Under the pieces are notes generated by a model. That model made no database searches. It saw only the letters and a list, made by a program, of their open reading frames with translations, and was not told the origin of the DNA. Positions 1 to 64,000 of a stretch of DNA of 64,000 nucleotides are shown here, piece by piece. How positions within the stretch are numbered: position 1 is the stretch's first letter; each line of letters opens with the position of its first letter. Origin of the DNA: an uncultured bacterium (GTDB lineage Bacteria > Lernaellota > Lernaellaia > JACKCT01). Both the position numbers and the translations under genes were made by a program. Location of the stretch: positions 4,860-68,859 of the forward strand of contig CAZQAE010000012.1 of the NCBI GenBank assembly GCA_964591275.1. The letters are read 5' to 3'.

Positions 1-11
1 AAAGGACGGGG

Positions 12-302
12 ATGCAAAAATTCCACGCAAAAGGCCAACTCAGTAATTCAGGCAAGCACATTACTCTTTCGAGGCCGAAATTGACCGGAAACGTATTGTC
101 ATATTTCTCACTAATCAAAGGATTATTAGGTGATTGTCACCAATTTTTAAAGCGAGTCAACATTTCATATAATTACACCCTGAAGCAGGCTACAAGTGAG
201 GATGATTCTCCTTGGGGTAATTGCCCAACAGTTTCGTGGAGCGAGCACTGTAATCCAGATGTTTACCCAGATGGATTCATTGATGTGAGAGATAACACTT
301 GA
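12..302 (+). CDS. hypothetical small protein (low-GC region at window edge)
   Basis: 96 aa ORF that ends 10 nt before the next gene; no recognisable motif; local GC is lower than the rest of the window. Confidence 0.25.
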   Translation: MQKFHAKGQLSNSGKHITLSRPKLTGNVLSYFSLIKGLLGDCHQFLKRVNISYNYTLKQATSEDDSPWGNCPTVSWSEHCNPDVYPDGFIDVRDNT

Positions 303-312
303 GAGGTGTAGA

Positions 313-798
313 ATGATCAGAAAAAATACCCCTTGCATGCTCGTTATTATTTTAATTATTTTCTTGTGCCTATCGTGCTTTCACAAGATTGCTGATGACG
401 ACGACAATGATGACAGCAGCGACAGTTCACAGGATGATGATGCGAGTAGTAATCCTGATAACGATGATGACGAAAGCGATGATGATTTTACCAACTGCCA
501 CGATTATTATTCTTGTGGCTGTAATGATTATGACGATGGATGCGTAAAATATGGTTTTGATCCATGCTATGATATGGGTTGTGATACATACGAATCGTCT
601 ATGGTCGGTGTTTATAGCTGCTCTTCACCTAATCAATTTGTAGAGAATGCGAAAGCGTTTTTGATTTCAAAAGGTATTGAGCCTTGTGGTGAGCTGGCAG
701 TTAGAGCTTGCGGGTATGACCCTGAGCAGCTTTATACTGCTTGTGCGCCGTCCTATGGTTGTATAAGAGCTTGGGACATATGCGAATACTTTGATTAA
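313..798 (+). CDS. secreted Cys-rich acidic lipoprotein-like protein
   Basis: Hydrophobic signal peptide with a lipobox-like LSC, then a long Asp-rich tract (ADDDDNDDSSDSSQDDD...DDDESDDD) and a Cys-rich C-terminal half. Confidence 0.5.
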   Translation: MIRKNTPCMLVIILIIFLCLSCFHKIADDDDNDDSSDSSQDDDASSNPDNDDDESDDDFTNCHDYYSCGCNDYDDGCVKYGFDPCYDMGCDTYESSMVGVYSCSSPNQFVENAKAFLISKGIEPCGELAVRACGYDPEQLYTACAPSYGCIRAWDICEYFD

Positions 799-1122
799 AA
801 GAATTCATGACAGCGGAACTGTTGAAAAAGTTCTATTTCCATCGAGCCCTGTTTTGCTCCATTAAGCATATCGAAATTCCCATCCCGTATTGAAAACCAT
901 CAAAATTCTCCCACGGACCTACGCGAAAAGATCTATCGAACCGGCAACTCAATTTCCTTAACCTTTTAGGAAAATTCCTCTTCAATCAAAGCAATCCACA
1001 CTTAACAACGCTATCGTCATCGTCGTGGTAACCTAAGAAAAGTTTTGTAAATTTGAAAAGACCCCTGATCTGGTGATGATTGGATTTTGTAAATCAACAT
1101 CAGGCTTTGAGCGAATCCAACA

Positions 1123-2454
1123 TCACAGCAGATTCGCCGCCAGTTCCGCCAGTCCCGAGCGTTCACCTTTATAGAGCGAAACGTGTCCGGAGATTTCCTG
1201 CCCTTTGAGTTTCTCCACAACGTAGGACAGGCCATTGGAGGATGAATCCAGGTAGGGATTGTCGATCTGGTAGGGATCGCCCGTCAAAACGACCTTTGTT
1301 CCTTCGCCGGTGCGCGTGATAACGGTCTTGACCTCGTGCGGCGTGAGGTTCTGCGCCTCGTCGATGATAAGGAACTGGTGGGGGATCGAGCGCCCTCGAA
1401 TGAAAGTCAGGGCTTCCATTTGGATGACTTCCTTATTTTCCAGGTCGGTGAGCCTCGTATACTGGGCCGCCTTGTCGTTGGGGTTGCTGAGCAAAAATTC
1501 CAGGTTGTCATAGATGGGCTGCATCCAGGGCCTAAGCTTCTCATCGATGCTGCCGGGCAAAAAACCCACGTCCCGGCCCATGGGAACAATGGGACGCGAG
1601 ATGAGAATGCGCTGATAAACTTCGTCTTTCACGACCTTTTCCAAAGCCGCGGCCAGGGCCAGAAGCGTCTTGCCCGTTCCCGCTTTTCCCACCAGAGTCA
1701 CCAGTTTCAGGTCATCATCGAGGAGAATATCCAGCGCGAAGCGTTGCTCCCGATTGCGCGGCTTTAGGGAGAACACTGAGCCTTTAAGTTTCTTGACGAC
1801 CTGCACGGATTTCCCATTTTTCAACCGGCAAAGGGCCGTGTGGTTCGGATTGCCCTCGTCGATCAGCGTGAGAAACTGATTGGGATACAGGGTTTCCTCC
1901 GAGCTTTCGATTTCCACGGTCCCTTCGGCGTAGAGTTCGTCGATAAGTTCTCCGGGCACTTCAAATTCTGAAGCGCCGCTGTACAACTCCTCAATATCGA
2001 CCTTAGCGTTTTCAAAATCCTCGGCTTCCAGGTCCAGGGCGTCGGCCTTGATGCGCAGGTTCGTGTCTTGCGTGACAAGGATTGTGCGGGCGCCTGGATT
2101 TTCCTTCTGGATGCGCAAAGCAACGCCCAGAATGCGATTGTCATTATTATTGTTGAAAAGTATGCCGCCCAGCGTTCCGCTGTCCTCCCAGTCCAAAACG
2201 ATGCGAAGTGAACCGCCGCCGGGAAGATCAACGCCCTTGTTCAGTTTTCCGCCCTTTCGCAGATCATCGAGGATACGGCTGACCGCGCGAGCGTTTCGCC
2301 CGATCTCGGACAATTCTTTTTTGAAACGATCAATTTCCTCGATCACGATGATCGGGAGGATTATCTGGTTGTCCTCGAAAAGGAAAATTGCTTTTGGATT
2401 GTGCAAAAGGACGTTGGTATCCAGGACAAAAAACTTTGGCCGGCCTTTGGGCAT
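1123..2454 (-). CDS. PhoH2-type ATPase (N-terminal PIN domain + PhoH ATPase)
   Basis: N-terminus FFVLDTNVLLHNP is PIN-like; Walker A GKAGTGKTLLALAAAL followed by PhoH-like ATPase body. The probable start is the internal ATG (MPKGRPKFFVLDTNV) preceded by GAGGG. Confidence 0.8.
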   Translation of the reverse strand: MPKGRPKFFVLDTNVLLHNPKAIFLFEDNQIILPIIVIEEIDRFKKELSEIGRNARAVSRILDDLRKGGKLNKGVDLPGGGSLRIVLDWEDSGTLGGILFNNNNDNRILGVALRIQKENPGARTILVTQDTNLRIKADALDLEAEDFENAKVDIEELYSGASEFEVPGELIDELYAEGTVEIESSEETLYPNQFLTLIDEGNPNHTALCRLKNGKSVQVVKKLKGSVFSLKPRNREQRFALDILLDDDLKLVTLVGKAGTGKTLLALAAALEKVVKDEVYQRILISRPIVPMGRDVGFLPGSIDEKLRPWMQPIYDNLEFLLSNPNDKAAQYTRLTDLENKEVIQMEALTFIRGRSIPHQFLIIDEAQNLTPHEVKTVITRTGEGTKVVLTGDPYQIDNPYLDSSSNGLSYVVEKLKGQEISGHVSLYKGERSGLAELAANLL

Positions 2455-2728
2455 TGGAAATCCCTCGTGGGAAAAAGAAAATGTGGAATGGAGTGTTTTC
2501 TGATTGGCGATGGCAGGCGGAATCGTTGGTTCAAGATAATCCTTGAAATGCGTGTAAATGGCGCTCAATGCTTAAGAGCGTCTGTTCTCCTGCTTTCATT
2601 TTTATACAAGAGTACAACGGGGATCAAGGAAAAATTTTCCATGTTCGTCAAAACATCCGACTGGTCTTATAGGTTTTCAAGGGTTTTAGGGACTGGACTC
2701 CAAGCATAAAATGATCGCGCCCGCGATT

Positions 2729-3304
2729 TCACTTCAGCGGATGATCCACCAGTTCGGTGGTAGCCTCGCGAAGGCCGATGGCGAGCGCGCGTCTGTTTAG
2801 TTCCAGGAAGCTCTTCGGGACGCGTTTCATCACCGCTTGCTCCAGGGACATGCGGGACACGACTTCGGTGATTCCCGCCAGGGCGCCGAGGGCCACCATA
2901 TTGGCCACGACGATTTTGCCCAGTTCATCGCGCGCGATCTGCGTGAAGGGGATGTTAAAGCGTTGATATCGCCCTTCGGGCACATCACCCACGAAGGTGC
3001 TGTCGGTGATGAGAATGCCGCCTTTTTTCAGGTCGGGAGCGAATGTTATCGCGGCTTTCTGGCTCATGGCCAGCAGGATGTCAGGCTCCTCCACCTTGGG
3101 ATAATCAATGTCGTCATCGGAGATTATCACTTCGCACTTCACCGCGCCGCCGCGGGCTTCGGGTCCGTAGGTCTGTGTTTGAATGGCGTTTTTGTCATCG
3201 AAGACTATGGCGGCCTCAGCCAGAATTATGCCCACCAGAATTACGCCCTGGCCGCCGGTGCCCGAGAGCCGAATGCCGATTTCGTTGTTGTTGTGAACCG
3301 TCAT
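2729..3304 (-). CDS. 2-oxoacid:ferredoxin oxidoreductase, gamma subunit
   Basis: IRLSGTGGQGVILVGIILAEAA is the typical Por/Vor/Kor gamma N-terminus; 4 bp overlap with the beta gene. Confidence 0.8.
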   Translation of the reverse strand: MTVHNNNEIGIRLSGTGGQGVILVGIILAEAAIVFDDKNAIQTQTYGPEARGGAVKCEVIISDDDIDYPKVEEPDILLAMSQKAAITFAPDLKKGGILITDSTFVGDVPEGRYQRFNIPFTQIARDELGKIVVANMVALGALAGITEVVSRMSLEQAVMKRVPKSFLELNRRALAIGLREATTELVDHPLK

Positions 3305-4125
3305 TTATTAAGTTCCTTCATGGCTCGTTCCTTGATCAACTGGAGTTCATCCACGAACTCGGGCCGGGACTCCTCGTGAAAAACCCCAATGGGGATGACG
3401 TCTTTCTTCTCGTCGTCGCTGAGTTTTTTGTATTGTTCGTATTTTACGCATTTTTTCTTATAAACATCCAGCATATCCACTGGGCTCTTGAAGGAATTTT
3501 TGCGGCCATATGCCGTCCAGCAGTCGCCGGCTACGTCCACCACGGAAAAGCCCTTGTGCGTGAAGGCCTGTGTGAAGATTTTGTCCATCTGCATCACGTG
3601 ATAGGCGGTGGTGCGCGCAACAAATGTAGCGCCGGCGGCCACGCCCACCGCCACGGGGTCAAGCTCGTTTTCCACGTTGCCGTAGGGTCCCGTGGAGGTA
3701 AAGCTCCCGAAGGGCGTCGTCGGCGAGGTCTGCCCGCCGGTCATGCCGTAAGTTTTGTTGTTGAAGATGATCAGGTTGATGTCGATGTTGCGCCTGCAGG
3801 CATGGAGGAAGTGATTGCCGCCGATGGCCAGAGCGTCGCCGTCGCCGGATACGATGATGACTTTCAAATAGGGTTTGATGACCTTGACGCCCAGCGCGAA
3901 GGCCAGGGCGCGACCATGCGTGGTGTGGAGCGTGTTCGCATCCACGTAGCCGGGCAGGCGGCTGGCGCAGCCGATACCGGACACAATGACCAGATCGTCT
4001 TTTTCCCAGCCCATTTTGTGCACGGCGCGCAAAATTCCCTTGGCGATAATGCCGTGGGAGCATCCAGGGCACCAGATATGGGGAAGTCGATTTTCGCGCA
4101 GATAATAGTTGTAATCGAAAGCCAT
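3301..4125 (-). CDS. 2-oxoacid:ferredoxin oxidoreductase, beta (TPP-binding) subunit
   Basis: N-terminal WCPGCSHGII Cys motif plus a TPP-binding GDG...N region (VSGDGDALAIGGNH). Confidence 0.85.
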   Translation of the reverse strand: MAFDYNYYLRENRLPHIWCPGCSHGIIAKGILRAVHKMGWEKDDLVIVSGIGCASRLPGYVDANTLHTTHGRALAFALGVKVIKPYLKVIIVSGDGDALAIGGNHFLHACRRNIDINLIIFNNKTYGMTGGQTSPTTPFGSFTSTGPYGNVENELDPVAVGVAAGATFVARTTAYHVMQMDKIFTQAFTHKGFSVVDVAGDCWTAYGRKNSFKSPVDMLDVYKKKCVKYEQYKKLSDDEKKDVIPIGVFHEESRPEFVDELQLIKERAMKELNK

Positions 4126-4128
4126 GAT

Positions 4129-5421
4129 TTAAAGGTCCTTCACAATTTTTGTGATCTGCCTGGGTGTGATCAATTCGGAATCGACTCGGTTAAGGCGGAT
4201 GACTCTGCAGCGGTCGCCGGCGGAGCGTTCCACTTGCAGCACCGCTTGCCCCATATTGAGTTCGGGGACGATGATCGTCTTAACCTGTTCGGACAATGCT
4301 CTGATCGCCCGCGTGGGAAAGGGCCACATGGTTTTGAGGCGAAACATGCCTATTTTCCGCCCGGAGTCTCGCAGGCGGTTAACGGCGGCCTTGGCGCTGC
4401 GCGCGGTTATTCCGTAAGCGACGATGGCGATCTCGGCGTCGTCGAGGAAATACTGCTCCCATTTGACGATCACGTTGAAAGCGCGGTTGATCTTTCTGTG
4501 CAGTCGGACGAGTTCATGTTCAATGACGGGTGGATCGCCGGTGGGAAAGCCGGTTTCGTCGTGAGCCAGGCCGGTGACGTGATAGCGATAACCCTCGCCG
4601 AAGTTGGGCATGATGGGAATGTCCGAGCGGGGAGTCTGGTAGGCCGAGTATTCGCCCGTGTGCCGTCTCGGGCGGCGTCGGCCCTGCACGTTGACCGTCG
4701 CGGGCTTTGGCAGAAACAGTCGCTCGCGCATGTGGGCGATGGCTTCATCGGCCAGCAGGATAACGGGCGTGCGGAATCGCTCGGCGATTCGGAAGGCGGC
4801 AATGGTCTCCCAAAACATCTCCTCTACGCTGTCGGGGGTTAATACCACGATGGGATGATCGCCGTGCGTTCCCCATCTGGCCTGCATGACGTCGCCCTGG
4901 GATGCTTTTGTCGGCACTCCCGTGGAAGGTCCGCCGCGCATCACATTGACGATGACGCACGGGATTTCGGCGATGCAGGCGTAGCCGATGTTTTCCTGCT
5001 TTAAGGAAAAACCGGGGCCGCTGGTGGCCGTCATAACCTTTGCTCCGGCGAGGGATGCGCCGAGGATGGCGCCCATGGATGCGATCTCGTCTTCCATCTG
5101 TATAAAGTAACCTCCCAACTGCGGAAGGCGCCGGGCCAGATGCTCGGCGATCTCAGAGGAGGGCGTAATGGGGTATCCGGCGAAAAATCGGCATCCGGCA
5201 TAGAGCGCCGCTTCTGCCACAGCCTCGTTGCCGCTCATCAGCCGCAGTCCTGATTTGAACGCCGCCTTGGGAAAGGTCGGATTGACGATTGTGGCGACTT
5301 TTTCGTCGGCAAGCTTTTCCTGCTGATTATTGCTGTTTTCATTGCCGTTGCCGTTTCCATTGCCGTTTCCATTGCCGTTTCCATTGCCGTTGAGTTTGCC
5401 GTTGCCATTGTGGTTCTTCAT
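4129..5421 (-). CDS. 2-oxoacid:ferredoxin oxidoreductase, alpha subunit, with N-terminal (NG)n repeat extension
   Basis: MSGNEAVAEAALYAGCRFFAGYPITPSSEI matches the alpha-subunit N-terminal domain. The real start is the ATG at 5421, which overlaps the delta stop as ATGA. Residues 5-30 are NGNGNGNGNGNGNGN. Confidence 0.85.
   Translation of the reverse strand: MKNHNGNGKLNGNGNGNGNGNGNGNGNENSNNQQEKLADEKVATIVNPTFPKAAFKSGLRLMSGNEAVAEAALYAGCRFFAGYPITPSSEIAEHLARRLPQLGGYFIQMEDEIASMGAILGASLAGAKVMTATSGPGFSLKQENIGYACIAEIPCVIVNVMRGGPSTGVPTKASQGDVMQARWGTHGDHPIVVLTPDSVEEMFWETIAAFRIAERFRTPVILLADEAIAHMRERLFLPKPATVNVQGRRRPRRHTGEYSAYQTPRSDIPIMPNFGEGYRYHVTGLAHDETGFPTGDPPVIEHELVRLHRKINRAFNVIVKWEQYFLDDAEIAIVAYGITARSAKAAVNRLRDSGRKIGMFRLKTMWPFPTRAIRALSEQVKTIIVPELNMGQAVLQVERSAGDRCRVIRLNRVDSELITPRQITKIVKDL
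5341..5410. repeat. 12 bp tandem repeat (ATTGCCGTTTCC x about 5.5) encoding the (NG)n tract
   Basis: attgccgttgcc gtttccattgcc gtttccattgcc gtttccattgcc ... read directly in sequence; the unit is a multiple of 3, so it stays in frame. Confidence 0.8.
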
Positions 5422-5702
5422 TCTTCGATCTCCCCTATCCAAATCGCGAAATCCGGGCAAAGCAATTCGCACAACGCGCAGCCTGTGCAGCTTTCGGCAT
5501 CGACTACCACAACCTTGCTTTTTTCCAGGGCGAGGCAGTTTTTCGGGCAGGCATGAACGCAGATGTTGCAACCTTTGCAAAACTCCACGCGGATATGAAT
5601 CTCGGGCGGCAACTTGGCTTTCTTCGGCTTCGAATCGCCCGAATCGGGATTGCCGGCGGGTTTGCCGGCCGCCGCTTTTTTCACTGCTTGTTCTTCACTC
5701 AT
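5418..5702 (-). CDS. 2-oxoacid:ferredoxin oxidoreductase, delta subunit (2x[4Fe-4S] ferredoxin)
   Basis: Two CxxCxxCxxxCP motifs: CKGCNICVHACP and CTGCALCELLCP. Confidence 0.8.
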   Translation of the reverse strand: MSEEQAVKKAAAGKPAGNPDSGDSKPKKAKLPPEIHIRVEFCKGCNICVHACPKNCLALEKSKVVVVDAESCTGCALCELLCPDFAIWIGEIEE

Positions 5703-6024
5703 GTAATGGGTCCTTGTGAAATGGAAAACAAATGAAAAATCGAAGCGCCTTTACTTCATAATGTGTTTCGGAATTGGCGAAATTTGTTGGGGAACGGAAA
5801 CATTCTCGCGAACACGAGCGTCGCTCACGTAATCCGGTCAACGGCTTGTGGGAAGCAATCATGCTTTTTGCCGCCGGTAGCATTTGTTGGTGGCCCGATA
5901 CTCCGACCCCTTCGCGCACGAATTATAGGCCCTGTTTTTGAATTGGCAACCCGGATAAAACCGGTACAAAAAATAAAAGCGGGTCATATTGTCGCAACCT
6001 CTAAAAATACTATTGGCATTTCAA

Positions 6025-8442
6025 TTAATTATCTGAATCAAAAATCATTTCCACGACCGTGGCGCCGTCGCCGCCTTCGCCTCGCTCACCGGGCCGAAAG
6101 GATATTTCCCAAGGTGTTTCGGCGAGCTGTTTGCGCACTTCCTTTTTCAAAACGCCCGTGCCGTGGCCGTGGATGATGAAAACCTTTTCCCAGCGTTTGC
6201 GAAAGCTCATGTCGAGAAAGTCGCGAACCTGGTCCAAAGCGTCGTCGGCTCGTTGGCCGCGCAGGTCAAGGCTTCTGGCCGACAAACCAGTGGATTCGGT
6301 CGCCTCGTGGCTTTCTTGAAATTCGATTTTTGCCACGAATTTTTTTGCCGGTCTATCGCGCCGCACAAAGACATCCGCGCTGTCCATGGTCACGCGCATG
6401 CCTCCGACGATGACAATCACCTGCCCCTTGTCATTGGGGCCTGTCTCCAGCGCGGCATCGCTTTTCATGGAGCTTATGTATACGGAGGCGCCCTTTTTCA
6501 TCCGCGACCAGTCGCGAATCGGGGCGAGGGGAGGCCCGGTTTTTTTCTTTTCCGGCTCGGGCGTCGTACTTTTTACCTCTTCGACCACCCTGGCAATTGC
6601 CTCCCTGGTCACAATGGATTTCTTTTTGGACGGTCTTAATTTGACGGAGGCCACCGCCGTTTGGATTTCCTGGCGCGCCGCGTGATATTCGGCCTGAACC
6701 TTGACCATTTCCTTTTGCGCCACGCGTTCCTTGCGCCGCTCCAGATCGCGAACGATGTCCCGCTGTTTTTCCACCAGAGCCTGCGCTTCTCGTTTGGCCT
6801 CCTGCGCTTCACGCAGGCGAGCCGAAAGTTCCTGGTGCGTTTGATCGAGGCGATCCATCACTTCGTCAAGCTCTGAGCCAACGCCCTCGTAAAGCTCACG
6901 CGCCCGCTCAATAATTGACGAATCCAGTCCCATGCGCATTGCCACGTCAAAGGCTCCCGAACGCCCCGCAATGCCGATGCGTAGGCGATACGTTGGAAGC
7001 ATCTTCTCGCGGTCGAACTCCATGGAGGCATTCAAAAATCCCTGCCGGTTTGCCGCCATAGCCGCCAGTTCGGAAAAATGCGTGGTGACCAGAGTCCGCG
7101 CTTTCATGGCGGACATGCGTTCCAGAAATGCCGTGGAAAGAGCGATGCCCTGCCTGGGGTCGGTGCCTGAGCCGATTTCGTCCAGCAGGACCAGGCAACG
7201 CCCGTCGAGGTTTTCCATGATTCGCTTCAGAGCCGCGATGCGCGCCGCGAAGCTGGAAAGCCCCAGCTCAATGGACTGCGCGTCGCCGATCTCGGCGAAT
7301 ATACGATGGAAAAAAGCGACGACGGAATCCGGTCCGACCGGCGGGTGAAGTCCTGCCCGCGCCATGAGCGCGCAAAGTCCCACCGATTTGAGCAGGACCG
7401 TCTTGCCGCCGGCGTTCGGACCGGTGATCAAAAGGCACGACACCTCTGGATCGATCTGCACCGTATTGGGAATCACATCAATATCCTGCTGCGCCAACAA
7501 GGGATGGCGCAGGTCTTTGAGCAGCATTGCGCCGGTCTCATTGATTTCGGGTTCATGCGCGCCCAGGAAATCCGCGTAGCGGGCTCTGGCCAGCGCCAAG
7601 TCCACTTCCACCAGGGCCGCCACCGTGCGGCGCAACGCCGGACCGATCTTCGTGACGCGCAGGGAAAAGCCGGCGAGGATGCGATGGATCTCACGATCGA
7701 TTTCCAGTTCCGTGGCACGCAGTACGTTGTTGAGCTGCGTGATCTCCTTGGGCTCAATGTATAGCGACTGGCTGGTGGCGGAGATGTCATGAACGATGCC
7801 GTCCACCTTGCTCTGCTTTTCGATGCGAACCAGGAGAACGTAACGACCATTACGCATCGTGAAAAAATCGTCTTGCAGATACTCGGCCAGTTCCGGCTTG
7901 CCGGTCATGGTTTTCATGGTTTCGTAAATGCGACTGTGCGCCTTCTTATAGCGCCGACGCAATTCGGCCAGCTTGGGTGAAGCCGAATCGTTGACGGCGC
8001 CGTCCGGGTCGATGGCGGATTTGATCGACCTTTCCAGGCCTTCGTCTTCGTGCATACGCGCGGTGGGCTGCGCCAGAACGGGATAATCTTCCCATCGCGA
8101 CATCAAAATCAATCTGGTTTTGCGGGAAGCCGTGAGCACAGCCGCCACGCGCAGCAGTTCTTCAGGCGACAGGACGGCCTGCATCGCGGCGCGCGCAAGC
8201 TCGGCTTTCAAATCAACGACATCCAAAAGCGCCGGTTCGTCGCCCTCGATGATTAAGCGGCGTGCTTCGGAAGTTTGTTGTAAAGCCTTGCGCGCGGCAT
8301 CGGCGCTTTCGTGAAAGGCAAGTTTACGGGCCGCTTCGATTCCCACTTCGCTGGACGCAAATTCGGACAGCTTTTCCAGCACCTTCGACCATTCCAGCTT
8401 CGAAGCTGCCACATCCAGTATTTGTGTCTCTTGATTCATCAT
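6025..8442 (-). CDS. mutS2: endonuclease MutS2 (MutS domains + C-terminal Smr)
   Basis: Walker A ITGPNAGGKTVLLKSVGL with a MutS domain V; C-terminal Smr domain (KVFIIHGHGTGVLKKEVRK); 805 aa. Confidence 0.9.
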   Translation of the reverse strand: MMNQETQILDVAASKLEWSKVLEKLSEFASSEVGIEAARKLAFHESADAARKALQQTSEARRLIIEGDEPALLDVVDLKAELARAAMQAVLSPEELLRVAAVLTASRKTRLILMSRWEDYPVLAQPTARMHEDEGLERSIKSAIDPDGAVNDSASPKLAELRRRYKKAHSRIYETMKTMTGKPELAEYLQDDFFTMRNGRYVLLVRIEKQSKVDGIVHDISATSQSLYIEPKEITQLNNVLRATELEIDREIHRILAGFSLRVTKIGPALRRTVAALVEVDLALARARYADFLGAHEPEINETGAMLLKDLRHPLLAQQDIDVIPNTVQIDPEVSCLLITGPNAGGKTVLLKSVGLCALMARAGLHPPVGPDSVVAFFHRIFAEIGDAQSIELGLSSFAARIAALKRIMENLDGRCLVLLDEIGSGTDPRQGIALSTAFLERMSAMKARTLVTTHFSELAAMAANRQGFLNASMEFDREKMLPTYRLRIGIAGRSGAFDVAMRMGLDSSIIERARELYEGVGSELDEVMDRLDQTHQELSARLREAQEAKREAQALVEKQRDIVRDLERRKERVAQKEMVKVQAEYHAARQEIQTAVASVKLRPSKKKSIVTREAIARVVEEVKSTTPEPEKKKTGPPLAPIRDWSRMKKGASVYISSMKSDAALETGPNDKGQVIVIVGGMRVTMDSADVFVRRDRPAKKFVAKIEFQESHEATESTGLSARSLDLRGQRADDALDQVRDFLDMSFRKRWEKVFIIHGHGTGVLKKEVRKQLAETPWEISFRPGERGEGGDGATVVEMIFDSDN

Positions 8443-8595
8443 TTTTCACTCCATCGGCGGGCAAGAATATTCCCCGCGCGACGATTGTCAAGAGCTGTTT
8501 TTCACAAAATATTCAGAGGCTTGGATGACAGGGGAACTGACCGGCTCCCAATGCTTGTCCACCAGCGATTGTGCTTTTAGCAAAATCACACCGCT

Positions 8596-8935
8596 CCGAG
8601 ATATTTGGGGTCGTCCAGTCCCAAAAACTGCCTGCCTAAGAATGTAGGAGCGGTTTCCAAACGCAATTGTGGCACAGTCGTCCTCGGCTATGAATGTAGG
8701 AGAGGCATTCCTGCCTCGACCAAACAGTCATGACAAGAATGTCGTTCCCGCAACGCCCCCCCCCCAACTGGTCTGCGTGCGTGCGTAAACTGATGAAGAA
8801 TGCCAAAAAAATGGCGACACAATATTTGGGGACGTCCATTAGTTTGGTTATTTGCTGAGCGAAAGTTTTTGGGTTTTGCCGATGGAGTTTCATAAGCGGA
8901 CAATTAGTGGAATTGAATGTCCCCAAATATCTCGG
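8596..8935. repeat. MITE-like composite repeat region bounded by 15 bp perfect inverted repeats (CCGAGATATTTGGGG)
   Basis: ccgagatatttgggg at 8596-8610 and its reverse complement at 8921-8935; an internal direct copy aatatttggggacgtcc at 8821-8837. The region also carries a copy of the palindromic family-1 element (8692-8750). It is non-coding, between the GT2 stop and the mutS2 start. Confidence 0.45.
8692..8750. repeat. palindromic dispersed repeat family 1, copy A (GAATGTAGGAGnG...GACAAGAATGTCGTTCC)
   Basis: gaatgtaggagaggcattcctgcctcgacc + aaaca + gtcatgacaagaatgtcgttcc; a truncated left arm also lies at 8639-8664. Confidence 0.55.
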
Positions 8936-9016
8936 CGTTTTAAAAACCCGTGACAGCGGGGTTGCCTGAAAAAGCATCGCAGTTATCAATTCCACGCCGC
9001 AAGCAGGTCTATCACA

Positions 9017-10018
9017 TCACCAGCAAATCAGAATATCTTTTCCTTCGCAGAATCCAAGGCTCTGAGCCGTATCTCGTATTTCCTCCCGGGCGCCGCGTGA
9101 GCCGACGTAGGCGAGCATGAGCCAGGGGGCGGGGCGGGGGATTTGCTCCGGGCGGATGACCGGGCGGCCATGGATTATTTTACCGATTTTGCGTGGATCG
9201 ATGTCCACGTAACACACAATGTCGATGCCCTCCGTCACAAGATGCTCGGCGCGCTTGCGCGTGGTGCGTCCAGCGCCCCAGACGCACACTTCCTTTTTAT
9301 CCGCCAGCGGCCCCCGCGCCAGGTGATGCGCTTTGCACCTCGCAAAAGCGTCGGCGTCGTATCGCGGATCGACGCGGGACAGCCGCTTTGGCAAATCCCG
9401 CCATCCGAGCAGAATCTCCGGGACCTTGGCAAAACGTACGCCGGCGCGGTGCATGCTCAAAATCAGATCGTAATCCTCGGGCCAGCCCATCTCGCGGTAG
9501 CCTCCGGCCTTTTCGTAAACCTCGCGCCGCATCATCCACGTTGGATGCGCCAGCGGGCATTCCGCCCAAATGTCGCGGGCAATATCTTCCGGCTCAGTCA
9601 GCGTGTTTTGCCACTGGATATAATGCGCCCATCCCCCGGCGAAGCTTTTTTTGTCCAGCGGGCCGACCTGGCAGGACGCCAGACCGATTTCCGGCCTTTG
9701 CGTTAAAAGCGCCAGTTGTGTTTTCAGGCGATGCGGCGGGCAGGCGTCGTCGGCGTCCATGCGCGCGATGATCTCGCCGCGCGCCGTTTCGATTCCCGCC
9801 CGTAGCGTCGCGACAATGCCCCCATGCTCTCGGCGCACGGCGCGCACGCGCGCGTCTCGCTTCGCGTATGCATCGATAATGCTCCACGATCCGTCAGAGC
9901 TTCCGTCATCCACCGCGATGATCTCGAAATCGACATCTATCTGCGTGATGAGGTCGTCCAGTGCGCGGTGAAGCGTGGACTCGGCGTTGAATACAGGCAG
10001 GATGACGGAGATCAGCAT
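9017..10018 (-). CDS. family 2 glycosyltransferase with C-terminal extension
   Basis: VILPVFNAE...IIAVDDGSSDGS is a GT2 DXD-type N-terminus; ends 3 nt before the upstream cytidylyltransferase gene. Confidence 0.75.
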   Translation of the reverse strand: MLISVILPVFNAESTLHRALDDLITQIDVDFEIIAVDDGSSDGSWSIIDAYAKRDARVRAVRREHGGIVATLRAGIETARGEIIARMDADDACPPHRLKTQLALLTQRPEIGLASCQVGPLDKKSFAGGWAHYIQWQNTLTEPEDIARDIWAECPLAHPTWMMRREVYEKAGGYREMGWPEDYDLILSMHRAGVRFAKVPEILLGWRDLPKRLSRVDPRYDADAFARCKAHHLARGPLADKKEVCVWGAGRTTRKRAEHLVTEGIDIVCYVDIDPRKIGKIIHGRPVIRPEQIPRPAPWLMLAYVGSRGAREEIRDTAQSLGFCEGKDILICW

Positions 10019-10021
10019 CGT

Positions 10022-11113
10022 TTATTCGTCGCGTGCTTTCAGGAGCTTTTCCGGACTGTCGTTTTGCATGGCGACTCTCCATCCCAACTTTTGCATGGCG
10101 ACTCGCAACTTCTGATCCTTTTCATTTTTGAACAGAACGAGATTTGCCTTCCAGGATTTCAGGATGCGGTCTATTTCTTTGGCGGGGTTATTGCTCTTGA
10201 GAAGCCTGGCGCGATAACCTATCGCACGCAGTCCTCTCATTTCATCCGCCGGCAGATCGCCGATGAAACCGATTCCGCAATGCCAGTTTTCGTTGAGAAC
10301 GCGGGCGAGATGGGTGGCGTCGCCGGTCTTTTCGCCGGACGCGATGTAAAAAATCACATGAAAGTTTTTCGCCGCGGTGTCCTTTTGTTTCACATGCGCG
10401 TTGATTTTTTTTACTTCTGGACGTTCGCGGAGAAATTCGACCAGTTCATGCGTGGTGAATACTTCGCCGGGTTTATATAGGCCCTCATACACAGCCCGCG
10501 CAAAACGCAGATCGGCCTGATTGTCCACGGAGAGCCGAAATTCGCCGCGCACGCTTTCTGTCGGCTTCGGATGAACAAGCTTAAATTCATGGGCATGATT
10601 GCGGATGTATCGCGTGACGTGTTCCCGGTCCGGCCCCTCGTCGCCAAGCTGCCGCGATTTTTGCAAGGCTTTAAGCGTAACGGCTTCCATACCCTCATAG
10701 GCTGCGGGCGTCGCCGGGTCAGGCTCCGCGTAATCGCCATTATCTTTCAGCATTTCTTTTACGAGTCGGTCGATCATGCCCGGATCGATAAATGGAGAGT
10801 CGCCGCAGATGCGGACAATGACATCGAGATGGAATTCGTCCGCCGCGCCAAGAAAGCGGCTTTGCACATCGTCTTCGCTTCCCGCGAAGGATTGAACGTC
10901 CTCGCCCTGGGCATACGCAAGAATTTCTCGGTCGATCTGACGCGTTGACGTGGCGATGATGATTTCATCCAGGATTTCGCAGCGGCGCAATCTGTCGATA
11001 ATATGCCAAAGGACCGGCTTGCCCGCGATGCCTGCAAAGACTTTGCGCGGAAAGCGTGAAGAGCCGTTTCTGGCTTGCACAATGGCTCCGGCTCGTATGG
11101 GGGTTTTCGACAT
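10022..11113 (-). CDS. acylneuraminate/CMP-sugar cytidylyltransferase family protein with C-terminal extension
   Basis: AIVQARNGSSRFPRKVFAGIAGKPVLWHIIDRL is the CMP-NeuAc/CMP-KDO/SpsF-type cytidylyltransferase signature. Operonic with the GT2 gene. Confidence 0.65.
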   Translation of the reverse strand: MSKTPIRAGAIVQARNGSSRFPRKVFAGIAGKPVLWHIIDRLRRCEILDEIIIATSTRQIDREILAYAQGEDVQSFAGSEDDVQSRFLGAADEFHLDVIVRICGDSPFIDPGMIDRLVKEMLKDNGDYAEPDPATPAAYEGMEAVTLKALQKSRQLGDEGPDREHVTRYIRNHAHEFKLVHPKPTESVRGEFRLSVDNQADLRFARAVYEGLYKPGEVFTTHELVEFLRERPEVKKINAHVKQKDTAAKNFHVIFYIASGEKTGDATHLARVLNENWHCGIGFIGDLPADEMRGLRAIGYRARLLKSNNPAKEIDRILKSWKANLVLFKNEKDQKLRVAMQKLGWRVAMQNDSPEKLLKARDE

Positions 11114-11509
11114 AAAGCAATCCCGTGTAATGATCCCTTAGCGCATTATATACGCCATGATACGCTTTTATAAAAACCTTTCAGCGATGACGACGGAGAG
11201 GATAGCCGGCCTGATAGCGCTAAAGTTGCCTGAAAATCAAAGCTTTTTTATGCGAATCATCATTCGCACCGCATTGGTCAGAGCGTAAACGGATTCGCGT
11301 GAAATGGCCAATCATCGGGAAATTTCAGCATTTAATGTTGCAAATTCACGAATTAGGCGTTGGCACGGAATCTGCTTTTAACCATGACGGACTATTTCGG
11401 GTCTTTAGACTGTTGCGGTCGAATGACCTAACTTGTTATTTCGCTAAAGGCGTCATAAACTGCTGCGATTTTTCAACCTGGGAAAATCTCAGAGCGCTTC
11501 GAGGAACCC

Positions 11510-12367
11510 ATGTTCTTTTTGGACGTCGTAAAAAAATATCTTTGGATGATCAAGCTGGTTTTTGTCGCCGTTTTCGCCATTGAACTGGCCTTGCTGGTCA
11601 ACACGAGAATCGAGGCGAAAGTCGGCGCGGCGCCGATCATCGACTTGAGCGAGGTGACCCTGAGCGTGGCCGGCGGCTATATTTCGATCTCTGAATATGA
11701 GCAAATCCTGAAAAAGAACATTTTTAACTCGGCATACGTCTATAAGCCACGGGTTGCGAGCGGTATGAATCTGAAGGTGAACGAAGATTACGATCTTATC
11801 GGTACCGTGGCCTGGCGACAGCCATATTCCCTCGCGATAATCCAGGCAAAGCGAGCCAACAAGGTCGACGTCTATCGCGTTGGCGACCTAATTCAGGATG
11901 AGGCCGAAGTGACGCTCATTGAGCCTCGGCGCGTTACTTTATTGCGTGGCAGTAAGATCGAGATTCTGGAAATGCCCTATGAACGCATCGAGCTTGCCTC
12001 GCGGTCCAATCTTGAGGCTGGCGAAGGCGGCATCGCCAAGTCGGGCGACGACCATTTTGTCGTGGATAAAAGCGTCATCGATACGGCTTTTTCCAATTGG
12101 GGTCAGATGATGCGGGGAGCACGCATCATGCCTCATTTCGACAAGGGGAAAATCACCGGATTCAAGGTCTCCCGGATCAGGGCGGACAGCCTGTATAAGA
12201 AAATCGGTCTTGTAAATGGCGACATTCTTCACAGAATCAATGGACTGGAATTTAAAGGGCCCGAAGACGCCTTTAAAATGATGTCTGAACTCAAGGAATC
12301 AAAAAACGTTTCACTGGACATTTCCCGAAAAAGCGCCAGGAAAACATTGACCTATTCGATTCGATAA
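11510..12367 (+). CDS. gspC: type II secretion system protein GspC-like (N-terminal TM + C-terminal PDZ)
   Basis: N-terminal TM helix and a C-terminal PDZ-like segment (GFKVSRIRADSLYKKIGLVNGDILHRINGLEF); sits immediately upstream of the secretin. Confidence 0.55.
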   Translation: MFFLDVVKKYLWMIKLVFVAVFAIELALLVNTRIEAKVGAAPIIDLSEVTLSVAGGYISISEYEQILKKNIFNSAYVYKPRVASGMNLKVNEDYDLIGTVAWRQPYSLAIIQAKRANKVDVYRVGDLIQDEAEVTLIEPRRVTLLRGSKIEILEMPYERIELASRSNLEAGEGGIAKSGDDHFVVDKSVIDTAFSNWGQMMRGARIMPHFDKGKITGFKVSRIRADSLYKKIGLVNGDILHRINGLEFKGPEDAFKMMSELKESKNVSLDISRKSARKTLTYSIR

Positions 12368-12398
12368 GGGAAACACGATCCAAACGGGATATTTCGAT

Positions 12399-14933
12399 AT
12401 GAAAACAAGACAAAAAACAGGGAATCCTATGACGATAATGGCTTTCGGTTTAAAAAGGCGATCTTTCATTTTCGGATTGGTCCTTTTGATGATGCTCTCG
12501 ATGACGGTGTTTGCGGCGCAGGCCCAGGAAGAACCGACCAAGAGCGAAGATGAGGAAACCGCGACCGAAGAAGAAGGCGAACCGGACAAAACGGACAATT
12601 CCGACGAGGACGACGATACCGAAGAGGACGATGACACCGAGGAGGAAGAAGAAAAAACCGGAGAGGACAAAAAGGCCAAGCGTACTTTTCCGAGCCTCAA
12701 TGACAACGAACGCAACGTGTCCATCGATTTCACGGATACGGACATCAAGCAGATTGTGAAGATTATGTCGGAAATGACCGGCGAGAACTTCATGGTCGAT
12801 AAGGGCGTTTCCGGAACTGTCACGATCATCAGTCCCACGAAAGTCACGTCCCGGGAAGCCTATGACATTTTCATGTCCATATTGGCCGTTAACGGTTTTA
12901 CCACCGTCAAAGTTGGAAAGATCACAAAAATCATCCCGATCAAAGACGCGCAGTCATCGCCGGTCAAAACAAGAATGTCAGGATTGCCCAGGAGCAGCGA
13001 CGAATTCATCACTCAATTGGTGCCTTTGCAGCATATCGACGCCAATGACGCCATCACGGCCTTTAGAAGCTTCGTTTCGCCCAACGGCAACATGTTCGCC
13101 TACGGACCGTCGAACATGGTCATCATCCTCGATTCTTCCGTCAACGTGAAACGGCTCATGAGAATCCTGATGCAACTCGACGTGTCCGGCGGCAAGCAGG
13201 AGGTCGTGGTCATTCCCCTGGAGTACGCCTCGGCGGAGCAATTGGCTGACGTCATCCTGGAACTTTTCGAAGCGACTTCCTCGAAAACACCAGCGCGAAG
13301 GACCATTCAAAGCCGCCTGCGAGCACGTAGCAAACGTGGAGCCACCAGAAAAACCGCTCTCGGCAGCACATCCGTTCCGGCGAAAGACGACACCAAGATT
13401 CTGGCTGACACACGCACCAACAGCCTGATCGTCAAGGCCGGAAAAGTCGGTCTGACTCAGATAATGAATCTCATCAGAAAATTGGATCAACCTTTGCCCG
13501 GCGGCGAAGGGAAAATCCATGTTGTATTTTTAGAGAACGCGGAATCCGAAGAACTGGCGCAGACACTGGCTGATCTTGCCGGTAGCGGAGGAGGCACGGG
13601 CGCCGCCAGGGGTCTTAGCAAATCCCGCAGCAACACCAAAAACATGGCGCGCAACAGGACTCAGGGACTGCGTGGACAGCAGCAGCAGGGAAATCAGCGA
13701 CTGGGACAAACGACGGGGCGCTTTCTGGCCGACTTCGATGGCGCGGTTCGCATCACGGCGGAGCCTGCCACCAACTCCCTGGTCATCATCGCCAGCAACC
13801 GGGATTTCAAGATTTTAAAGGAAGTTATCGACAAGCTCGATATTCCGCGACGACAGGTCTTTGTTGAGGCGCTGATTATGGAAATCAGCATGGACCGCGG
13901 CTTGGACGTGGGATTCGAGTTCCGTTCGACCAATGATATGAGTGAAGACGGCGTCCAGGTTATCGGCGGCACCAATTACGGCGGCATTCAACAGGCCGCC
14001 GCCAATCCGATGGGCATCTCGGGATTCGCCATCGGCGCCGCCGACGGCACCATTACCTTTGCCGGTGAGACCTTTCCCAACATCGGCGCTCTGTTTCGCG
14101 CCATGGCCACAGATCAGGACGTGAACATTCTGTCCACGCCGCACATATTGACCCTGGACAACGAGGAAGCGGAAATCGTGGTCGCCGACAACGTTCCCTT
14201 CGTGACCGGGCAGATTTTTTCGACGAATAACACGAATCCGACCACGACCATCGAGCGCAAAGACGTGGGCATCACGCTGCGCCTGACGCCGCAGATTAAC
14301 GAAAGCGACTTCGTAAAGCTGATGATCTATCAGGAAGTCAGCCAGGTGACCGACAGTCCCGAGGGTCTTTCGGCGGCCTCGGTGGGCGTGACGACGGCCA
14401 AACGCACCGCCGACACGGTGGTGGTGGTCAAGGATCGACAGACGGTGATCATCGGTGGATTGCTCAAAGACTCCAGCCAGATTGTTGAATCGAAAATCCC
14501 GATCCTGGGCGACATACCTCTGCTGGGATACCTGTTCAAAAGCAGCAAGTCCAAGGTGAGCAAAACGAACCTTCTGATCTTCCTGACGCCGTACATCATC
14601 AAAGACTCGGCGGATATTGAGGAAGTGACGCGCATGACCAACAAGCGGATGGAAGATTTCCGCGAGCGACATCAAATTCCCCAAACCTTCGACCGTTTCA
14701 ACGATCTGGATCCCGACCGGATAACGCCCAAGGAAGGCGTGTTCAAGGCCCCGATGGGAGAGTCCATCGAGACCGATCCGAGGCTGCGCCGCCAGTTGGA
14801 GGGAACGGAAGAAGAGAGCTTTGATGAAAACCAAAGCTCAACGGAAGACGACGAGGAGGATCAGGGCGCACGGGATGAGACATCCACCGGTTCGGAACCG
14901 GACGATCTTCAACCTCTCGAAGAGGGTCAATAG
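12399..14933 (+). CDS. gspD: type II secretion system secretin GspD with acidic N- and C-terminal low-complexity extensions
   Basis: Secretin N domains and the C-terminal secretin core (NVNILSTPHILTLDNEEAEIVVADNVPFVTGQ, LLIFLTPYIIKD); acidic tract EEPTKSEDEETATEEEGEPDKTDNSDEDDDTEEDDDTEEEEEK after the signal peptide. Confidence 0.85.
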   Translation: MKTRQKTGNPMTIMAFGLKRRSFIFGLVLLMMLSMTVFAAQAQEEPTKSEDEETATEEEGEPDKTDNSDEDDDTEEDDDTEEEEEKTGEDKKAKRTFPSLNDNERNVSIDFTDTDIKQIVKIMSEMTGENFMVDKGVSGTVTIISPTKVTSREAYDIFMSILAVNGFTTVKVGKITKIIPIKDAQSSPVKTRMSGLPRSSDEFITQLVPLQHIDANDAITAFRSFVSPNGNMFAYGPSNMVIILDSSVNVKRLMRILMQLDVSGGKQEVVVIPLEYASAEQLADVILELFEATSSKTPARRTIQSRLRARSKRGATRKTALGSTSVPAKDDTKILADTRTNSLIVKAGKVGLTQIMNLIRKLDQPLPGGEGKIHVVFLENAESEELAQTLADLAGSGGGTGAARGLSKSRSNTKNMARNRTQGLRGQQQQGNQRLGQTTGRFLADFDGAVRITAEPATNSLVIIASNRDFKILKEVIDKLDIPRRQVFVEALIMEISMDRGLDVGFEFRSTNDMSEDGVQVIGGTNYGGIQQAAANPMGISGFAIGAADGTITFAGETFPNIGALFRAMATDQDVNILSTPHILTLDNEEAEIVVADNVPFVTGQIFSTNNTNPTTTIERKDVGITLRLTPQINESDFVKLMIYQEVSQVTDSPEGLSAASVGVTTAKRTADTVVVVKDRQTVIIGGLLKDSSQIVESKIPILGDIPLLGYLFKSSKSKVSKTNLLIFLTPYIIKDSADIEEVTRMTNKRMEDFRERHQIPQTFDRFNDLDPDRITPKEGVFKAPMGESIETDPRLRRQLEGTEEESFDENQSSTEDDEEDQGARDETSTGSEPDDLQPLEEGQ

Positions 14934-14976
14934 CGATCGGTTTCGACATCTCCCAACCAGGATTAGTGTAAGGATC

Positions 14977-16674
14977 ATGGCGAAGCGAATTGGTGAAATA
15001 CTTGTTGAAAACGGCGTAATTGACGCGGAGACGCTGGACAAGGCGCTGGAAGCGCAGGAGCAAAAGGGCGGACTTCTGGGCGAGACTCTCATTCGGATGA
15101 AGGCCGTTTCCGAATTGGATTGTCTAAAAGCCCTGGCCGGGCAGTTTCATCTTCCGCTGATAGAGCAAATCGATCCGGAAAAGGTCGATGGCAGTCTTCT
15201 GGCGCGGATTCCGATCAATTACGCGAAAAAGAACCTGGTTTTGCCTCTTCATGTCGAAGACGAAAAGATCCTTGTGGCCTGCACCAATCCCCTGGCCTAT
15301 ACGGTTCTCGACGACCTGAGAGTATTTTTGGGCGGGGAGATTCAGCCCATTCTGTCCACGGTGGGCATGATCTTCGACGCGATCAACATCGCATACGACA
15401 AGGCCAAGGAAACCACTGACGAGATGCTCGACCATCTGGAGGATGAGAGCGCCGCGCCCACCTTCGACCTGGACGAGATCACCGATATCATCGACGCTAC
15501 CGACGAAGATGCGCCCATCATCCGCCTCATCAATCACCTGATGTACAAGGCGGTCAAGGATCGCGCCTCCGATATTCACATCGAGGTTTTTGAAAACGAC
15601 GTCATCGTTCGCTTTCGCATCGACGGCGTGCTTTACGAAGTTATGAAGCCGCCGAAGCGCTTCCACAATTCTATTGCCACGCGCGTGAAAATCATGGCGA
15701 AATTGAATATCGCTGAAAAACGTATCCCGCAGGACGGGCGTATCCGCATCAAAATAGCCGGCAAGGACATCGACATTCGAACCAGCATCATCCCAACGGC
15801 TTGGGGAGAGCGCGTCGTTATGCGCCTGCTGGATAAATCGCAGGTGAGCCTTGACCTGGAAGGATTGGGGCTGGGCGGTGAAAAACTTCATAAGGTTGAA
15901 GCGCTTATTCAAAATCCTTACGGCATTCTCCTGGTGACCGGTCCGACCGGTTCCGGGAAAACCACGACTCTCTATGCCTCGCTGGTTCGTCTCAACAAGC
16001 CGGATGTCAACATTCTGACCGTCGAGGACCCGATAGAATATCAGATTTCCGGCATCGGCCAGATGCAGGTTAATCCGAAGATCAAACTCACTTTCGCCTC
16101 GGGCTTGCGTTCTTTTTTGCGGCAGGATCCCGACATCATTCTCGTCGGCGAAATCCGCGATCTGGAAACTGCGGAAATCGCGATCCAGGCGTCCTTAACC
16201 GGCCATCTGGTCTTCTCGACCCTCCACACAAATGACTCGGCCAGCGCTTTTACGCGTCTGGTCGATATGGGCATGGAGCCTTTCCTGGTGTCCAGTTCGC
16301 TGATCGGCGTTATTGCGCAAAGGCTGGTGCGTGTCCTGTGCCCGCAGTGCAAAGCGGTCTATTCGCCGACCGAAGAAGAGTTGGCAAAAATCGATCTTAA
16401 GCCGGAGGATGTCAAAACTCCCATTTACAAGTCCGTCGGCTGCTCAAACTGCATGGACACCGGATATTCGGATCGAACCGCTATCTACGAAATCCTCACG
16501 ATGGATGAGGACATCCAGCAACTGATTCTTTCCAACGCAGACGCCAACGCTATCAAACGAAAAGCTATCGACAACGGTATGACGACCTTGCGGATGGATG
16601 GAGCAGACAAGGTGCTGCGCGGCGAAACAAGCATCCAGGAAATTCTGCGTGTCACATCGGCGGATGTGCAATGA
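14977..16674 (+). CDS. gspE: type II secretion ATPase GspE
   Basis: Walker A LVTGPTGSGKTTTL, Asp/His boxes and the C-terminal CxxC...CxxC zinc motif (CPQCK...CSNCMDTG); start ATG at 14977 preceded by TAAGGA. Confidence 0.9.
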   Translation: MAKRIGEILVENGVIDAETLDKALEAQEQKGGLLGETLIRMKAVSELDCLKALAGQFHLPLIEQIDPEKVDGSLLARIPINYAKKNLVLPLHVEDEKILVACTNPLAYTVLDDLRVFLGGEIQPILSTVGMIFDAINIAYDKAKETTDEMLDHLEDESAAPTFDLDEITDIIDATDEDAPIIRLINHLMYKAVKDRASDIHIEVFENDVIVRFRIDGVLYEVMKPPKRFHNSIATRVKIMAKLNIAEKRIPQDGRIRIKIAGKDIDIRTSIIPTAWGERVVMRLLDKSQVSLDLEGLGLGGEKLHKVEALIQNPYGILLVTGPTGSGKTTTLYASLVRLNKPDVNILTVEDPIEYQISGIGQMQVNPKIKLTFASGLRSFLRQDPDIILVGEIRDLETAEIAIQASLTGHLVFSTLHTNDSASAFTRLVDMGMEPFLVSSSLIGVIAQRLVRVLCPQCKAVYSPTEEELAKIDLKPEDVKTPIYKSVGCSNCMDTGYSDRTAIYEILTMDEDIQQLILSNADANAIKRKAIDNGMTTLRMDGADKVLRGETSIQEILRVTSADVQ

Positions 16675-16715
16675 GCAGTGAACAATGAGCAATGAACAAT
16701 TAGCAATGAACAGTG
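16669..16715. repeat. 14 bp tandem repeat (CAATGAGCAATGAA x about 3.3) starting at the gspE stop codon
   Basis: caatgagcagtgaa caatgagcaatgaa caattagcaatgaa cagtg. Confidence 0.7.
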
Positions 16716-16797
16716 TAGGAGCGACATTCTTGTCGCGATCCCGGCGTAGGGGGCAGGTCCCCCGTGCCTGCCCGTGTAGGAGCGATATAACTCGCGG
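16713..16797. repeat. palindromic dispersed repeat family 1, copy B (two left-arm copies flanking a G5-N5-C5 hairpin)
   Basis: gtgtaggagcgacattcttgtcgcga ... gggggcaggtccccc ... gtgtaggagcgatataactcgcg; lies in the gspE-gspF intergenic region. Confidence 0.5.
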
Positions 16798-16813
16798 AAA
16801 ATAAGCGAAACCA

Positions 16814-18046
16814 ATGCCCGTTTATCAATACAAAGCCATGAACGCCCAGGGAAAATCGATCTCGGGCCTTATCGACGCGGACAATGAAAACACCGCCAAG
16901 GCGAAACTCCGTCAGGAAAAAAAATTCCCCACCTCCATCGAAGAGGTTGAGGAAGGCAAGGTCACGCGGGGCAAGGGCCTGTCCATGGAGATCGACCTGC
17001 GTGTCTTGCTGGGACGCATCAAAACGCAGGATCTGGCCATAGCTTTGCGCCAGTTCTCCACATTGATCGGCGCGAGTATTCCCATGGACAACGCCTTGAT
17101 GGCCCTTTCCAAGCAGGTCGAAAATCCACTTCTTATGAAGATATTCACGCAGGTGCGTGAGAAGGTGACTCAAGGGACTTCTCTGGCCAACGCCTTGAAG
17201 GATTTTCCGAAAACTTTCACGCCTCTTATGGTGAACATGATCAACGCCGGCGAGCAATCCGGCACCCTGGATCAGGTTTTGGGGCGCATTGCCGACTTCT
17301 CCGAGGACACGCTCGACCGTCAGCAAAGAATCAAATCCGCCATCATGTATCCGATTTTCATGCTCTTTATCGGCTCGGGCATTATGGCCTATCTCGTCGC
17401 CTTCGTGATCCCCAAAATATCCCAGATTTTTGAGGGAATGCACAAAACTCTGCCGCCGATGACCCTGCTGCTGCTGGGCACCGCCGACTTCATCAAAAAT
17501 TACTGGTGGTTTGCGATAATCCTCGGAATCGCGGGGTACTGGCTTTTTTCCCGCTGGCGCAAAACACCCAAAGGGCGCAAGAAATTCGACCGCTTCACTC
17601 TTTGGCTGCCGGTGTTCGGGCCGCTGATCCGGAAAATTGCCGTGAGCCGTTTCACACGCACTTTGGGAACCCTGCTGAGCAGCGGCGTGCCGATCATCGA
17701 GTCGATGAACATTGTCAAAAACGTCGTTTCCAATGTCATCATCGAAGAGGCGATTGACGGCGCCAAGGACAATATCCGCGAAGGGCAGTCAGTCTCCCGT
17801 CCCCTGGAGGCTTCCGGCGTATTTCCTCCCATGGTGATTCACATGATTATGGTGGGTGAACAGACCGGAGAGCTGGAGGATATGCTCTTTCGCGTGGCGG
17901 ACGCCTATGACCGGGAAGTCGCCTCGGCCATTACGGGTATGATGGCCCTGCTGGAGCCGGTGATGATTCTCGTCATGGCCGGCGCCGTCGGATTTGCCGT
18001 CATTTCGATTCTGATGCCGATCATGGACATGACGACGGGAATGTGA
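16814..18046 (+). CDS. gspF: type II secretion inner-membrane platform protein GspF
   Basis: MPVYQYKAMNAQGKSISG is the GspF/PilC N-terminus; two repeated T2SSF domains with 3 TM segments. Confidence 0.9.
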   Translation: MPVYQYKAMNAQGKSISGLIDADNENTAKAKLRQEKKFPTSIEEVEEGKVTRGKGLSMEIDLRVLLGRIKTQDLAIALRQFSTLIGASIPMDNALMALSKQVENPLLMKIFTQVREKVTQGTSLANALKDFPKTFTPLMVNMINAGEQSGTLDQVLGRIADFSEDTLDRQQRIKSAIMYPIFMLFIGSGIMAYLVAFVIPKISQIFEGMHKTLPPMTLLLLGTADFIKNYWWFAIILGIAGYWLFSRWRKTPKGRKKFDRFTLWLPVFGPLIRKIAVSRFTRTLGTLLSSGVPIIESMNIVKNVVSNVIIEEAIDGAKDNIREGQSVSRPLEASGVFPPMVIHMIMVGEQTGELEDMLFRVADAYDREVASAITGMMALLEPVMILVMAGAVGFAVISILMPIMDMTTGM

Positions 18047-18217
18047 TGTCCGATTTGAGTGAATGGATGCATCTGGATGTTGATCGCTTTGGTGAAAGCC
18101 GCTTTCGCGAAGGAACCGTTTAAGATGGCATCGGGATTGCAAAGTATATTCCGACAGACTCCTGGGGATATGAAAACCTGAGTCGAATATGGATTATTGC
18201 GCGTAAGGAGGTTCGCG

Positions 18218-18655
18218 ATGACGTTTTTGAAGCTGAGAAGGCCTTTACCCACCGGACGCCGTATGGTTTCGGGCGGTTTTACATTGCTGGAAATCATGGT
18301 GGTGGTCATCATCATCGGAACCATCGCCGGACTGGTCGGCGTCAAGGTTCTCGATAGATTGGAACAGGCCCGGATGGAGGCGTCCATGGCGCAAATGTCT
18401 TCGATAAAAAGCGCACTCGACCTTTTCAAAATGGACAACGGATTTTATCCGACGACCGACATCGGTCTGATGGCGCTCGTAGCGCCCAGACCCGACGCGA
18501 TGGGAGCGGGAGTTTCCGGTTATCTGAACAGCGATATGGTGCCTGTCGACCCCTGGAACCGACCCTATGGCTATGTTTCCGATGGTTATGCCTTTACAGT
18601 CTGGTCCAACGGACCCGACGGCGTGCCGCAATCGCAGGATGACATCACGGGCTGA
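18218..18655 (+). CDS. gspG: major pseudopilin GspG
   Basis: Prepilin motif G|FTLLEIMVVVIIIGTIAG; AAGGAGG RBS 8 nt upstream of the ATG at 18218. The alternative ATG at 18263 would give the canonical short leader MVSGG|F. Confidence 0.85.
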   Translation: MTFLKLRRPLPTGRRMVSGGFTLLEIMVVVIIIGTIAGLVGVKVLDRLEQARMEASMAQMSSIKSALDLFKMDNGFYPTTDIGLMALVAPRPDAMGAGVSGYLNSDMVPVDPWNRPYGYVSDGYAFTVWSNGPDGVPQSQDDITG

Positions 18656-18698
18656 GCTTCCGGTGGCATCATGCCAATCCAATGCGGAAGGTGGATGA

Positions 18699-19373
18699 TT
18701 GAAATCGCGATGGATACAGCATGTCGCCAGGGGATTACGCTGCGGTGATTTCAAGTCGCGGGCGCGCGCCGTGACGATTTGCATCAGCGCAAAATCCCTT
18801 CCCCGAAACGCCGCCAAAGGATTCACGTTACTGGAAATCCTCGCTGTGATGCTCATTATCGCCATTGTCATGTCCATCGCCATACCCCGATTCGGAGACG
18901 TTTTTCAGACCAATGTCAAAGGAGCGATGCGGAAATTCACTGGAATGGTGAAATTTTGTTTCCATGAGTCGGTCATTAAGCAGACTCATTTGAGGCTGAT
19001 GATTGATCCGGTCAAAGGAGAATACTGGCCGACCTTATTGGCGACATCCGGCAGCGTTGGCCAATTCGTGAGTTTAACCGGCAGCGATGTCATTTCAAAA
19101 AAAGGCAAGCTTCCTAACGGCATTCGCTTCATTGACGTGGTGACGCCTCATAACATCTTTAAAATCGACAAGGACGAGGCCTTTATCGCCTTTTATCCGA
19201 CCGGTTTCGTGGAAAGGTCAGTGATTCATCTCGGCGACGACGCCGGTCGATTTTACACCCTCGTCACGCAGCCTCTCACAGGGGATATGGAGGTTCTGGA
19301 CGGTTACGTGGACATTGCCGACACCAATCAATTCGAGGGACCGTTCTCGCTGTCGCAAAGCGGAAACCAATGA
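18699..19373 (+). CDS. gspH: minor pseudopilin GspH-like
   Basis: KG|FTLLEILAVMLIIAIVMSIAIP prepilin motif; the ORF begins with TTG; an internal GTG at 18761 would give a 17 aa leader; the true start is unresolved. Confidence 0.6.
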   Translation: MKSRWIQHVARGLRCGDFKSRARAVTICISAKSLPRNAAKGFTLLEILAVMLIIAIVMSIAIPRFGDVFQTNVKGAMRKFTGMVKFCFHESVIKQTHLRLMIDPVKGEYWPTLLATSGSVGQFVSLTGSDVISKKGKLPNGIRFIDVVTPHNIFKIDKDEAFIAFYPTGFVERSVIHLGDDAGRFYTLVTQPLTGDMEVLDGYVDIADTNQFEGPFSLSQSGNQ

Positions 19374-19939
19374 TGCAACGTGGACAAAATCCCGAGATCA
19401 AACAGGCAAGGAACCGGATTATTTTCGGCGCTTTCACTCCGCGCGAAGGCCGCAAGGGCTTTTCGCTTTTGGAAGTCATGGTCGCGATGGCTATTTTGGC
19501 GACGGTTCTGGTGGTGCTCCTTCAAAATCACGGAATGTCCATACGGGTGAGCCTTCGCGCCAGGCAGGCTTCCGTCGCCGCGAATCTTGCGCGGGACCTG
19601 ATGACGGAGATCGAACTGGAAGGTTTTCCCATGGTGGGCTCGGAAACGGGGAACTTCATGGACCGCTACCCAGGTCTGTATCCGGGATATACCTGGGAGC
19701 GCGAGGTGAACGAAAGCGTCTTCGCTGACTATATCCGCGAGGTAACGGTCCGCGTGAACTATCCCGTGGATCGCAGCACGGCAGGGATAGAACTTCTCAA
19801 CCTCATCGGCGCCAAGGACATCGAGGAACAGGAGATGGCCGGCCTTGGCGGCGGCGAGCTGTCCGGGAAAAGTCCCGGCGAACAGGCTCTCATGAGCAGC
19901 ATGGGGCGCATGAGCGAAGGCGGTGGAGATAAGAAATGA
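19370..19939 (+). CDS. gspI: minor pseudopilin GspI
   Basis: KG|FSLLEVMVAMAILATVLVVL followed by the typical GspI N-terminal segment; ATGA overlap with gspH; leader of about 29 aa. Confidence 0.7.
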   Translation: MMQRGQNPEIKQARNRIIFGAFTPREGRKGFSLLEVMVAMAILATVLVVLLQNHGMSIRVSLRARQASVAANLARDLMTEIELEGFPMVGSETGNFMDRYPGLYPGYTWEREVNESVFADYIREVTVRVNYPVDRSTAGIELLNLIGAKDIEEQEMAGLGGGELSGKSPGEQALMSSMGRMSEGGGDKK

Positions 19940-20754
19940 CAAAGCGATCCGGTTTCACTCTCCTGGAAGTGCTCGTGGCCACTGCGGTGACCGCCATGAT
20001 CCTGAGCATCGTCTATTCGAGCTTCGCGCGGACGGTGGAGAGCAAGGAATACGTGGAACTGGGCAATGAGGCCTATCACCGGGCCAGATGGGCTTTAGAC
20101 AAAATCGCCACGGATCTGGCTTCGGCCTACGTTCATCGTTCCAACAACAGCAATTCCATTTTTTATGCCGTGTCCCATGACATCAGCGGCATGCCGATGG
20201 ACGAAATGCACTTCACCAGTTTCGCGCATGTTAGCCACAATCCGCTGCTGGTTTCGTCGGACCAATGCGAGGTCGGATACAAAATCGCCTGGATTTCCGA
20301 ATTGGAACGTTTTCAGTTGTGGCGGCGCGAAGATCCCACAGTGGATGTTGACAACATGCAGGGCGGCGAGGAGTTCATGATTGTGGATGACCTGGCCGCC
20401 TTCAACGTGCGCTTTTGGGATGGCTTCAGTTGGCGGGACAATTGGGATTCCAGGCCCTTCGATATGGTTATGAGCGAAGACGGATCCGAGCAGCAGATGG
20501 AATTTGAGCAGACCGATGAAATGCTCAAGGCTTCGCCCGCAGCCGTGGAAGTCTCCATCGCAGTCAACGGACCCGATGGACGCCCAATCATTTTTACGTC
20601 CAAAGTGAAGATAGAGATGTCCACCATCAACCTCAAAGCGCTGGACGAAGAAGAGGATGAAGAAGGATCTTCCGGCAGCGGAAGCAGCAGCACGGATAAT
20701 GAAAAAAAGAATCCCTTCGCCAGCCCGACCGGGGGCTACGTCGGCGCGGGGTGA
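19936..20754 (+). CDS. gspJ: minor pseudopilin GspJ
   Basis: MTKRSG|FTLLEVLVATAV with a canonical 6 aa leader; ATGA overlap with gspI. Confidence 0.7.
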   Translation: MTKRSGFTLLEVLVATAVTAMILSIVYSSFARTVESKEYVELGNEAYHRARWALDKIATDLASAYVHRSNNSNSIFYAVSHDISGMPMDEMHFTSFAHVSHNPLLVSSDQCEVGYKIAWISELERFQLWRREDPTVDVDNMQGGEEFMIVDDLAAFNVRFWDGFSWRDNWDSRPFDMVMSEDGSEQQMEFEQTDEMLKASPAAVEVSIAVNGPDGRPIIFTSKVKIEMSTINLKALDEEEDEEGSSGSGSSSTDNEKKNPFASPTGGYVGAG

Positions 20755-20796
20755 CAGTGAACTGTCGTCAACGAAGATTGGTTTGGTTAACGGATA

Positions 20797-21891
20797 ATGT
20801 TTAAGGCCATCGGAAATTTTGCGACGGCCAATACTCCGCGGCGAGGAGTGGCCCTTCTAATCGTGCTGATGGTCACCACCATTCTCACGGTCGTCGTGCT
20901 GGATTTCGCGCAATCCACGCGTGTCAATTTCTACATCGCCTCCAACATTCATAACGGCATGAAAGCCTATTATATGGCGAAAAGCGGCATCCAGGTCGCC
21001 GAGGGTTCGCTGCTCAGGGATATGCAAAAGACCAAAGACGACCACTTGGACGAGGACTGGAACAATCCGCTTTTCAGCTTCATCCCCTTGTCGGATACCG
21101 AAACGATCTCCGTCAACATTACCGATGAGTCCGGCAAGTTCAACGTCAATCGCATGGTGAGCGGCACGGGAAATGTCAAGCAAACGGAAGTCGACATTTT
21201 CAGAAAACTGCTGGAACTGCTGGAACTCGACCCGGCGACAGCGGATGCCGTGGCCGATTGGTTGGATATCAACGAGGACGCCTTCAACGGCGCCGGCACG
21301 GAGGATCAGTTTTACGGCTATTCGGTTTCGCCGGGAGGAGCTTATCAGTCTAAAAACGGCCGATTGTCCAGCCTGGCGGAATTGAAACTCATCAAGGGGA
21401 TCAATAGCGACGTTTTCAAAAAACTCTCTGAAGTCTGCACGATATATACGGACGCCAAGCTGAACATCAATACGATCAATGACACGGTTTTAAGCGCCAT
21501 CATTTTGTCCATTGACGAAAAAGCCGACGCGCAAAAAACCATTTCGGCTATCACGGCCTATCGCGATACGCCCGAGCAGCACTTTGAAAAAAGGTCTTTG
21601 CGCGGACAGTTGATGGAGGCCGGCGTCGATCCGCGAATGGCCGCGCGCCTGCGTCGAAAGCTCGGCACATCCAGCAGATATTTTAGCGTTGATGTTACAG
21701 CCAACGTCGGGCCGACGGTGAAATCGGTTCGCGGCGTCGTGAAAAGAAGCAAGAAAAAGGTCAGCCTGGTTTACTTCAGACCCGGAGAACTTTTAAATCC
21801 GCCCAAGGCGCCCGATGACCTGGGGGCGATGGCCGATATGTTGGGCGCCGCGCAGGGCGCCGGCATCAACATTGGCGATTTCATGCAGTGA
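20797..21891 (+). CDS. gspK: minor pseudopilin GspK
   Basis: N-terminal TM segment (RGVALLIVLMVTTILTVVVLDFA) with a GspK-like body; position immediately after gspJ. Confidence 0.75.
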   Translation: MFKAIGNFATANTPRRGVALLIVLMVTTILTVVVLDFAQSTRVNFYIASNIHNGMKAYYMAKSGIQVAEGSLLRDMQKTKDDHLDEDWNNPLFSFIPLSDTETISVNITDESGKFNVNRMVSGTGNVKQTEVDIFRKLLELLELDPATADAVADWLDINEDAFNGAGTEDQFYGYSVSPGGAYQSKNGRLSSLAELKLIKGINSDVFKKLSEVCTIYTDAKLNINTINDTVLSAIILSIDEKADAQKTISAITAYRDTPEQHFEKRSLRGQLMEAGVDPRMAARLRRKLGTSSRYFSVDVTANVGPTVKSVRGVVKRSKKKVSLVYFRPGELLNPPKAPDDLGAMADMLGAAQGAGINIGDFMQ

Positions 21892-23783
21892 CGCACATAC
21901 CGCGAAAAACCATCGCCTACCTGATCGTCGCCGCTCTTGCGCCCGCATGGCTGGCTGTCTATTCGCTCATCCAGTTGGACGAAAAGCTCACCTGGCAGTG
22001 GATGATCGACGCGGCGGCATTTTGCGCGTTGTATATGACTGTTTTTGTCATGGCCCCGAAAAAGAAGTGGCTTCGTATTACTTTCGCGCTGATTGTGGCT
22101 GGCTGGTTCGTGTTTTTCCACGTGGGAAATGTCGCGTATTACAAGTTCTACGATACCTGGGCGCACATCCATATTTTCGACCAATGGAAAGATTCCTTCG
22201 CTCTGGGGAAATCGGTTTCTGAACTTCTTGGCCTGTGGGATTGGCTTTTCGGCGTTCTCGCCCCTCTTTTGATAGCCATCGCATCTTCGCTGATCAACGT
22301 CGATCCAAAAAGAAAAATACTGGCGCCCGTTTTCCTGATCAGTGCTTTCGCCCTGGTTATTGTTCATTACATAAGCGTCGGATCGCCTGTCGGCACGAAA
22401 CACCAGGAACCGATGATGTATTTTATCAGGGCGCCGATTGATGCGCGCGTTGACGCTTACAGGAAAAGGAAAGGAATCGAGCGCGTCGCCGCCAACCTGG
22501 ACCGCTACTACCCCATCGACCACGCAATTTATCAGCGAAGTCAAAATGCCAACCCGCCATTCGCCTCGGAGCCGGTTTCCGGCACGCAGGCTCCAAAAGA
22601 CTCCGTCAACATCGTCATCATCATGATGGAGTCGGTTGTCGCCTCGGCATCCGGGGCCTGGGGCGCAAGTCCTTCCTATACGCCGAATTTGGACGCATTG
22701 GCCGCGAACGGACTCATGGCGAAAAACTTTTACGCCAACGGGAGCCAGACCGTGCGCGGGGAACTGGCGAGTCTGTGTTCCTATTATCCGAACCTGTCCG
22801 GCGGACCAATTTATTCAAGGTATCATAAAACAGAGATGATCTGTCTGCCGGAAATCCTTGGCTCCTTTGGCTATCAGACCATGTGGATATCGTCTTATAA
22901 AAAAACCTATAACAAAAAAAGCCGCTTTCTTCGCCGACATGGCGTCGATGAAATTTACGACATCAAGGACATGCCGCCCGGCTATCAAAAAATCGGATGG
23001 GGCCCTGCCGATGAGAATCTGTTCGAGTCAGCGGCGACGCGCCTGGATGCGGCAACTGAGCCTTTTTTCGCCGAGATCATGACCCTCTCGAACCATCATC
23101 CTTTCCATTGGGATTATCCCAGCAACGCAACCGCGCCGCGCGGCGGGCATTCAGAGCCGTATGAAAACTTCATGCGCGGGATTTTTTATACGGACTACGC
23201 AATAGGCAAATTCTTTGAAAGCGTGCGTGATAGTGAGTGGTTTGCCCGAACCATTTTCGTGATCGTAGGCGACCACGGCATATGGCTCTTCCCGGAGGAT
23301 TCCGCAAAAGGTCCCGTCGAAAAACAGGAAGCCTATTTTCGCGTCCCGATGGTTATCTATGCGCCGGATTTGCTCGAAGCGCAGGTTTTTGAGCAGGTTG
23401 CATCGCAAGTGGATATTGCTCCGACGGTCATGGATATTATCGGTGCCAGGGCGCCAAACACATTTGTCGGGCAAAGCCTTCTTGCGCCTTCCGGCACCCC
23501 TCCTTTCGCCGTCATGCTGCATGACAGGCAATGGAACATCAGGCGCGGCAACGAGTATTGTTATGATGTCGGCGAGCAATGTTTTTACGAACACATTCCG
23601 CGCTGTCCGAAGGGATACAAAAAGGACCTGGGCCAGCCCGTTTCGTGTTTTCATTTTGAAGATGATTTATTGAGCCATTCCGAAAAGTGGCGGCAAAAGC
23701 CGCTAATAAAAAAGAATTTAGGGCTTATGTCTTTTGCCGAGGATTTGACAGCCTATCATCACAGGCTGTTGCTACGGAAGTAG
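21888..23783 (+). CDS. LTA-synthase/phosphoglycerol-transferase (sulfatase-superfamily) membrane protein
   Basis: Five N-terminal TM helices, then an alkaline-phosphatase-superfamily domain (IMMESVVAS...GSQTVRGE, SNHHPF, VGDHG). No CxPxR sulfatase motif, so LtaS/MdoB/EptA-like. The GTG start overlaps the gspK stop as GTGA. Confidence 0.7.
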   Translation: MTHIPRKTIAYLIVAALAPAWLAVYSLIQLDEKLTWQWMIDAAAFCALYMTVFVMAPKKKWLRITFALIVAGWFVFFHVGNVAYYKFYDTWAHIHIFDQWKDSFALGKSVSELLGLWDWLFGVLAPLLIAIASSLINVDPKRKILAPVFLISAFALVIVHYISVGSPVGTKHQEPMMYFIRAPIDARVDAYRKRKGIERVAANLDRYYPIDHAIYQRSQNANPPFASEPVSGTQAPKDSVNIVIIMMESVVASASGAWGASPSYTPNLDALAANGLMAKNFYANGSQTVRGELASLCSYYPNLSGGPIYSRYHKTEMICLPEILGSFGYQTMWISSYKKTYNKKSRFLRRHGVDEIYDIKDMPPGYQKIGWGPADENLFESAATRLDAATEPFFAEIMTLSNHHPFHWDYPSNATAPRGGHSEPYENFMRGIFYTDYAIGKFFESVRDSEWFARTIFVIVGDHGIWLFPEDSAKGPVEKQEAYFRVPMVIYAPDLLEAQVFEQVASQVDIAPTVMDIIGARAPNTFVGQSLLAPSGTPPFAVMLHDRQWNIRRGNEYCYDVGEQCFYEHIPRCPKGYKKDLGQPVSCFHFEDDLLSHSEKWRQKPLIKKNLGLMSFAEDLTAYHHRLLLRK

Positions 23784-23788
23784 GAGGC

Positions 23789-23813
23789 ATGAAGTGTGAA
23801 GTATGAGGTCTGA
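23789..23813 (+). repeat. 3'-end motif family 2, copy 1 (ATGAAGTGTGAAGTATGAGGTCTGA), sense to the upstream gene
   Basis: Lies 5 nt after the TAG stop of the sulfatase-family gene; heptamer-like units ATGAAGT/GTGAAGT/ATGAGGT. Confidence 0.6.
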
Positions 23814-23914
23814 ATTTTTGGAGGCGCTATCTGTTCGTCCGCTCAATGAGATAGCGAATGAAAACAAGCAAGTTGCTCCAATTGTTGTTTTACGACGCTT
23901 TTTCGCATCATCAT

Positions 23915-23939
23915 TCACACCTCATACTTCATACTTCAT
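23915..23939 (-). repeat. 3'-end motif family 2, copy 2 (ATGAAGTATGAAGTATGAGGTGTGA on the minus strand)
   Basis: Overlaps the last three codons and the stop of the minus-strand lipoprotein gene; inverted relative to copy 1, which lies about 100 bp away. Confidence 0.6.
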
Positions 23940-25131
23940 CCGCCGTATCATCATCCACATCATCGTCCATGGTGTCGTCGTCTGCGGTATCGTCATCTCC
24001 GCCTTCGGGAAACTGCGTACCCGTTCGCCATGAGGAAACGCCATAGAGTGCGGCATCTTCAAGCTCAAAGTCACTGTCGTAGCAGGTTGGGTTCAGCGTC
24101 CAGCCGCCCGTGTCGCGAAGCATGAACGTGGATTGTTCCTTCTTTCCGTCGTAACCGACGGCCCAGCCGATGTTGGGATCGATGAAATCAAAGTCGTGGA
24201 TCATCCAATCGGCGCTTTTTTCTCCGGGGAGGGAAACGGGCGACCATAGAGCATTTTCATAGAGGTACATGACGGAATACGAGCAGTCGCCCAGGACGAA
24301 ATTCCGGTCCCCGATTTTTGTTGTTCGTTTAATATTTTCCGCCGGGCAGCCGGAGGCGGGGAATTCGAAAGGAGTAAAAGCGGATTCTTCATTTTGATAC
24401 CAAAGAAAACCGGTTCTATTCAAACCATCGATTTTCGAACCACCGACCATAATGCGACTGGAATAGCTCAGGCCCAGGGAAGAAAAATCGAGGAAATTGG
24501 CCGGATCGTAATCATAGAGATGCACCGGGCCGTCTTGGCCGCCTTGAATAAAATAGAGGAATGCGCGTTTTCCACTTTCCTGCAACAGGGCCATTACGCC
24601 GTTGTCGGCCAGCAGCATGATGTCCTTGATCACGATGTTGCCGTTGAACATGTCGTCCAGGTCCGTCAGATCCCACGCGCCGTCGGGCGTGCGACGCAAA
24701 AGAACGCCTCCCGATTCGGCGAGGACGTTCGCCATGGCCCAGGCGCCCTTGTCCGGGGTGGCGATGATGCGGCGGATTTCGTTGCCGGAGTGCATGATTC
24801 CCGGGTCTTCTTCGCTCCACTCGCCGTTTTCGTAAAGATAGGCCTTATCCGTTCCGGAGGCCCAGCCGAAATCGGCTGTCAGAAAATCCACGGCGAACCA
24901 GGGAAGTTCATCTTCGGGCGCCGTCTCGTCTTTGGCCCAAAGCCCCCCGGAATAACGGTAAACGGCTTCGCCGACGGCAATGGCTTCAATGTCCTTGATG
25001 CAGGTGACGGGAGTGGCATTGTCCTCAGCCTCTTTTTTTTCTTCGCCATCCTTTGCGGTGCAGGCGTTCAGCATCAGGCCGAAAATCAAAATCACGACAA
25101 TAGGCAATACGTTGAAATATGTATTTCTCAT
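23929..25131 (-). CDS. secreted lipoprotein with beta-propeller-like body and C-terminal poly-Asp tail
   Basis: Signal peptide + lipobox (LMLNAC); C-terminus GGDDDTADDDTMDDDVDDDTADEV. Confidence 0.5.
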   Translation of the reverse strand: MRNTYFNVLPIVVILIFGLMLNACTAKDGEEKKEAEDNATPVTCIKDIEAIAVGEAVYRYSGGLWAKDETAPEDELPWFAVDFLTADFGWASGTDKAYLYENGEWSEEDPGIMHSGNEIRRIIATPDKGAWAMANVLAESGGVLLRRTPDGAWDLTDLDDMFNGNIVIKDIMLLADNGVMALLQESGKRAFLYFIQGGQDGPVHLYDYDPANFLDFSSLGLSYSSRIMVGGSKIDGLNRTGFLWYQNEESAFTPFEFPASGCPAENIKRTTKIGDRNFVLGDCSYSVMYLYENALWSPVSLPGEKSADWMIHDFDFIDPNIGWAVGYDGKKEQSTFMLRDTGGWTLNPTCYDSDFELEDAALYGVSSWRTGTQFPEGGDDDTADDDTMDDDVDDDTADEV

Positions 25132-25737
25132 TATCCATTCCCCCGATGGTTCGGTTTGGGGATTATAAGTCGTCCCATGCTTCGCTATTGTCGCTTAAAA
25201 TTTGTAAATTTGAAAGATATGCGGAGCGTAATAAAATTCCGCGGTTGATTTGTCGCAAGGTTTAATGCCTTCAACCTCTCCCTTGATAGGCTGCCTATCC
25301 GTATCGCCATTCCGTCAGGAACGAAGTTTTTAGTGGAGGAATCCCTCAAATCATTTCGATGACGCCCGGACAAAGTGATTCCTTTGTCAGTCAGGTCAAG
25401 TGCCTCATCGCTTCGTTTCCGGGGCCTTGTCGCTTCACTCGAGTCTCGCAATGGGCAGCGGGAATCCTCGAAGGTTCCTCATAAAAACGCTCCACCGAAA
25501 ATTCCTTGATTTTAAGTGCCGACATGTTACGCTTCTCCATGGCGCAACCTACTGTTTTGGGATTCAATATGGCGGCGGCTACAACCGCCGGTAAAACTCT
25601 ATTAGGGGGCGCGCCATCTATACTTATTCTAACGGACTCCATTTCGCTTCGCTTCGGTTGGAACGACAATAATTGTGTCATTTTTAAATTTTTAAATACG
25701 GGAAATTGGAAATCCTGTTTTCAAAGGAGAAAACGAA

Positions 25738-26190
25738 ATGATCGATGAAAATCTCGCCTTCGCTATTCCCATGCTGGAACAAGGCGTGGACATCCTGCAA
25801 AAGATGGGCATGAAGGTGGTCGGCCTGGAGAAAAACAAAGCCAGAATCAAGATGCCCTTTGAGCCGAATCGCAATCACATCGGCAGCGCCTACGGGGGAT
25901 CGCTTTTTTGTCTGGCCGAGTTTTCCGGGGGCGTAATCTTCGCAGCCTCATTCGACTTCGCAAAGTATTTTCCCCTCGTCAAAGAATTTTCTATTCGTTA
26001 TCGCCGTCCGGCAACCACGGATATGTATCTCGATGTCGCGCTATCGCCCGAGGAGGTTGAGCGCATTAGCCGGGAGGCGGATGAAAAGGGCAAGGCCGAT
26101 TATTCTCTGGACCTCGAACTCAAAGACGAAAGTGGGCAGGTCTGCTGCATCGCGCGTGGGACATGGCAGCTAAGGAAGATTCCGACCTAA
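25738..26190 (+). CDS. hotdog-fold thioesterase-like protein (PaaI/YiiD-C family)
   Basis: 150 aa; GSAYGGSLFCLAEFSGGV is typical of the 4HBT/YiiD C-terminal hotdog domain. Confidence 0.5.
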   Translation: MIDENLAFAIPMLEQGVDILQKMGMKVVGLEKNKARIKMPFEPNRNHIGSAYGGSLFCLAEFSGGVIFAASFDFAKYFPLVKEFSIRYRRPATTDMYLDVALSPEEVERISREADEKGKADYSLDLELKDESGQVCCIARGTWQLRKIPT

Positions 26191-26221
26191 GGGACGCGAT
26201 TTCAACGATGCGGGAATTTTT

Positions 26222-26611
26222 ATGAAACCACTTCGGATTTTATTCGCTGATATTGGCGATGATCATGCGGGACGTGAGTCAAAGAACCTGGCCAAAATCC
26301 TGCGCGACGCCGGCTTTGAGGTGATTCCGCTCGGATTCGGGTTTAGCGCAGGCGAGATTGCTTTGGCCGCACGCCAGGAGGATGTGGATGGTCTTTGCCT
26401 GTGGCGAGGGGGCGATATCGAAAAACTGAAAAGTTATTTGAATCAAAGCGATGTCGAGCTTCTCGAATCCATACCGGTTTTTCTGTGCGGAATGAGTGCG
26501 CAAGACCTCACGCCGGTGAAATGGCATGGATCAGTCCCTATCATCTTCAAGAAAGATGAATCGCTATCGACAATCGCCGAACGAATAAGCCATGAATTAA
26601 AAAAACGATAG
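26222..26611 (+). CDS. small cobalamin-binding-domain-like (Rossmann) protein
   Basis: ILFADIGDDHAGRESKNLAKILRDAGFEVIPLG resembles a B12-binding domain, but the DxHxxG register is off by one, so this is a tentative call. Confidence 0.35.
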   Translation: MKPLRILFADIGDDHAGRESKNLAKILRDAGFEVIPLGFGFSAGEIALAARQEDVDGLCLWRGGDIEKLKSYLNQSDVELLESIPVFLCGMSAQDLTPVKWHGSVPIIFKKDESLSTIAERISHELKKR

Positions 26612-26630
26612 CTTCCAAGCTTTTCCGTCC

Positions 26631-28022
26631 TCACCCTTTTTCTTTGCCTTGCCAAATCAACATTGACTTCGCTTCAGGGGTATAGTCGCCGTCGCCTTGG
26701 TGCACGATCAGCGGCGGCAGATGCGTGGTTTTACTCCGCGATCCCACAATCCCGCTTACGAGTAGACACTTGGCTTCGACCTTTTCCTTGGGCAGGACGC
26801 GGCGAATTTTACAGGCGCCGATTTTAGCTTCGCGCAGCAGGGTCGTTAACTCCTCTTGCCTGGACGCCAAGTGGATCAGATAAATCTTTCCGCCTTCGCG
26901 CACAAGATATTTCATTCCGCCAATTAACTCGCCAAGCGTCAGTCCCACCTCGTGACGGCTGGCGGCTCGCGTTTCATCGGGACTGATATGCCCTGTCCCC
27001 ACGGGGAAATATGGTGGATTGCTGACGGCGATATCGAAGCTTCCCTTTGCGAAAACATTGCCTGCGCGGCGCACATTTTCGTAAACAATGCTGGCGCGAT
27101 CTTCGAGTGAGTTGGCCAATAATGAGCGCCTCGACATTTCCGCCAGATCCCGCTGATATTCGATTCCGGTGACATCGTGCGCGCCCTGGCCCGCGAGGAT
27201 GAGGGGGATGACGCCGCTGCCGCTGCCCAGGTCGATGATTCGGTCGCCCAGATCAAATTCTACGAAGGCCGCCAGAAGCAAAGGGTCGATGGAGTAACGG
27301 AAACCCGTGAGCTTTTGAATGATACGCAAAGGACCGTGCATGAGATCCTGCAAATTTTCATCGTGGCCGACGGTGATTTCAACCAGAGGACGCCCGAGAA
27401 CTTCTTCTATCTTTTCCGGTGGAACATCGCCTGATCTGAGTAGCAGCGGAGGATCGGTAGAAATATCAATGACCGTGCTGCCTCGCGAAGGCGCCAGCGG
27501 TCCGGCGTCGAATAATACCAAGTCCGGTTCATTGCAAAAGTAATTCGCAACATCATCGGCGCAAAACGATGCGGGCATCCGCGCGGGATTGGCGCTTGTG
27601 GCGACCAACGGAACGCCGGCCATTTCCACCAAACGCCGAGAAGTTTTTGCGCCGGGAACACGAACGCCGATCGTTGGTCCCCAGCCTGTCGCTTCGCCGA
27701 TAAAATCACTGCGAGCGCGCCCAACGAGAGTTAAAGGACCAGGCCACAGCCGTTTTGCCAATGGCTCAAAGAACGCTGGCGGCGGGTCAAAGGCGGCGCG
27801 GGCCATACGTGCATCGGCCACCAGGCAGGGCATAGCCTTTTTTGATTCGCGGCTTTTCAGTTTGTTGATGCGGGCCAGAGCCTTGGGCCTGTCCAATCGG
27901 GCAAGAAGGCCGTAGAGAGTTTCTGTCGGGAAAATAATGATCCGTCCCTGGTCGAGGAGCTGGGCCGCGTGTGTCAGGGCCTTGCCGCCGGGCGTATCGG
28001 GATCAATCTTGATTCTATCCAT
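26631..28022 (-). CDS. fusion protein: L-threonylcarbamoyladenylate synthase (TsaC/YrdC domain) + NPPY class I methyltransferase (COG4123/TrmN6-like)
   Basis: N-terminal half IIIFPTETLYGLLARLD...KSRESKKAMPCLVA = YrdC fold. C-terminal half FRYSIDPLLLAAFVEFDLGDRIIDLGSGSGVIPLILAG...FDIAVSNPPYF = SAM MTase with an NPPY motif. Confidence 0.7.
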   Translation of the reverse strand: MDRIKIDPDTPGGKALTHAAQLLDQGRIIIFPTETLYGLLARLDRPKALARINKLKSRESKKAMPCLVADARMARAAFDPPPAFFEPLAKRLWPGPLTLVGRARSDFIGEATGWGPTIGVRVPGAKTSRRLVEMAGVPLVATSANPARMPASFCADDVANYFCNEPDLVLFDAGPLAPSRGSTVIDISTDPPLLLRSGDVPPEKIEEVLGRPLVEITVGHDENLQDLMHGPLRIIQKLTGFRYSIDPLLLAAFVEFDLGDRIIDLGSGSGVIPLILAGQGAHDVTGIEYQRDLAEMSRRSLLANSLEDRASIVYENVRRAGNVFAKGSFDIAVSNPPYFPVGTGHISPDETRAASRHEVGLTLGELIGGMKYLVREGGKIYLIHLASRQEELTTLLREAKIGACKIRRVLPKEKVEAKCLLVSGIVGSRSKTTHLPPLIVHQGDGDYTPEAKSMLIWQGKEKG

Positions 28023-28091
28023 AATTTCAAGTCAGCCATCGGGTAAAAGCAGCCGCTCAAAGGTTGATGGAAAAGTCAGAGGGAAAGCGAT

Positions 28092-28598
28092 CTATTTTTC
28101 CCCCTTGATCGCCTTTTGCAGCTTCACGTTCTTTTTCCTGACGCCTTCCCGCATCGATTTTTTATGATCGTCAAGAATTTTCGCCACGGTCGGATCACCG
28201 ACGGCGAGAATCTGCGCCGCCAGCACCGCAGCGTTTACAGCGCCGAAATCTCCCACCGCCACTGTTGCAACCGGCACGCCGGGAGGCATTTGCACTGTGG
28301 CGAGCAGGGCATCGAATCCTGCCAGGGGCGTTGCTGCCATAGGGACGCCGATGACGGGCAGGGTGGTGTGCGCCGCGGCGGCGCCGGCCAGATGCGCCGC
28401 ACCACCGGCAGCGGCAATGATCACGCCGAATCCCTTCGCCTTCGCCTTTTTGACGAAATTAGCCGTCGCGTCCGCGCAGCGATGCGCGGATAAAACACTG
28501 ACTTCGTATGGCAGGCCGAATTTTTTGAGTTGATCCGCGCATTTTGACATGACAGGCCAATCGGAATCCGACCCCATGATGACCGCTACTTTTTTCAT
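28092..28598 (-). CDS. purE: N5-carboxyaminoimidazole ribonucleotide mutase PurE
   Basis: [17 protein letters not shown]...[10 protein letters not shown] signature; probable start at the internal ATG (MKKVAV). Confidence 0.85.
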
Positions 28599-28637
28599 TG
28601 TGTCTCCATTATTCGCTTGGCGTGCCATTTGGCCACA

Positions 28638-29909
28638 CTATAAGTGTTTTTTCGCTTTTGCGCCGATGTCCGTGCGGCAATGCGCTCCTTTAAAGCCGAT
28701 TTTGCCCACGGCGGCGTACGCGTTGGCAATGGCCTCAGGGATCCCTGCGCCCAGGGCCGTTACGCCCAGAACGCGCCCCCCGCTTGTGACTACGTTGTCG
28801 CCGTCGAGTTTCGTGCCCGCATGAAAAACTTCCGCGTTTGGACCGAAATCCGAATCGAGACCCGTGATGACTTTGCCTTTCTCGTAAGCGCCGGGATAAC
28901 CGCCCGATGCCATTACCACGCACACCGAAGGCTCTTGCAGCCATTCGACGCTGTGCTCGTGCAAAGTCCCATCGGCGCACGCCATGAGCAGCGGTACGAT
29001 ATCCGACTTCATGCGAAAAAGAAGCGGCTGCGTTTCGGGGTCGCCGAAGCGCGCGTTGAACTCAAGAACTTTGACCGCGCCGTTTTCGATCATGAGACCG
29101 GCGTAGAGAACGCCCTGGTAGGGGGCGCCCTGATCGGCCATCCCCGCCACGATCGGCTTCATGATGCCGGTCATGATGTCGTCGAAAAGGGCCGGCGTGA
29201 CGACAGGCGCGGGTGAGTATGCGCCCATGCCGCCCGTATTGAGCCCTTTGTCGCCGTCGAACACGCGTTTGTGATCCTGGCACGTCGCCAGGGGCATGAC
29301 GGTTTTGCCGTCGCTAAAAGCCAGGAAGCTGGCTTCCTCGCCATGTAGAAATTCTTCCACGAGGACACTATCGCCCGCGTCGCCGAAATCGCGATCCAGC
29401 ATGATGCTTTTTAGGCCCGCTTTCGCCTCGTCGAGATTTTCACAAATGAGAACGCCTTTGCCCGCGGCCAGTCCATCGGCTTTCAGAACGACCGGAAAGC
29501 CGAAACGGTTCAGTGAGGCCAAAGCTTTTTCGTATTCCGTGAAACTTTCGGATTGGCCGGTGGGGACTCCGTATTTTTGGCAAATCTGCTTCGTGAACGA
29601 CTTGCTGCCTTCAAGCTGCGCAGCCGCTTTTTTTGGTCCGAAAGCCTTAAGGCCTCGCTCAAAAAGCAGATCGGCCAACCCGTTCACCAAGGGTCCCTCG
29701 GGACCGATGACGGTCAGATCAATCGAATTATCCCGGGCAAAATCGGCCAGCGCCATGATGTCGCCCGCGCCTATGTCGATGTTTTCAGCGACCTGGGCCG
29801 TTCCCGCGTTGCCCGGCGCGCAGAATATCTTTTCGACCAGCGGGGATCGGGCGATTTTCCAACACAGCGTATGTTCACGACCGCCGGAACCGACGACGAG
29901 TATTTTCAT
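28638..29909 (-). CDS. purD: phosphoribosylamine--glycine ligase PurD
   Basis: MKILVVGSGGREHTLCWKIARSP and an ATP-grasp body; start at the internal ATG. Confidence 0.9.
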   Translation of the reverse strand: MKILVVGSGGREHTLCWKIARSPLVEKIFCAPGNAGTAQVAENIDIGAGDIMALADFARDNSIDLTVIGPEGPLVNGLADLLFERGLKAFGPKKAAAQLEGSKSFTKQICQKYGVPTGQSESFTEYEKALASLNRFGFPVVLKADGLAAGKGVLICENLDEAKAGLKSIMLDRDFGDAGDSVLVEEFLHGEEASFLAFSDGKTVMPLATCQDHKRVFDGDKGLNTGGMGAYSPAPVVTPALFDDIMTGIMKPIVAGMADQGAPYQGVLYAGLMIENGAVKVLEFNARFGDPETQPLLFRMKSDIVPLLMACADGTLHEHSVEWLQEPSVCVVMASGGYPGAYEKGKVITGLDSDFGPNAEVFHAGTKLDGDNVVTSGGRVLGVTALGAGIPEAIANAYAAVGKIGFKGAHCRTDIGAKAKKHL

Positions 29910-29944
29910 TTTGGACCTCGGAAAAGATGTGCGTTGCGTATCAT

Positions 29945-30922
29945 TCAATACGGTGATTCGATGTGGTTTTCTCTAAAGAATTCTTTAAGCTTTTTCAAGA
30001 CTCTGGTTTCTATTTGCCGAACGCGCTCGCGCGTAATGCCGTATCTATCGCCGATATCCTGCAGGGTTTGCGGCGGATCGCCGAGCATCCTGTTTTGATA
30101 AATATCCAGTTCCTTGCCTGATAACGTGTCTTTGAAATTGAGCATCGCCTTGCGGTATATCGCATCGAGTTGTTCGCCGACCAGGGCCTCATCCTGTAGA
30201 ACTTCGGTCGAAGGCGTCATGTCGCCCATCGTTGTCGTGGAATCCGCTGTCAAGGGCGATTCAAGACTCAACTCATTGCGCGACAGGCGTTTGTCCATCT
30301 CAATGACATCTTTTTCGCTGACCTCAAGCCGCTCGGCCAACAATTTCGTCGTAGGCGAGAAACCTTGCGCTTCGAGCCGCTCCTTTTCCTTCTTCAGATT
30401 GAAAAAGAGCTTGCGTTGTGCCTGGGTTGTGCCGATTTTGACCATCCGCCAGTTGTTGAGAATGTACCGATAAATATATGCCTTGATCCACCACGCGGCG
30501 TAACTGGAAAGTTTGACGCCCTTGAAGGGGTCGAATTTTGAGACCGCTATCATCAATCCGATGTTCCCCTCCTGAATCAGGTCCATCAGGTTGATAAAAG
30601 CCCTCTGGTAATCCATGGCGATTTTGACGACCAGCCGCAGATTGCTGGTGATGAGTTTCGCCGCCGCATCCTGGTCATTGTTTTCGTGAAGTTTAACGGC
30701 GAGGTCATATTCCTCATCTCTGGTCAACAGAGAATAGCGACCGACGCCTGACAAATAGGCTGAGAGGCTGCTGACGTGGACAAGGGATTCGCTGGATTTG
30801 GAATCCGAAGGATCATCGAAAAGTTTCCCGCTTGATTTTGCCGTACCAGATGGACTCTCGTCTTCTTTGTCGAGGACTTCAGGATCAATCGCATCATCTT
30901 TTTTTCTCTGTTTTCTCACCAT
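29945..30922 (-). CDS. rpoH: RNA polymerase sigma-32 (heat-shock) factor RpoH with extended acidic/Ser-rich N-terminus
   Basis: RpoH box QRKLFFNLKKEKERL; regions 2-4 of sigma-70 (DLIQEGNIGLM, the C-terminal HTH TLQDIGDRYGITRERVRQIE); about 40 extra N-terminal residues. Confidence 0.8.
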   Translation of the reverse strand: MVRKQRKKDDAIDPEVLDKEDESPSGTAKSSGKLFDDPSDSKSSESLVHVSSLSAYLSGVGRYSLLTRDEEYDLAVKLHENNDQDAAAKLITSNLRLVVKIAMDYQRAFINLMDLIQEGNIGLMIAVSKFDPFKGVKLSSYAAWWIKAYIYRYILNNWRMVKIGTTQAQRKLFFNLKKEKERLEAQGFSPTTKLLAERLEVSEKDVIEMDKRLSRNELSLESPLTADSTTTMGDMTPSTEVLQDEALVGEQLDAIYRKAMLNFKDTLSGKELDIYQNRMLGDPPQTLQDIGDRYGITRERVRQIETRVLKKLKEFFRENHIESPY

Positions 30923-31078
30923 GTCCTCTTAAACCATGAAAAGCTTTTTGAATCAAATCCTTTTGATGTTTATGGGAATAATTGAGCATTTTTCATTTGA
31001 AAAGGAAAATTCGGTTCTTATTACCTAAAATTTCGTTGTATAATGGCTTGTTGGGGCCATGAACGGAGTTAATTTATA

Positions 31079-32482
31079 ATGCTGAAGCACTGTAGTAAAG
31101 TTTTGGTTTTCCTGGTGATTTTCTCTTTCCTGTCATGCGTTGGCCCGGATTCCGACGACGATGACGCGGCTGACGATGACACACAAGCAGATGACGATGA
31201 CGCGGACGACGATTCCGACGACGACGTTGATGATGACGTTAATGATGACGCGGACGACGACGTTAATGACGACGTTAATGATGACGCGGACGACGATGCG
31301 GACGACGACGTTAATGACGACGTGGACGATGACATTGACGATGATGCTGACGACGACATTGTCCTTCCACATCCTCCAGGGCGTTACGTTGCATTTGTCA
31401 CCGACGCCACGGAAAACGCCATCGAAACTCTTATGAATTTTCGGACGCAGCAGGGCTACAGTGTTGAAATCGTCAATGTTGATGACCTGATGGCGCAAAC
31501 GCCCGGCGCTCCCGTCGAGGAATTGGCCAGGGATTATTTGATGGATACCTACGAGACTTCCCGCGAAGTTTCTAAACCCTACTGCCTGATCGTCGCCGGT
31601 TACAACACAATGCCGATGCCGGTCCTGGATACGGATCCGATGAATCCGAATACTTACTCAACGGCCACCGATGCCTATTACGCGGATATCGATGTCGATT
31701 GGGATTTCGACGGCGACGGCGTGATCGGCGAGTGGGACGAGGACGTCTTCTCTCTCGATGCCGAATATTTGATTGGCCGCATTCCCAGCGACGATCCCGA
31801 ATTGGTGGGCGATTATTGCGACAAGGTTGTTGATTTTGAATCGGACGGTGAATCGGCCTATAAGTGGGAAACCTTGCTTCTGGCTGGCTATATCGCCATC
31901 GACGGCGATTCGGCGATCATTTTGAATATGATCCGCAACAACACTCTCATGCCAGGCGGTTATGGCGTGCATCGCATGTACGAAGAAGGCGGCCCGTTTC
32001 CAGGCGAGGAAATTCTAAACACAGACAATCTTCTGGAGCAATGGGGAAACAATCCTTACGGACTGGTGATATGGGCCAGTCACGGATCGACGCATGGGGC
32101 ATTTTTTATCGACAGCGACGATGCGCCGTTATTCGGCGCGGGCGAAACTTCCATGGTAATGTCTTCGGCATGCAACCAAAGCAATCCGGACGCTGATGAC
32201 AACATCGGCGCTTCGATGGTTTTGCATGGACCGGGAGCAGCTTTCGTCGGTTCATCGGAGATCACGCATCCCGGAGAGTTGGGAGAAGGCTCCCTGATTT
32301 TCATGGTCATGACGGACTACTACATGAACCTAAACGACACGCTGGGCCACGCCCTGTATCATTCCATGGATGTCTATATCGAGAACTTTTTTATGCTGCC
32401 CTATGATCGCGGATTGTTCCTGCGCAATTATTACGGCTTCCACATCCTCGGCGATCCAGCGCAGACCTATTGGCCGAGATGA
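31079..32482 (+). CDS. secreted gingipain-like (C25 family) cysteine peptidase with N-terminal poly-Asp linker
   Basis: Lipoprotein signal (FLSC) then DSDDDDAADDD...(DDDV/DDDA)n; the catalytic-dyad context SHGSTHGAF ... MVMSSACNQS resembles the C25 GHGSETAW ... FDVACVNG. Confidence 0.5.
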   Translation: MLKHCSKVLVFLVIFSFLSCVGPDSDDDDAADDDTQADDDDADDDSDDDVDDDVNDDADDDVNDDVNDDADDDADDDVNDDVDDDIDDDADDDIVLPHPPGRYVAFVTDATENAIETLMNFRTQQGYSVEIVNVDDLMAQTPGAPVEELARDYLMDTYETSREVSKPYCLIVAGYNTMPMPVLDTDPMNPNTYSTATDAYYADIDVDWDFDGDGVIGEWDEDVFSLDAEYLIGRIPSDDPELVGDYCDKVVDFESDGESAYKWETLLLAGYIAIDGDSAIILNMIRNNTLMPGGYGVHRMYEEGGPFPGEEILNTDNLLEQWGNNPYGLVIWASHGSTHGAFFIDSDDAPLFGAGETSMVMSSACNQSNPDADDNIGASMVLHGPGAAFVGSSEITHPGELGEGSLIFMVMTDYYMNLNDTLGHALYHSMDVYIENFFMLPYDRGLFLRNYYGFHILGDPAQTYWPR

Positions 32483-32543
32483 GGACGGCTGACTCAAATG
32501 CGGAATGGCGAATGCGGAAAGAACACAATATTCCTCAATAAAG

Positions 32544-32574
32544 TCATACCTCATACTTCAAACTTCATAACTCA
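32544..32574 (-). repeat. 3'-end motif family 2, copy 3 (ATGAAGTTTGAAGTATGAGGTATGA on the minus strand)
   Basis: Starts 5 nt after the TGA stop of the minus-strand FGE-fold gene, sense to that gene. Confidence 0.6.
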
Positions 32575-33450
32575 TTGCGCGGCGCGGACGCAGCGAAATC
32601 CGACAAGGTCAATGGCCACGTTATCCTGTATCCAGAACCGGTCCGAGGCCCGCATGAAGGATGCGATGCCCGAGACGGCGCCGCCGCGAAGGATATGCCC
32701 TGTACCCTCGGAAGGTCCTGAAGGATCCTGTCCGGGGCTTTGCGCGTAGTACTGCGCGTCGTAGGAGTCGTTGACCCACTCGCGGATATTTCCGAGCATG
32801 TCGTAGAGGCCGAAATCGTTTGGCTCCTTTTGACCCACTGGCTGGGGTGTGTTTTGCGAATTGTCCTTATACCATGCGATGTCATTGAGGCAGTCATTGT
32901 CGTCGCCGCAATAGTATTTCGTTGTTGAATTCGCCCTGGCTGCGTATTCCCATTCCGCTTCCGTGGGAAGGCGACCGTCCATCGCCTGGCAAAATAGTTT
33001 GGCGTATAGCCAAACGACGTTTTCCACCGGACAATCCGAGCATTCGCCATACTGACTGGGATTTTCACCCATCACTTCAAAGAACTGACTCTGCGTGATT
33101 TCCGACGCCGTCATTTCCATAGGGGATATTGTTACAGTGTGAACCGGGCTTTCGTCTTCCGCGCAGATCGTGTCGCCGGCGGAACACCCCATCTCGAAAG
33201 CGCCGCCCGCTATTGGCATCCACTGAAGCTCCGTCGTGCCGTATCCGAAATCGTCGTCATCATCATCATCGTCGTCATCTCCATCGTCTTCCTCATCGTC
33301 ATCGTCGCCGGAGCAGGCCGACATCAAAAACAATGAACACGCAACGATCAAAGTTGCGGCCAGGGTGAATTTTTTAAAAAGGCGGATCATGGCATACCTC
33401 GCGAAAGTGTTATTGGCCGGATGCTCCGGCGAAAAATAAGGGCAATCCAT
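32572..33450 (-). CDS. FGE-sulfatase-fold (SUMF1-like) lipoprotein with poly-Asp linker, lacking catalytic Cys
   Basis: Signal + lipobox (LMSACSGDDDDEEDDGDDDDDDDDDDF); GRLPTEAEWEYAARA and a C-terminal GFRCVR; no Cys in the region homologous to the FGE active site. Confidence 0.6.
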   Translation of the reverse strand: MDCPYFSPEHPANNTFARYAMIRLFKKFTLAATLIVACSLFLMSACSGDDDDEEDDGDDDDDDDDDDFGYGTTELQWMPIAGGAFEMGCSAGDTICAEDESPVHTVTISPMEMTASEITQSQFFEVMGENPSQYGECSDCPVENVVWLYAKLFCQAMDGRLPTEAEWEYAARANSTTKYYCGDDNDCLNDIAWYKDNSQNTPQPVGQKEPNDFGLYDMLGNIREWVNDSYDAQYYAQSPGQDPSGPSEGTGHILRGGAVSGIASFMRASDRFWIQDNVAIDLVGFRCVRAAQ

Positions 33451-33677
33451 CGCTCATTAATAGGCGCATTGAGCAATATTAAAAACCGCCAAGGCCCTTT
33501 GCTAATCGCACCTGCGCTATATTTCAAGCATTTCTTGAAAAGAAATTCAATCGCTTGGTTTTGTTGGTTTATTGACAAGTGGATGTCATTGCCCGAAAAA
33601 TGCACGAAAAGACGTTGCGAGAATCTGCGTCAATGCGTAGGGGCGTAAATTGACTTGTCTTTGAAAAGGAGCGGAAA

Positions 33678-34886
33678 ATGTTTTGTTTTCGATATGGTCT
33701 ATATTTTCTAATTGTGGCTCTTTCTGTTTTCGTCGGCCTTGCGTCGGTCGCCTGCACGAGTGCTTCCGGCGGCGACGATGATGACGATGATGGCCAAGAC
33801 CCCCAAGATGACGACGCTGACGATGACGGAGATGATTGCATCAACTGTTCGGGCACAGCCGAATGCACAGAGGCTCTGGGAGCAGGGTGGGTCTGCATCA
33901 ATGATTGCTGCGTCGATTATGGCGCGGACGACGATTTGAACGACGATGTCGATGATGACGCCGACGACGATGTCGATGACGATGTCGACGACGACGTGGA
34001 TGACGATGTCGATGATGATGTCGATGATGACGCCGATGACGATATCACAGAAGGCTTCGTGGAAATCCAATCCGGTGGGTTTTCTATGGGCAGCCCCTGG
34101 GATGAGGGAGGAAGGGACAGCGATGAAGATGATTATGATGTCACGCTGACGCGGTCCTTTGAAATCATGGCCAAGGAAGTTGCACAGGTTCGTTTTGAGG
34201 ATCTTATGGGATTCAATCCGAGCACCTTTGGCGATTGCGGTGATTTCTGCCCGATCGAAACAGTGAGTTGGTACGACGCGCTGGCCTACGCCAACAAACT
34301 GTCCGCGGAATACGGCAAGCTGTCGTGCTATATCCTTTCCGATATCCGATGTTTTAACGGCTTTTACGACACGGCGCCTTTCTATTGTCGGGATCACGGA
34401 GGCATTTACGAAGCGACAGTCGCCCTCAATAGCGTTGATTCCGTGTATGAGTGCGCGGGCTATCGCCTTCCCACGGAAGCTGAGTGGGAATACGCGGCCA
34501 GAGCCGGTTCAGAAACGGCGTTTTACAGCGGCGACATCACCCGGTTTTTTTGCACGCCCATGGACCCTGTTTTAAGCGAAATCGGGTGGTATTGTGGCAA
34601 TGCGGACGAGCCGAATCCCATCGGCGGGAAAATCCCCAACGACTGGTGGATCTATGATGCCAGCGGCAATGTATACGAATGGGTTTGGGATTTGTACGAC
34701 ACGTACCCCGCCGACCATGAGACAGACCCGGAAGTGTCGGAAGGTGCGTTTCTCGAAAATCGCGCTAGTCGCGGCGGCAGTTGGCGGCAGACGTCTTCAA
34801 AATGTCGTAGCGCCAATCGTGCTTCTCGCGCTCCCAATGAAAGAGCTGACGATCTCGGTTTCAGGCTGGTTAGGACCCTGGATTGA
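33678..34886 (+). CDS. FGE-sulfatase-fold (SUMF1-like) lipoprotein with poly-Asp tracts and Cys-rich module
   Basis: Lipobox VACTSASGGDDDDDDG...; GYRLPTEAEWEYAARAGS; C-terminal GGSW...LGFRLVR; only one of the two FGE catalytic cysteines is present (SSKC). Confidence 0.65.
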   Translation: MFCFRYGLYFLIVALSVFVGLASVACTSASGGDDDDDDGQDPQDDDADDDGDDCINCSGTAECTEALGAGWVCINDCCVDYGADDDLNDDVDDDADDDVDDDVDDDVDDDVDDDVDDDADDDITEGFVEIQSGGFSMGSPWDEGGRDSDEDDYDVTLTRSFEIMAKEVAQVRFEDLMGFNPSTFGDCGDFCPIETVSWYDALAYANKLSAEYGKLSCYILSDIRCFNGFYDTAPFYCRDHGGIYEATVALNSVDSVYECAGYRLPTEAEWEYAARAGSETAFYSGDITRFFCTPMDPVLSEIGWYCGNADEPNPIGGKIPNDWWIYDASGNVYEWVWDLYDTYPADHETDPEVSEGAFLENRASRGGSWRQTSSKCRSANRASRAPNERADDLGFRLVRTLD

Positions 34887-34938
34887 TTTTCCGTTTTTCA
34901 TTAACCCATCGGACCGCGCTTGAACGCGAAGGAGAATA

Positions 34939-35949
34939 ATGTCTTCGATAGGAGTCATCGGAGCTGGCGCATGGGGTACGGCGGTGGCTGTGCATCTTTG
35001 CCGGATGGGGCATGACGTTTTCCTCTGGGCATACGAGGCCGAGCTTGTCAGGACCATGATCGAGGATAGGGAAAATGTCTCTTTTCTGCCGGGCGCATCT
35101 TTGCCCGAGGGACTCAAGCCGACGACGGATATGGCCGAGGCGTGCAACGCGGACATCGTGGTGATTGCCTGCCCGTCGCGTTTTTTCCGCGATATCATTA
35201 TGGAAGCGGCGGATTATATTTCCGATGATGCAATCGTTGTCTCGCTGACCAAGGGGATCGAAGACAACTCACTGCTGTTGCTGTCGGAGGTTTACGCGCA
35301 GGTCCGGTCTCGGGAAGCCTTAGACCGCTTCGTGGTTTTGTCAGGTCCCAGCTTTGCCAAAGAGGTTGTGGAAAGTTATCCCACGGATGTCGTTGTGGCT
35401 TGCGAATCAGACGATATCGCCCGCAAAGTTCAGCAGGAGTTTCACGCGCCTTTCTTTCGTGTTTATTCCAGCGATGATTTGGTCGGCGTGCAATTGGGCG
35501 GCGCCGTAAAAAACGTTATCGCCGTAGCCGCCGGCGGCTGCGATGGACTGGGGTTAGGCTTAAACGCCCGTGCGGCCTTGATTACGCGAGGTCTGGCGGA
35601 GATTGCGCGGTTAGGCATTGCGATGAAAGCCAATCCACTGACTTTTCTCGGCCTGGCGGGAATGGGAGACCTCATCCTGACCTGCACCGGCGATCTGTCC
35701 CGAAACCGCACGCTGGGCTGGCGCGTGGCCAAGGGTGAATCTCCCAAAGAAGTTATTGAAAGCACCAGCGCCGTAGCCGAAGGTTATTATTCGACCAGGG
35801 CAACGTATCGCCTTGCCGAGAAACTGGGCGTGGACATGCCCATTACCGGCTTGGTGTACTCTGTACTCTATGAAGACAAAAGCATACAGGACGCCATCAG
35901 GTCGCTGATGACCCGGGAGTTCAAGGATGAACTGCGTGGCATCTCCTAA
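34939..35949 (+). CDS. gpsA: NAD(P)H-dependent glycerol-3-phosphate dehydrogenase
   Basis: MSSIGVIGAGAWGTAVAVHL Rossmann N-terminus and a GpsA body (LSGPSFAKEV, KNVIAVAAGGCDGLGLGLNA). Confidence 0.9.
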   Translation: MSSIGVIGAGAWGTAVAVHLCRMGHDVFLWAYEAELVRTMIEDRENVSFLPGASLPEGLKPTTDMAEACNADIVVIACPSRFFRDIIMEAADYISDDAIVVSLTKGIEDNSLLLLSEVYAQVRSREALDRFVVLSGPSFAKEVVESYPTDVVVACESDDIARKVQQEFHAPFFRVYSSDDLVGVQLGGAVKNVIAVAAGGCDGLGLGLNARAALITRGLAEIARLGIAMKANPLTFLGLAGMGDLILTCTGDLSRNRTLGWRVAKGESPKEVIESTSAVAEGYYSTRATYRLAEKLGVDMPITGLVYSVLYEDKSIQDAIRSLMTREFKDELRGIS

Positions 35950-35966
35950 GACTGACTGGGTGAGGG

Positions 35967-37016
35967 CTATTTCTTTGGCGGCGTATAGGGCCCCAACTTC
36001 TTTTTCGAGTTTTCAATCCACATTGTGTTCACGATTCCCATGTCCACCGGTTTTTTAATATAGCCATGATCTTGAAACCATTGGGCATCGGCTGTTAAAC
36101 TGTCTATATTCATGGAGCCATCCGGCGATAGGCCAGTGGGCACTGTTTTCTGATAAAGAACCGGATCTTTCACCTTGGTCCACTTGATTAGAATCTTGAC
36201 GATCTCATCGAAGTCCTTTCCGTAAAAGAAAGCGTCATTATAATCACGCAATCCCCGCAGGTAGGCGTTCATCCATTTTTGGGCCAGTTCAGGTTTATTG
36301 TTCGCAAAATTTTCCGAGTAGAAGATTGTTGCCGACTGCTGATCGGGATACACCTCGTCGTCGCCGGCGATGCGGATTGCCGCGCCCATCTGAACGGCGC
36401 GGGCCACGTGCGGTTCGATCTCCACCGCCGCGTCCAGGCTGCCGTTATCCAGCGCGGGGACGAAGGCGGAATAGGGCATGGTCTTGATGTTGATATCGGA
36501 AAGTTCAAGGCCGAAGCGCCTGGCCCACCTCTCGGTGACGATCTCCTGGGAAACGCCCTTGCCGGTGAGGGCCATATTGAAGCCCTTTTTGATTTTGAAT
36601 TTGGAAACGTCGCCATCTGGCACGTTCTTCTTTGCGGCGATCAGGGCAAGATAGCCGCAATTTTTGCTGACCGTTCCTTTGTCGGCGACGATCTGAATTT
36701 TATGGCCGTCGTTGTACGCGTTGTAGAGTCCGGCGTTGATGTTGCCGCCGCCCACGTCAAGATCGCCCTTGATAAGGGATGGCAGCATCGCCACGCCTGA
36801 TTTGGCAAAGGTCGTGGTGTCGGCTTGAATGCCTTCTTCGGCGAAGTATCCCCGCTCCATGGCGATGAAGATTCCAGAACTGGAAAGGACCGGAGAAGAA
36901 CCGATCATCACCTTTTCCAGCTTCTGTCCCGGAGCATGACCCACGGAAAACACAGTGATGGAAACGACGCAGAAAATGAGAATGAACAAAAATTTCACAT
37001 TAGGCGTTGTTTGCAT
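35967..37016 (-). CDS. ABC-transporter substrate-binding protein, NMT1/SsuA/TauA family (orphan)
   Basis: Signal peptide then an NMT1-like body; the ORF has an upstream TTG but the ATG at 37016 (MQTTPNVKFLFIL...) is more likely; no permease or ATPase adjacent. Confidence 0.65.
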   Translation of the reverse strand: MQTTPNVKFLFILIFCVVSITVFSVGHAPGQKLEKVMIGSSPVLSSSGIFIAMERGYFAEEGIQADTTTFAKSGVAMLPSLIKGDLDVGGGNINAGLYNAYNDGHKIQIVADKGTVSKNCGYLALIAAKKNVPDGDVSKFKIKKGFNMALTGKGVSQEIVTERWARRFGLELSDINIKTMPYSAFVPALDNGSLDAAVEIEPHVARAVQMGAAIRIAGDDEVYPDQQSATIFYSENFANNKPELAQKWMNAYLRGLRDYNDAFFYGKDFDEIVKILIKWTKVKDPVLYQKTVPTGLSPDGSMNIDSLTADAQWFQDHGYIKKPVDMGIVNTMWIENSKKKLGPYTPPKK

Positions 37017-37251
37017 GATAACTCCATTGGGATTTTGAGATTCAACGTTCAACCACTAGTGAGATAATTTATGCAATTATTGCTTGTTACGTCAAGTCCT
37101 AAAATTGTTTAACGACCAAAAAAGGATTTGGCGCATTCCCATAGGCCTGGCCGATTAGAGCTGATTGGCATCGAAATCTCATTCATTGCATTTGTCGGCG
37201 TTTCTTTTAAGACTGCAAGTGCGTGGTGCAACTATTACCGGCTATTATTGT

Positions 37252-38337
37252 ATGAATCTTCGGCAACGATTGATATTGATTCGAACAAAGATGTTTTTTG
37301 CGTCTGTCGCCGTTGCGGTCCTTTTTATTTTTGCTGAGGGCATCGTCCGTATGAGCGGCTGGGGTGTGCTTCTGGAAGAGGAGCTTTTCAGCGATGTTTA
37401 CAACGCGGCATATGAAATGCTTCCTAATGTCGCAAATCCCTGGAGCGCCATACAGGAGAATTTGAACAACGAAGGTTTCAGGGGGCGTCAAATCCCCGTT
37501 AAGAGAACGCCGGGTGTGATGCGGATCATCAGCGTGGGTGACTCGACAACTTTTGGCATCGGCGTTGAAGCCTACGAGACATACTCTCATATTCTGGAAC
37601 AGTCTTTAAATCGTCGGGGATTGCGCGCCGAGATTTTCAACGCCGGCATTCCCGGCACGAATCTATGGCAGCAGTTGCTGCTCTTTGAAAGAGAACTGCT
37701 GAAGTACAAACCGGACCTTGTGATTCTCTACAGCGGTCCGAATATGAGACTCGATCTTTTCCATGTCCGTCGCGCTATTGAAAGCGGTACCTGGGGCTTG
37801 AAGGCCAGGGGAATTTTGTCGCACATGCATCTCTATCGCGTCATGAGGCGCTATTTGAAGCCTCCGAGGTTTGAAGAACTTTATAGCCAGTATCCCTTGC
37901 CGAATCAGAAAGGACCTAAACTGATGGTTCCAACAAGGTGGATTATTGAGGATGCAAAAAGAGATCTGGCGAGATTCCGGCAGTTGTGCGTGGACAATGA
38001 AATAATGTTGATAGCCGGTGGCATCATTCCGCGGGATATTTTCAAAGAGGCCCGTGAAGAAGGTATTCGCTCGGGTGATCCGAATTGGAAATCATTTTTT
38101 ATCAAAAGAAACGTTGGCGGAGATTTGGCGCTTCTGATTTCCAAGATGGGCATCCTGCAATACCGGCCTGAAGATGAATTTCTGGATGCGTCATATAGCA
38201 AGGAGCTTTTCGTCGATGAAGTGCATTTTTCGTCGGAAGGTCATTTGCTGATGGCGAAGATATTGGTGCAAACAATTTGTGAGCGTAATCTATTGCCGAT
38301 TCCGTGTTCGGATCCGCAAGAAGGTGAGGGCGGATGA
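37252..38337 (+). CDS. SGNH/GDSL-family hydrolase, membrane-anchored (paralog 1)
   Basis: N-terminal TM; GDSL block IISVGDSTTFGIGV; C-terminal DxxH-type region (VDEVHFSSEGH). Confidence 0.6.
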   Translation: MNLRQRLILIRTKMFFASVAVAVLFIFAEGIVRMSGWGVLLEEELFSDVYNAAYEMLPNVANPWSAIQENLNNEGFRGRQIPVKRTPGVMRIISVGDSTTFGIGVEAYETYSHILEQSLNRRGLRAEIFNAGIPGTNLWQQLLLFERELLKYKPDLVILYSGPNMRLDLFHVRRAIESGTWGLKARGILSHMHLYRVMRRYLKPPRFEELYSQYPLPNQKGPKLMVPTRWIIEDAKRDLARFRQLCVDNEIMLIAGGIIPRDIFKEAREEGIRSGDPNWKSFFIKRNVGGDLALLISKMGILQYRPEDEFLDASYSKELFVDEVHFSSEGHLLMAKILVQTICERNLLPIPCSDPQEGEGG

Positions 38338-39386
38338 GAGCTTCTCGCGTAAAATCCATCATCTTTGCGATGGCGACGGTTTTCCTCATTTGGGGATTCG
38401 CCAATCTCATCGTCGCGGCCTTGCATTGGGACAATCTGGGCGAGCAAAAATTTTATTCGGATGTCTATTCCATCCTCAACGAGGTTTTGCCGGGGGCCGA
38501 GATTCCATTCGCCAATGCCGGCAGCGAAATCGAGCGGGTCAACAGTCTCGGTTATCGGGGACCTGATTCGACTTGGGCGAAGCCCAAAGGCGTCAGGCGG
38601 GTTGTATCCGTGGGTGATTCATCGACATTCGGAGTCTTCGTTTCCTACGACGACACATATACCGGACTCGTGGCGAAAAAGTTGTCGAAGTTTAAGTCCT
38701 GGGAAACGATCAACACAGCGATTCCCGGAACGAACATCCTCCAGCACAGGCTTCAATTCTATTATAAAATACATCGTTTGCAGCCGGACATCGTGATGGT
38801 TTACGTCGTCCCCAACGTGCGCAACGATCTGGACGCCTTTCGTGAGTTCCATGATCAGTGGGGCCAGTGGCGGGTGGGAAAATCGACGGCTTTTCAACAG
38901 TTCATGCGCTCCTGGCCCCTTTACCGCCTGATGCGCAATGCTCTCAAAGGTCCGAAGGCGGCCGGGATCAAAAACCAGGTTGAGCTTATTTACACGCAGC
39001 AGCGCACGATGTCCGAGAGTCGGCGCTTTCTCGAGGGTTTTGCAAAGGACCTTTCGGCCTTAAGAAAAGACATTGTCAAAGGTGGAGCCATTCCCGTGTG
39101 GATATGGCATATCAATCGCGCCAGCGTAGCGCAGCACGCGGCCAGGCATACGCCGCCTGAGTCGATAGCCTTTAATCCCATGGCGGGGGCGCCTGAGGAT
39201 TATTACGTTGTTTTGTTGAATTTCACCCTGCAATTCGGTGATGTCCTCGTCAATCCTTATCCGGGGGCCGTCGCGAAAGCGCAAGAGGGCGCGAAGATAT
39301 TTGTCGATGAGGTTCACCCGACGGCCCTGGGGCACAAGATCATTGCCGAAGCCGTCTGGGATGAAATGAAGGCGCTTGTTAAATGA
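38334..39386 (+). CDS. SGNH/GDSL-family hydrolase, membrane-anchored (paralog 2)
   Basis: N-terminal TM; VVSVGDSSTFGVFV; C-terminal VDEVHPTALGH; ATGA overlap with paralog 1. Confidence 0.6.
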   Translation: MRASRVKSIIFAMATVFLIWGFANLIVAALHWDNLGEQKFYSDVYSILNEVLPGAEIPFANAGSEIERVNSLGYRGPDSTWAKPKGVRRVVSVGDSSTFGVFVSYDDTYTGLVAKKLSKFKSWETINTAIPGTNILQHRLQFYYKIHRLQPDIVMVYVVPNVRNDLDAFREFHDQWGQWRVGKSTAFQQFMRSWPLYRLMRNALKGPKAAGIKNQVELIYTQQRTMSESRRFLEGFAKDLSALRKDIVKGGAIPVWIWHINRASVAQHAARHTPPESIAFNPMAGAPEDYYVVLLNFTLQFGDVLVNPYPGAVAKAQEGAKIFVDEVHPTALGHKIIAEAVWDEMKALVK

Positions 39387-39404
39387 TGCTTTTCGCTTTA
39401 GCGA

Positions 39405-41006
39405 TTACAGATTGTATTTTTTAATCTTCTCGTAAAGCGTGGAGGGGGCGATCCCAAGGCGGCGGGCGGCGTTTTCGCGTGTTTTTTCCTCATGCAGAGC
39501 CAGCCGGATGGCTTGGGCCTCAATGTCTTTCAAAGTCCCGGAGTTTTTGTGAGATGACTCGGGCCAGAAAAAATCGCTGTCGCCAATAGGACCTTCGGCA
39601 GGGTTCATGACAAGCGTCCGGACGACTGCCGACTTGAGCTCGCGGACATTTCCGGGCCACCTGTATCCGTTTAGCGCTTCAATGGCCGATGATGTCAGTC
39701 CCGGATTCTTCATGCCCAACTTTTCGGACTCGGCGGCAAGAAAGTGCCGCGCCAGCAGCTCAATGTCTCGACCGCGCATTCGCAGCGGCGGCAGGTGAAT
39801 CGGGATCATCCGAAGGCGATAGAGGAGGTCGTCGCGAAAGGCGTTTTTTGCTGCCAACTCTTCAAGATTTTTATTGGAGGCGGCGACGATTCTAACATCG
39901 CACTGGATTTCGCGCTCGGAGCCGACAGGGCGAATTCTGTGATCGTCCAGAACGCGCAGCAGTCGCGCCTGCATGTCCGGGGGAAGTTCGCTGATTTCGT
40001 CAAGGAAGAGCGTTCCTTCAGCCGCCAGCAAAAACAGACCTCGTCGCTCCCGACCGGCGCCGGTAAACGCCCCCTTTTCATGTCCGAACAACTCGCTCTC
40101 AAATAGATCCTTCGGGATGGCGCTGCAGTTGAGGGCGATGAAAGGTCCCGCTGATCTTTTTGACAGGGCGTGAATTCCACGGGCGACAACTTCTTTGCCC
40201 GTGCCTGTTTCCCCTTCGATCAGCACCGTCACGTCCGTGGGCGCGACGCGTCCGATCAAGGCCGTCATCAACCTGACAGCCTCGCAATCTCCCACCAGTC
40301 CGGGCAGAGCCAGCTTCGGCTCATCGATGATTTCCTCGCTTTTTTCGGATTGCAGAACGATGTCCGTTTCGCCGAGTCGGATGGTTTGCCCATCGGCCAC
40401 ATCGGAGATTGTCAGCTTTTGGCCGCTTATGAAAACGCCGTTTCGACTGCCGAGGTCCTCCACGGTAACTTGCCCCTGCACGGCGATTAGGGCCATATGG
40501 CGACCTGAAACATAGACGTCATTGAGGACGATGTCGCAGGAGGAATCCTTGCCGAAAACGCTTCTCCCTTCAGGCAGGGAAAGGAGTTTTTCCGGTCCAC
40601 CCTGAGGTGATTTGATAATCAGGGTGACAGACCGCGTGACCAGAGTGCGGCTGCCTGAGTCGTAATGCAGTTTTTTTGTGGGTCCTCTGGTGCGCCTTTT
40701 GAATGCCACGGGCGTCAGTTCGTAGGGTCCAAGCCTGTCATTATCTCCTACGCCGATAGTCCTGGTCTTGACCTTCGTGCGATTTGTTGCGTTGCTGAAA
40801 ACGGTTATTTCCACTCCATCTTCATGGCTTACCAGGCGCCAAAGAGTTCCTTTTTCGACTCCGGGCAAACAGATATCAGCCTCGTCGCCGGCTCCGACGA
40901 TGAGGCCGGAGGGCGGCAGGCTGATGGAAACGATGTTTTTCCCCTGTTCTTTTATTTCAACCCTATTTGCCATTGTAATGTAATCGTTCCCCAGCGAGTG
41001 AACCAA
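39405..41006 (-). CDS. sigma-54-dependent transcriptional activator with N-terminal FHA domain(s) and C-terminal Fis-type HTH
   Basis: FHA-like segments ([26 protein letters not shown]...[13 protein letters not shown]); AAA+ sigma54-interaction domain ([36 protein letters not shown]); C-terminal HTH ([20 protein letters not shown]). Confidence 0.85.
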
Positions 41007-41253
41007 TATTTCATCATTTTCTTTTCACCTTTGTTTGTCAAAGGTTTGCTTTCCACGCCGCCGGATTCTTTGCCTCACGCCGCGAAGCACGAGCACGGCA
41101 ATGCTGGTGTATTTTTATCCAGGCCATCGAGACGCCAACTGCCGGAGAATGCTTTTTTTGGCAATGCGACTACTCTTTCCCAAAAGGGATGAAAGTAAAC
41201 AACATTAGCAACAAAACCAACAATTATTTTTGAAAAAATACCTAAGAAACTAC

Positions 41254-41282
41254 TTGAATAAATATTTGTATCTTGCTAGAAT
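41254..41282 (+). promoter_or_regulatory. sigma70-like promoter (TTGAAT-N17-TAGAAT) for lipoprotein gene 41330
   Basis: ttgaat at 41254-59, a 17 nt spacer, tagaat at 41277-82; about 45 nt upstream of the start; a small hairpin aaagggcgaccccctttga lies in the 5'UTR. Confidence 0.45.
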
Positions 41283-41329
41283 GCAGGTGTTTTATCGTTC
41301 AAGAGACAAAAAAGGGCGACCCCCTTTGA

Positions 41330-41863
41330 TTGGAGGCTTCTATGAAATCGCGCATGGTCAGTTTACTTCTGGCGGCATTGTTGTCGATTTTCACTGTTTG
41401 CGTCGTTGCATCCTGCAACAGCAGCGGCGACGACGATGATGATGACGGCGTCAGTTACGGAGAGGACATTCACGGCACTTATACCGCGCAGATGACATAC
41501 GATGTGGATACCTGCTCGGTCGGCAACGAAGACAATGATCCCGTGGAATGGATTATCGAAATTGAGCAAAGCGACGATCTGTCGGTGGCCTGGGTCAGAT
41601 ACCAGGAAGTTGGCTCCGGCGATATGCAGGAATTGTTCAAAGGCACTGTATATGGAAACGTCGTCATCAAGGCCGGCATCGACACGCGAGGCGTTGGCGC
41701 CGACTGCGCGAAGATCAACGTTGAGGATTTGCAGATCCGCGTTGATGTTGAGAATAAATCCGTTTACGGGAATATCTCCAAAGACATCTTCTATCAGGGC
41801 GCCGGCTGCGACTCGTCAACAATCGATTGTTTCTACGAGCAGAGTTTTTCGACGGGTGAGTGA
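41330..41863 (+). CDS. small secreted lipoprotein with poly-Asp tract after the lipobox
   Basis: MKSRMVSLLLAALLSIFTVCVVASCNSSGDDDDDDG...; 177 aa. Confidence 0.5.
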   Translation: MEASMKSRMVSLLLAALLSIFTVCVVASCNSSGDDDDDDGVSYGEDIHGTYTAQMTYDVDTCSVGNEDNDPVEWIIEIEQSDDLSVAWVRYQEVGSGDMQELFKGTVYGNVVIKAGIDTRGVGADCAKINVEDLQIRVDVENKSVYGNISKDIFYQGAGCDSSTIDCFYEQSFSTGE

Positions 41864-41894
41864 GCGGTCGTCAGGGGATTTGAAAAGGTTTCTC

Positions 41895-41924
41895 TTGACA
41901 CGCTTTGCGCGTGTCGCGTTTAAT
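41895..41924 (+). promoter_or_regulatory. putative sigma70-like promoter (TTGACA-N18-TTTAAT) with embedded 7 bp hairpin
   Basis: ttgaca at 41895-900, gacacgc/gcgtgtc palindrome in the spacer, tttaat at 41919-24; 75 nt upstream of gene 41999. Confidence 0.3.
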
Positions 41925-41998
41925 TGCCGCGGTGATAACCAGCGCAAGGATTTAGATAGTTCCAAACAATCCTTCTATCCAAAAGAGGAAATCGGAAT

Positions 41999-42436
41999 AT
42001 GCCGTGGCTCAAATTTCTGACCTGGGTGTTTTGCCTTTCATTCATTGCCGGCTCTTTTGTATTGACCGCGTGCGGGGGCGCTGAAGACGACGGGGAAGAC
42101 GAGGATGACGAATCCGACGACGATACCGAGCCGGAGGAGGCGACATCGCAGGAGTGTGTCGATGCCATGACCCGACTTTTCGGCGAGGACGGATGTGCGA
42201 ATCCCGGTGAATATCCGTATTACAGCGATGAAAATATTCAAGGTTCCTGCGATCAGGATTTCGGGGTTGCCGCGCAGTCCGAATGTCATAAAGCGGCTTA
42301 TGCGAATTTTGTCGCGTGCATGGAGCAAATAGATTGCGCCGATGCGCATGACAGCTACCAGGTTTGGACGGATTGTGGAATCGACTTCGGCGACGCCATC
42401 AATATCTGCGATTGCCCGCCGGACGGCATTTGCTAG
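41999..42436 (+). CDS. small secreted Cys-rich lipoprotein with acidic tract
   Basis: Lipobox VLTACGGAEDDGEDEDDESDDDTEPEE then 10 Cys in about 100 aa. Confidence 0.5.
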   Translation: MPWLKFLTWVFCLSFIAGSFVLTACGGAEDDGEDEDDESDDDTEPEEATSQECVDAMTRLFGEDGCANPGEYPYYSDENIQGSCDQDFGVAAQSECHKAAYANFVACMEQIDCADAHDSYQVWTDCGIDFGDAINICDCPPDGIC

Positions 42437-42590
42437 ATTCCATCGAAATTCCATTTATCCCCAAAGAAGTTATCGCTTTTTATGCCTCTGAATAGTTGGC
42501 ATCGGGCTTGACACCTCTTTTTCCCGAGTGATACAGTCCGCCCGCTTTTTGTCATCGAGTTCTAACATTTTTGCTTCGGTGGAGCGGCCA

Positions 42591-43415
42591 ATGAGGCGCA
42601 TTGCGGTTATATCAGCGGTTACTTTGCTCGCTTTGATTCCTTTGGCGGCCAATGCCGATCTTTATCCGGTTCTCGGAGCCTCTGTGGAGTATTTCTGGCC
42701 TTCCGAGACAGAGATGTACGGCTCGCGCATGGCGTCGAACTCATGGGGCGAAGACATCAAAGGCATCAGTTATTCACACGGGACCGACCGGAACCAGTTC
42801 TTCACACCGAGCCGGTTTGATCGAGTTTTCAGTCCGGGGCTGACGCAGAGCGTCGCCTGGGATTTCGGGCTGTCCGTGGAACTGGCCGAAAGGTGGCTGT
42901 GGCTGATATGGGCGCCCAACCGTGATGTGGACATCGTATATAGCCGGACAATGGTTCCAATAACGATCACCCCAAGTTGGACCTTTAATAAAGGAGGCAA
43001 CTTCAGGCCGATTATCGGCGCCGGTATTGGATATTGTTACGTCAACACGAACATCGCCGGTCAGGACCTTTACGACCAGCGCAGAAATGACAACTACAAT
43101 CGAGAGGGCAGCCCTGAACCCGGCGATTCGGGCGACGCGAATGTTCCTGAACAAAGATTGTTTCTGAGAGGGTCTCGGGAGTTTTCTCGTGAAGCCTGGG
43201 TTCCTGAGGCGCACGCGATGGCGGGCTTGGAACTGGGAATCAATGACCAGTTATCCGTGACCGGGCAGGTGCGCTGGTCCGCAATGATGATGGAAACCAT
43301 AGACATCGTTCGCGTCAGCGAGGGCAGTTCCGACAACTGGCGTTGGGAAGAGCAGAAAATAAAAGGAAATGCCGGAGGTTTCCACGGGACTATCGGAATC
43401 ACTTACGCTTTTTAA
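42591..43415 (+). CDS. outer-membrane beta-barrel protein (OmpA-N/OmpW-like size)
   Basis: Signal peptide ending ANA|DL; alternating amphipathic strands; C-terminal ...GTIGITYAF aromatic terminus; start ATG at 42591 preceded by GGAG. Confidence 0.5.
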   Translation: MRRIAVISAVTLLALIPLAANADLYPVLGASVEYFWPSETEMYGSRMASNSWGEDIKGISYSHGTDRNQFFTPSRFDRVFSPGLTQSVAWDFGLSVELAERWLWLIWAPNRDVDIVYSRTMVPITITPSWTFNKGGNFRPIIGAGIGYCYVNTNIAGQDLYDQRRNDNYNREGSPEPGDSGDANVPEQRLFLRGSREFSREAWVPEAHAMAGLELGINDQLSVTGQVRWSAMMMETIDIVRVSEGSSDNWRWEEQKIKGNAGGFHGTIGITYAF

Positions 43416-43503
43416 CCGGGTTGTGAAATCGACTGATTTTCTATATGAAGAACATTGCCTTGGAAACGATGATAAACACCGTGAGGCCTTTTGGAGGAAG
43501 TGA

Positions 43504-45144
43504 ATGAGGATATTTTTCCTTTCAGTGATGATGCTGGTTATTTTGTCTTTATTTTCGCCGGTTGCCATGGCCGCCGATGAAACTCAGGAAGAGGGCGGCG
43601 TGGCCTTCGATCTGTCGGGATATTACCGCGTTCGTTACGACAACACATTCAATTTGGGTTGGCGTTTCAACGAGGAATACGAAGACGGAGATGATAACGA
43701 GAACAGCGATTGGTGGTCCTACTTCGATCAAAGGGCCTTGCTGCTTCCCGTTATCCGCGTCAACGAGAACATCGTACTCAAAGCGCAGGTGGACGCCTTG
43801 CGCAATGTCATGTTTGGACAAAACACCCAGGCCACCGTTCCCATGGCGGTTGTCGAGCGCAATCCGGCCGATACAGAGAAAATTGAAACCGTCGAATTTG
43901 ATGCTGAGAAACTGGACAGAGGAAATGTCTTTTCTCAAAGCGCTTCGGCCAATCAGAGCATTGAAGGCGACGGAGCGGCTCGCGGAGAAGTCGATCCGAT
44001 CCAACTGACGCGATTGTGGGCGGAAGTCATGCTGCCTATCGGCTTCGTGCGCTTCGGTCGCATGAGTTCCAATTTCGGCATGGGGATTTTTTCCAATTCC
44101 GGCCTGCCGAAAAAGACCGCCTTCGGATACGAAGGGCTCGACAGCAATTACGGCGACACTTACGACCGCCTCATGTTTGGAACGCGAGTCGGTAAACACT
44201 ACATTCCGGTTGTGATTTACGACCGCGTGGTGGAAGGCGATTTCAAGACCGGCGACAAAGATGTTCACCAGTACGTCTTCGCGCAGTACCTTCGGGATAT
44301 CGAGTTCGGCGACCGCAATGCGTTCAACGGCGGGCTATATCTGATGCACCGCACGCAGCAGTCCACTAACGCGCGCATCTTCGCCTACGACCTGTGGTTG
44401 AAGATGGAGGTCGGCGGTTTCACTATCGAGAATGAAGTGGTCGCCCTGCAGGGTTCCTTCAACCAGATTCCAACCAGCACCATTGATGATCTGATAGAAT
44501 CCGGATTGCCCACGGGCGAAGGCGGCGGGAAAATCGAAGTTGACGCCTACATTGATGCATTCCGCGCGAATTACAAAATGAAAAAATGGGGCGCCGGCGT
44601 TGAGTACGGTTTCTCCAGTCCATCGGATCCTGATCCCGAGCGCGAGTTCGACGCGGACGCCGCGGCCGCCATTGCCGTCGCCGCGACGCAAAAAGACGCC
44701 GACGAAGACGGCAGCGAAGCTTCCATAGAATTTATCAACGCCGTGGTGGAAAACCAGGCGGCATTCGGCAAGAAAGTGTACAGTTTCTACTTTGACTCGG
44801 ATTATGACGTCGATCTGATTATTTGGGAAACCCTCATGGGCGGTCGCGTGGAAAACGGCATGTACGGAAAAGTCTCCGGCTACCTTCAGCCTATTGAGGA
44901 ATTGCGGATTCAATTTGATGTGATCAACAGCTATATCAATGAGTCCCATAAGGGCATGGACGGAAAGGACGCCTCCCACGACCTGGGTTGGGAAGTCGAT
45001 GTCGATGTTTCCAGTCTCGCTTACGGGCACTTCTTCACAGGCGTCCAGTTCGGCTACGCATTTTTGGGCGATTATTTTTCCGACATGTACGACGGTTCGG
45101 AGAACATCTTTACCATGCAGATGCGAACAGGAATCACCTTTTAA
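43504..45144 (+). CDS. large outer-membrane beta-barrel / porin-like protein
   Basis: Signal peptide ...PVAMA|AD; 546 aa rich in G/Y/F with alternating patterns; C-terminus MQMRTGITF. Confidence 0.5.
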   Translation: MRIFFLSVMMLVILSLFSPVAMAADETQEEGGVAFDLSGYYRVRYDNTFNLGWRFNEEYEDGDDNENSDWWSYFDQRALLLPVIRVNENIVLKAQVDALRNVMFGQNTQATVPMAVVERNPADTEKIETVEFDAEKLDRGNVFSQSASANQSIEGDGAARGEVDPIQLTRLWAEVMLPIGFVRFGRMSSNFGMGIFSNSGLPKKTAFGYEGLDSNYGDTYDRLMFGTRVGKHYIPVVIYDRVVEGDFKTGDKDVHQYVFAQYLRDIEFGDRNAFNGGLYLMHRTQQSTNARIFAYDLWLKMEVGGFTIENEVVALQGSFNQIPTSTIDDLIESGLPTGEGGGKIEVDAYIDAFRANYKMKKWGAGVEYGFSSPSDPDPEREFDADAAAAIAVAATQKDADEDGSEASIEFINAVVENQAAFGKKVYSFYFDSDYDVDLIIWETLMGGRVENGMYGKVSGYLQPIEELRIQFDVINSYINESHKGMDGKDASHDLGWEVDVDVSSLAYGHFFTGVQFGYAFLGDYFSDMYDGSENIFTMQMRTGITF

Positions 45145-45171
45145 AAACAGCCAAAGATGCTGGCTGTTTTC
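45145..45171 (+). terminator. rho-independent terminator after the porin-like gene
   Basis: acagcca-aagatgc-tggctgt stem-loop followed by TTTT. Confidence 0.6.
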
Positions 45172-45284
45172 AGGGTCAAGGGCTTAGGGTTTGGGGTTAT
45201 GAAGGGGTGAGCAAAAAAGGTTGGATAAGCGATAATTTGGGTAACTTGCTTGTCGGGATAATCGGTGCTGTATGCGATGCTTTC

Positions 45285-46214
45285 CTACTCTTCCAAGAAA
45301 TAATCCGAATCAATTTTTTTAATCTCGAAAGTGTTTTCCAAGGTGACGCCCAAGCTAAAATCGATCATTAGTTGAGCAAATTGATCGCCGTCAATTAGAA
45401 TGATCTTGTTTTCAATATCTTTAGCATAGTCTAATGCCTTCTGGGAAAACCTGGATGTGGTGATGAAGACGCCCTTACGCGATCGCTTGCCCTGTAATGC
45501 ACCGGCAAACTTCTGAATTTCCGGGCGGCTAACCGTGTGGTCCTTGTCCCACCTTTTTGCCTGAATGTAGATGATGTCCAATCCGAGGCGGTCTTGCTTG
45601 ATAACGCCGTCGATTCCTTCATCACTGACTTTGCCGATGGCTTGCCCTGCGTCTTTTATCGTGCCGCCGTATCCCATTTTCACAAGCAGTTCAACAACGA
45701 CATTTTCAAAAAATGTTGGCGAACTGGAAAGAACTTGGTCAAGAATTTCATCGGCCAAGGTTTTCCGAATATCCTGGTAGGATTCTCCAATCTGCTCAAT
45801 AGGAGTTTTTTCCGCATCGTTATCAACACTCGCGATATTTTCCGTTACGCCCCCTCCTTTTGCTCCTGGTTTTTTCGAACGGAATTTTTGGAACGAGGGG
45901 AAACGCATGAGATATTTTATGTTAATGCGTTCCGGGTTTTCTTTTACAACCTGAAGGCCCTGTTCTGTGATTAAAAAAACTCCTCGCCTGATGTTTTCAA
46001 CAAGCTTTGCTCTACTCAAATAGGCTTTTGTCCAAGCAACACGATTGGAGAAGGTGGACATCTTTCCGCTTGGAAGTTTTTCACTCAGTTCGTCTTTGGT
46101 GAGGTTGAAATGTTCGGCTAAAAGTTGCCGTGTTTCGGGCATTGTGTATTCCCGTCCATCGACTATCGTTTTCAAAAAGGGCATCATAATTGATTGAAAA
46201 TCGGGAATCGCCAT
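45285..46214 (-). CDS. mrr: Mrr-family restriction endonuclease (N-terminal winged helix + Mrr catalytic domain)
   Basis: MAIPDFQSIMMPFLKTIVDGREYTMPETRQLLAEHFNLTKDE is the Mrr_N domain; the C-terminal Mrr_cat domain carries the catalytic IYIQAKRW-type motif; low local GC. Confidence 0.75.
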   Translation of the reverse strand: MAIPDFQSIMMPFLKTIVDGREYTMPETRQLLAEHFNLTKDELSEKLPSGKMSTFSNRVAWTKAYLSRAKLVENIRRGVFLITEQGLQVVKENPERINIKYLMRFPSFQKFRSKKPGAKGGGVTENIASVDNDAEKTPIEQIGESYQDIRKTLADEILDQVLSSSPTFFENVVVELLVKMGYGGTIKDAGQAIGKVSDEGIDGVIKQDRLGLDIIYIQAKRWDKDHTVSRPEIQKFAGALQGKRSRKGVFITTSRFSQKALDYAKDIENKIILIDGDQFAQLMIDFSLGVTLENTFEIKKIDSDYFLEE

Positions 46215-46635
46215 CTGTTTCTCCTGCAAATTATTTGTAAAAAACCAAGGGATAATATCTACCACAAGGAACAGGAACAAGTCTATTAGCCATGGACCCT
46301 TGAGCGTGCAAATAAAATAAGTGCTAATTCACGCATGCCTCCTCAAAGCCCGCAGGGCGGTACAATAATAGCCGGCAGCGTTAGCTGCCGGGACGCCTTG
46401 TCACTCTCAAATTACACGAACTCCGAAGGAGTGTCACATCCATTTTAGACGATGCCTCGATCTTGGGAAAATGTTTGCTGAAAAACAGTTGAATTAGACT
46501 CCATACCCTAAACCCTGACCCCTAGCCCCTTTGCCCGGATGTTTGCATCCTGACTTTTCTTTTCAATAAAATGGACCTTTTACGCATTCGTGTGTATGTT
46601 TTCTTTCGTCAAAGGGTATTGCAAGCCCTGAAAAG

Positions 46636-48030
46636 TTGATGAAGGAGCGGCGAATGAGATTCGGCAATTTCCATAACATTTTTGTCGTAGCGCTTATGGC
46701 GGCGACGTTATTTTTCGCGGCGGGCGCGGGTAATCCAGCCCTTGCCGAAGACCAGGCAGGCTCTGGCGCAAAAATGGAAAAAGTGGATGAGTCGGATAAT
46801 TCGCCTCTGCTTGTCGGCGCCGCGCGCATTGACATCACGCCGAGCAAGTCTGTCATCATGGGCGGCTACGGCGTATGTGCTTTTTCCAAGGCGCTTTGCC
46901 GCTGGTCCAAAGGCGTACACGATCCGATCTATGCAACAGCCATATATTTTGAAAAGCGCGATGAAGCTTTTGTTCTGATCGAGGCTGATCTCGTCGGGCT
47001 CGTGCAGACAGACATCATAAAAATCCAGAGCCTTGTTTCAGAGCGGACGCACCTGCTGCCGACCAGGGTGATCGTTGCTGCGACGCACACGCATTCCAGC
47101 CCCGATACCGTCGGCCTGTGGGGTTCCATCCTTCCGCCCGACTCGGGAAGGGATGAAGGCTATATCGAAATGATCATTGCCAAAGCTGCCGTTGTCGCCG
47201 CGCAAGCCAAGGGATCGGCTCGGCCCGCGCGGCTGTTTTACGCTGTCGGTGAGCAGGCTGACCTGCACCGCAATACCTACGACGATAAGACCAGCAATTT
47301 TTATATCGACCACACGATCACGGTGCTCAAGGCGGCTGATAAAAATGGCCGCGTCATCGCCACCTTGACGAACTGGGGCTGCCATCCAACGACTGAAGGA
47401 ATGAAAACGCGCCTCATTTCATCGGATTGGGTGGGAGCTTTTTATAAGGATATGGCTGCGCACGAGTCCGGCGTGCACATGTTCGTCAACGGCTCCATCG
47501 GCGCCGCCATCCAGCCCAATGACAATTGGAAACGCAAAAATCTCGAAGGCGATGGAGAAAATTTCCGATGGGCGGGTCTCCTGGGGACGACCCTGTCGGC
47601 GCAGGTGCGCGAAATGATGAAGGAAATGGAAGAAGCTCGTTTCGATCACATGACCGTTCAATACACCGAAGCATCCATTCCCATGATGAACGGTATTTAT
47701 CGCTTCGGGAGCAACCTTGGGCTTTTGAATCTGCCGGTGCCGAAAGTGGGCGAGCCTCTGAATTTCAGGATTGCGTCGATGACGATGGGGCCATTGCGTT
47801 TTGGAACGATGCCCGGAGAAATTTCACCGCAGATTGGCGATGGCATTAGAAAACGAATGGGCGGCAAGGCGCAAATCCTCATCGGCCTGGGGCAGGACTG
47901 GTTCGGGTATGTCCTCGACCGGGAGCAGTATGAAAATGAATTGTATTCCTATGAGAAAATGCTGAGCCCCGGTCCCGACTTCGCCGAAGCGATCTATGGC
48001 GTTTACGACGAAATGACTTTTCCAAAATAG
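46636..48030 (+). CDS. secreted neutral/alkaline ceramidase-like hydrolase
   Basis: Signal peptide; GAARIDITP...IMGGYG and ATHTHSSPDT resemble the neutral ceramidase N-domain motifs; shorter than characterised ceramidases. Confidence 0.45.
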   Translation: MMKERRMRFGNFHNIFVVALMAATLFFAAGAGNPALAEDQAGSGAKMEKVDESDNSPLLVGAARIDITPSKSVIMGGYGVCAFSKALCRWSKGVHDPIYATAIYFEKRDEAFVLIEADLVGLVQTDIIKIQSLVSERTHLLPTRVIVAATHTHSSPDTVGLWGSILPPDSGRDEGYIEMIIAKAAVVAAQAKGSARPARLFYAVGEQADLHRNTYDDKTSNFYIDHTITVLKAADKNGRVIATLTNWGCHPTTEGMKTRLISSDWVGAFYKDMAAHESGVHMFVNGSIGAAIQPNDNWKRKNLEGDGENFRWAGLLGTTLSAQVREMMKEMEEARFDHMTVQYTEASIPMMNGIYRFGSNLGLLNLPVPKVGEPLNFRIASMTMGPLRFGTMPGEISPQIGDGIRKRMGGKAQILIGLGQDWFGYVLDREQYENELYSYEKMLSPGPDFAEAIYGVYDEMTFPK

Positions 48031-48113
48031 AATCACATCGCGAATAGAAGTGACGCAGGCAATGCGACGCACGCAGCGGTCAGTGATGATTGTGGGAGCG
48101 GTTTTGTTCTCGT

Positions 48114-48188
48114 GAATGTAGGAGCGACATTCCTGTCGCGACCTTGGCTGCGATGTCGATCAGTCACGACAAGAATGTCGTTCCTACA
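48114..48188. repeat. palindromic dispersed repeat family 1, copy C (complete hairpin, 26 bp arms)
   Basis: gaatgtaggagcgacattcctgtcgcgacc ... gtcacgacaagaatgtcgttcctaca; lies between the convergent ceramidase-like and panD genes. Confidence 0.6.
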
Positions 48189-48197
48189 GAAAATTCC

Positions 48198-48581
48198 CTA
48201 AATGGAAGCCAGGCGAGCCATCTCGGGGTTTTCGTCTTTGATCCTGTTTTTGTCATCGACGAAAATGAGCTTCGGCTCGTGCTTTTTCGCTTCGGCGTCT
48301 TCCATCTCGAACCAGGACCCGATGATGATCATGTCGCCGACGGAAACCAGGCGGGCAGCCGCGCCGTTCACGCAGATACAGCCCGAACCCCTTTTCTCAG
48401 GAAGGGCGTAGGTTTCAAATCGTTGGCCGTTTGTAATGTCCCACACAGCCACTTTTTCAAAGGTCAGGATATCCGCCGCCTCCAAAAGGGTTCTGTCTAT
48501 GGCGATGGAGCCTTCGTAATTGAGATCGGCTCGCGTGACGGTGGCGCGGTGAATCTTGCTGTTTAGCATCGTGCGCTTCAT
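48198..48581 (-). CDS. panD: aspartate 1-decarboxylase PanD
   Basis: [29 protein letters not shown] ... the pyruvoyl-forming G-S site; start either at this ATG or 15 nt upstream. Confidence 0.85.
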
Positions 48582-48643
48582 TTTATTAACCTCCATATCG
48601 GCTCAGCACCGGCGCGGGGCCGGTTGCCTGCACCCACGGAATA

Positions 48644-49507
48644 TTAGCGGGGTTTTTTGTGCCCCAAAAGAACAGTGTTGTCAATAAGCCGCGCAACACT
48701 AAATTTCATTGCCATGGCCAAAAGCGAAGGTCCGGCAATATTTTTCTCGATGAGCTTCAAATCGGGGATCGACCTGATCTCAACGTAATCGAGTTTTGCC
48801 AGTGAAGCCTTTTGCAACTCTTTTTTCACTCCATCGAGGATCACGCCCACGCTTCTTATATCTCTTTCGACCATTTCACGGGCATCCTTGAGCGATTTCG
48901 ACAAGTGGACGGCTTGCCGTCTCTCCTCCGTGGTAAGATAAACATTGCGGCTGCTCATGGCCAGGCCATCAGGCTCGCGAAAAGTTTCCTCCGGCACAAC
49001 CTCAAGGTCCATGTTCATGTCCTGAACCATGCGGTCCACCACAAGGTATTGCTGATAGTCCTTGGCCCCGAAGACGGCATAATGCGGTTTGACGATGTTG
49101 AAAAGCTTCGCGCACACCGTCGCCACGCCCTTGAAGTGGATCGGGCGGTCGATCCCGCACATCACCTTTTGAAGGTGCGTGACTTGCACCTCTGTCTGAA
49201 AACCGTCCGGGTACATGGATTTTGCGTCGGGATAATAAATAATATCCGTTCCCCGCTCCTTTGCCAGGCGCTCATCACGCTCGAAATCACGGGGGTAGCA
49301 CTCCAGGTCCTCGCCGGCGGCAAACTGCGTGGGATTGACGAAAATCGACAGGACGATCACATCCGACAATTTCCGCGCTCTGTCGAGAAGCGCCATGTGT
49401 CCCGCATGCAAATATCCCATCGTGGGAACGAATCCGATGCTTTTTCCCGCGGCTCGGATTCGATCCGCTTCGCGCTTCATTTCCTGGGGAGTTTTTATAA
49501 TTTTCAT
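48644..49507 (-). CDS. panC: pantoate--beta-alanine ligase PanC
   Basis: VPTMGYLHAGHMALL HIGH-type motif and a PanC body. Confidence 0.9.
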   Translation of the reverse strand: MKIIKTPQEMKREADRIRAAGKSIGFVPTMGYLHAGHMALLDRARKLSDVIVLSIFVNPTQFAAGEDLECYPRDFERDERLAKERGTDIIYYPDAKSMYPDGFQTEVQVTHLQKVMCGIDRPIHFKGVATVCAKLFNIVKPHYAVFGAKDYQQYLVVDRMVQDMNMDLEVVPEETFREPDGLAMSSRNVYLTTEERRQAVHLSKSLKDAREMVERDIRSVGVILDGVKKELQKASLAKLDYVEIRSIPDLKLIEKNIAGPSLLAMAMKFSVARLIDNTVLLGHKKPR

Positions 49508-49666
49508 GTGAGTCCTCACCTCGAAAAAGAGCTAATTTTTGTCATTTCGACCGGAACGACAAGGTTTGAACTTCTCTTTTAGGTTTCAAATGACAACCAA
49601 ATTCAAAGGCGAAAAATTCTTTGAAATGTTTCCGCTCATTTTGAATCAAACTTATTTCCTAATGGG

Positions 49667-50311
49667 CTAGCTGTTTGAGCCAAGGGGAATGAAATGCTTG
49701 GTGCCGCGCTCGTGCGTTTCGATTTCGTGCAGCAGCGCGTCGAAGTCTTCGGCGCTGTTGACGAAGTCAAAATCCGATGTGTTCACCACGAGCAGGGGCG
49801 TTTCATCATAGGCGAAGAAAAACTTGCTGTAGGCATTGGTCAAGGCCGCGAGATATTCCGGCGACAGGCGTTTTTCGTAAGGGATATTGCGCGTGCGGAT
49901 GCGTTTCAAAAGAACCTTGGGATGGGCCACGAGGAATACAACCAAGTCCGGCTTGGCGATTTCAGGTTCGAGGATGCGAAAAACGCGTTGGTACAACGCC
50001 AGTTCGTGCTCTGTCAGGTTGAGGGCCGCGAATATTTTATCTTTGGCAAACAGATAATCGCTGATGGTATAGCGCTTGAACAGATCCTGCTGCAGCAGAT
50101 CTTTTTGCTGCTGGTATCGGGAAAGCAAAAAGAAAAGCTGCGTCTGAAAGGCGTATTTTCGCGAGTCCTTGTAAAAACCTTCGAGAAATGGATTTTCAGC
50201 GGCCTGCTCCAGGACAAGACGCGCGCCGAGTCTTTCGCCGAGCATCTTGGAAAGGCTCGTTTTCCCGACGCCGATGGGACCTTCCGCAACGATGTATCTC
50301 GGTTTTGCCAT
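49667..50311 (-). CDS. deoxynucleoside kinase (dAK/dGK/dCK family)
   Basis: P-loop IVAEGPIGVGKTSLSKML; ERS/DRY-type region; 214 aa. Confidence 0.75.
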   Translation of the reverse strand: MAKPRYIVAEGPIGVGKTSLSKMLGERLGARLVLEQAAENPFLEGFYKDSRKYAFQTQLFFLLSRYQQQKDLLQQDLFKRYTISDYLFAKDKIFAALNLTEHELALYQRVFRILEPEIAKPDLVVFLVAHPKVLLKRIRTRNIPYEKRLSPEYLAALTNAYSKFFFAYDETPLLVVNTSDFDFVNSAEDFDALLHEIETHERGTKHFIPLGSNS

Positions 50312-50539
50312 TCGCTTTTTCGACCTTGCGGGATTGTCGTATTCGTCCTGTTTTTCATCAATAACATGATCATGCTAGCCAATCTTGAAAGGTCGGGCAA
50401 GGTGGCGTGATGTTGAAAACGCTATTTAGGAAAAAAAAGCCGCGAGCGTCATTTTGGCCGACTTGCTTTCCACGTCGCGACAGTTAAGCTGATTTCGGTA
50501 CTGAATATGCGCCGCAAAACAAAGGATGCTGGGCAGCCA

Positions 50540-51325
50540 ATGAAACGACTATTATTTTTTGCGTTGTTCATTTTGACATTTAACGCGGCGCAGGCATTCG
50601 CTGAGGCCGCATCCCGGGAAATTCTGGTTCCGGAAAGTCCGGTCATTGAGATTGTTGTCGCCGGGGACGTTGTGGTTTCACCGGGGGACAGCGGAAAAAT
50701 CACGATTTCCGGATCGCTCACGAGCCGCGCGAATAACAAAACGGCAACCAAAGACCCTATCAAGCTCAAAGCGACAGAGGCGGGAGCGAAAATCGAGACG
50801 GATCATTTTTCGCAAAAGAAATTCGTCGCTAACACGCGGATTCTCATTCCGGCGGACGCCGCATTGCTCATCAAGATCGCCGGCGGAACTCTGAAGCTGG
50901 AAAAGATTGAGGGCGACCTAAAAATTCGGCAGAGGGGCGGAACGGTCACAATCAACAGGCATCGAGGCGATATCAAAGTCGAAATGTCGAAAGGCAAACT
51001 GGATATTTCCGAATATCTGGGCGAGGGCCGCAGCGTGGTTGTCGAGGGGAAAAAGGGAGATGTGTCGGCGTCCATCGGAGCGGTGGAGGTTGGTCCGGGC
51101 CGCATCGAAATGAAAAAGGGCAATATCCGCTTTCAAATAGATCACGGCACGAAAGTCGCTGTTCACGCGCGCATCACCAAGCGGGGCGTGGTCAAATCCG
51201 ACGAAGCCGTTACACGCACCGATCCGGCAACCGCCTACTTCACCGCCAACGACGGAAGCAGTTTATGGGAACTTAGCTGTAGAGAAGGCACGATCAATTT
51301 AGTCGTTCCAAGCCATAAAAAATAG
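50540..51325 (+). CDS. secreted beta-helix repeat protein (DUF4097/putative adhesin-like)
   Basis: Signal peptide; repeated G-x-V/I-x-V short beta-strand repeats (GDIKVEMSKGKLDISE, GDVSASIGAVEVG). Confidence 0.35.
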   Translation: MKRLLFFALFILTFNAAQAFAEAASREILVPESPVIEIVVAGDVVVSPGDSGKITISGSLTSRANNKTATKDPIKLKATEAGAKIETDHFSQKKFVANTRILIPADAALLIKIAGGTLKLEKIEGDLKIRQRGGTVTINRHRGDIKVEMSKGKLDISEYLGEGRSVVVEGKKGDVSASIGAVEVGPGRIEMKKGNIRFQIDHGTKVAVHARITKRGVVKSDEAVTRTDPATAYFTANDGSSLWELSCREGTINLVVPSHKK

Positions 51326-51377
51326 ACCCTTCACACTACGCGTTAATTTCTGCTATTATCCGGTGCCCGATAGCCAC

Positions 51378-51450
51378 AGGCGGGTAGCTCAGTTGGTAGA
51401 GCAACGGCCTTACACGCCGTGGGTCGCAGGTTCGAGCCCTGTTCCGCCTA
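51378..51450 (+). tRNA. tRNA-Val (anticodon TAC)
   Basis: Cloverleaf read by hand: acceptor AGGCGGG/TCCGCCT, D arm GCTC-AGTTGGTA-GAGC, anticodon arm ACGGC-CTTACAC-GCCGT, T arm GCAGG-TTCGAGC-CCTGT; the 5' A-T first pair is unusual. Confidence 0.75.
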
Positions 51451-51494
51451 TAGTCGTTTCACCTCTCAAGATGAAAGAAACCGCAAATCGGCTC

Positions 51495-52193
51495 ATGCGC
51501 ATCGAAGTTTTCACAAGCGGCATCCTGAAAACCAACAGCTACGTCGTCGGCGCCGATACCAGCCGAGAGGTTATCGTTATCGATCCGGCGGGGAAAACGC
51601 GCCCCATCATTGAATACATCAACCGCGAAAAGCTCGAAGTCAGCGCCATCGTCAACACGCATGGCCATTGGGATCACATCAGCGGCAATAGCGCGCTCAA
51701 GGCGGCGACGGGCGCTCCGGTGTGCGTGCATGAGATGGACGGCACGAAGCTGGGCGGCATAAGTCCCTGGGCGCTACTGTTTAGAGGACGTCCGCGCTGG
51801 TCTCCGCCCGCCGATCGCGTGCTCGTGGAAGGAGATGACGTTGCGGCCGGAAATTATCGATTCGAAGTTATCCATACGCCGGGGCATTCGCCGGGGAGCA
51901 TCTGTCTAAAATATAAAAAATTCCTTTTCACCGGCGATACTCTTTTTGCCGGGGGCGTCGGTAGAACCAAAAACGGTCGCGAGGGGTGGAAAGTGATTTC
52001 CGAAAGCATTCAGAAAAAACTGTTCATCCTGTCCGACGACATTGCCTGTTATCCCGGTCACGGCCCCAGGACGACCATCGAAAGAGAGCGCAAAGGCAAT
52101 ATCTTTGTTCGCTTCAGTCAGGAACAGATTGAACAGTGGCTCTTGCAGGCGCCCAGGAGACCAAAGCGCGAAGTTGAAAAGGAAGGCGAATGA
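51495..52193 (+). CDS. MBL-fold metallo-hydrolase (glyoxalase II-like)
   Basis: HGHWDHISG (HxHxDH), HTPGHSPGS and GDTLFAGGVGRT motifs; about 232 aa. Confidence 0.75.
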   Translation: MRIEVFTSGILKTNSYVVGADTSREVIVIDPAGKTRPIIEYINREKLEVSAIVNTHGHWDHISGNSALKAATGAPVCVHEMDGTKLGGISPWALLFRGRPRWSPPADRVLVEGDDVAAGNYRFEVIHTPGHSPGSICLKYKKFLFTGDTLFAGGVGRTKNGREGWKVISESIQKKLFILSDDIACYPGHGPRTTIERERKGNIFVRFSQEQIEQWLLQAPRRPKREVEKEGE

Positions 52194-52230
52194 AAATCTA
52201 CAATTTTACGTTCGCAATCGGAGCCGGAGT

Positions 52231-54066
52231 TTGATCGACAAAAAGCCGAATAACAAGCCGCAGGTGGTGCGCCCCCGCTCCTTTACCACGCTTGTGCTGA
52301 TGGTATGCGCTGCGCTGGCTGTCATTTACTACGTCTCACAACGCACCGGAGATCCCAACGCCAGGATGCTTCGCGACGTTTTTGGTCTTATTGACGAGTT
52401 TTATCTTGTCGCAACGGATCGTGAAGCCTTGATGACCGATGCATTTACGGGCATGGCGAAAACCCTCATTCCGAAGCCGGAGACAAAAACCCCATCCGCC
52501 GATGACGACACTATGGATGACGATGATTCAGCCGGAGCAGGCGATGATGATTCGGCCACTGCGGATGGCGACGCAAAGGCCGGGGATTCGGTCAGCAACG
52601 GCGGTGAGAAAGCGCTGTCCGACGAGCCGGAAAAGCAATACGACGAAGTTTCTCTATTGAACATGATGAAGGAAATGAAAAGCCAGCAGGAATCGCTGGA
52701 AAACGCGGCTGATCTGCCGCCGAGTCCTCTGACCGTCGTTGCGAAAGACGGAGAAATTACGCTGACGATAAATGACCAATCCATGACCATTGCCGTGGTC
52801 GACGACCGAAACCAAGCCGTCGATGCCTACATGCGCGGTTATCGTTTCGTCATGCGAAACATAGAGGGCGACGCAGGCGACAAACTCTTTTATAAATCGC
52901 TGGAATACATGACCAGGAAGCTGGACCCGCACTCGGGATTTCTGCCGCCCGTGCAGTATGACAACATCCAGGCGGAAACGCAGGGACATTTCGGCGGCGT
53001 GGGCATTGAGGTCGGCATTCGCGGCGACATGCTGACGGTCGTCGCGCCCATTGAAGGAACGCCGGCGTTTAGGGCGAAGCTTGCGCCCATGGATCGCATC
53101 GTGGCCGTGGAAGGCAAAACGACAATCGGTATGTCCCTGTACGAAGCGGTCAACTTGATTCGCGGCGAAATCGGCACCCCGGTGGTCCTGACGATCCGCA
53201 GGGTCGGCATCGACGATTTCGATGTGAAACTCATTCGTAGCGACATACCGGTCAATACGATAAAAGCGATTTGGCAAGATGGAAACGTTGCATGGGTGCG
53301 AATATTTTCATTCAATCAATCGACAGCCGATGATCTTAAAAGCTCCCTGAAATCCTTCGAGTCGGAGCACGGCGACATCCGGGGTCTGATTCTGGATCTG
53401 CGATTCAATCCGGGAGGTCTTCTCGATCAGGCCGTCGCGGTGTCGGACATGTTCCTGGAATCGGGCATGATTGTAAATACGCTCGGGCGCGGTCGCCTCC
53501 GGGAAAGCGAAAGTTTCGCCGCATCACCGGGGACGCGTGGCGGCGTTCCCATTATCGTGCTGGTCAATAACGGGTCCGCCAGCGCCTCGGAGATCGTTGC
53601 CGGTGCTCTGCAGGATCATGAGAGGGCACTGGTTGTTGGAACGCGGACCTTCGGCAAGGGAAGCGTGCAAAGCATCTTCCGACTGCCCGACAACGCCGGT
53701 CTGCGCCTGACGACGGCTCTTTACTATACTCCCAGCGGTCGCTCTATTCAGGCCTCGGGTATTACTCCCGACGTTCACATTCGTTTTCCCGAACTTGAAG
53801 AGCAACTCGCCGCCCTGCACTCGGAGTCAGCATTCAAAGGACAGATCAAAAGCAATATGACCGTCCAGGAAGTTCCTGATGTGGAAATTGACGGGAAAGT
53901 TCTTCACGAATTTTATCAGAAGACAGGAAAAATTGTGGAAGATGAATTTCAGCCGGAAAAAAACGACTGGCTATTGGTCTTCGCCGTGGAAATCCTTCAG
54001 GGAAAGGATATTTCCGTTCCGGGAATGACAGCGCACGCCGACAGCATCCTAAAGACTCTGAAATAG
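52231..54066 (+). CDS. carboxy-terminal processing (S41, Prc/CtpA-type) peptidase with PDZ domain and acidic insert
   Basis: PDZ (GIEVGIRGDMLTVVAPIEGTPAFRAKLAPMDRIV); S41 core (LILDLRFNPGG, the catalytic Ser GSASASEIVAGALQD, K in TFGKGSVQ); Asp-rich insert DDDTMDDDDSAGAGDDDSATADGD; probable TTG start at 52231 after GGAG. Confidence 0.75.
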   Translation: MIDKKPNNKPQVVRPRSFTTLVLMVCAALAVIYYVSQRTGDPNARMLRDVFGLIDEFYLVATDREALMTDAFTGMAKTLIPKPETKTPSADDDTMDDDDSAGAGDDDSATADGDAKAGDSVSNGGEKALSDEPEKQYDEVSLLNMMKEMKSQQESLENAADLPPSPLTVVAKDGEITLTINDQSMTIAVVDDRNQAVDAYMRGYRFVMRNIEGDAGDKLFYKSLEYMTRKLDPHSGFLPPVQYDNIQAETQGHFGGVGIEVGIRGDMLTVVAPIEGTPAFRAKLAPMDRIVAVEGKTTIGMSLYEAVNLIRGEIGTPVVLTIRRVGIDDFDVKLIRSDIPVNTIKAIWQDGNVAWVRIFSFNQSTADDLKSSLKSFESEHGDIRGLILDLRFNPGGLLDQAVAVSDMFLESGMIVNTLGRGRLRESESFAASPGTRGGVPIIVLVNNGSASASEIVAGALQDHERALVVGTRTFGKGSVQSIFRLPDNAGLRLTTALYYTPSGRSIQASGITPDVHIRFPELEEQLAALHSESAFKGQIKSNMTVQEVPDVEIDGKVLHEFYQKTGKIVEDEFQPEKNDWLLVFAVEILQGKDISVPGMTAHADSILKTLK

Positions 54067-54364
54067 ATTAAATTAGGGTGGCTGATAAAAATTGAATAAG
54101 GCACCGCGAAAATTGGCGACCGTACGAATTTAAAGATTTGATTTTTTACTCAAAATTGCCTGCTCATTGTCGTATCTTCAGCAAAAGCATCAGATGGGAC
54201 TGGACATTCGCGGCAACGAAACCGAGCCGCGAACGGAAAATCGCCGTTAGGCGATGAGTGAGCGGGTGGTTGTTTTTTCCCCCTTACCAAAGCTCATGGC
54301 GTGTGCCATAATCCGCACTGGATGATAAGGATCACCCTCGTGCGACGGTGAATTAAATAATTAT

Positions 54365-55663
54365 ATGGAGCGTCAAATGGAAAAAGAAAAATCTCTTCGC
54401 TATCACTCTGAAGGACGACCGGGCAAAATCGAAGTCATTCCGACCAAGCCATGCGTCACGCAGGAAGACCTCTCGCTAGCCTACACGCCGGGCGTTGCGA
54501 TCCCCTGCCTGGAAATAGAAAAAAATCCCCAGGATGCCTATAAGTACACGAACCGCGGAAATCTGGTTGCTGTTATTACAGACGGCACGGCGGTTCTGGG
54601 ACTGGGCAACATTGGCGCGTTGGCCTCAAAGCCGGTCATGGAAGGCAAGGGCGTTCTGTTCAAGCGCTTCGCCGATGTGGATGTTTTCGACATCGAGATG
54701 AACTCGGGTGATTCGGACAAGTTCATTGAGGCCGTGAAGTTGATGGAGCCGACATTCGGCGGCATCAACCTGGAGGACATCAAGGCCCCGCAGTGTTTTT
54801 ACATTGAGGAACGTCTCAAAAAAGAAATGGGCATCGCTGTCTTTCACGATGACCAACATGGAACGGCGATCATCACCGGAGCGGCGCTGATGAACGCGAT
54901 GGAAGTTACAGGGAAAAAGATTGGCGATATCAAAATGGTCGTCAACGGTGCCGGCGCCGCCGGCATCGCCTGCGTGAAACTCTATTGCCGACTCGGCATC
55001 AACAAAGACAACATCATCATGTGCGACTCCAAGGGCGTGATCTACAAAGGACGCGCCGAAGGCATGAACCCCTACAAAGAGGAGTTCGCCGTCGACACGA
55101 AGGCGCGGACCCTTGCCGAGGCCATGAACGGCGCCGATTTGTTTCTCGGGCTTTCCGTCGCCGGAGCCTTGAAACCGGAGATGCTCAAAAGTATGGCCGA
55201 TCGTCCCATCGTTTTTTCTCTGGCCAATCCAATGCCGGAAATCATGCCCGAGGAGGCAAAGGCTGCGCGCCCCGACGTGTTGATAGCCACCGGTCGAAGC
55301 GATTATCCGAACCAGGTCAACAACGTGCTCGGTTTCCCCTTCATCTTCCGTGGAGCTTTGGATGTCAGAGCCAGCGACATCAACGAGGAAATGAAAATGG
55401 CGGCCTCCGAGCAGATTGCGAAGCTGGCGCGCGAAAAAGAGATTCCCGATTCCGTGAAACGCGCCTATCAAAACCGCGATTTCACTTTCGGTCCCCAATA
55501 TCTCATCCCGACGCCCTTTGATCCCCGAGTGGTTCTCTGGGTCGCTCCGGCGGTGGCGCAGGCCGCCGTGGATACCGGCGTGGCCCGCGTGGATTCCTTT
55601 GACAAGGAAAAATATCTGGATGAACTCAAAGCCCGGATGGAACGCGTTACGCTAAAATCCTGA
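54365..55663 (+). CDS. NAD(P)-dependent malic enzyme (short form, no PTA domain)
   Basis: [30 protein letters not shown] and a Rossmann GAGAAGIA; 432 aa. Confidence 0.85.
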
Positions 55664-56075
55664 GCTTCGAAACATCGCAGTGGGTCATTCAAGGAACCGC
55701 TAATGGACTCTAATGAACGCGAGTTGCTCTAAAAGAAGCGGTCCTTGGGGTGGTTGACTGTGCCATGGACGTTTTGAATCATCAATTTCAAGCGAGCCAA
55801 GCTGGAATGGAAACGAATTGTATTGAAAAACAAAAACCGTAAATAAGTTTAACTTTTAAGCGTCTCTTCGCGTTTATTAGCGGTTGAAAGAAATGGGAAA
55901 TGCTTTTCACAAATAGTGCAATTTTTCTCATTGCGCAGCCGCTTGTGAGCAAAATTATGCGGCAAAAAACTTCTGGATTCATTTGTGGCTACCGTTTATA
56001 CTGGCCGGGTGACAATTGGATTTCGGATTGAAACGCGCAAAGTATTTTGCGCCCAAATCACTTGCGGGAGGTTTT

Positions 56076-56873
56076 ATGTTTAGCAGATCCCACACCCTGT
56101 TCATCTTGTTGATTATAGTGAGCGCATTCGTCCTGGGCGGCTGCGATGTCTTCGAAGACGTGCAAGACTCCGTCACGGATTCGATTAACGATTCCGCCAG
56201 GCAAAGGCAAAATTTCGAATTGCGCATGGACCCCTTGCCTGTCGGCGTGCCGGAAGAATTTCTCGCGTATATCCCGGAGGACGTTCGCGCCGAGTACGAA
56301 GCATTACTCGCCGAATACAGGGAAAATGGCGAACCGGCGGATATCGACACGCTGCTGGAGATGTTTGACGATTATATCCAGATGGCCGCCGATGAATTCG
56401 GCCAGGAGTACGTGGATATGATCATCGGAGCGCTGCATGGGAAGTTCTGCCTTCCAATAGCGCAGAGCATCGACGATTATATGGTCGACGAATCCTGGTG
56501 GTCGGATGCCAAGAGCCATCTTGAGGAAGTCGAGATTTCCGAGATGAATTATAAGGTGAAAAGCAACGCTTCCACAGCGCACATTCATTTCAACTTCTAC
56601 CTGACTGACTCCGCGGACTGGGAGCAGATCACCGCCGCCGAAATTTTTGGCGTCACCGACTGGATTTCCGCAGGCGAGAATGTGGATTGGACTCCTCTTA
56701 TTGTGGAGGCCGACGCTTATGCGCGTATGGAAAATCTGATGCTCCATCCCTCCACGGATTTTTCAGTTTGCGTGACGATTCCTGAGATTGAAGAGGGTGC
56801 CGCGGACCTCCTGATGATAAGCCAGGAAGTACAGATTGAGCTCAGCGGAATCGTTACATTTGTGCCTCTTTAG
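56076..56873 (+). CDS. hypothetical lipoprotein
   Basis: MFSRSHTLFILLIIVSAFVLGGC lipobox; GGGAGG RBS; acidic body with no recognisable domain. Confidence 0.4.
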   Translation: MFSRSHTLFILLIIVSAFVLGGCDVFEDVQDSVTDSINDSARQRQNFELRMDPLPVGVPEEFLAYIPEDVRAEYEALLAEYRENGEPADIDTLLEMFDDYIQMAADEFGQEYVDMIIGALHGKFCLPIAQSIDDYMVDESWWSDAKSHLEEVEISEMNYKVKSNASTAHIHFNFYLTDSADWEQITAAEIFGVTDWISAGENVDWTPLIVEADAYARMENLMLHPSTDFSVCVTIPEIEEGAADLLMISQEVQIELSGIVTFVPL

Positions 56874-56924
56874 ATATTGAGCCAATGAAATTCACCGCGC
56901 GTTGCGATGCGCGGTTGCAAAACC

Positions 56925-56961
56925 AAAAAGCCTCGTCGGCAACACCGGCGAGGCTTTTTTT
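56925..56961. terminator. bidirectional rho-independent terminator between convergent genes
   Basis: gcctcgtcgg-caacac-ccggcgaggc stem with an A-run upstream and T7 downstream. Confidence 0.7.
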
Positions 56962-57003
56962 ACGTTTCCCATTGGAGATGTTTTTTTAAGAGGGCGCTAA
57001 AAA

Positions 57004-57642
57004 TCAATCAATTAATTGGCCATCGAAGCGCCAGAATTTCGCGTCGCGCATGCTCAATCCCAGGAGTTGCGTGCCGAAAGGTCCCAGTCGGACCACGCTG
57101 AGAGAGGCGTTGGCGACGTCGAAGAGAAAGAAGTGCTTTGAAAGGTTCATGTCCAAAAGTAGGCATAAGGCGGTGCGAATGACTCCGCCGTGGCAGACGC
57201 ACAGGATGTGCTGACCTTCGTGTTCCGCAATGATCTTATCGAAAACAACCCCGCGCACGCGCTGCGCCATTTCCGCCAGGCTCTCGCCGCCTCCGGGTCG
57301 CGTGTGCAAAGGGTCTTTCCGGAATTTCTTGAACATATCGGGCTGGCTTTTTACCAAATCCCGATAGTCCTTGTCCTCCCAGTCGCCGTAGTCCTGCTCA
57401 CGCAGATCGTCAAGGCGCTTGGCTGTTGGTTTTCGCCCTTCGCAGATGATGTTGCAGGTGTCGTATGCCCGCGACAGCGTGCTCGTGTATGCGGCGTCGA
57501 AATGCACATCCCTTGTTATCTTTGCCAGGCTCCGGGCTTGTTCGATGCCAAGCTCGGTTAAGGGACTTTCCGACTGCCCGCCGATGATGGAATCCCGATT
57601 GTGAATGGATTGCCCATGCCGGACGAAAAATATGTGTGTCAT
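57004..57642 (-). CDS. histidine phosphatase family protein (phosphoglycerate mutase-like)
   Basis: IFFVRHGQSIHN (the RHG motif) and ...VCHGGVIR; 212 aa. Confidence 0.75.
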   Translation of the reverse strand: MTHIFFVRHGQSIHNRDSIIGGQSESPLTELGIEQARSLAKITRDVHFDAAYTSTLSRAYDTCNIICEGRKPTAKRLDDLREQDYGDWEDKDYRDLVKSQPDMFKKFRKDPLHTRPGGGESLAEMAQRVRGVVFDKIIAEHEGQHILCVCHGGVIRTALCLLLDMNLSKHFFLFDVANASLSVVRLGPFGTQLLGLSMRDAKFWRFDGQLID

Positions 57643-57825
57643 TTCCTGAGTTTTCAAAAAACAGTCCTTTCATAAGCGATAAATAAACCTGGCGAAGGCG
57701 CGGCTTCCACGCGCTAGTTCAAAAGCATTTTAATATTTCCCGCAGAGTCGGTCAAATTCTTCACCATGGCATGCAGTCTGCCATGAATTTAACACCCTGA
57801 AGCGGTCCGATCACAAATAATTCTC

Positions 57826-57882
57826 TTGACAATTCCTGCCTTAGAGTTATGATAATTACAAGAGATGTATTTATAGATACAT
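57826..57882 (+). promoter_or_regulatory. consensus sigma70 promoter (TTGACA ... TGATAAT) plus 18 bp near-palindromic operator upstream of the XRE-ImmA gene
   Basis: ttgaca at 57826-31; gttatgataat at 57846-56; palindrome atgtatttatagatacat at 57865-82 lying between the -10 element and the RBS. Confidence 0.5.
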
Positions 57883-57909
57883 GAAGCCGAAAGAATAAAG
57901 GGAACTGCC

Positions 57910-59073
57910 ATGGGTAAGGAAGTCATTGCGCCAAATATCCGAAGGATTCGGTCGTTTAAGGGATTGACTCAGTCTAAAGTTGCCGAGGATGCCAGAATCA
58001 GTATTTCAGCATATCGAAAGATCGAAATCGGAAAGTCAGTCCCAAGAGCGGACACTCTTCAGGCTATTGCAGGCTCCCTGGGTGTAAATATCCAAAAACT
58101 TGTCGCCCCAATTCTAACTCTATCGGAAGTTCGGTTCCGTGCCCTGAAGAAGATGACTGCTCGTGAGCAAATTCTCGTCGATGTGGCGGCATGGCTCCAA
58201 AACTATAAGGAATTGGAGGCTCTGCTAGGTAGTGAAGAACTGTATAAGCTGGCAGGAGTAGTTGCTGATCTCCAACAAAATGGCCAGCTTTCGGATGATT
58301 CCTTTGAAGCGGCTATTCAGGTTGCCGGTAAGGCGAGAGAAGTTCTTAACGTGCACCCGGGCGAGGTTATTAGGGACATCTGCGGTTTGCTTGAGTCGGC
58401 AGGAATCAAAGTGCTTCCATATGATTTCACCAGCGACTCCTTTTTCGGTCTCTCTGTGGGTATTGGAGATGGCGGTCCCGCCATCGTTGTAAACATTAAC
58501 CGGCGTATGCCTGTTGAGCGATGGATATTCAGCGCCTTTCACGAGTTGGGGCACCTGCTTCTACATATGGACGCGTTCGACGTTAATAAAAGGGTGGAGG
58601 ATGACGCACAAGAAAAAGAGGCAAATCTGTTTGCCAGCTATTTCCTAATGCCTGATAACCTTTTTAAAAGCGAGTGGAAAAACGCCTATGGCCTCGGCCT
58701 AGTTCGAAGGGTTCTGAAAGTCAAACGTATTTTTAAGGTTAGCTATGGAACTGTACTACACCGCCTTATTGAGCATGGTGCAGACAAGTCCATCTGGGCG
58801 AAGTACCACTGGCAATTTAAGCAGATAACCGGTCGATCATTGGGAGGGAAAGTTGAGCCGCTTCCCATTGAGCCAAAAGAATTTGCCGAGGTCCGAAGTG
58901 CAGACGAAGCGGCCAACTTGTTGCCGGAAGATTTTATTCCCGATCGGCTGTACCGGCTCGTCCGTATTGCCGTTAATAAAGAAGTGATTTCTCTGAGCCG
59001 CGCTGCCGAGATTCTAAGGCTGGATCTCTCCGAAATGCGCGAGTTATCAAAATCCTGGGTTGATTGTGAATGA
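57910..59073 (+). CDS. XRE-family HTH + ImmA/IrrE (COG2856) zinc-metallopeptidase domain protein with C-terminal extension
   Basis: N-terminal HTH (LTQSKVAEDARISISAYRKIEIGKSVP); HExxH in FSAFHELGHLLLH; the gene is lower in GC than its surroundings. Confidence 0.8.
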   Translation: MGKEVIAPNIRRIRSFKGLTQSKVAEDARISISAYRKIEIGKSVPRADTLQAIAGSLGVNIQKLVAPILTLSEVRFRALKKMTAREQILVDVAAWLQNYKELEALLGSEELYKLAGVVADLQQNGQLSDDSFEAAIQVAGKAREVLNVHPGEVIRDICGLLESAGIKVLPYDFTSDSFFGLSVGIGDGGPAIVVNINRRMPVERWIFSAFHELGHLLLHMDAFDVNKRVEDDAQEKEANLFASYFLMPDNLFKSEWKNAYGLGLVRRVLKVKRIFKVSYGTVLHRLIEHGADKSIWAKYHWQFKQITGRSLGGKVEPLPIEPKEFAEVRSADEAANLLPEDFIPDRLYRLVRIAVNKEVISLSRAAEILRLDLSEMRELSKSWVDCE

Positions 59074-59584
59074 GATGCCAAAAAAATATTTGATCCTTGA
59101 TGCTAATGTCCTGATCGATTATTTCAAAAGCGATCCTTCGGTCCTCAAGCTTGTGTCCTCACACCTCGGTGAGTTGTTCGTTGCTTTGCCGGTTTTGGAA
59201 GAAGTCAAAGAGGCTGACCAGTCTCTTCTGGAGAGTTTTGGACTGGTGGTGGTCGAACCGGAGGTTGATGCTCTACTTGAGGCGGGAATGAAAAAGGGTT
59301 CTCTTTCCTTCCAGGATCGCATCTGCATTTTACTGGCAAAAGAAAACGGATGGAGTTGCGTTTCAAATGACAAACCACTGCGGCGGGAATGTGAAGCTGA
59401 AGGCATTCCCGTAATGTGGGGCTTGGAGATGATGGTATTGTTGGTAGCGGCAGGCAAGCTCGACCGAAATGCTGCCTTAGAAGTGGCCAACAAAATTCAC
59501 CAAGCAAATCCCAAATACATTGGAAAGGGGGTAGTCGAAGATTTCAAGATGAAAATTGGGTTCGAGAAAAAATGCAAAAAGTAA
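59060..59584 (+). CDS. PIN-like domain protein (DUF4411-type partner of ImmA/IrrE proteins)
   Basis: YLILDANVLIDYF is a PIN-like N-terminal acidic motif, with further conserved D/E positions; overlaps the upstream gene by 14 nt. Confidence 0.5.
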   Translation: MIVNEMPKKYLILDANVLIDYFKSDPSVLKLVSSHLGELFVALPVLEEVKEADQSLLESFGLVVVEPEVDALLEAGMKKGSLSFQDRICILLAKENGWSCVSNDKPLRRECEAEGIPVMWGLEMMVLLVAAGKLDRNAALEVANKIHQANPKYIGKGVVEDFKMKIGFEKKCKK

Positions 59585-59751
59585 AGCCGTGGCGTCAACC
59601 ACGGCTTCGGGTGAAACCACCCAGCCCGTCCTTGCAGGAGCAAGAGACTGACTATTCTGTAACAACACTGCAAGTTTAGTCCTGTTTTTTCCTCATCGTC
59701 AAGGGAAATAGGGTGGATTAACAGTTTGGCTCACGAAAAAGGAGACCATTC

Positions 59752-59880
59752 ATGGCTAAAGGTCCATCAAAAAAACAGGCATCGAAGGCAGGTCGTGTTC
59801 TCGCCAAGAATTCGTCTAGCAAGCCGAAGAAAAGCAAAGCTGGATCGATTCTCTCGCAAGTACGGCGCAAAGAGCGGTAA
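59752..59880 (+). CDS. small basic protein (42 aa), unannotated sORF
   Basis: ATG preceded by AAAGGAGAC; MAKGPSKKQASKAGRVLAKNSSSKPKKSKAGSILSQVRRKER (pI >11); below the 60 aa cutoff of the ORF track. Confidence 0.35.
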   Translation: MAKGPSKKQASKAGRVLAKNSSSKPKKSKAGSILSQVRRKER

Positions 59881-59914
59881 AAAGTCCTCCAGCAACTTGA
59901 AAAGGAGGCGAACA

Positions 59915-60127
59915 ATGATTCGTCAAAGAGTTTCATCATCGAATGTGGCGAATGTAGGCTACGATTCTCAATCACTTACTCTTGAAGTCGGATTCCACTT
60001 TGGAGGCGTCTATCAATATTACCGTGTTCCGATTAGCGAATACCGTAGACTGGTGGGGGCAGCATCTATTGGATCCTATTTGCACAACCACATCAAGGGT
60101 GTCTATTCCTATCGGCGCGTAGCGTAG
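59915..60127 (+). CDS. KTSC domain protein
   Basis: VSSSNVANVGYDSQSLTLEVGFHFGGVYQYYRVPISEYRRLVGAASIGSYLHNHIKGVYSYRR matches the about 60 aa KTSC fold consensus; AAGGAGG RBS. Confidence 0.75.
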   Translation: MIRQRVSSSNVANVGYDSQSLTLEVGFHFGGVYQYYRVPISEYRRLVGAASIGSYLHNHIKGVYSYRRVA

Positions 60128-60141
60128 TCCATTAATGCAGG

Positions 60142-60179
60142 AAACAGGCGGTGGGCATTTATCTGCCGTCTGTTTTTTT
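60142..60179 (+). terminator. rho-independent terminator after the KTSC gene
   Basis: aaacaggcgg-(loop)-ccgtctgttt followed by TTTTTTT. Confidence 0.6.
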
Positions 60180-60382
60180 CACTGGCAACGGCCAGTTATG
60201 GTTGTCTGAAATGCGTTTTATACTCCGAAAGAACCTTATCCCGGATTGAAATGAATGACCCAATAAGAATTTCGACACAACGAATTCCTCAATTATGGAA
60301 AAATGAAGGGGTAATTTAGACAAAATAGGATCCAATTGCAGATTTTTGGTGGAGAACTTCGATAGATGATAATCGTTTTCGC

Positions 60383-62134
60383 CTATCGAATCAGTCCGAA
60401 GAGGAAGGGATCGGTGCTTTGCGGGGCGGTAAATTCCAATATGGCTTCGGCCCAGTCGTTTTTCCCGTTGATGAGCCTGATCCATCCGGCATCGTCGCTG
60501 CTCGATCCATAATGAATCACCTGCATTTCAGGAATGTTGTCCTCGTCGAAATCCCAGAGGCTTCCGCGAAACGCGGCGCCGGCAATGAAATCGGTGTCGA
60601 AAGCGATGGAGGGCCCCAGATCATCGAACACGGCAATGCGATGATGATAATATAGGTCAGCGAGCTCTAGGTAGTGCGTGGATATGGTCGCCAGTTCCGC
60701 CATGTCGTCGCCGTCGAAATCCCGAAGCACGGCGCTAAGGCGCAAATGTTTATTATCTCCATCCCCGGCCAGGCCGTCGAAGGTCGCCGCCGGTCCTTGC
60801 TTCGGATCGGCATACAGTTCAATGGACGCCGGACCGCCCTCCTCGTAGTTTTCCTGACTGACGCCGAAAACCGGTTCCATGCTACCGAAGCTTGCCGCGC
60901 CGATCAGCCCGTCAGGCCGGGTCTGGCCGATCAGATCAATCCTGTCGCCTGTGGCCTCGAAGCGCGTCGCCATCACGTAACCCTCGCCGGATAGATAAAT
61001 GTCGATAAAAGAAAAATCGTCATCGCCCGGGGGATTGGCCATGACAACCAGATCGGACTGTTCGTCATTGTCCAGGTCGTAACGAAAGCTCACCTGCGCG
61101 GAAGTCTCGGCCGGATAAACGAAAGTCCGCTTGGGGGCGCCGAAATTGTCCATGATGAGATAAACGACGGTTTGCGCTTCCTGCTCAAGGGCCAGAGCGA
61201 TTTCCGGATCGCCGTCCCGGTCGGCGTCCGCCGTCGCCGCGGAAAAGGCCCCTGCGCGCCTGAGAGTATAAGGGCCGATTCCGCTAACGGTTTCGCCGTC
61301 CAGGTTCACTGCGTTAAAGCTCACATCGGGCGCGTCGCCCGCGCGATCGTAAACCGCCGTCAAAAACTCCTGGCCCTTGAGGCCGGAAAAGTCTCCCGGT
61401 CCGATCCAGGCCGAACGAACCGGCAGCCCGAGCAGGTCGATAACTTTTCCCGGCGGCGCTGAAATATCCCATAGATCAACGTAGTCCGCGCTTCCGTCAA
61501 AGGCGTGCAATGCGCCGCCTTGATCCCCTGTGGGCCTGACGCGGACGATGAGTTCGGGGATTCCATCGCCGTTTATGTCGGCGTTGGGACCCAAAAAAGC
61601 CTGCGCGTCTTCGTAAGCGCCCAGGATTCTTGAGGACGCCAGGCTTTGCGCGTCGAGTAGAACAACTTCCGATTCGCTGTCGCCCGCCAGACTCATGCTG
61701 ATCCAGGAGACGACGATCTCTGCTTTTCCGTCTCCGGTGAAATCCTCAACCGATATCCAGGCGGTTCCTATTTCCCCAAGTTCTTTTATTTCGCCGACGC
61801 GCCGCACCTCGCCGGAAGGCGACGCGATCAATGAAATCTGCGCCCGGCTGCCCTCATCGGCTATCCATTGCGTCATGGCCAGGGCAAACTTCTCATCGCC
61901 GTCGTCCACTTTGGCCGGAACGAAAAGGAATTGATCCACCGCAACCTCGTCATCGTCGTTGTCGTCATCTGAATCGTCGTTTAGGTCGTCATCAATGGCG
62001 GTATCGTCGTCGGAGTCATCATCCTCGGCGTCGTCATTGGCCTTTGAATCATCATCGTCGCCGCAGTCGCATCCAGCCTGCGTGATGAGCATGAGTAAAA
62101 ATAAAGCGAGAAATATCGTAGTCCATTGGCGCAT
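60383..62134 (-). CDS. secreted lipoprotein with poly-Asp linker and FG-GAP/VCBS-like beta-propeller repeats
   Basis: LITQAGCDCGDDDDSKANDDAEDDDSDDD...; repeated DxDGDGxxE motifs (DFTGDGKAEI, DINGDGIPEL, DADRDGDPEI, DFDGDDMAEL). Confidence 0.55.
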   Translation of the reverse strand: MRQWTTIFLALFLLMLITQAGCDCGDDDDSKANDDAEDDDSDDDTAIDDDLNDDSDDDNDDDEVAVDQFLFVPAKVDDGDEKFALAMTQWIADEGSRAQISLIASPSGEVRRVGEIKELGEIGTAWISVEDFTGDGKAEIVVSWISMSLAGDSESEVVLLDAQSLASSRILGAYEDAQAFLGPNADINGDGIPELIVRVRPTGDQGGALHAFDGSADYVDLWDISAPPGKVIDLLGLPVRSAWIGPGDFSGLKGQEFLTAVYDRAGDAPDVSFNAVNLDGETVSGIGPYTLRRAGAFSAATADADRDGDPEIALALEQEAQTVVYLIMDNFGAPKRTFVYPAETSAQVSFRYDLDNDEQSDLVVMANPPGDDDFSFIDIYLSGEGYVMATRFEATGDRIDLIGQTRPDGLIGAASFGSMEPVFGVSQENYEEGGPASIELYADPKQGPAATFDGLAGDGDNKHLRLSAVLRDFDGDDMAELATISTHYLELADLYYHHRIAVFDDLGPSIAFDTDFIAGAAFRGSLWDFDEDNIPEMQVIHYGSSSDDAGWIRLINGKNDWAEAILEFTAPQSTDPFLFGLIR

Positions 62135-62231
62135 TTTTTCCTCCGCGTATTTGTCAGGCAGGGTCCAGGACCATAGGTTTAAATTTCAAATGTTTTTGAA
62201 AATCCATTTTTTATGCCCGTGAGATGGCCTG

Positions 62232-63839
62232 TCAGGAATCCAAGTCGCTTTTCAATTTTGGCTTAAACAGGTCAAGTGGCTTAAACGCTCCTCTAACCGA
62301 CTTGGTTGCGTCCTTTTCCACGAGGAAGACAACAGTTCTTTCATCGTCGTTCAATGTCATCAGCGTGTATCGATCCGATATGTCGTTTGTCGCCCGCAAA
62401 TCCTTGGTGACGCCGATGATTTCGTAGAATAACTCGCGGTTTTCAATGTCTTTTGGAAATGAGGCGACGTAATACATGGCAGGGTCGTCGCTTTTGGATA
62501 AACCGCTGTGATATTGCATGACCGGCGACGGAAGGTTGCTGACCGTTGTGCGCACGCCGGCGGTCAGTTTGCCGAGTTGCAGGCCAATGGCGCGATGCTC
62601 TTTCGATTGCTCCAGCCAGGATTGATAGGTCTGAAAATGGGTCGGGTAAAAGATCGGCCAGATCAGGCTCACTACAATAATGCCCAGGCTCGCGTATCGA
62701 GTCACATTCCGAGTCGCCGTGCCGCGCTCATGCAACCACTGCGCGATAAGCGGCCACTGGTCGGCCATCATCCAGGCAATCACCGGAATCGCCGGGATGT
62801 AGAGCCTGCCGTAAGGCGCGCCGTCGCCGCCCATGAGGGTTGCGAGAAGGACGAAGCCGAGCAGCCAGACGAGGCCGATAATGCTTCGGATTCGGATCGG
62901 GCTGTCTTTGAATGCGTGATATAGAGCAATAACGACAGTCGCCGTGGCAATGATGTTCGTTATCAGCCAAACCAAGGTGTAGCCTGCTCCGGGGCCGAAG
63001 CGACCGAAGGCATCGAAGGCACCATCGAACATCGCGCCGCCCATGGACAAGCGAAGCGCGGCGAAGGGCGCGAAGAGCAGAATTGCAGCCCCCGCGCCGA
63101 TGGCGGCGTCCTTAAGTTTTGTTTTCGGTTTGCCGAAAACGAGTGTCAGCACTAAGGCGCCCGCAACAAAGAAAACGGCTTCCGGGCGCGCCATCGCGGC
63201 CAGACCCAGGGCCAATCCGCTGCGCCATGACGGCGTTTCATATTCAAGGTGATCGACCAGCAGCAGGAAGCCCGCCGTCATGAATGCCGCGAAAAGAATG
63301 GTATCCATTCCTGAGTTGACGAAAATCCAAATGGCCGGATGCGCGGCGACAAGCCAAAATCCCGAGAAACGCTCGGCGATATCGGGAATGTCGTCTTCTT
63401 CGCGATAGGCTCGCTTTCCCAGGGCCAGCAAAATATAAAGAAAGGCGGCATAGTTGAAAATGCTCGTCAGAATCAGCGGGTTGGCGCTTGCGATCTTCTT
63501 TGCGACGCCGGCCAGAAGGGCGATAAAGAAATTGTTCGGACCCGGCCCGTCCGGTTCAACGACGAGACCGTCTCCGCTTGCAAAGGTCATCGCTGACTGA
63601 AAATTCGCATAACCGTCCGGCAAAGGAGCCATGCCGAATCGCACCGATCCAATGACAAAACACAGGAAGGCCATGGCGATGGCGTAAACCACGTAACGGG
63701 GGATGACCTCGGCGCTACGTGCCGTCAGCAGGAATCCCTGCTTGTCTCTTTTTGCGCCCAGCGTTTGTCGCTTGACGAGTTTGACCTTTTTTTTCCTTTT
63801 CGACATTTCGCTTCGTCTCCTCTCAGAAGTCCGGCGCAT
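62232..63839 (-). CDS. polytopic membrane protein, GT-C-type (ArnT/PMT-like) glycosyltransferase candidate
   Basis: Basic N-terminus, then at least 10 predicted TM helices with periplasmic loops and a C-terminal soluble domain; the family assignment is tentative. Confidence 0.4.
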   Translation of the reverse strand: MRRTSERRRSEMSKRKKKVKLVKRQTLGAKRDKQGFLLTARSAEVIPRYVVYAIAMAFLCFVIGSVRFGMAPLPDGYANFQSAMTFASGDGLVVEPDGPGPNNFFIALLAGVAKKIASANPLILTSIFNYAAFLYILLALGKRAYREEDDIPDIAERFSGFWLVAAHPAIWIFVNSGMDTILFAAFMTAGFLLLVDHLEYETPSWRSGLALGLAAMARPEAVFFVAGALVLTLVFGKPKTKLKDAAIGAGAAILLFAPFAALRLSMGGAMFDGAFDAFGRFGPGAGYTLVWLITNIIATATVVIALYHAFKDSPIRIRSIIGLVWLLGFVLLATLMGGDGAPYGRLYIPAIPVIAWMMADQWPLIAQWLHERGTATRNVTRYASLGIIVVSLIWPIFYPTHFQTYQSWLEQSKEHRAIGLQLGKLTAGVRTTVSNLPSPVMQYHSGLSKSDDPAMYYVASFPKDIENRELFYEIIGVTKDLRATNDISDRYTLMTLNDDERTVVFLVEKDATKSVRGAFKPLDLFKPKLKSDLDS

Positions 63840-63894
63840 GAAAACGCGGGATCAATTTTTCCTACCATGAAATAGTCATGAGTTGTAGCCCTGG

Positions 63895-63907
63895 CCCGAG
63901 ATATTTG
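63895..63907. repeat. solo copy of the TIR-like motif CCCGAGATATTTG
   Basis: Same 13-mer as the inverted repeats bounding 8596-8935. Confidence 0.4.
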
Positions 63908-64000
63908 AAATTTGCGAGACATAATGGTCTGGGTCCAGGCTAAGGTTGTCTTTGATAACAGGCACAAAGGGCCTGCCAATACAGACTGAAGCCCAGACCC

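Follow-up and report, generated by a model that had tools for sequence, protein, structure and literature searches.

The three copies of a 25-nt motif (ATGAAGTnTGAAGTATGAGGTnTGA) found at gene ends in the window (the whole 64-kb stretch of DNA analysed in this study) are short (3.5 to 6 unit) tandem arrays of the heptamer NTGARGT, also written TGA(A/G)GTN, and belong to the heptanucleotide class of simple sequence repeats (STRR/LSSR). Our preferred reading, to which we assign a probability of about 0.5, is that they are slippage-type repeats of this class that are tolerated, and perhaps seeded, only at the 3' ends of genes.

The three exact copies compare with a chance expectation of 0 in 100 dinucleotide shuffles of the window, and a search with the pattern ATGAAGTNTGAAGTATGAGGTNTGA, tolerating up to three mismatches, still returns exactly three matches, as the preliminary description had it. 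Differences among the copies are confined to the two N positions, so that the identity is 23 of 25 rather than the 22 of 25 given there. The features of the window are as follows:

16664..16712, plus strand, second heptamer array, CAATGAR x6 (Tandem Repeats Finder, lag-7 scan)
16715 and 48118, GTAG-REP (GTAGGAGCGACATTCyTGTCGCGA), beside heptamer arrays and separate from them
23776..23817, plus strand, array 1 with its degenerate 5' units (pattern search, Tandem Repeats Finder)
23789-23813, plus strand, motif copy 1, core of heptamer array 1 (pattern search)
23814..23914, unstranded, 101-nt spacer between the facing arrays 1 and 2, with small internal hairpins
23915-23939, minus strand, motif copy 2, heptamer array 2 (pattern search)
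32544-32568, minus strand, motif copy 3 (pattern search)
32544..32574, minus strand, array 3 including its degenerate first unit (pattern search, Tandem Repeats Finder)
51378-51450, tRNA (Rfam scan)

All three copies are oriented in the sense of their respective upstream genes. Copy 1 starts 5 nt past the TAG stop of a sulfatase ORF (21888-23783), in agreement with the earlier claim; the stop itself (23781-23783) lies inside the degenerate 5' units of array 1, which reads CGGAAGT AGGAGGC, then ATGAAGT GTGAAGT ATGAGGT CTGAATT. The AGGAGG noticed ahead of copy 1 is indeed present and is part of these degenerate units, in the same 7-nt register. In array 2 (ATGAAGT ATGAAGT ATGAGGT GTGA) the second TGA (23929-23931) is the stop of a lipoprotein ORF (23929-25131) whose C-terminal D-E-V is encoded by the array (...DEV*), and the overlap described for this copy is thus confirmed. 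Array 3 (TGAGTTA TGAAGTT TGAAGTA TGAGGTA TGA) supplies, with its first, degenerate unit, the TGA stop (32572-32574) of an FGE-sulfatase ORF (32572-33450); copy 3 starts 3 nt past this TGA, not 5 nt as had been stated, and TGA plus GTTA make up the degenerate unit in register. Reading by eye the 89 nt downstream of array 3, we noticed no inverted partner. Three other assemblies of the source organism have the array region with 100% identity (invariant across four), and it is therefore no assembly artefact.

The heptameric build proposed from inspection is confirmed by Tandem Repeats Finder, which reports a period-7 array at all three sites; matches to TGARGTNTGARGT overlap at 7-nt steps, and a lag-7 scan of the window was also run. 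The 25-nt motif corresponds to 3.5 units, arranged head to tail in 7-nt register at dispersed, mostly intergenic loci (three in 64 kb), and the repetition of NTGARGT puts TGA into all three reading frames. Further copies occur on contigs of the same sample series that share the REP of the window (L130, L170, L192), and the fetched loci carry extra, non-ascertained arrays. Copy number between loci ranges from 3 to 35 units; between samples there is turnover of units at one locus (L148/L153/L187), while 11 other loci are identical. The notion of a discrete conserved 25-nt element has thus to give way to that of a microsatellite family of variable length, from 3 to more than 30 units. An Rfam scan of the whole window at the gathering score matched only the tRNA, with no match at the arrays.

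The repeat is widespread. A pattern scan of public genomes recovered the motif in at least 120 genome stretches, where about 17 are expected by chance; these span at least 8 phyla (among them Bacteroidota, Acidobacteriota, Planctomycetota, Chloroflexota and Cyanobacteria), and nearly all lie within longer arrays; Flavihumibacter petaseus NBRC 106054, Pedobacter suwonensis and Terrimonas pollutisoli are among the carriers. The full 25-mer was matched in 72 more stretches from metagenomes, and only 4 stretches with the repeat came from viral contigs: phages are no notable carriers of TGARGTN arrays. Every sample of arrays was gathered by a search with the TGARGT unit itself. In the logo of the units five positions of the hexamer are 82-95% conserved, the fourth is A/G in 97% and the 7th base is free; by lineage, this base is T in Chitinophagales, A in Prevotellaceae, and C or G in Acidobacteriota and Planctomycetota. 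Since the search pattern partly dictates both the logo and the lineage pattern of the 7th base, neither is proof of selection on the hexamer. The commonest variant units are GGAGGT, CGAGGT and AGAGGT; GAGGT units, with their GGAGGT variants, are SD-like. The same genomes hold many other heptamer arrays, 77% of whose units contain a stop triplet, versus 47% of random heptamers. In another lineage the arrays are embedded in a larger dispersed repeat with conserved flanks (L127/L149/L134).

The position and polarity noticed in the window withstand the refuting test proposed with the motif, carried out here with some 200 arrays taken from public genome and metagenome sequences, so that the rule of stop codon and orientation reaches far beyond the window. 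In the pooled set, counting only sense ORFs of at least 100 codons, 71 of the 137 arrays with enough flanking sequence start within about 18 nt of a sense ORF stop or overlap it, versus only 11 of 137 that adjoin the end of an antisense ORF. In a first collection a sense ORF stop is found at the 5' edge of 64 of 132 arrays and an antisense one at the 3' edge of 7 (p=4e-14), while only 5.7% of random positions satisfy the sense-stop criterion; the bias is replicated in a second collection (27 sense versus 3 antisense), and is seen also among the pooled arrays that do not overlap a stop (32 versus 10). A TGA of the array is itself the stop codon in 31 of the 64 stop-anchored cases, at offsets of 0, 7, 14 or 21. 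Overall, the purine-rich strand is the sense strand of the upstream gene in about 90% of cases; the 5' edge of the array is flush with the stop or lies within about 15 nt after it, whereas 50-130 nt typically separate the 3' edge from the gene that follows, and the next start codon is usually 30-300 nt away or more. Arrays are found between co-directional genes as well. The host genes are diverse, and since they include PPK2, NagB/PIG-L and HTH regulators, the association with exported proteins suggested by the three genes of the window is not general.

A search of 5.8 billion proteins returned 3 homologues, and only one relative (L122) usable for an ortholog comparison. It shares with the window a lipoprotein (67% identical) and the T2SS-sulfatase synteny; at the syntenic junction its two stops are 6 nt apart and there is no array, the whole 145 nt in the window being an insertion relative to L122. 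Likewise, the gspE-gspF gap is 3 nt in L122 versus 139 nt in the window, where the junction contains the CAATGAR array (caatgag cagtgaa caatgag caatgaa caattag caatgaa). The GspE ATPase ORF has its TGA stop (16672-16674) inside this array, in which all three frames contain stop codons: the array represents a second heptamer family, of the same class as TGARGTN. Judging from the comparison with this one relative, the arrays appear to be a lineage-specific gain.

Several other explanations have been weighed. Copies 1 and 2 are inverted and had been proposed to form a long hairpin acting as a bidirectional terminator. The stem holds up: on both strands the two copies can pair over 25 bp, with a dG of −66 to −67 kcal/mol and z of about −6, and a partner in inverted orientation is found within 200 nt downstream in 41 of 109 arrays, versus 5 upstream. 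The case for a terminator is weak: the loop is 101 nt long, with no U-tract, unlike the G+C-rich stem, 3-8 nt loop and U-tract of an intrinsic (Rho-independent) terminator, and a promoter and terminator scan around the two copies found no terminator-like site between or after the arrays. Canonical terminators are rare after flush arrays in general (7 of 87 in our own scan, versus 3 and 4 in controls, a difference that is uninformative), and a sister heptamer array inside the gspE-gspF operon junction weakens the proposal further. The excess of downstream partners is the automatic outcome of arrays that sit flush with a stop, and 62% of the arrays have no inverted partner. The covariance expected of a selected stem was looked for and is absent, as paired arms agree at the A/G position in 42 of 79 comparisons, which is the chance level (in a register set by the minimal loop, which is imperfect and misregisters the pair of the window); because the arms do not co-vary, the hairpin is best regarded as a by-product of two facing arrays. 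A dedicated inverted pair, be it a bidirectional terminator or a REP-like stabilising hairpin for convergent genes, is in our judgment improbable. We consider very improbable a related possibility, namely that copy 1, spacer and copy 2 form a MITE/REPIN-like element of 151 bp, with the arrays as TIRs and copy 3 as a solo end. Its inverted ends of 25 bp and its total length are those of a typical MITE, 145 nt are inserted relative to L122, and a larger dispersed repeat surrounds the arrays of another lineage; but the inner 101 nt are unique to the contigs of the source organism, with no second copy in the window or the fetched loci, the flanks (GGAGGC versus CCGCCG) reveal no target-site duplication, the loops of other inverted pairs are 3 to 100 nt of unrelated sequence, and most arrays are solo and of variable length. 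As for formal membership, the pair has the inverted ends of a MITE and lacks target duplication and a multi-copy core; an array has neither the dyad symmetry nor the GTAG head of a REP/REPIN unit.

A different group of explanations sees in the arrays a signal. One is a dedicated cis-acting 3'-UTR RNA signal read by a conserved trans factor, such as the 16S anti-Shine-Dalgarno tail or an RNA-binding protein with 7-nt periodicity, which would catch or free ribosomes that have terminated, or shield the 3' end. The strong sense polarity and stop-flush position across phyla, the conserved hexamer with its free 7th base, the prevalence of GGAGGT, CGAGGT and AGAGGT among the variants, and the presence of one module at three unrelated genes of the window all speak for it. 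On the other hand, TGAAGT, a poor match to the anti-SD, accounts for half of all units; SD pairing is little used in Bacteroidota and Cyanobacteria, to which many carriers belong; the copy number varies from 3 to more than 30; the orthologous site of L122 has no array; part of the conservation in the logo stems from the search pattern; and the trans factor is a candidate only. Binding of S1, Csp or CsrA was proposed by MacGregor for the TAACTGA repeats (PMC4679880), and lends this explanation some support. Taken together, a 3'-UTR signal with a trans factor is unlikely, and a role of the arrays in 3'-end stability or protein binding is putative, though possible. Alternatively, the functional strand may be the antisense one: (ACYUCAN)n, which is C-rich, almost free of G and open in all frames, would be a Rho loading site that stops antisense or convergent read-through before the gene 3' end. 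In E. coli Rho is known to suppress antisense transcription, both the orientation (the incoming antisense RNA would carry the C-rich strand) and the gene-boundary position would be accounted for, and about 45% of flush arrays, in a tally by eye, face a convergent gene. This explanation seems to us a poor prospect, as a 25-nt array is far shorter than a typical rut site, C is common as the 7th base (23%) and yields G in the antisense RNA, arrays also occur between co-directional genes, and the antisense transcripts across them are predicted. A more general formulation makes of the TGARGTN arrays a 3'-end signal conserved across phyla: an insulator of gene ends, specific to one strand, which core machinery would read (the ribosome or RF2 where the sense RNA offers stops in all frames and an SD-like ribosome trap, and/or Rho on the C-rich antisense RNA). 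This formulation is decidedly doubtful. Finally, the suggestion that the motif is a translated mini-ORF, M-K-C/Y/F-E-V, acting as a translational coupling or termination peptide finds next to no credence: although each of the three copies has an in-frame ATG...TGA, and copy 1 an AGGAGG ahead of it, that AGGAGG is only 1 nt from the ATG and has no counterpart at the other two copies, the sole variable base alters the amino acid (C, Y or F), arrays with T, C or G as spacer base, which are most loci, have no ATG, and array length changes by 7-nt steps. Neither a working RBS distance nor a peptide more conserved than its DNA is found; the nucleotides are the more conserved.

According to the slippage and tolerance reading that we prefer, arrays would arise and be resized by replication slippage or template switching, in steps of 7 nt, and the 3' ends of genes would be where they are seeded, or the only place where they survive. 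Because the sense strand has TGA in every frame, an array may replace or follow a stop codon, but not sit within a gene; in the reverse orientation, or in a 5' position, it would place anti-SD-like/C-rich sequence or decoy start and stop codons in the mRNA. Its likely effect on expression is that of a three-frame stop pad, with translation ending within 7 codons in any frame and for any number of units. Where convergent genes each have an array, as the sulfatase and lipoprotein genes of the window do, a long REP-like 3'-UTR stem is likely to form, and would be a by-product rather than the selected unit. The arrays are predicted to be transcribed, and whatever influence they may have on termination or stability is likewise a prediction. 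The reading is supported by the non-random, period-7 nature of a motif distributed over at least 8 phyla, its sense and stop bias, its gain relative to L122, the turnover of units between samples at one locus, the stop-rich units of other heptamer arrays (77% versus 47%) and the independence of the hairpin arms (42/79). Some observations fit it less well. Slippage enlarges an array without moving its edge, and since that edge stays put, slippage alone cannot explain a 5' edge flush with the stop and a distant 3' edge. The 3:1 sense bias of the non-overlapping arrays is not obviously expected from a pure tolerance filter. The copies of the window share length and AAG-AAG-AGG order at three unrelated genes, invariant in four assemblies: this is more reminiscent of a module that was copied or selected than of three independent products of slippage.

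Heptanucleotide repeats scattered through bacterial genomes have been on record since 1990 (STRR), and no class of long simple repeat is commoner; the cyanobacterial STRR sequences reportedly go back to Mazel 1990. To our knowledge, STRRs have not been described as following any rule of position or strand with respect to stop codons. The units of STRRs and long simple sequence repeats differ from TGARGTN, which spans many non-cyanobacterial phyla. In the summary in PMC4679880, the heptanucleotide 'long simple sequence repeats' (Mrazek 2007) share with TGARGTN the 7-nt unit, the intergenic location and the variable copy number; according to the same summary a few units dominate each genome, and polymerase slippage is thought to be their origin. 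The heptameric repeats GGGAATC / GGGGA(C/T)T of Xanthomonas and Nostoc (Rehm et al. 2015, PMC4692102) are likewise dispersed intergenic tandem heptamers, with some inverted pairs and host genes of all functional classes. However, the GGGAATC unit is unrelated and contains no stop codon, the G-quadruplex proposed for it is implausible for TGAAGT units, its G-rich strand is non-coding about as often as coding (versus about 90% sense for TGARGTN), and its repeats are largely conserved between sister species (PMC4692102), whereas the TGARGTN array is missing at the locus of the relative. Another likeness is to TAACTGA, which occurs as direct repeats in marine Beggiatoaceae, Cyanobacteria and some Bacteroidetes (MacGregor 2015, PMC4679880): tandem heptamers with stops in all three forward frames, which confine them to ORF ends, and an open reverse strand, intergenic, in 2-43 copies, patchily distributed across phyla, mixed with other heptamers, and in some copies overlapping the stop of the upstream gene. 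Yet TAACTGA lies mainly a few nt upstream of start codons, as proposed sites for a translational regulator (PMC4679880), unlike TGARGTN, whose arrays are tied to the stop of the preceding gene, a long way from the next start codon; given its different unit and stop-anchored arrays, TGARGTN does not belong to the TAACTGA repeat network. REP/REPIN sequences, i.e. GTAG-tagged extragenic palindromes (PMC3733652), resemble the arrays in being extragenic, with an enrichment at the 3' ends of genes and in the gaps of convergent pairs, and when doubled in inverted orientation they form long hairpins, to which stabilisation of mRNA 3' ends is ascribed; they differ in that a REP is in itself imperfectly palindromic, has GTAG or CGTC at its head and is mobilised by the RAYT transposase (PMC3733652), while the heptamer array has no internal dyad symmetry. 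Literature searches with the literal repeat (TGAAGTTTGAAGT and similar) returned only primers and unrelated matches, keyword searches found no paper on the TGARGTN unit, and a 2025 STR survey leaves heptamers untreated (PMC12699852). Similar stop-proximal heptamers (GGGAATC, TAACTGA) are already published, and TGARGTN is a new addition to that class.

What sets TGARGTN apart is a positional rule that is unusually clean and is replicated in two independent collections and many phyla. The rule makes it testable whether arrays are seeded at stops by template switching or selected as gene-end signals. Annotators should be aware of these arrays, which supply the stop and the last 1-3 residues of many proteins (as in ...DEV*), and which break assemblies. 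If they are merely tolerated repeats, TGARGTN makes a neat if modest entry in the catalogue; if, instead, the arrays were strand-specific gene-end insulators, the position rule common to GGGAATC and others would offer a single, gene-end answer to the decades-old puzzle of the STRR and other heptamers.

The pattern ATGAAGTNTGAAGTATGAGGTNTGA, searched in the window with up to 3 mismatches, occurs at exactly 3 sites, against 0 expected in dinucleotide shuffles. These three copies and a second heptamer array of the window are located as follows:

16664-16712: second heptamer array, six units of CAATGAR, overlapping the stop of the GspE ATPase gene within the gspE-gspF junction
23789-23813, + strand: copy 1, starting 5 nt past the TAG of a 631-aa sulfatase (PF00884)
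23915-23939, − strand: copy 2, including the TGA stop of a 400-aa lipoprotein with C-terminus ...DEV-stop
32544-32568, − strand: copy 3, starting 3 nt past the TGA of a 292-aa FGE-sulfatase protein

All three copies (3/3) lie in the sense orientation of the gene upstream, and the copy region is 100% identical in three further assemblies of the source organism. The pattern search and the ORF list thus bear out the three sense-oriented copies at stop codons of the preliminary description, with the distance of copy 3 from its stop corrected from 5 nt to the measured 3 nt. As the copies vary solely at two N positions, 23/25 positions are identical among them; the final residues of the lipoprotein, DEV, are encoded by the copy 2 array itself.

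The 25-mer consists of 3.5 tandem units of NTGARGT. As the unit length of 7 is not divisible by 3, TGA occurs in all three frames of the array; the reverse strand has no stop in any of its frames. Degenerate units keep the 7-nt register in the flanks, as in CGGAAGT AGGAGGC before copy 1 and in TGAGTTA before copy 3, the latter taking in the stop of the FGE gene. Judging from this register, the AGGAGG upstream of copy 1 is one of the repeat units and not a ribosome-binding site. A common AAG-AAG-AGG module is found in copies 1-3, at three unrelated genes. The convergent spacer of copy 3 holds, opposing it, a mini-array of three units (AATGCGG AATGGCG AATGCGG; 32497-32517, + strand), which begins 15 nt past the TGA stop of a Peptidase_C25 ORF (31079-32482) and whose unit is free of stop codons in every frame.

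We have scanned 185,579 species genomes (596 Gb) with the pattern TGAAGTNTGAAGTNTGAGGT, which has 18 fixed bases, and found at least 120 stretches versus about 17 expected by chance. Among the matches listed, the carriers include Bacteroidota (Chitinophagaceae, Prevotellaceae, Pedobacter, Saprospiraceae), Acidobacteriota, Planctomycetota, Chloroflexota, Cyanobacteria, Verrucomicrobiota, Fibrobacter and a few more, and nearly all matches sit in longer arrays of 3 to 35 units. Cultured carriers are present, among them Flavihumibacter petaseus NBRC 106054, Pedobacter suwonensis, Terrimonas pollutisoli and Chryseosolibacter histidini. The seventh base of the unit is usually constant within one array; every external array was picked with the TGARGT pattern, which in part imposes both the unit logo and the distribution of seventh bases among lineages. 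The full 25-mer was recovered in 72 metagenome stretches, several of which come from the sample series of the window, with equal G+C content and a REP element in common. Viral contigs yielded only 4 stretches. A dispersed repeat of the window, GTAGGAGCGACATTCyTGTCGCGA (16715-16738, 16776-16797 (partial) and 48118-48141), has the anatomy of a GTAG-tagged REP, with a GTAG head and an imperfect palindrome GCGACA...TGTCGC (cf. PMC3733652). It is also present directly after the heptamer arrays of three of the fetched stretches (L130, L170, L192), and tends to come after heptamer arrays in 3' intergenic DNA.

The anchoring of the arrays was measured by counting ORFs (100 codons or more) on the sense strand of the array with a stop within −15 to +25 nt of its 5' edge and, as a mirror test, antisense-strand ORFs with a stop at its 3' edge; in all these counts a gene is approximated by a long ORF. 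Among the 132 arrays of the genome set there are 64 sense stops at the 5' edge and 7 antisense stops at the 3' edge (p = 4e-14; random positions 5.7%), and among the 62 arrays of the metagenome set the corresponding numbers are 27 and 3 (p = 8e-6). When the 137 arrays with at least 700 nt of flank are pooled (71 sense, 11 antisense), the sense stops form a sharp peak at the edge, while the antisense stops are scattered over 50-400 nt with no such peak. Of the 64 cases in the genome set, 31 use the array's own TGA as the stop, at offset 0, 7, 14 or 21; arrays without stop overlap still give 32 sense versus 10 antisense cases (p = 9e-4). The earliest possible start of the next gene is usually 30-300 nt past the array, which indicates anchoring on the stop upstream rather than on the start that follows. 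Intragenic copies among the 137 arrays occur in antisense orientation only: 12 arrays (L015, L019, L034, L069, L088, L091, L105, L117, L118 and others) lie deep within long antisense ORFs, in which they would encode TSNFKLQ or PQTSNFK heptapeptide repeats. The preliminary description had proposed, as a test of its rule, a search for copies scattered with no regard to orientation or stop codons; the rule holds beyond the window, and in view of the sense-stop bias of the public arrays TGARGTN is not an unoriented dispersed repeat.

Only one relative was usable for ortholog comparison; it has a 67% identical lipoprotein and keeps the T2SS-sulfatase-lipoprotein synteny. There, the two convergent stops are separated by 6 nt that hold no array, the gspE-gspF gap is 3 nt versus 139 nt in the window, and no TGARGT array is present in the 21 kb of this relative. 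The comparison identifies the arrays, together with the sequence around them, as lineage-specific insertions that lie precisely between stop codons or after them. One locus seen in three samples (L148, L153, L187) has 10 units in each, and the order of the variants (AAG, AGG, AAC, AAA) differs, which suggests fast turnover of units with total length kept; eleven further locus pairs between samples are identical. In three metagenome contigs of another lineage (L127, L149, L134), TGARGTA arrays with 4 and 10 units are bordered on either side by 40-nt flanks at least 90% identical (left TTTAGAGTTTAGAGTTAT, right GAGTTGCCGCTTTGCGTCATTGCGAGGCACGAA), so that the array there is part of a larger dispersed repeat, possibly a mobile one. 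Finally, the DUF1565-like paralogues/orthologues of L145, L162 and L170 have a common C-terminus, ...GWDIG(A/S)DEWTP-stop, each followed within 10-18 nt by one identical heptamer array; apparently an array can travel with the 3' end of a gene in duplication.

The functional ideas attached earlier to the motif fared unevenly. A mini-ORF is not tenable: the encoded residue changes with the variable base, a usable SD is lacking, and the ATG is absent wherever T, C or G stands as the spacer base, as it mostly does in the majority of loci. The association with exported proteins is correct within the window, where one host is a polytopic LtaS-like sulfatase and the other two proteins have lipoboxes, but it is no general rule: hosts elsewhere include PPK2, NagB/PIG-L, a transglutaminase-like protein, an HTH regulator and the DUF1565 paralogues. 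Several lipoprotein-like genes of the window carry long Asp-rich low-complexity stretches (31192-31361, 33250-33307, 33912-34043, 23947-23990) encoded by 12-48-nt tandem repeats (GACGAT/GACGAC), which lie directly past the lipobox cysteine in the C25 peptidase and in two FGE-sulfatase proteins, and C-terminally in the 400-aa lipoprotein. Elsewhere in the window, one 463-aa ORF (26631-28022, − strand) contains a Sua5/YciO/YrdC domain (PF01300) and a small methyltransferase domain (PF05175, MTS).

As for the proposed hairpin terminator, copies 1 and 2 can indeed fold into a 25-bp stem (ΔG −66 to −67 kcal/mol, z about −6) with a loop of 101 nt, but terminator features are missing: a terminator scan found neither a U-tract nor a terminator-like site at this stem. 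An inverted partner lies within 200 nt downstream of 41/109 arrays versus upstream of 5, an excess due to the arrays being flush with a stop. The A/G state agrees in 42/79 paired units, as expected by chance; the arms thus behave as independent arrays, one per gene, and from this comparison the stem is a by-product. Canonical terminators come after only 7/87 flush arrays, and a role as strong terminator is at odds with the CAATGAR array within the gspE-gspF junction, where such a terminator would do harm. A scan of the whole window against Rfam matched the arrays to no known RNA family.

Most likely, the TGARGTN arrays are a heptanucleotide simple-sequence repeat, which would be made and resized by slippage or template switching. 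Their sense position at gene 3' ends would reflect that a repeat carrying a stop in every frame can be accommodated there; gene 3' ends might also be sites where arrays are seeded, because the unit begins with a stop codon. An array would probably act as a three-frame stop pad and, where genes converge, as a REP-like stem. Repeat structure, distribution, polarity, anchoring and lineage-specific presence are the parts of this account that are shown, while an origin by slippage or seeding and any effect on expression are inferred. Alternatively, the arrays may carry a dedicated signal, recognized on the sense RNA by the ribosome or an RNA-binding protein, or loading Rho on the C-rich antisense RNA. 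This less likely reading is kept because it is the 5' edge of the array, not the 3' edge, that is flush with the gene, because the 3:1 sense bias persists in arrays without stop overlap, and because a single module recurs at three unrelated genes of the window. With regard to the simple-sequence repeat explanation, other heptamer arrays are plentiful in the carrier genomes (about 1 per 10 kb); a stop triplet is present in 77% of their units versus 47% of random heptamers, and TGA in 48% versus 24%.

Heptamers are the commonest class of long SSR, as represented by cyanobacterial STRR and Mrazek's long SSRs in the summary of PMC4679880. TAACTGA repeats also have stops in all forward frames, but are located mostly upstream of starts (PMC4679880), whereas TGARGTN is anchored on the upstream stop; the nearest in behaviour are the GGGAATC and GGGGA(C/T)T repeats of Xanthomonas and Nostoc. 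No description of the TGARGTN unit was found in the literature searched. We rate these arrays as members of a known, unexplained kind of heptamer repeat, in which TGARGTN is notable for its wide distribution and strong polarity.

Follow-up and report, generated by a model that had tools for sequence, protein, structure and literature searches.

The gene described here encodes a single protein of 463 residues in which a TsaC-type YrdC domain is followed by a class I SAM-dependent methyltransferase of the COG4123 type. This is probably a bifunctional protein of tRNA position 37, which arose by the merging of two operon neighbours and whose two activities are independent of each other. The fusion lies on the minus strand of the window, that is, the whole 64-kb stretch of DNA that was analysed, and is organized as follows.

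26631-28022, minus strand: whole fusion open reading frame, tsaC::trmN6/trmM-like, 463 amino acids plus stop, ATG start
27408-28022, minus strand: N-terminal TsaC-type YrdC domain (PF01300), residues 1-205, predicted L-threonylcarbamoyladenylate synthase
27363-27407, minus strand: linker, residues about 206-220 (…PEKIEEVLGRPLVEITVG…), from comparison with the unfused locus L085
26631-27362, minus strand: COG4123 (TrmN6/TrmM/YfiC-type) class I SAM methyltransferase, residues 221-463 plus stop, from PDB alignments

The Fusion Reading Frame and Its Homologues

Both domains are matched by Pfam and NCBIfam profiles within the one reading frame, with E-values that rule out a chance match by a wide margin. 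In the Pfam comparison, Sua5_yciO_yrdC (PF01300) covers residues 22-198 (E = 1.3e-38, profile positions 2-178 of 178), and residues 249-338 match MTS, a methyltransferase domain. A preliminary description, made from the sequence alone and giving no strand, had proposed a single polypeptide combining TsaC/YrdC with an NPPY class I SAM methyltransferase, and these HMMER-type matches confirm it; the motifs that it quoted are also present (PTETLYGL at residues 32-39, K56-S-R58, T142-S-A-N145, DLGSGSG at 264-270, and NPPY at 335-338). The ATG start is supported because the homologues start at the same Met. In an AF2 model, the fusion protein reached a pLDDT of 90.6 and a pTM of 0.75.

Full-length fusion homologues (P0001-P0005 and P0121) were found on independent contigs from JGI, ENA, NCBI, and Logan, with identities of 93, 55, 49, 48, 47, and 46%. 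More distant intact fusions, at 27-38% identity, form at least 12 further clusters at the 50%-identity level. Besides the window's own genome, MAGs with the fusion include GCA_019912885.1, GCA_027493875.1, GCA_053940445.1, and JGI 3300083231. The conservation of motifs reported below was counted over 19 fusions with 26-93% identity to the window protein. The TsaC–methyltransferase fusion is rare. A profile search of a set of 5.8 billion proteins gave no further fusions among the matches listed, and those listed in a profile search of a genome collection, run with a seven-sequence alignment, were mostly standalone tsaC/sua5 genes and came from genomes other than those of the closest relatives. 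In comparison with the related locus L003 (dS 0.24), dN/dS was 0.134 for the TsaC half and 0.164 for the methyltransferase half; purifying selection acts on both halves.

The N-Terminal TsaC-Type Domain

Two sites make up the catalytic tetrad of the N-terminal domain:

27849-27857, minus strand: K56-S-R58, the K-x-R half of the tetrad, from the alignment of 19 fusions
27588-27599, minus strand: T142-S143-A144-N145, the S-x-N half of the tetrad with the preceding signature Thr, read directly from the DNA

The K-x-R/S-x-N tetrad has been defined and used as an inclusion filter, and the residue at position 138 (E. coli numbering) is a mark of TsaC when it is Thr and of Sua5 when it is Pro (PMC10321239). 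In the fusions, K56 is invariant (19/19) and R58 is present in 16 of 19, with Gln in its place in P0003, P0004, and P0121, while T142-S143-A144-N145, including the signature Thr142, is invariant throughout (19/19). Together with Thr142 before S-x-N, the lack of a SUA5 domain (no Pfam match to PF03481 in the fusion protein) and of the HY linker identifies the domain as TsaC-type rather than Sua5-type.

All 19 fusions match TIGR00057 and TsaC type 1, with a best TIGR00057 E-value of 1.6e-47; the window protein itself scores 120.8 bits, 2.4 bits below the NCBIfam equivalog cut-off of 123.2. Its closest solved relatives are the Sua5/TsaC2 structures 9d3h, 6f87, and 2eqa (90-105 bits), with YciO at 50 bits and E. 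coli TsaC at 46 bits. Foldseek matches the fold of the domain to Sua5, TsaC2, and E. coli YrdC, and the domain groups with TsaC/Sua5 sequences in the tree of this half. No second PF01300 gene was found within the 64-kb window.

The C-Terminal COG4123 Methyltransferase

Three motifs define the C-terminal half:

27285-27317, minus strand: COG4123 signature Q236…G240-F-R242-Y-S-I-D246, upstream of motif I, from alignment
27213-27233, minus strand: motif I, D264-L-G-S-G-S-G270, SAM binding, read directly from the DNA
27009-27020, minus strand: motif IV, N335-P-P-Y338 (NPPY), read directly from the DNA

NPPY is the catalytic motif of amino-group N-methyltransferases. Its first three residues, N335, P336, and P337, are invariant (19/19) and are followed by Y, F, or H at position 338. 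In motif I, all 19 fusions have G268, and at least 90% of them have G266 and G270; the acidic residue of motif II, E288, is also invariant. The same holds for Q236, G240, R242, D246, L250, and F253 (19/19) in the region of the COG4123 signature, a segment that aligns with 3lpm (FSFSIDAVLLAKF), TrmM (FNFTLDSVLVARF), and Atu0636. Both this GFRYSxDxxLL signature (GxRxSxDxxLL) and the C-terminal extension are present in the methyltransferase half.

Alignments with phmmer run end to end with 3lpm (10-249 of 259), TrmM 7wm6 (14-234 of 248), and 2ozv, with sequence scores against the PDB of 135 bits for 3lpm, 92 bits for 7wm5/6, and 55 bits for 2ozv. On the AF2 model, Foldseek gave TM-scores of 0.92, 0.92, and 0.82 for 3lpm, 7wm6, and 2ozv, respectively, and the superposition on Mycoplasma capricolum TrmM 7wm6 has an rmsd of 1.7 Å (7WM5/6 being taken as TrmM from the Foldseek description). 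Identity is about 27-31% to the solved members of the family and about 37-41% to its standalone members. The best NCBIfam methyltransferase match is TrmN, at 53.2 bits against the NF047853 equivalog cut-off of 350, and the half belongs to the wider COG4123 family, in its TrmM/3lpm-like branch, outside the E. coli-type TrmN equivalog. The assignment to COG4123 in the preliminary description thus stands, on the strength of the TrmM superposition, the full-length PDB alignments, and a TrmN score above the PrmC score in 19 of 19 fusions. The strict equivalog test is passed by neither half of the protein (TIGR00057, 120.8 vs. 123.2; TrmN, 53 vs. 350).

Gene Neighbourhood, Linker, and Unfused Relatives

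Upstream of the fusion, three genes lie on the same strand:

28092-28628, minus strand: purE (AIR carboxylase), directly upstream of the fusion (PF00731, E = 4.6e-58)
28638-29948, minus strand: purD (Pfam)
29945-30922, minus strand: sigma-70 family gene (Pfam)

The order sigma–purD–purE–fusion is repeated in L001, L002 (46% identity), and L003. More generally, purE stands directly upstream of the YrdC gene (tsaC/sua5) in 31 of the 87 loci listed, from many phyla; among them, in the surroundings of the fusion clade, are L001-L003 and L084-L087, and also P0163, a distant fusion. The fusion gene occupies a widespread housekeeping slot, purE–tsaC.

The same slot also holds an unfused intermediate. 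In L085, the order is purE–tsaC, a short spacer, and the methyltransferase: tsaC ends with …EIVLGSLLRADK and a stop codon, then come 23 nt that include a ribosome-binding site, GGGAGGG, and the methyltransferase begins MTEQ…EIQDLLHGELVILQK. By this comparison, the linker of the fusion corresponds to the old C-terminal tail of TsaC plus the old N-terminal tail of the methyltransferase. Its sequence is conserved inside the close clade, and in the AF2 model a helix (residues 202-209, pLDDT 77-94) runs across the junction. In L016, L010, L004, and L048, tsaC and the methyltransferase are 1.4-3.3 kb apart, with a DUF1015 gene between them in the first two, and in Myxococcota-like MAGs the link takes the form of an operon neighbourhood. 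L084, located inside the fusion clade, has tsaC alone.

In neighbour-joining trees of the two halves, which with bootstrap resolve the close clade and not the deep nodes, this clade is monophyletic both times (99 and 97% bootstrap) with matching topology, and within it the fusion is inherited vertically. That the fusion was repeated or long retained over at least 14 diverged clusters could point to a selective advantage beyond co-expression. A scan of the region for promoters and terminators gave nothing above background (6 sites vs. 3.3 ± 1.7 in shuffled sequences); one promoter-like site with a 9/12 match lies near the domain junction (27382-27354).

These comparisons establish which families the domains belong to, the conservation of their motifs, purifying selection on both halves, vertical inheritance in the close clade, and the unfused states; which reactions the domains catalyse, on which tRNAs, and that they act independently is inferred in the following scheme. 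Neighbouring tsaC and trmN6/trmM-type genes would have lost the stop codon and the short spacer that kept them apart, producing a read-through fusion. The N-terminal domain would serve as the organism's TsaC, converting threonine, bicarbonate, and ATP into threonylcarbamoyl-AMP, from which TsaD/B/E, encoded elsewhere, would transfer the threonylcarbamoyl group to A37, at N6, of tRNAs that decode ANN codons. With SAM as donor, the C-terminal domain would methylate the same N6 in another set of tRNAs, e.g., tRNA-Val(UAC). The two active sites would operate independently, and the fusion would chiefly secure their co-expression. The window carries a tRNA-Val(UAC) gene with A37 (51378-51450), a compatible substrate gene.

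Alternative Explanations

The preliminary description had raised the concern that the reading frame could be an assembly or frameshift artefact uniting two separate genes. An adjacent unfused version is known (L085), and in one relative, L001, the halves are in different frames; however, neighbouring gene calls are broken in L001 as well, which suggests frameshifts there and not in the window. The linker shows both conservation and purifying selection, and four data sources yielded many independent contigs with intact single frames, at 26-93% identity. These uninterrupted homologues exclude an artefact for practical purposes. A different doubt concerns the N-terminal half, since PF01300 also covers YciO, a non-isofunctional paralogue with a conserved active site that has been reported in the rnm gene context (PMC12506659). 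Conserved motifs alone are therefore no proof of TsaC function, and the YrdC domain could be a YciO-like or degenerate RNA-binding or regulatory module, with the canonical sua5/tsaC elsewhere in the genome. The narrowly missed TIGR00057 cut-off and the Gln in place of R58 in three homologues fit such a module. Its likelihood is nonetheless low: the score against Sua5/TsaC2 is about twice that against YciO (105 vs. 50 bits), the tetrad and Thr142 are invariant in most members, dN/dS is 0.13, and the gene sits in the purE–tsaC slot used by bona fide Sua5 genes across many phyla and, within the clade, by the tsaC-only gene of L084. Score, clustering, and gene context thus indicate, if indirectly, that the domain is distinct from YciO, and on score, motifs, gene slot, and selection a YciO-type domain was rejected. 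As for the C-terminal half, the preliminary description had asked whether it might be a PrmC/HemK-type methyltransferase, which acts on protein glutamine and would equate the fusion with that of Mycoplasma MG259/MPN362. PrmC also has NPPY, a TsaC/HemK fusion is documented (PMC4615747), and TIGR03534 gives a partial match of 41 bits. Yet the cut-off of that profile is 199 bits, TIGR00536 reaches 26 against 115 bits, and the TrmN score exceeds the PrmC score in every fusion (NCBIfam, 19/19). In the PDB sequence search, no PrmC chain was found at E ≤ 1e-3; in Foldseek, PrmC 2b3t came at rank 34 with a TM-score of 0.57, against 0.92 for TrmM. The COG4123 N-terminal signature is present, the N-terminal helical domain of PrmC is absent, and the order of domains is opposite to that of the Mycoplasma protein. 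Comparison of sequence and fold therefore rules out a PrmC-type enzyme with hardly any doubt left. Somewhat less improbable, but still unlikely, is that the half shares only its fold with TrmN6/TrmM and acts on another substrate (rRNA, another tRNA position, a protein, or a small molecule). This reading could draw on the distance of the TrmN score from its equivalog cut-off (53 vs. 350 bits), on the inclusion in COG4123 of the uncharacterised Atu0636 (2ozv) and Listeria 3lpm, and on one close standalone-type relative, P0159, which is fused to the 16S rRNA methyltransferase RsmI. To our knowledge, the only characterised members of COG4123 are E. coli YfiC and M. capricolum TrmM; that both make tRNA m6A37 argues against another substrate, as does the near-complete match to TrmM (TM 0.92), which takes in the N-terminal signature as well as the C-terminal extension. 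A role on tRNA would also agree with the tie to a second A37 enzyme.

The chemistry of the two domains might instead be coupled at N6 of A37, either as a class I route from t6A37 to m6t6A37 that replaces TrmO or as a coordinated choice between t6A and m6A among ANN-decoding and other tRNAs; in the second case, the anticodon loop would perhaps be held while the labile TC-AMP passes to TsaD. The target of both domains is one atom of a single nucleotide; in several lineages the two genes are connected through fusion, adjacency, and operon neighbourhood; and the pTM of 0.75 gives a hint that the domains are held in a defined arrangement. In Staphylococcus aureus, m6A37 is found on the ANN decoders tRNA-Ile(CAU) and tRNA-Met(CAU), which indicates that both modifications can compete for one class of tRNA (PMC13443448). 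On the other hand, m6t6A is absent from a trmO deletion, and E. coli YfiC/TrmM does not make it (PMC4132733). The fused methyltransferase also lacks special divergence (about 37-41% identity to standalone enzymes, the same motifs, 1.7 Å from TrmM), and the pre-existing gene order accounts for the linkage. The preliminary description had suggested a coupled or m6t6A-like route, a suggestion that fares poorly given that L085 has the two genes unfused, with 23 nt between them, that tsaC occurs alone within the clade (L084), that the E. coli enzyme makes no m6t6A, and that the HemK and Sua5 domains of the Mycoplasma fusion are separable. Coupled chemistry is accordingly a distant prospect, and a fusion of two independently acting domains is the preferred reading.

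Comparison with Known Systems

The N-terminal half resembles TsaC (YrdC, COG0009, PF01300, TIGR00057) in its YrdC fold, its tetrad, the Thr before S-x-N, and the purE–tsaC slot; like TsaC, it is without a SUA5 domain and without the Sua5-specific Pro59, Asn62, and His67. Unlike TsaC, the fusion carries a methyltransferase of 240 residues at its C-terminus, and in overall sequence its domain scores higher against the TsaC-like part of Sua5/TsaC2 (90-105 bits) than against E. coli TsaC (46 bits). The C-terminal half shares with TrmN6/YfiC and TrmM (7WM5/7WM6) the class I fold, motif I, NPPY, GxRxSxDxxLL, and the C-terminal beta extension. It differs in being joined to TsaC, and its m6A37 activity is predicted from the family.

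The nearest parallel is MG259/MPN362, in which a TC-AMP synthase domain and a translation-related NPPY SAM methyltransferase are likewise combined in one polypeptide, probably also derived from operon neighbours. The Mycoplasma methyltransferase, however, is of the PrmC release-factor glutamine type and N-terminal, whereas here it is of the COG4123 tRNA adenine type and C-terminal; the lineages are unrelated. Of the two domains of M. pneumoniae MPN362 (HemK–YrdC/Sua5), only YrdC is essential, whereas the methyltransferase is dispensable (PMC4615747). An acyl-adenylate YrdC domain is also joined to a partner of the same pathway in Sua5 (YrdC + SUA5), HypF/TobZ (YrdC + Kae1-like), and Pandoravirus TsaN (TsaD–TsaC–SUA5–TcdA). 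In those proteins, the partner uses the adenylate or aids its synthesis, whereas SAM methylation is chemically unrelated to it. TrmO (YaeB/TsaA), the m6t6A37 methyltransferase, would be a functional analogue only if the m6t6A reading were true. It belongs to class VIII and has a single-sheet beta-barrel fold (PMC4132733); the C-terminal domain here is Rossmann-type class I and has no homology to TrmO.

Significance

The t6A37 modification is a universal tRNA mark, while m6A37 is sporadic. If both domains are active, the fusion would be a natural "Rosetta-stone" link between two systems of N6 modification at tRNA A37, and a compact construct with which to probe the coordination of two mutually exclusive modifications. 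In the most likely case, that of two simply independent domains, it is a tidy fusion of operon neighbours with limited wider consequence. The protein also extends the fusion partners of TsaC beyond the SUA5, Kae1-like, HemK, and phosphatase domains. Annotation pipelines name such proteins only "Sua5/YciO/YrdC family" or split them (P0006), and with such a label or split call the methyltransferase function is lost from the annotation.

Domain architecture and family assignment

A single 463-aa reading frame at 26631..28022 on the minus strand (the preliminary description gave no strand) joins a TsaC/YrdC domain to a TrmN6/YfiC-type methyltransferase. This identification, already made in that description, is supported by profile matches to both halves: in Pfam, Sua5_yciO_yrdC (PF01300-type) at residues 22-198 (E 1.3e-38) and the small methyltransferase domain MTS at residues 249-338; in NCBIfam, TIGR00057 (L-threonylcarbamoyladenylate synthase) at 120.8 bits, for a cut-off of 123.2, and, as best methyltransferase family, TrmN at 53 bits, ahead of PrmC at 41 bits. 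All the motifs quoted earlier were found when the DNA and protein were read directly.

The top solved relative of the YrdC half is T. maritima TsaC2 (9d3h, 105 bits), followed by Sua5 of P. abyssi (100 bits) and S. tokodaii (90 bits), with lower scores for YciO (50 bits) and E. coli TsaC (46 bits). The TsaC/Sua5 family is defined by a K-x-R/S-x-N tetrad, in which S-x-N is preceded by Thr or Ser in single-domain TsaC and by Pro in Sua5 (PMC10321239). Across 19 aligned fusions (26-93 % identity), P32, T33, K56, W93, P94, R121, T142, S143, A144, N145, S182, R196, and G198 are invariant, and R58 is present in 16. The Sua5-specific Pro59, Asn62, and His67 are absent from this half, and Pfam finds no SUA5 domain in the window protein. 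Judged by these residues, the N-terminal half is a TsaC-type domain. YciO also retains its active site, yet is not isofunctional with TsaC (PMC12506659), so motifs alone do not prove TsaC function.

Residue 58 (window nt 27849-27851) is Gln in a subclade of three homologues (P0003, P0004, P0121) that keeps all other invariant residues. In this subclade the production of threonylcarbamoyl-AMP (TC-AMP) may be changed or abolished; in that case the genomes would be expected to carry another tsaC. Four other YrdC proteins of ~315-330 aa (P0287, P0290, P0291, P0295) are annotated as PF01300 plus PF01627 (Hpt phosphotransfer domain), with no SUA5 domain; the Hpt match is either spurious, caused by a divergent SUA5 domain, or the mark of an uncommon YrdC architecture.

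Over its whole length, the methyltransferase half aligns with the COG4123 structures 3lpm from Listeria (135 bits, residues 10-249 of 259), 7wm5/7wm6 (92 bits), and Atu0636 2ozv (55 bits). In the AF2 model of the fusion (pLDDT 90.6, pTM 0.75), it superposes on SAH-bound M. capricolum TrmM 7wm6 with TM 0.92 and rmsd 1.7 A, on 3lpm with TM 0.92, and on 2ozv with TM 0.82. A PrmC/HemK identity was rejected: PrmC 2b3t ranks 34th (TM 0.57), a sequence search of solved structures with this half returned no PrmC chain at E <= 1e-3, and NCBIfam ranks TrmN (best 2.4e-23) above PrmC (best 1.1e-15) in 19/19 fusions. The E. coli-type TrmN equivalog cut-off, however, is reached by 0/19. All 19 share the family N-terminal signature (Q236, G240, R242, D246, L250, F253) as well as G268 (motif I), E288 (motif II), N335-P-P (motif IV), G344, and G378. 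Sequence and model together place the C-terminal half in the TrmN6/YfiC/TrmM family, in its TrmM/3lpm-like branch.

Standalone relatives of this half are common (~37-43 % identity), including one in Syntrophotalea carbinolica. Two close relatives have other partners: P0159 (621 aa) combines COG4123 with RsmI (TP_methylase + RsmI_C), a 16S rRNA 2'-O-methyltransferase, and P0129 (394 aa) combines a DUF559 endonuclease-like domain with COG4123.

Distribution and selection

Searching 5.8 billion proteins recovered intact full-length homologues from JGI (P0001, two contigs, 93 % identity), ENA (P0002, 55 %), Logan and NCBI (P0003 and P0004, 49 % and 48 %), and NCBI (P0005, 46 %), which excludes an assembly artefact joining two genes. 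When 1.84 billion cluster representatives were scanned exhaustively with HMMER, P0121 (47 %) came to light, together with at least 12 remoter 50 %-identity clusters spanning both halves (445-499 aa, 27-38 % identity). The architecture is therefore rare, as had been suggested, with at least 14 such clusters in that scan. Every carrier is an uncultured MAG or a metagenome contig, labeled Deltaproteobacteria, Myxococcaceae, Pseudomonadota, or "bacterium."

Purifying selection acts on both halves: relative to L003 (93 % identity), dN/dS is 0.134 in the YrdC half, 0.089 in the linker, and 0.164 in the methyltransferase half (dS ~0.24). P0006, seemingly a methyltransferase on its own, derives from a broken fusion whose YrdC half lies directly upstream in another frame. 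At this locus (L001 4546-8825, GCA_027493875.1), the sigma factor is in two pieces, purD is uncalled, and a frameshift splits the fusion, so the public label "methyltransferase domain-containing protein" hides it.

Gene neighbourhood

Selected features of the window:
~11.5-21.9 kb: complete type II secretion cluster
21888-23783, 32572-33450, 33678-34886: sulfatase gene, two formylglycine-generating-enzyme (FGE-sulfatase) genes, and C25 peptidase gene, near the fusion
25738-26190, plus: YiiD_C/DUF4442 thioesterase-like gene, converging on the fusion 3' end
26222-26611, plus: 129-aa ORF, also converging on the fusion 3' end
28092-28628: purE, adjoining the fusion
28638-29948, minus: purD
29945-30922, minus: sigma-70 family gene (325 aa; regions 1.2, 2, 3, and 4), overlapping the purD start by 4 nt
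51378-51450, plus: tRNA-Val(UAC) gene, the only tRNA gene in the window; anticodon loop C-U-U-A-C-A-C, position 37 = A

The order sigma-70 family gene, purD, purE, fusion is common to the window, L003 (93 %), L002 (46 %), and L001, and the distant fusion P0163 is also preceded by purE. More generally, purE lies directly upstream (250 nt or less, same strand) of tsaC/sua5 in 31/87 loci, among the matches listed, from Deltaproteobacteria, Nitrospirota, Nitrospinota, Acidobacteriota, and others. The YrdC genes in this position are mostly of ordinary Sua5 length, and this is also the position of the fusion; this conserved context helps the TsaC assignment where motifs are insufficient. PurE and TsaC/Sua5 both use CO2/bicarbonate, and one protein, P0100 (428 aa), carries YrdC and AIR carboxylase domains. 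A sigma-70 family gene is not a usual companion of purine biosynthesis genes in an operon, and its place upstream of purD, purE, and the fusion is conserved in relatives with as little as 46 % identity.

At the fusion 3' end, the converging stop codons are only 19 nt apart, with no terminator detected. The 129-aa ORF has no Pfam match; its L003 orthologue has a weak B12-binding match. Other genes of the window, among them the type II secretion cluster, MutS2, sulfatase/FGE pairs, and an FHA-sigma-54 activator, are in keeping with a lineage like those named on the carrier labels. There are no other t6A or A37 genes within the 64 kb. The sulfatase/FGE genes and secretion cluster are a marker of the organism's lifestyle only.

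Origin of the fusion

An unfused arrangement is found at L085, where purE is followed by tsaC (214 aa), a 23-nt spacer with a GGGAGGG ribosome-binding site, and the methyltransferase gene (259 aa). Its TsaC forms the sister lineage of the window's clade, and the window linker corresponds to the two L085 gene-product termini joined. Separate NJ trees of the two halves, whose resolution is confined to the window's clade, support this clade at 99 % and 97 % bootstrap and agree on its internal branching; within it, therefore, the fusion has been passed on vertically. L084, which falls inside this clade when the tree is built from the YrdC half, lacks the methyltransferase gene: after purE and tsaC comes a peptidase gene in convergent orientation.

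Elsewhere, the two genes lie 1.4-1.6 kb apart (L004, L048), and the Polyangia-type MAG loci L016 and L010 have purD, purE, tsaC, DUF1015, and methyltransferase in that order. The DUF1015 gene (PF06245, E 1e-81; L016 3343-4707, L010 8653-9960) puts a protein whose function is unknown among tRNA-modification genes.

Functional interpretation

We found no description of a TsaC-TrmN6/TrmM fusion in the literature that could be searched. TsaC partners listed in reviews are SUA5, Kae1-like domains (HypF, TobZ), TsaN, and HemK (PMC10321239, PMC4615747), and with the HemK fusions the window protein shares the joining of TsaC to an NPPY methyltransferase. Most likely, the chain holds two independent activities: the TsaC domain would make TC-AMP for TsaD/B/E, leading to t6A37, the COG4123 domain would make m6A37 on tRNAs such as tRNA-Val(UAC), and their covalent joining would serve co-expression. 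This reading is supported by the documented HemK-YrdC/Sua5 fusions M. genitalium MG259 and M. pneumoniae MPN362 (PMC4615747), since in MPN362, detected only as the full-length protein, HemK is dispensable and YrdC/Sua5 essential (bioRxiv 10.1101/2025.02.06.636790). The Mycoplasma methyltransferase belongs to the release-factor glutamine-N5 type and that of the window to a tRNA adenine-N6 family, and the domain order differs.

The preliminary description also raised m6t6A-like chemistry, an improbable reading that nothing here supports: m6t6A is not a product of E. coli YfiC/TrmM (PMC4132733), the fused methyltransferase is not unusually diverged, and the pair also occurs unfused, or as tsaC with the methyltransferase missing. 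In S. aureus, m6A37 occurs on the ANN decoders tRNA-Ile(CAU) and tRNA-Met(CAU), in addition to tRNA-Val(UAC), so that t6A and m6A can be in competition for one class of tRNA (PMC13443448). The lineage-specific genetic linkage of the two systems could then reflect their coordination, although this is improbable. tRNA-Val(UAC) is the species methylated by E. coli TrmN6; its gene lies 23 kb from the fusion, a proximity that is probably coincidental.

Follow-up and report, generated by a model that had tools for sequence, protein, structure and literature searches.

An XRE-M78 metallopeptidase and PIN nuclease gene pair resembling toxin-antitoxin cassettes in an uncultured bacterium

Introduction

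What is the role of a compact, AT-rich block of genes that lies among housekeeping genes in an uncultured bacterium, and which of its members belong together? Its first two genes encode a fusion of an XRE-type helix-turn-helix (HTH) and an M78 metallopeptidase (gene 1) and a PIN-domain nuclease (gene 2). COG2856-Xre fusions have been linked to PIN and RelE toxins (Makarova et al. 2009, PMC2701414), and 'three-component' modules of HTH, DUF955 and COG2405/DUF4411/PIN_14/20/26 have been described, including a Geobacillus example in which an HTH-DUF955 fusion is followed by a COG2405 PIN (Matelska et al. 2017, PMC5499597). An ImmA-domain hub antitoxin associates with PIN-like domains (Ernits et al. 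2023, PMC10440598), and rmrA of RosmerTA could not be deleted (PMC10440598; bioRxiv 10.1101/2022.05.11.491447). In addition, a 'CapH-CapP fusion + vapC-like' pair is found at DISARM operons (Lau et al. 2022, bioRxiv 10.1101/2022.04.27.489752; PMC13228613; PMC10904395). A literature search for experimental work on the subfamily considered here, with proteins of ~385 aa and ~165 aa, returned no study.

Here we analyse the block in the context of a 64,000-nt stretch of DNA (the window), of the single relative found (L004, ~90-93% nucleotide identity) and of homologous loci in other genomes. We propose that the core of the block is probably a two-gene stress or defence cassette that is mobile, regulates itself and resembles toxin-antitoxin systems; in it, gene 1 would repress the operon and neutralise the PIN protein, and its peptidase would trigger release.

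Results

Gene 1 (57910-59073, + strand) encodes a 387-aa protein that was originally predicted to join an XRE HTH to an ImmA/IrrE-type metallopeptidase with an HExxH motif. Both assignments are borne out by Pfam, with HTH_3/HTH_19 matching aa 9-65 (HTH_3 39.2 bits, cut-off 23) and Peptidase_M78 matching aa 193-286 (E 4.7e-17; 62.4 bits, cut-off 22), and the zinc site is present as HELGH (58540-58554, +), followed by the glutamate E237 of an EAN motif (58618-58620, +). Positions E212, G214, H215, H219, E235, E237 and A238 do not vary among 30 sequences, of which at least 90% retain H211, i.e. the HExxH site and the downstream glutamate ligand are conserved across the family. Equally invariant is a VRFRA motif (V74-R75-F76-R77-A; 58129-58143, +), a candidate cleavage site judged by its conservation, and a resembling R[FL]R is kept in three of four distant phage homologues. 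The gene is under purifying selection relative to L004 (dN/dS 0.14), and more than 2020 full-length homologues at ~50% identity were detected. The protein also matches phrog_2439 (E 1e-39) and 14 RmrA models of PADLOC (E 1.3e-26 to 2.3e-16).

Structural comparison places both halves of gene 1 close to known repressors and their proteases. The AF2 model (pLDDT 85.6) matches CapP (7t5t, E 4.4e-4), IrrE (3dte/3dti) and PprI (8sln) (E 1-2e-3) with a Foldseek probability of 1.0, and DdrO and the N-terminal domain of CapH are also matched, DdrO being the closest to the HTH among solved structures. The alignments to IrrE and CapP cover 157-180 columns only. The modelled chain ends with a C-terminal three-helix bundle at aa 387, and a search of the AF2 secondary structure revealed no GAF-like beta-sheet domain. 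In IrrE and CapP the ssDNA groove is built jointly by the peptidase domain and a C-terminal GAF domain (PMC13228613); hence, according to the model, half of this sensing groove is missing from gene 1.

For gene 2, the longest open reading frame (59060-59584, +) begins at TTG 59060 and would overlap gene 1 by 14 nt, as first proposed. This overlap applies to the longest frame only, whereas public gene calls place the start at ATG 59075, 1 nt past the gene 1 stop. Homologue N-termini (26 sequences) and the distances between the two genes (70 loci, most of them with -1 to +20 nt) favour the same start, and the most likely product is a protein of 169 aa (59075-59584, +). It reaches 26.2-26.4 bits against PF01850 (gathering score 23.6), a profile matched by 25 of 27 family members at E<=0.1, and its acidic active site is intact: D9 (59099-59101), E43 (59201-59203), D81 (59315-59317) and N98 of the N98-D99 pair (59366-59371; all +) are invariant in 27 sequences, with D99 kept in at least 90%. 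The AF2 model (pLDDT 92.9) carries a helical C-terminal extension of ~60 aa, and its top Foldseek matches are the PIN proteins 1o4w, 2mdt, 1y82 and the VapC 3tnd (probability 1.0). Selection against L004 is again purifying (dN/dS 0.28).

The original prediction of a PIN-like protein of the DUF4411 type thus stands in its first part, whereas the second has to be abandoned: PF14367 gave no match to gene 2 at E<=1 and none at E<=0.1 across the 27 family members. The branch is instead PF01850/COG2405-DUF3368-like, in agreement with the second-best structural match, 2mdt, which is a COG2405 representative, and with weak precomputed DUF3368/COG2405 tags. No PADLOC model, those of RmrT included, was matched by the protein at E<=1, and consequently standard tools would not label the pair as RosmerTA.

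The two genes are tightly linked in evolution. We compared 73 loci of unrelated phyla (Gammaproteobacteria, Myxococcota, Acidobacteriota, Bacillota, Planctomycetota and others). In ~70 of them the PIN gene is immediately preceded, in the same orientation, by a full-length homologue of gene 1 (E 1e-80 to 1e-130), and the pairing recurs when gene 1 homologues serve as the starting point. The PIN gene is intact in 49 of the ~70 loci; in ~15-18 (about one fifth) gene 1 is intact but the PIN gene carries a truncation or frameshift, and some of these cases may be assembly errors in metagenome-assembled genomes. Conversely, an intact PIN gene without gene 1 was seen in none of the ~70, a comparison made with loci fetched through a pattern of the PIN N-terminus, which is blind to gene 1 homologues without any PIN remnant. 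At the level of sequence, such asymmetric decay combined with strict pairing is the pattern expected for a toxin and its neutraliser. The pairing, together with the COG2856-Xre/PIN literature, agrees with the initial view of the pair as a recognised module of the toxin-antitoxin and defence class.

Upstream of gene 1 lies a predicted sigma-70-type promoter (57826-57853, +), formed by TTGACA (57826-57831), a 16-nt spacer and TATGAT (57848-57853), i.e. matching 11 of 12 consensus positions. It is followed by the imperfect 18-bp palindrome ATGTATTTATAGATACAT (57865-57882; 8 of 9 pairs per half), a candidate XRE operator with the pattern ATGTAT-N6-ATACAT that would occupy approximately +6 to +23 relative to the predicted transcription start. 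The pattern occurs once in the window, against 0.05 expected matches. Both hexamers are identical in L004 and the outer 6-bp arms of the palindrome are kept, amid neighbouring upstream DNA of only 71-79% identity, and the upstream regions of 60 homologues score higher for inverted repeats than shuffled sequences do (mean 5.1 versus 3.97). Autorepression by gene 1 through this element is plausible on these grounds, much as had been suggested when the near-consensus promoter and its palindrome were first noticed. A second candidate, a 14-nt inverted repeat (I8) bracketing the promoter (57815-57828/57859-57872), is not conserved in L004 and was dismissed.

Downstream, two adjacent GC-rich hairpins begin within the PIN stop codon (59584-59622; dG -23.9 kcal/mol, z -5.1). 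They are identical in L004, and have no U-tract on the + strand and a T-rich tail on the - strand; candidate roles are an attenuator, a 3'-end stabiliser or a terminator of a minus-strand transcript. The element is present as a single copy in the window and was rejected as a repeated REP-like sequence. Next comes a small gene encoding a lysine-rich 42-aa peptide (59752-59880, +), which is preceded by AGGAG 7 nt before the ATG, is present in JGI/ENA gene calls and is kept in L004 (86% amino acid identity, dN/dS 0.42). The peptide consists of one ~37-aa repeat unit with the motif S-x-AG-x-x-L ... SS ... S-x-AG-S-x-L-x-Q-x-R and belongs to phrog_5079 (E 3.7e-6). Whereas a word-index protein search returned the peptide itself only, and tblastn against phages no homologue, an exhaustive HMMER search retrieved two remote homologues, each with two copies of the unit and with phrog_5079 matches of 4e-20 and 2e-9.

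The fourth gene (59915-60127, +; AGGAGG 5 nt upstream) encodes a 70-aa KTSC-domain protein that matches PF13619 over the whole profile (positions 1-58 of 58; E 2e-20, 72.6 bits, cut-off 25) and is closely similar in L004 (94% amino acid identity, dN/dS 0.20). An intrinsic terminator consisting of a long stem followed by T7 (60139-60179, +; dG -22 kcal/mol, z -3.7) closes the block, and the changes in L004 are confined to its loop. All three downstream elements, i.e. the basic peptide with its strong ribosome-binding site, the KTSC protein and the clean terminator, are thereby in place as originally described. In the convergent intergenic region that follows (60128-60385), which is highly conserved, the minus strand shows no structure (z +0.2), and Rfam returned nothing significant in 57600-60450, the only hit in the whole window being a tRNA (51378-51450).

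Are these two small genes part of the system? As conserved third and fourth components they can be ruled out, as they occur in none of the 73 other cassette loci, and none of 80 viral KTSC loci has a similar upstream peptide or an XRE-M78 neighbour. Judged by this distribution, they accompany the pair in the present lineage only and are passengers rather than parts of a conserved module; they may nevertheless be co-transcribed as cargo, by analogy to the DISARM and CBASS genes found behind the pair elsewhere.

Their phage affinities raise the question of whether the block is a remnant prophage or integrative-element immunity module, with gene 1 as an ImmR/ImmA-like repressor and anti-repressor and with the PIN, peptide and KTSC genes as leftover phage 'morons'. 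The peptide and the KTSC protein match phage families (phrog_5079 and phrog_3292/8113, respectively), KTSC homologues are present in 29 phage records, gene 1 matches a phage family too, its distant homologues adjoin integrases in Gordonia phages, and the block has a low GC content. Set against this, no integrase, mobility gene or other phage gene was found in or beside the 2.6-kb block and no att-like direct or inverted repeats of at least 10 nt at its borders, purifying selection relative to L004 acts on each of the four genes, and the pair recurs in ~70 non-prophage contexts. We consider a prophage origin of this kind very improbable.

In other genomes the pair frequently keeps company with defence genes. 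Its neighbours include DrmA, a CBASS cyclase, GajA/B (Gabija), AbiD, E1-E2/BilD, HNH and type IIG restriction-modification genes, and it adjoins or heads DISARM, CBASS, Gabija, AbiD and E1/JAB systems. DrmA follows on the same strand in five loci, abutting the PIN stop in two (L042 and L044), and in a further locus (L013) it is the CBASS cyclase that abuts it. That several genomes have the pair at the front of a larger defence operon speaks against our reading in so far as it fits a regulator as well as a toxin-antitoxin system. Gene 1 could accordingly be a fused CapH-CapP-type damage-responsive switch for the genes behind it, i.e. DISARM or CBASS elsewhere and the peptide and KTSC genes here, with the PIN protein as first effector or accessory and without direct restraint of it through protein binding. 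CapP, IrrE, DdrO and CapH indeed top the Foldseek list of gene 1, and gene 1 persists where the PIN gene has decayed, as in one locus (L069) in which drmA is still located downstream. However, the pair stands alone among housekeeping genes both in the window and in another locus (L087), which argues for a self-sufficient unit; a pure regulator would not need a PIN gene that is coupled stop to start with gene 1 in essentially all loci; the one-sided loss of PIN is a classic toxin signature; and the present pair is co-directional, unlike CapH/CapP pairs, for which a divergent arrangement relative to the cargo operon has been described. A role as regulator only is in our view a possibility of lesser weight.

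Within the window the block sits at a His-phosphatase/FG-GAP junction, and the pair is not part of a defence island here, though homologous cassettes often are. In agreement with the early impression of an AT-rich block, its GC content is 0.471 against 0.526 for the window, with only 0.8% of equal-sized windows as low, and the GC3 of the four genes (0.43-0.51) is more than 2 SD below that of 46 other ORFs (0.627 +/- 0.06). The horizontal acquisition proposed along with this is a possibility suggested by composition only (GC and GC3). No flanking repeats of at least 10 nt and no mobility genes were found, and L004, the single relative, has the block in the same position. A metagenome scan with the flanking His-phosphatase gave distant homologues only (28-48% identity), i.e. 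no closer or more informative relatives.

The synteny with L004, and a divergence like that of the flanks (88-95% versus 87-92% identity), would also suit a native, vertically inherited IrrE/DdrO-like stress regulator, for which the low GC would be incidental and the PIN protein a housekeeping RNase, and the proximity of the HTH to DdrO points the same way. Such inheritance is hard to reconcile with the depressed GC3, with the frequent decay of PIN in other genomes and with the single operator-like site in the 64 kb, and it contrasts with the patchy taxonomic distribution and the mobile contexts of the cassette, which include IS605/IS66 elements, integrases and, in one case, a plasmid on which the cassette lies between a type I restriction-modification gene and parA. 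Hence we judge it highly unlikely.

Discussion

Based on the conserved pairing, the intact active sites and the promoter architecture, the favoured toxin-antitoxin-like cassette could operate as follows. Gene 1 would act as a single-chain repressor and protease, combining a DdrO/CapH-like XRE domain with an IrrE/CapP/ImmA-like M78 domain in a protein of the RosmerTA RmrA type. Bound to the palindrome just past the -10 element, it would keep the operon at a low level, while the co-translated PIN ribonuclease would be held inactive by the same protein, as the genetics of the family suggests. Upon a stress or infection signal, the peptidase would then inactivate the repressor and antitoxin, probably by cutting the linker after the HTH. 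As a result, the operon would be derepressed and the PIN nuclease freed or over-produced, leading to RNA cleavage and cell arrest.

A more far-reaching version, offered tentatively and by analogy, treats gene 1 as a LexA-like single-chain 'CapH+CapP', in which the VRFRA strand, ~10 residues past the HTH, would serve as an internal site for cleavage or as a pseudo-substrate. Without a GAF domain the trigger would be sensed otherwise, possibly via the bound PIN protein, and the cassette would constitute a portable infection or damage switch that frees a nuclease and at the same time activates the cargo behind it, i.e. DISARM, CBASS and similar systems in other genomes and, in the present one, the phrog_5079 peptide and the KTSC protein. 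If this holds, the latter two would represent a minimal, uncharacterised effector cargo.

Whichever version applies, the locus exposes a large and very uniform subfamily, in which gene 1 has over 2000 homologues of ~50% identity and each comes with a COG2405-like PIN protein as its partner. This subfamily bridges two usually separate literatures, on RosmerTA-type toxin-antitoxin systems and on CapH/CapP-type switches of defence operons. The single-chain, GAF-less form with an obligatory nuclease partner also offers a compact system for addressing how M78 peptidase 'antitoxins' are triggered, a question that RosmerTA shares.

In conclusion, the cassette is a well-preserved, ordinary example of a widespread and already described toxin-antitoxin-like, phage-defence-associated class, and introduces no new principle. 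With the COG2856-Xre and PIN modules (PMC2701414; PMC5499597), which are computational predictions, it shares an XRE HTH-HExxH M78 fusion followed on the same strand by a PIN-like protein of ~165 aa, the present PIN differing in that it is not the DUF4411 variant. RosmerTA, an anti-phage toxin-antitoxin system, has in common with it an RmrA-like 'antitoxin' of HTH and Zn-peptidase, as reflected in the 14 PADLOC models, and an exchangeable toxin partner. However, the RmrT toxins that have been validated are not PIN nucleases but either depolarise membranes or have an unknown function (Millman et al. 2022; Ernits et al. 2023, PMC10440598), the present PIN matches no RmrT model, and the order is antitoxin-first here in contrast to toxin-first in the phage homologues. 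Structurally, both halves of gene 1 are matched best by CapH/CapP, IrrE(PprI)/DdrO and ImmR/ImmA, which have the same zinc site; CapH is cut at F82-R83, comparable to the invariant F-R ~10 residues past the HTH of gene 1, and the DISARM-associated 'CapH-CapP fusion + vapC-like' pair corresponds to that heading DISARM operons in five of our loci. In contrast to these systems, gene 1 unites repressor and protease in one polypeptide that is devoid of a C-terminal GAF domain, and its PIN partner is obligatory. Finally, the PIN fold with four acidic residues, the VapC structures among the Foldseek matches, the antitoxin-first order with translational coupling and the palindrome in the promoter are reminiscent of VapBC, from which the cassette is distinguished by the ~60-aa helical extension of its PIN protein and by a partner that is a 387-aa enzyme-repressor fusion rather than a small labile RHH/AbrB/Phd antitoxin.

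Results

Composition and conservation of the gene pair

All features named by the original prediction were found at 57826-60179. The first gene (57910-59073, + strand, 387 aa) encodes the expected fusion of an XRE-type HTH to an HExxH peptidase, with Pfam matches to HTH_3/HTH_19 at aa 9-65 and to Peptidase_M78 at aa 193-286 (E 4.7e-17), the HELGH zinc motif lying at 58540-58554. The protein has more than 2020 homologues with ~50% identity across the full length. The HELGH..H and E-x-E-A-N motifs are conserved in an alignment of 30 sequences (H211 in at least 90%; E212, G214, H215, H219, E235, E237 and A238 invariant). Directly C-terminal to the HTH, an invariant V-R-F-R-A segment (aa 74-78, 58129-58143) is predicted to form a beta strand.

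The longest ORF of the second gene, listed at 59060-59584 (+ strand, 174 aa), begins at a TTG and would produce the proposed 14-nt overlap with the first gene. Based on public gene calls, homologue N-termini and inter-gene gaps in 70 loci, the start is instead most probably the ATG at 59075, 1 base past the stop codon of the upstream gene. The product is indeed PIN-like (PF01850, score 26.2 bits, cut-off 23.6), whereas the suggested DUF4411 assignment is not borne out, as a Pfam profile search gave no such signal in this protein or in 26 relatives. Searches detect 85 homologues, each 160-175 aa long, and an alignment of 27 PIN sequences shows full conservation of D9, E43, D81 and N98 and near-full conservation of D99. 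In Foldseek, the confident AlphaFold model (pLDDT 92.9) ranks 1o4w first and 2mdt, the COG2405/DUF3368 representative according to Matelska et al. (PMC5499597), second, followed by VapC toxins.

A scan with the PIN alignment, using one genome per species, yielded 73 loci from many phyla, and in about 70 of these a full-length homologue of the XRE-M78 gene lies immediately 5' on the same strand. Reciprocally, a 162-174-aa PIN/DUF3368 gene follows each of three XRE-M78 homologues, in settings with adjoining IS605/IS66 elements, an integrase or plain metabolic genes. On a Methylomagnum plasmid, the pair has a type I restriction gene on one side and parA on the other. The PIN gene is intact in 49 loci, cut by contig ends in 2, and truncated, frameshifted or replaced past residues 35-110 in ~15-18, a count that may include MAG assembly errors and comes from a search pattern located in the PIN N-terminus. 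The XRE-M78 gene is full length in every locus with a decayed PIN gene (L057, L059, L060, L062 and L066-L075, PIN at about 6000-6500), while an intact PIN gene without its partner was not encountered in the scan. Such asymmetric loss is the pattern expected of a toxin and its neutraliser.

Regulatory signals

The predicted near-consensus promoter is present as TTGACA-16-TATGAT (57826-57853, consensus score 11/12). The 18-bp palindrome was located at 57865-57882, but is imperfect, with 8/9 pairs per half; its pattern, ATGTAT-N6-ATACAT, occurs once in the 64-kb window, where 0.05 occurrences are expected. In the relative L004, which carries the block and shares 90-93% identity and identical gene order across 15 kb, identity upstream of the XRE-M78 gene is only 71-79%, with both promoter hexamers (-35 and -10) and the outer palindrome arms unchanged. 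Within 100 nt ahead of the start codon, inverted repeats from 60 homologous loci score 5.1 on average versus 3.97 in shuffled DNA, and 27% of the loci reach a score of 7 or more versus 8.6% after shuffling; many of these repeats have TGTAT/ATACA-like arms. The retained promoter and arms together with the stronger inverted repeats make autorepression via the palindrome, as originally suggested, a reasonable inference from sequence.

Downstream genes

Two GC-rich hairpins (59584-59622, z -5.1), identical in L004, begin within the PIN stop codon and lack a + strand U-tract. A promoter scan found no sigma-70-like + strand promoter between the PIN gene and the following small ORF, and it is possible that this ORF and the KTSC gene are co-transcribed with the pair by read-through of the hairpins. 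Within 59575-59702, the hairpins have a T-rich tail on the minus strand only, and a weak promoter-like site of that strand, TTGACG-18-TAAACT, is found at 59702-59673 with its anchor bases kept in L004. A minus-strand RNA of ~90 nt over the PIN 3' end would form three hairpins (dG -41.9 kcal/mol, z -5.3). This signal could represent an antisense small RNA, or may be a mere reflection of the hairpins.

The small ORF (59752-59880, + strand, 42 aa) is preceded by AGGAG 7 nt ahead of its start codon, and the KTSC gene (59915-60127, + strand, 70 aa, inside a longer ORF at 59726-60127) by AGGAGG at 5 nt, in line with the strong ribosome-binding sites proposed. The former is a genuine family member, matching phrog_5079 (E 3.7e-6). 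An exhaustive search detected P0212 (81 aa) and P0213 (161 aa) as its sole relatives, each containing its ~37-aa unit twice in tandem and matching phrog_5079 at 4e-20 and 2e-9, so that it appears to be a single-repeat member of this small repeat-protein family. Its frame is kept in L004, with a dN/dS of 0.42 that derives from 12 substitutions only and is thus weak evidence. Both genes accompany the pair in the window's own lineage alone (L001, L002, L004), and in none of the 73 loci of other genomes. The KTSC domain is matched in Pfam at E 2e-20, and one paper describes KTSC as DNA-binding (PMC9503650). Homologues are common in phages without fixed neighbours, and neither an sORF-like nor an XRE-M78 partner of KTSC was found in 80 viral loci.

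The block closes with the predicted terminator (stem and T7, 60139-60179, -22 kcal/mol, z -3.7). Separately, the convergent intergenic DNA at 60125-60283 shares ~98-99% identity with L004, where the background is ~91%, and is better conserved than the adjoining coding DNA; it has no Rfam match, and its minus-strand fold is not significant (z +0.2). A conserved 32-aa GTG ORF (60151-60249) overlaps the terminator, which is also flanked by a perfect 14-nt inverted repeat, ATTGGATCCTATTT / AAATAGGATCCAAT (60068-60081 and 60323-60336), whose arms fall inside the coding region for KTSC and in intergenic DNA, respectively, and of which only a 10-nt core around GGATCC is retained in L004.

Origin of the block

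As noted originally, the block is comparatively AT-rich (GC 0.471 versus 0.526 in the window), and the GC3 of its genes is 0.43-0.51 compared to 0.627 +/- 0.06 for 46 other ORFs. This composition argues for a foreign origin, but the block has diverged from L004 much like its flanks (88-95% identity inside, 87-92% outside) and border repeats are absent. Relatives without the block were found neither in the one-genome-per-species PIN scan nor in a metagenome scan with the flanking His-phosphatase gene. If acquired, the block came in before the lineages of the window and L004 split.

A second variable spot is located 2 kb from the block, as L004 carries an extra PDDEXK_3 gene and a 33-aa ORF (6429-6858) that separate the malic-enzyme gene from the next one; at this point (~55664-56016) the window contains no more than a low-GC (0.42) spacer. 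Elsewhere in the window, ORFs at 313-798 (GC/GC3 0.41/0.37) and 45285-46280 (0.43/0.48) are comparable to the block in composition and may be further foreign genes.

Discussion

We consider it fairly probable that the pair works as a toxin-antitoxin-like cassette with autoregulation, belonging to the XRE-M78/PIN class, which is the best-supported reading. The XRE-M78 protein would repress the promoter and restrain the PIN RNase, and a signal would then activate the peptidase, thereby inactivating the repressor/antitoxin.

The main rival, in which the pair would chiefly serve to switch transcription of cargo downstream, is rather doubtful, and the two are not mutually exclusive. Origin of the block as a prophage remnant or as a native regulator is unlikely.

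In genomic neighbourhoods elsewhere, at least 9 of 20 loci sampled by nearest neighbour have an adjoining defence gene, namely DrmA (E 1e-252), CBASS cyclase (1e-97), GajB (5e-256), AbiD, E1-E2/JAB and BilD ThiF-type proteins, PDC-S02 or an HNH nuclease. On the same strand, drmA lies 3' of the pair in five loci (L042, 5995-10126; L044; L026; L046; L069), touching the PIN stop in two, as does the CBASS cyclase gene in L013 (5998-7723), and the pair thus seems to head larger defence operons. Taking 119 ORFs downstream and 102 upstream without selection adds GajA, HEC-01A, Old/AriA-like ATPases, a type IIG R-M enzyme, mad3/mad6, PD-T4-6 and MkoA. In the window, the pair is a solitary insertion among housekeeping neighbours (malic enzyme, His-phosphatase, FG-GAP protein).

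The architecture has been described before (Makarova 2009, PMC2701414; Matelska 2017, PMC5499597; Millman 2022, bioRxiv 10.1101/2022.05.11.491447; Ernits 2023, PMC10440598; Lau 2022, bioRxiv 10.1101/2022.04.27.489752), and PADLOC assigns the XRE-M78 protein to RmrA, the RosmerTA antitoxin type (E 1e-26). Its structure model (pLDDT 85.6) matches CapP, IrrE/PprI, DdrO and the N-terminal domain of CapH in Foldseek, and DdrO is the nearest solved structure to the HTH by sequence. IrrE and CapP possess a C-terminal GAF domain (PMC13228613), which this protein lacks. The V-R-F-R-A segment resembles the F-R site at which CapH is cleaved, and a similar R[FL]R is retained in three of four distant phage RmrA-like homologues; by analogy, the segment is a candidate cleavage site and a lead to follow.
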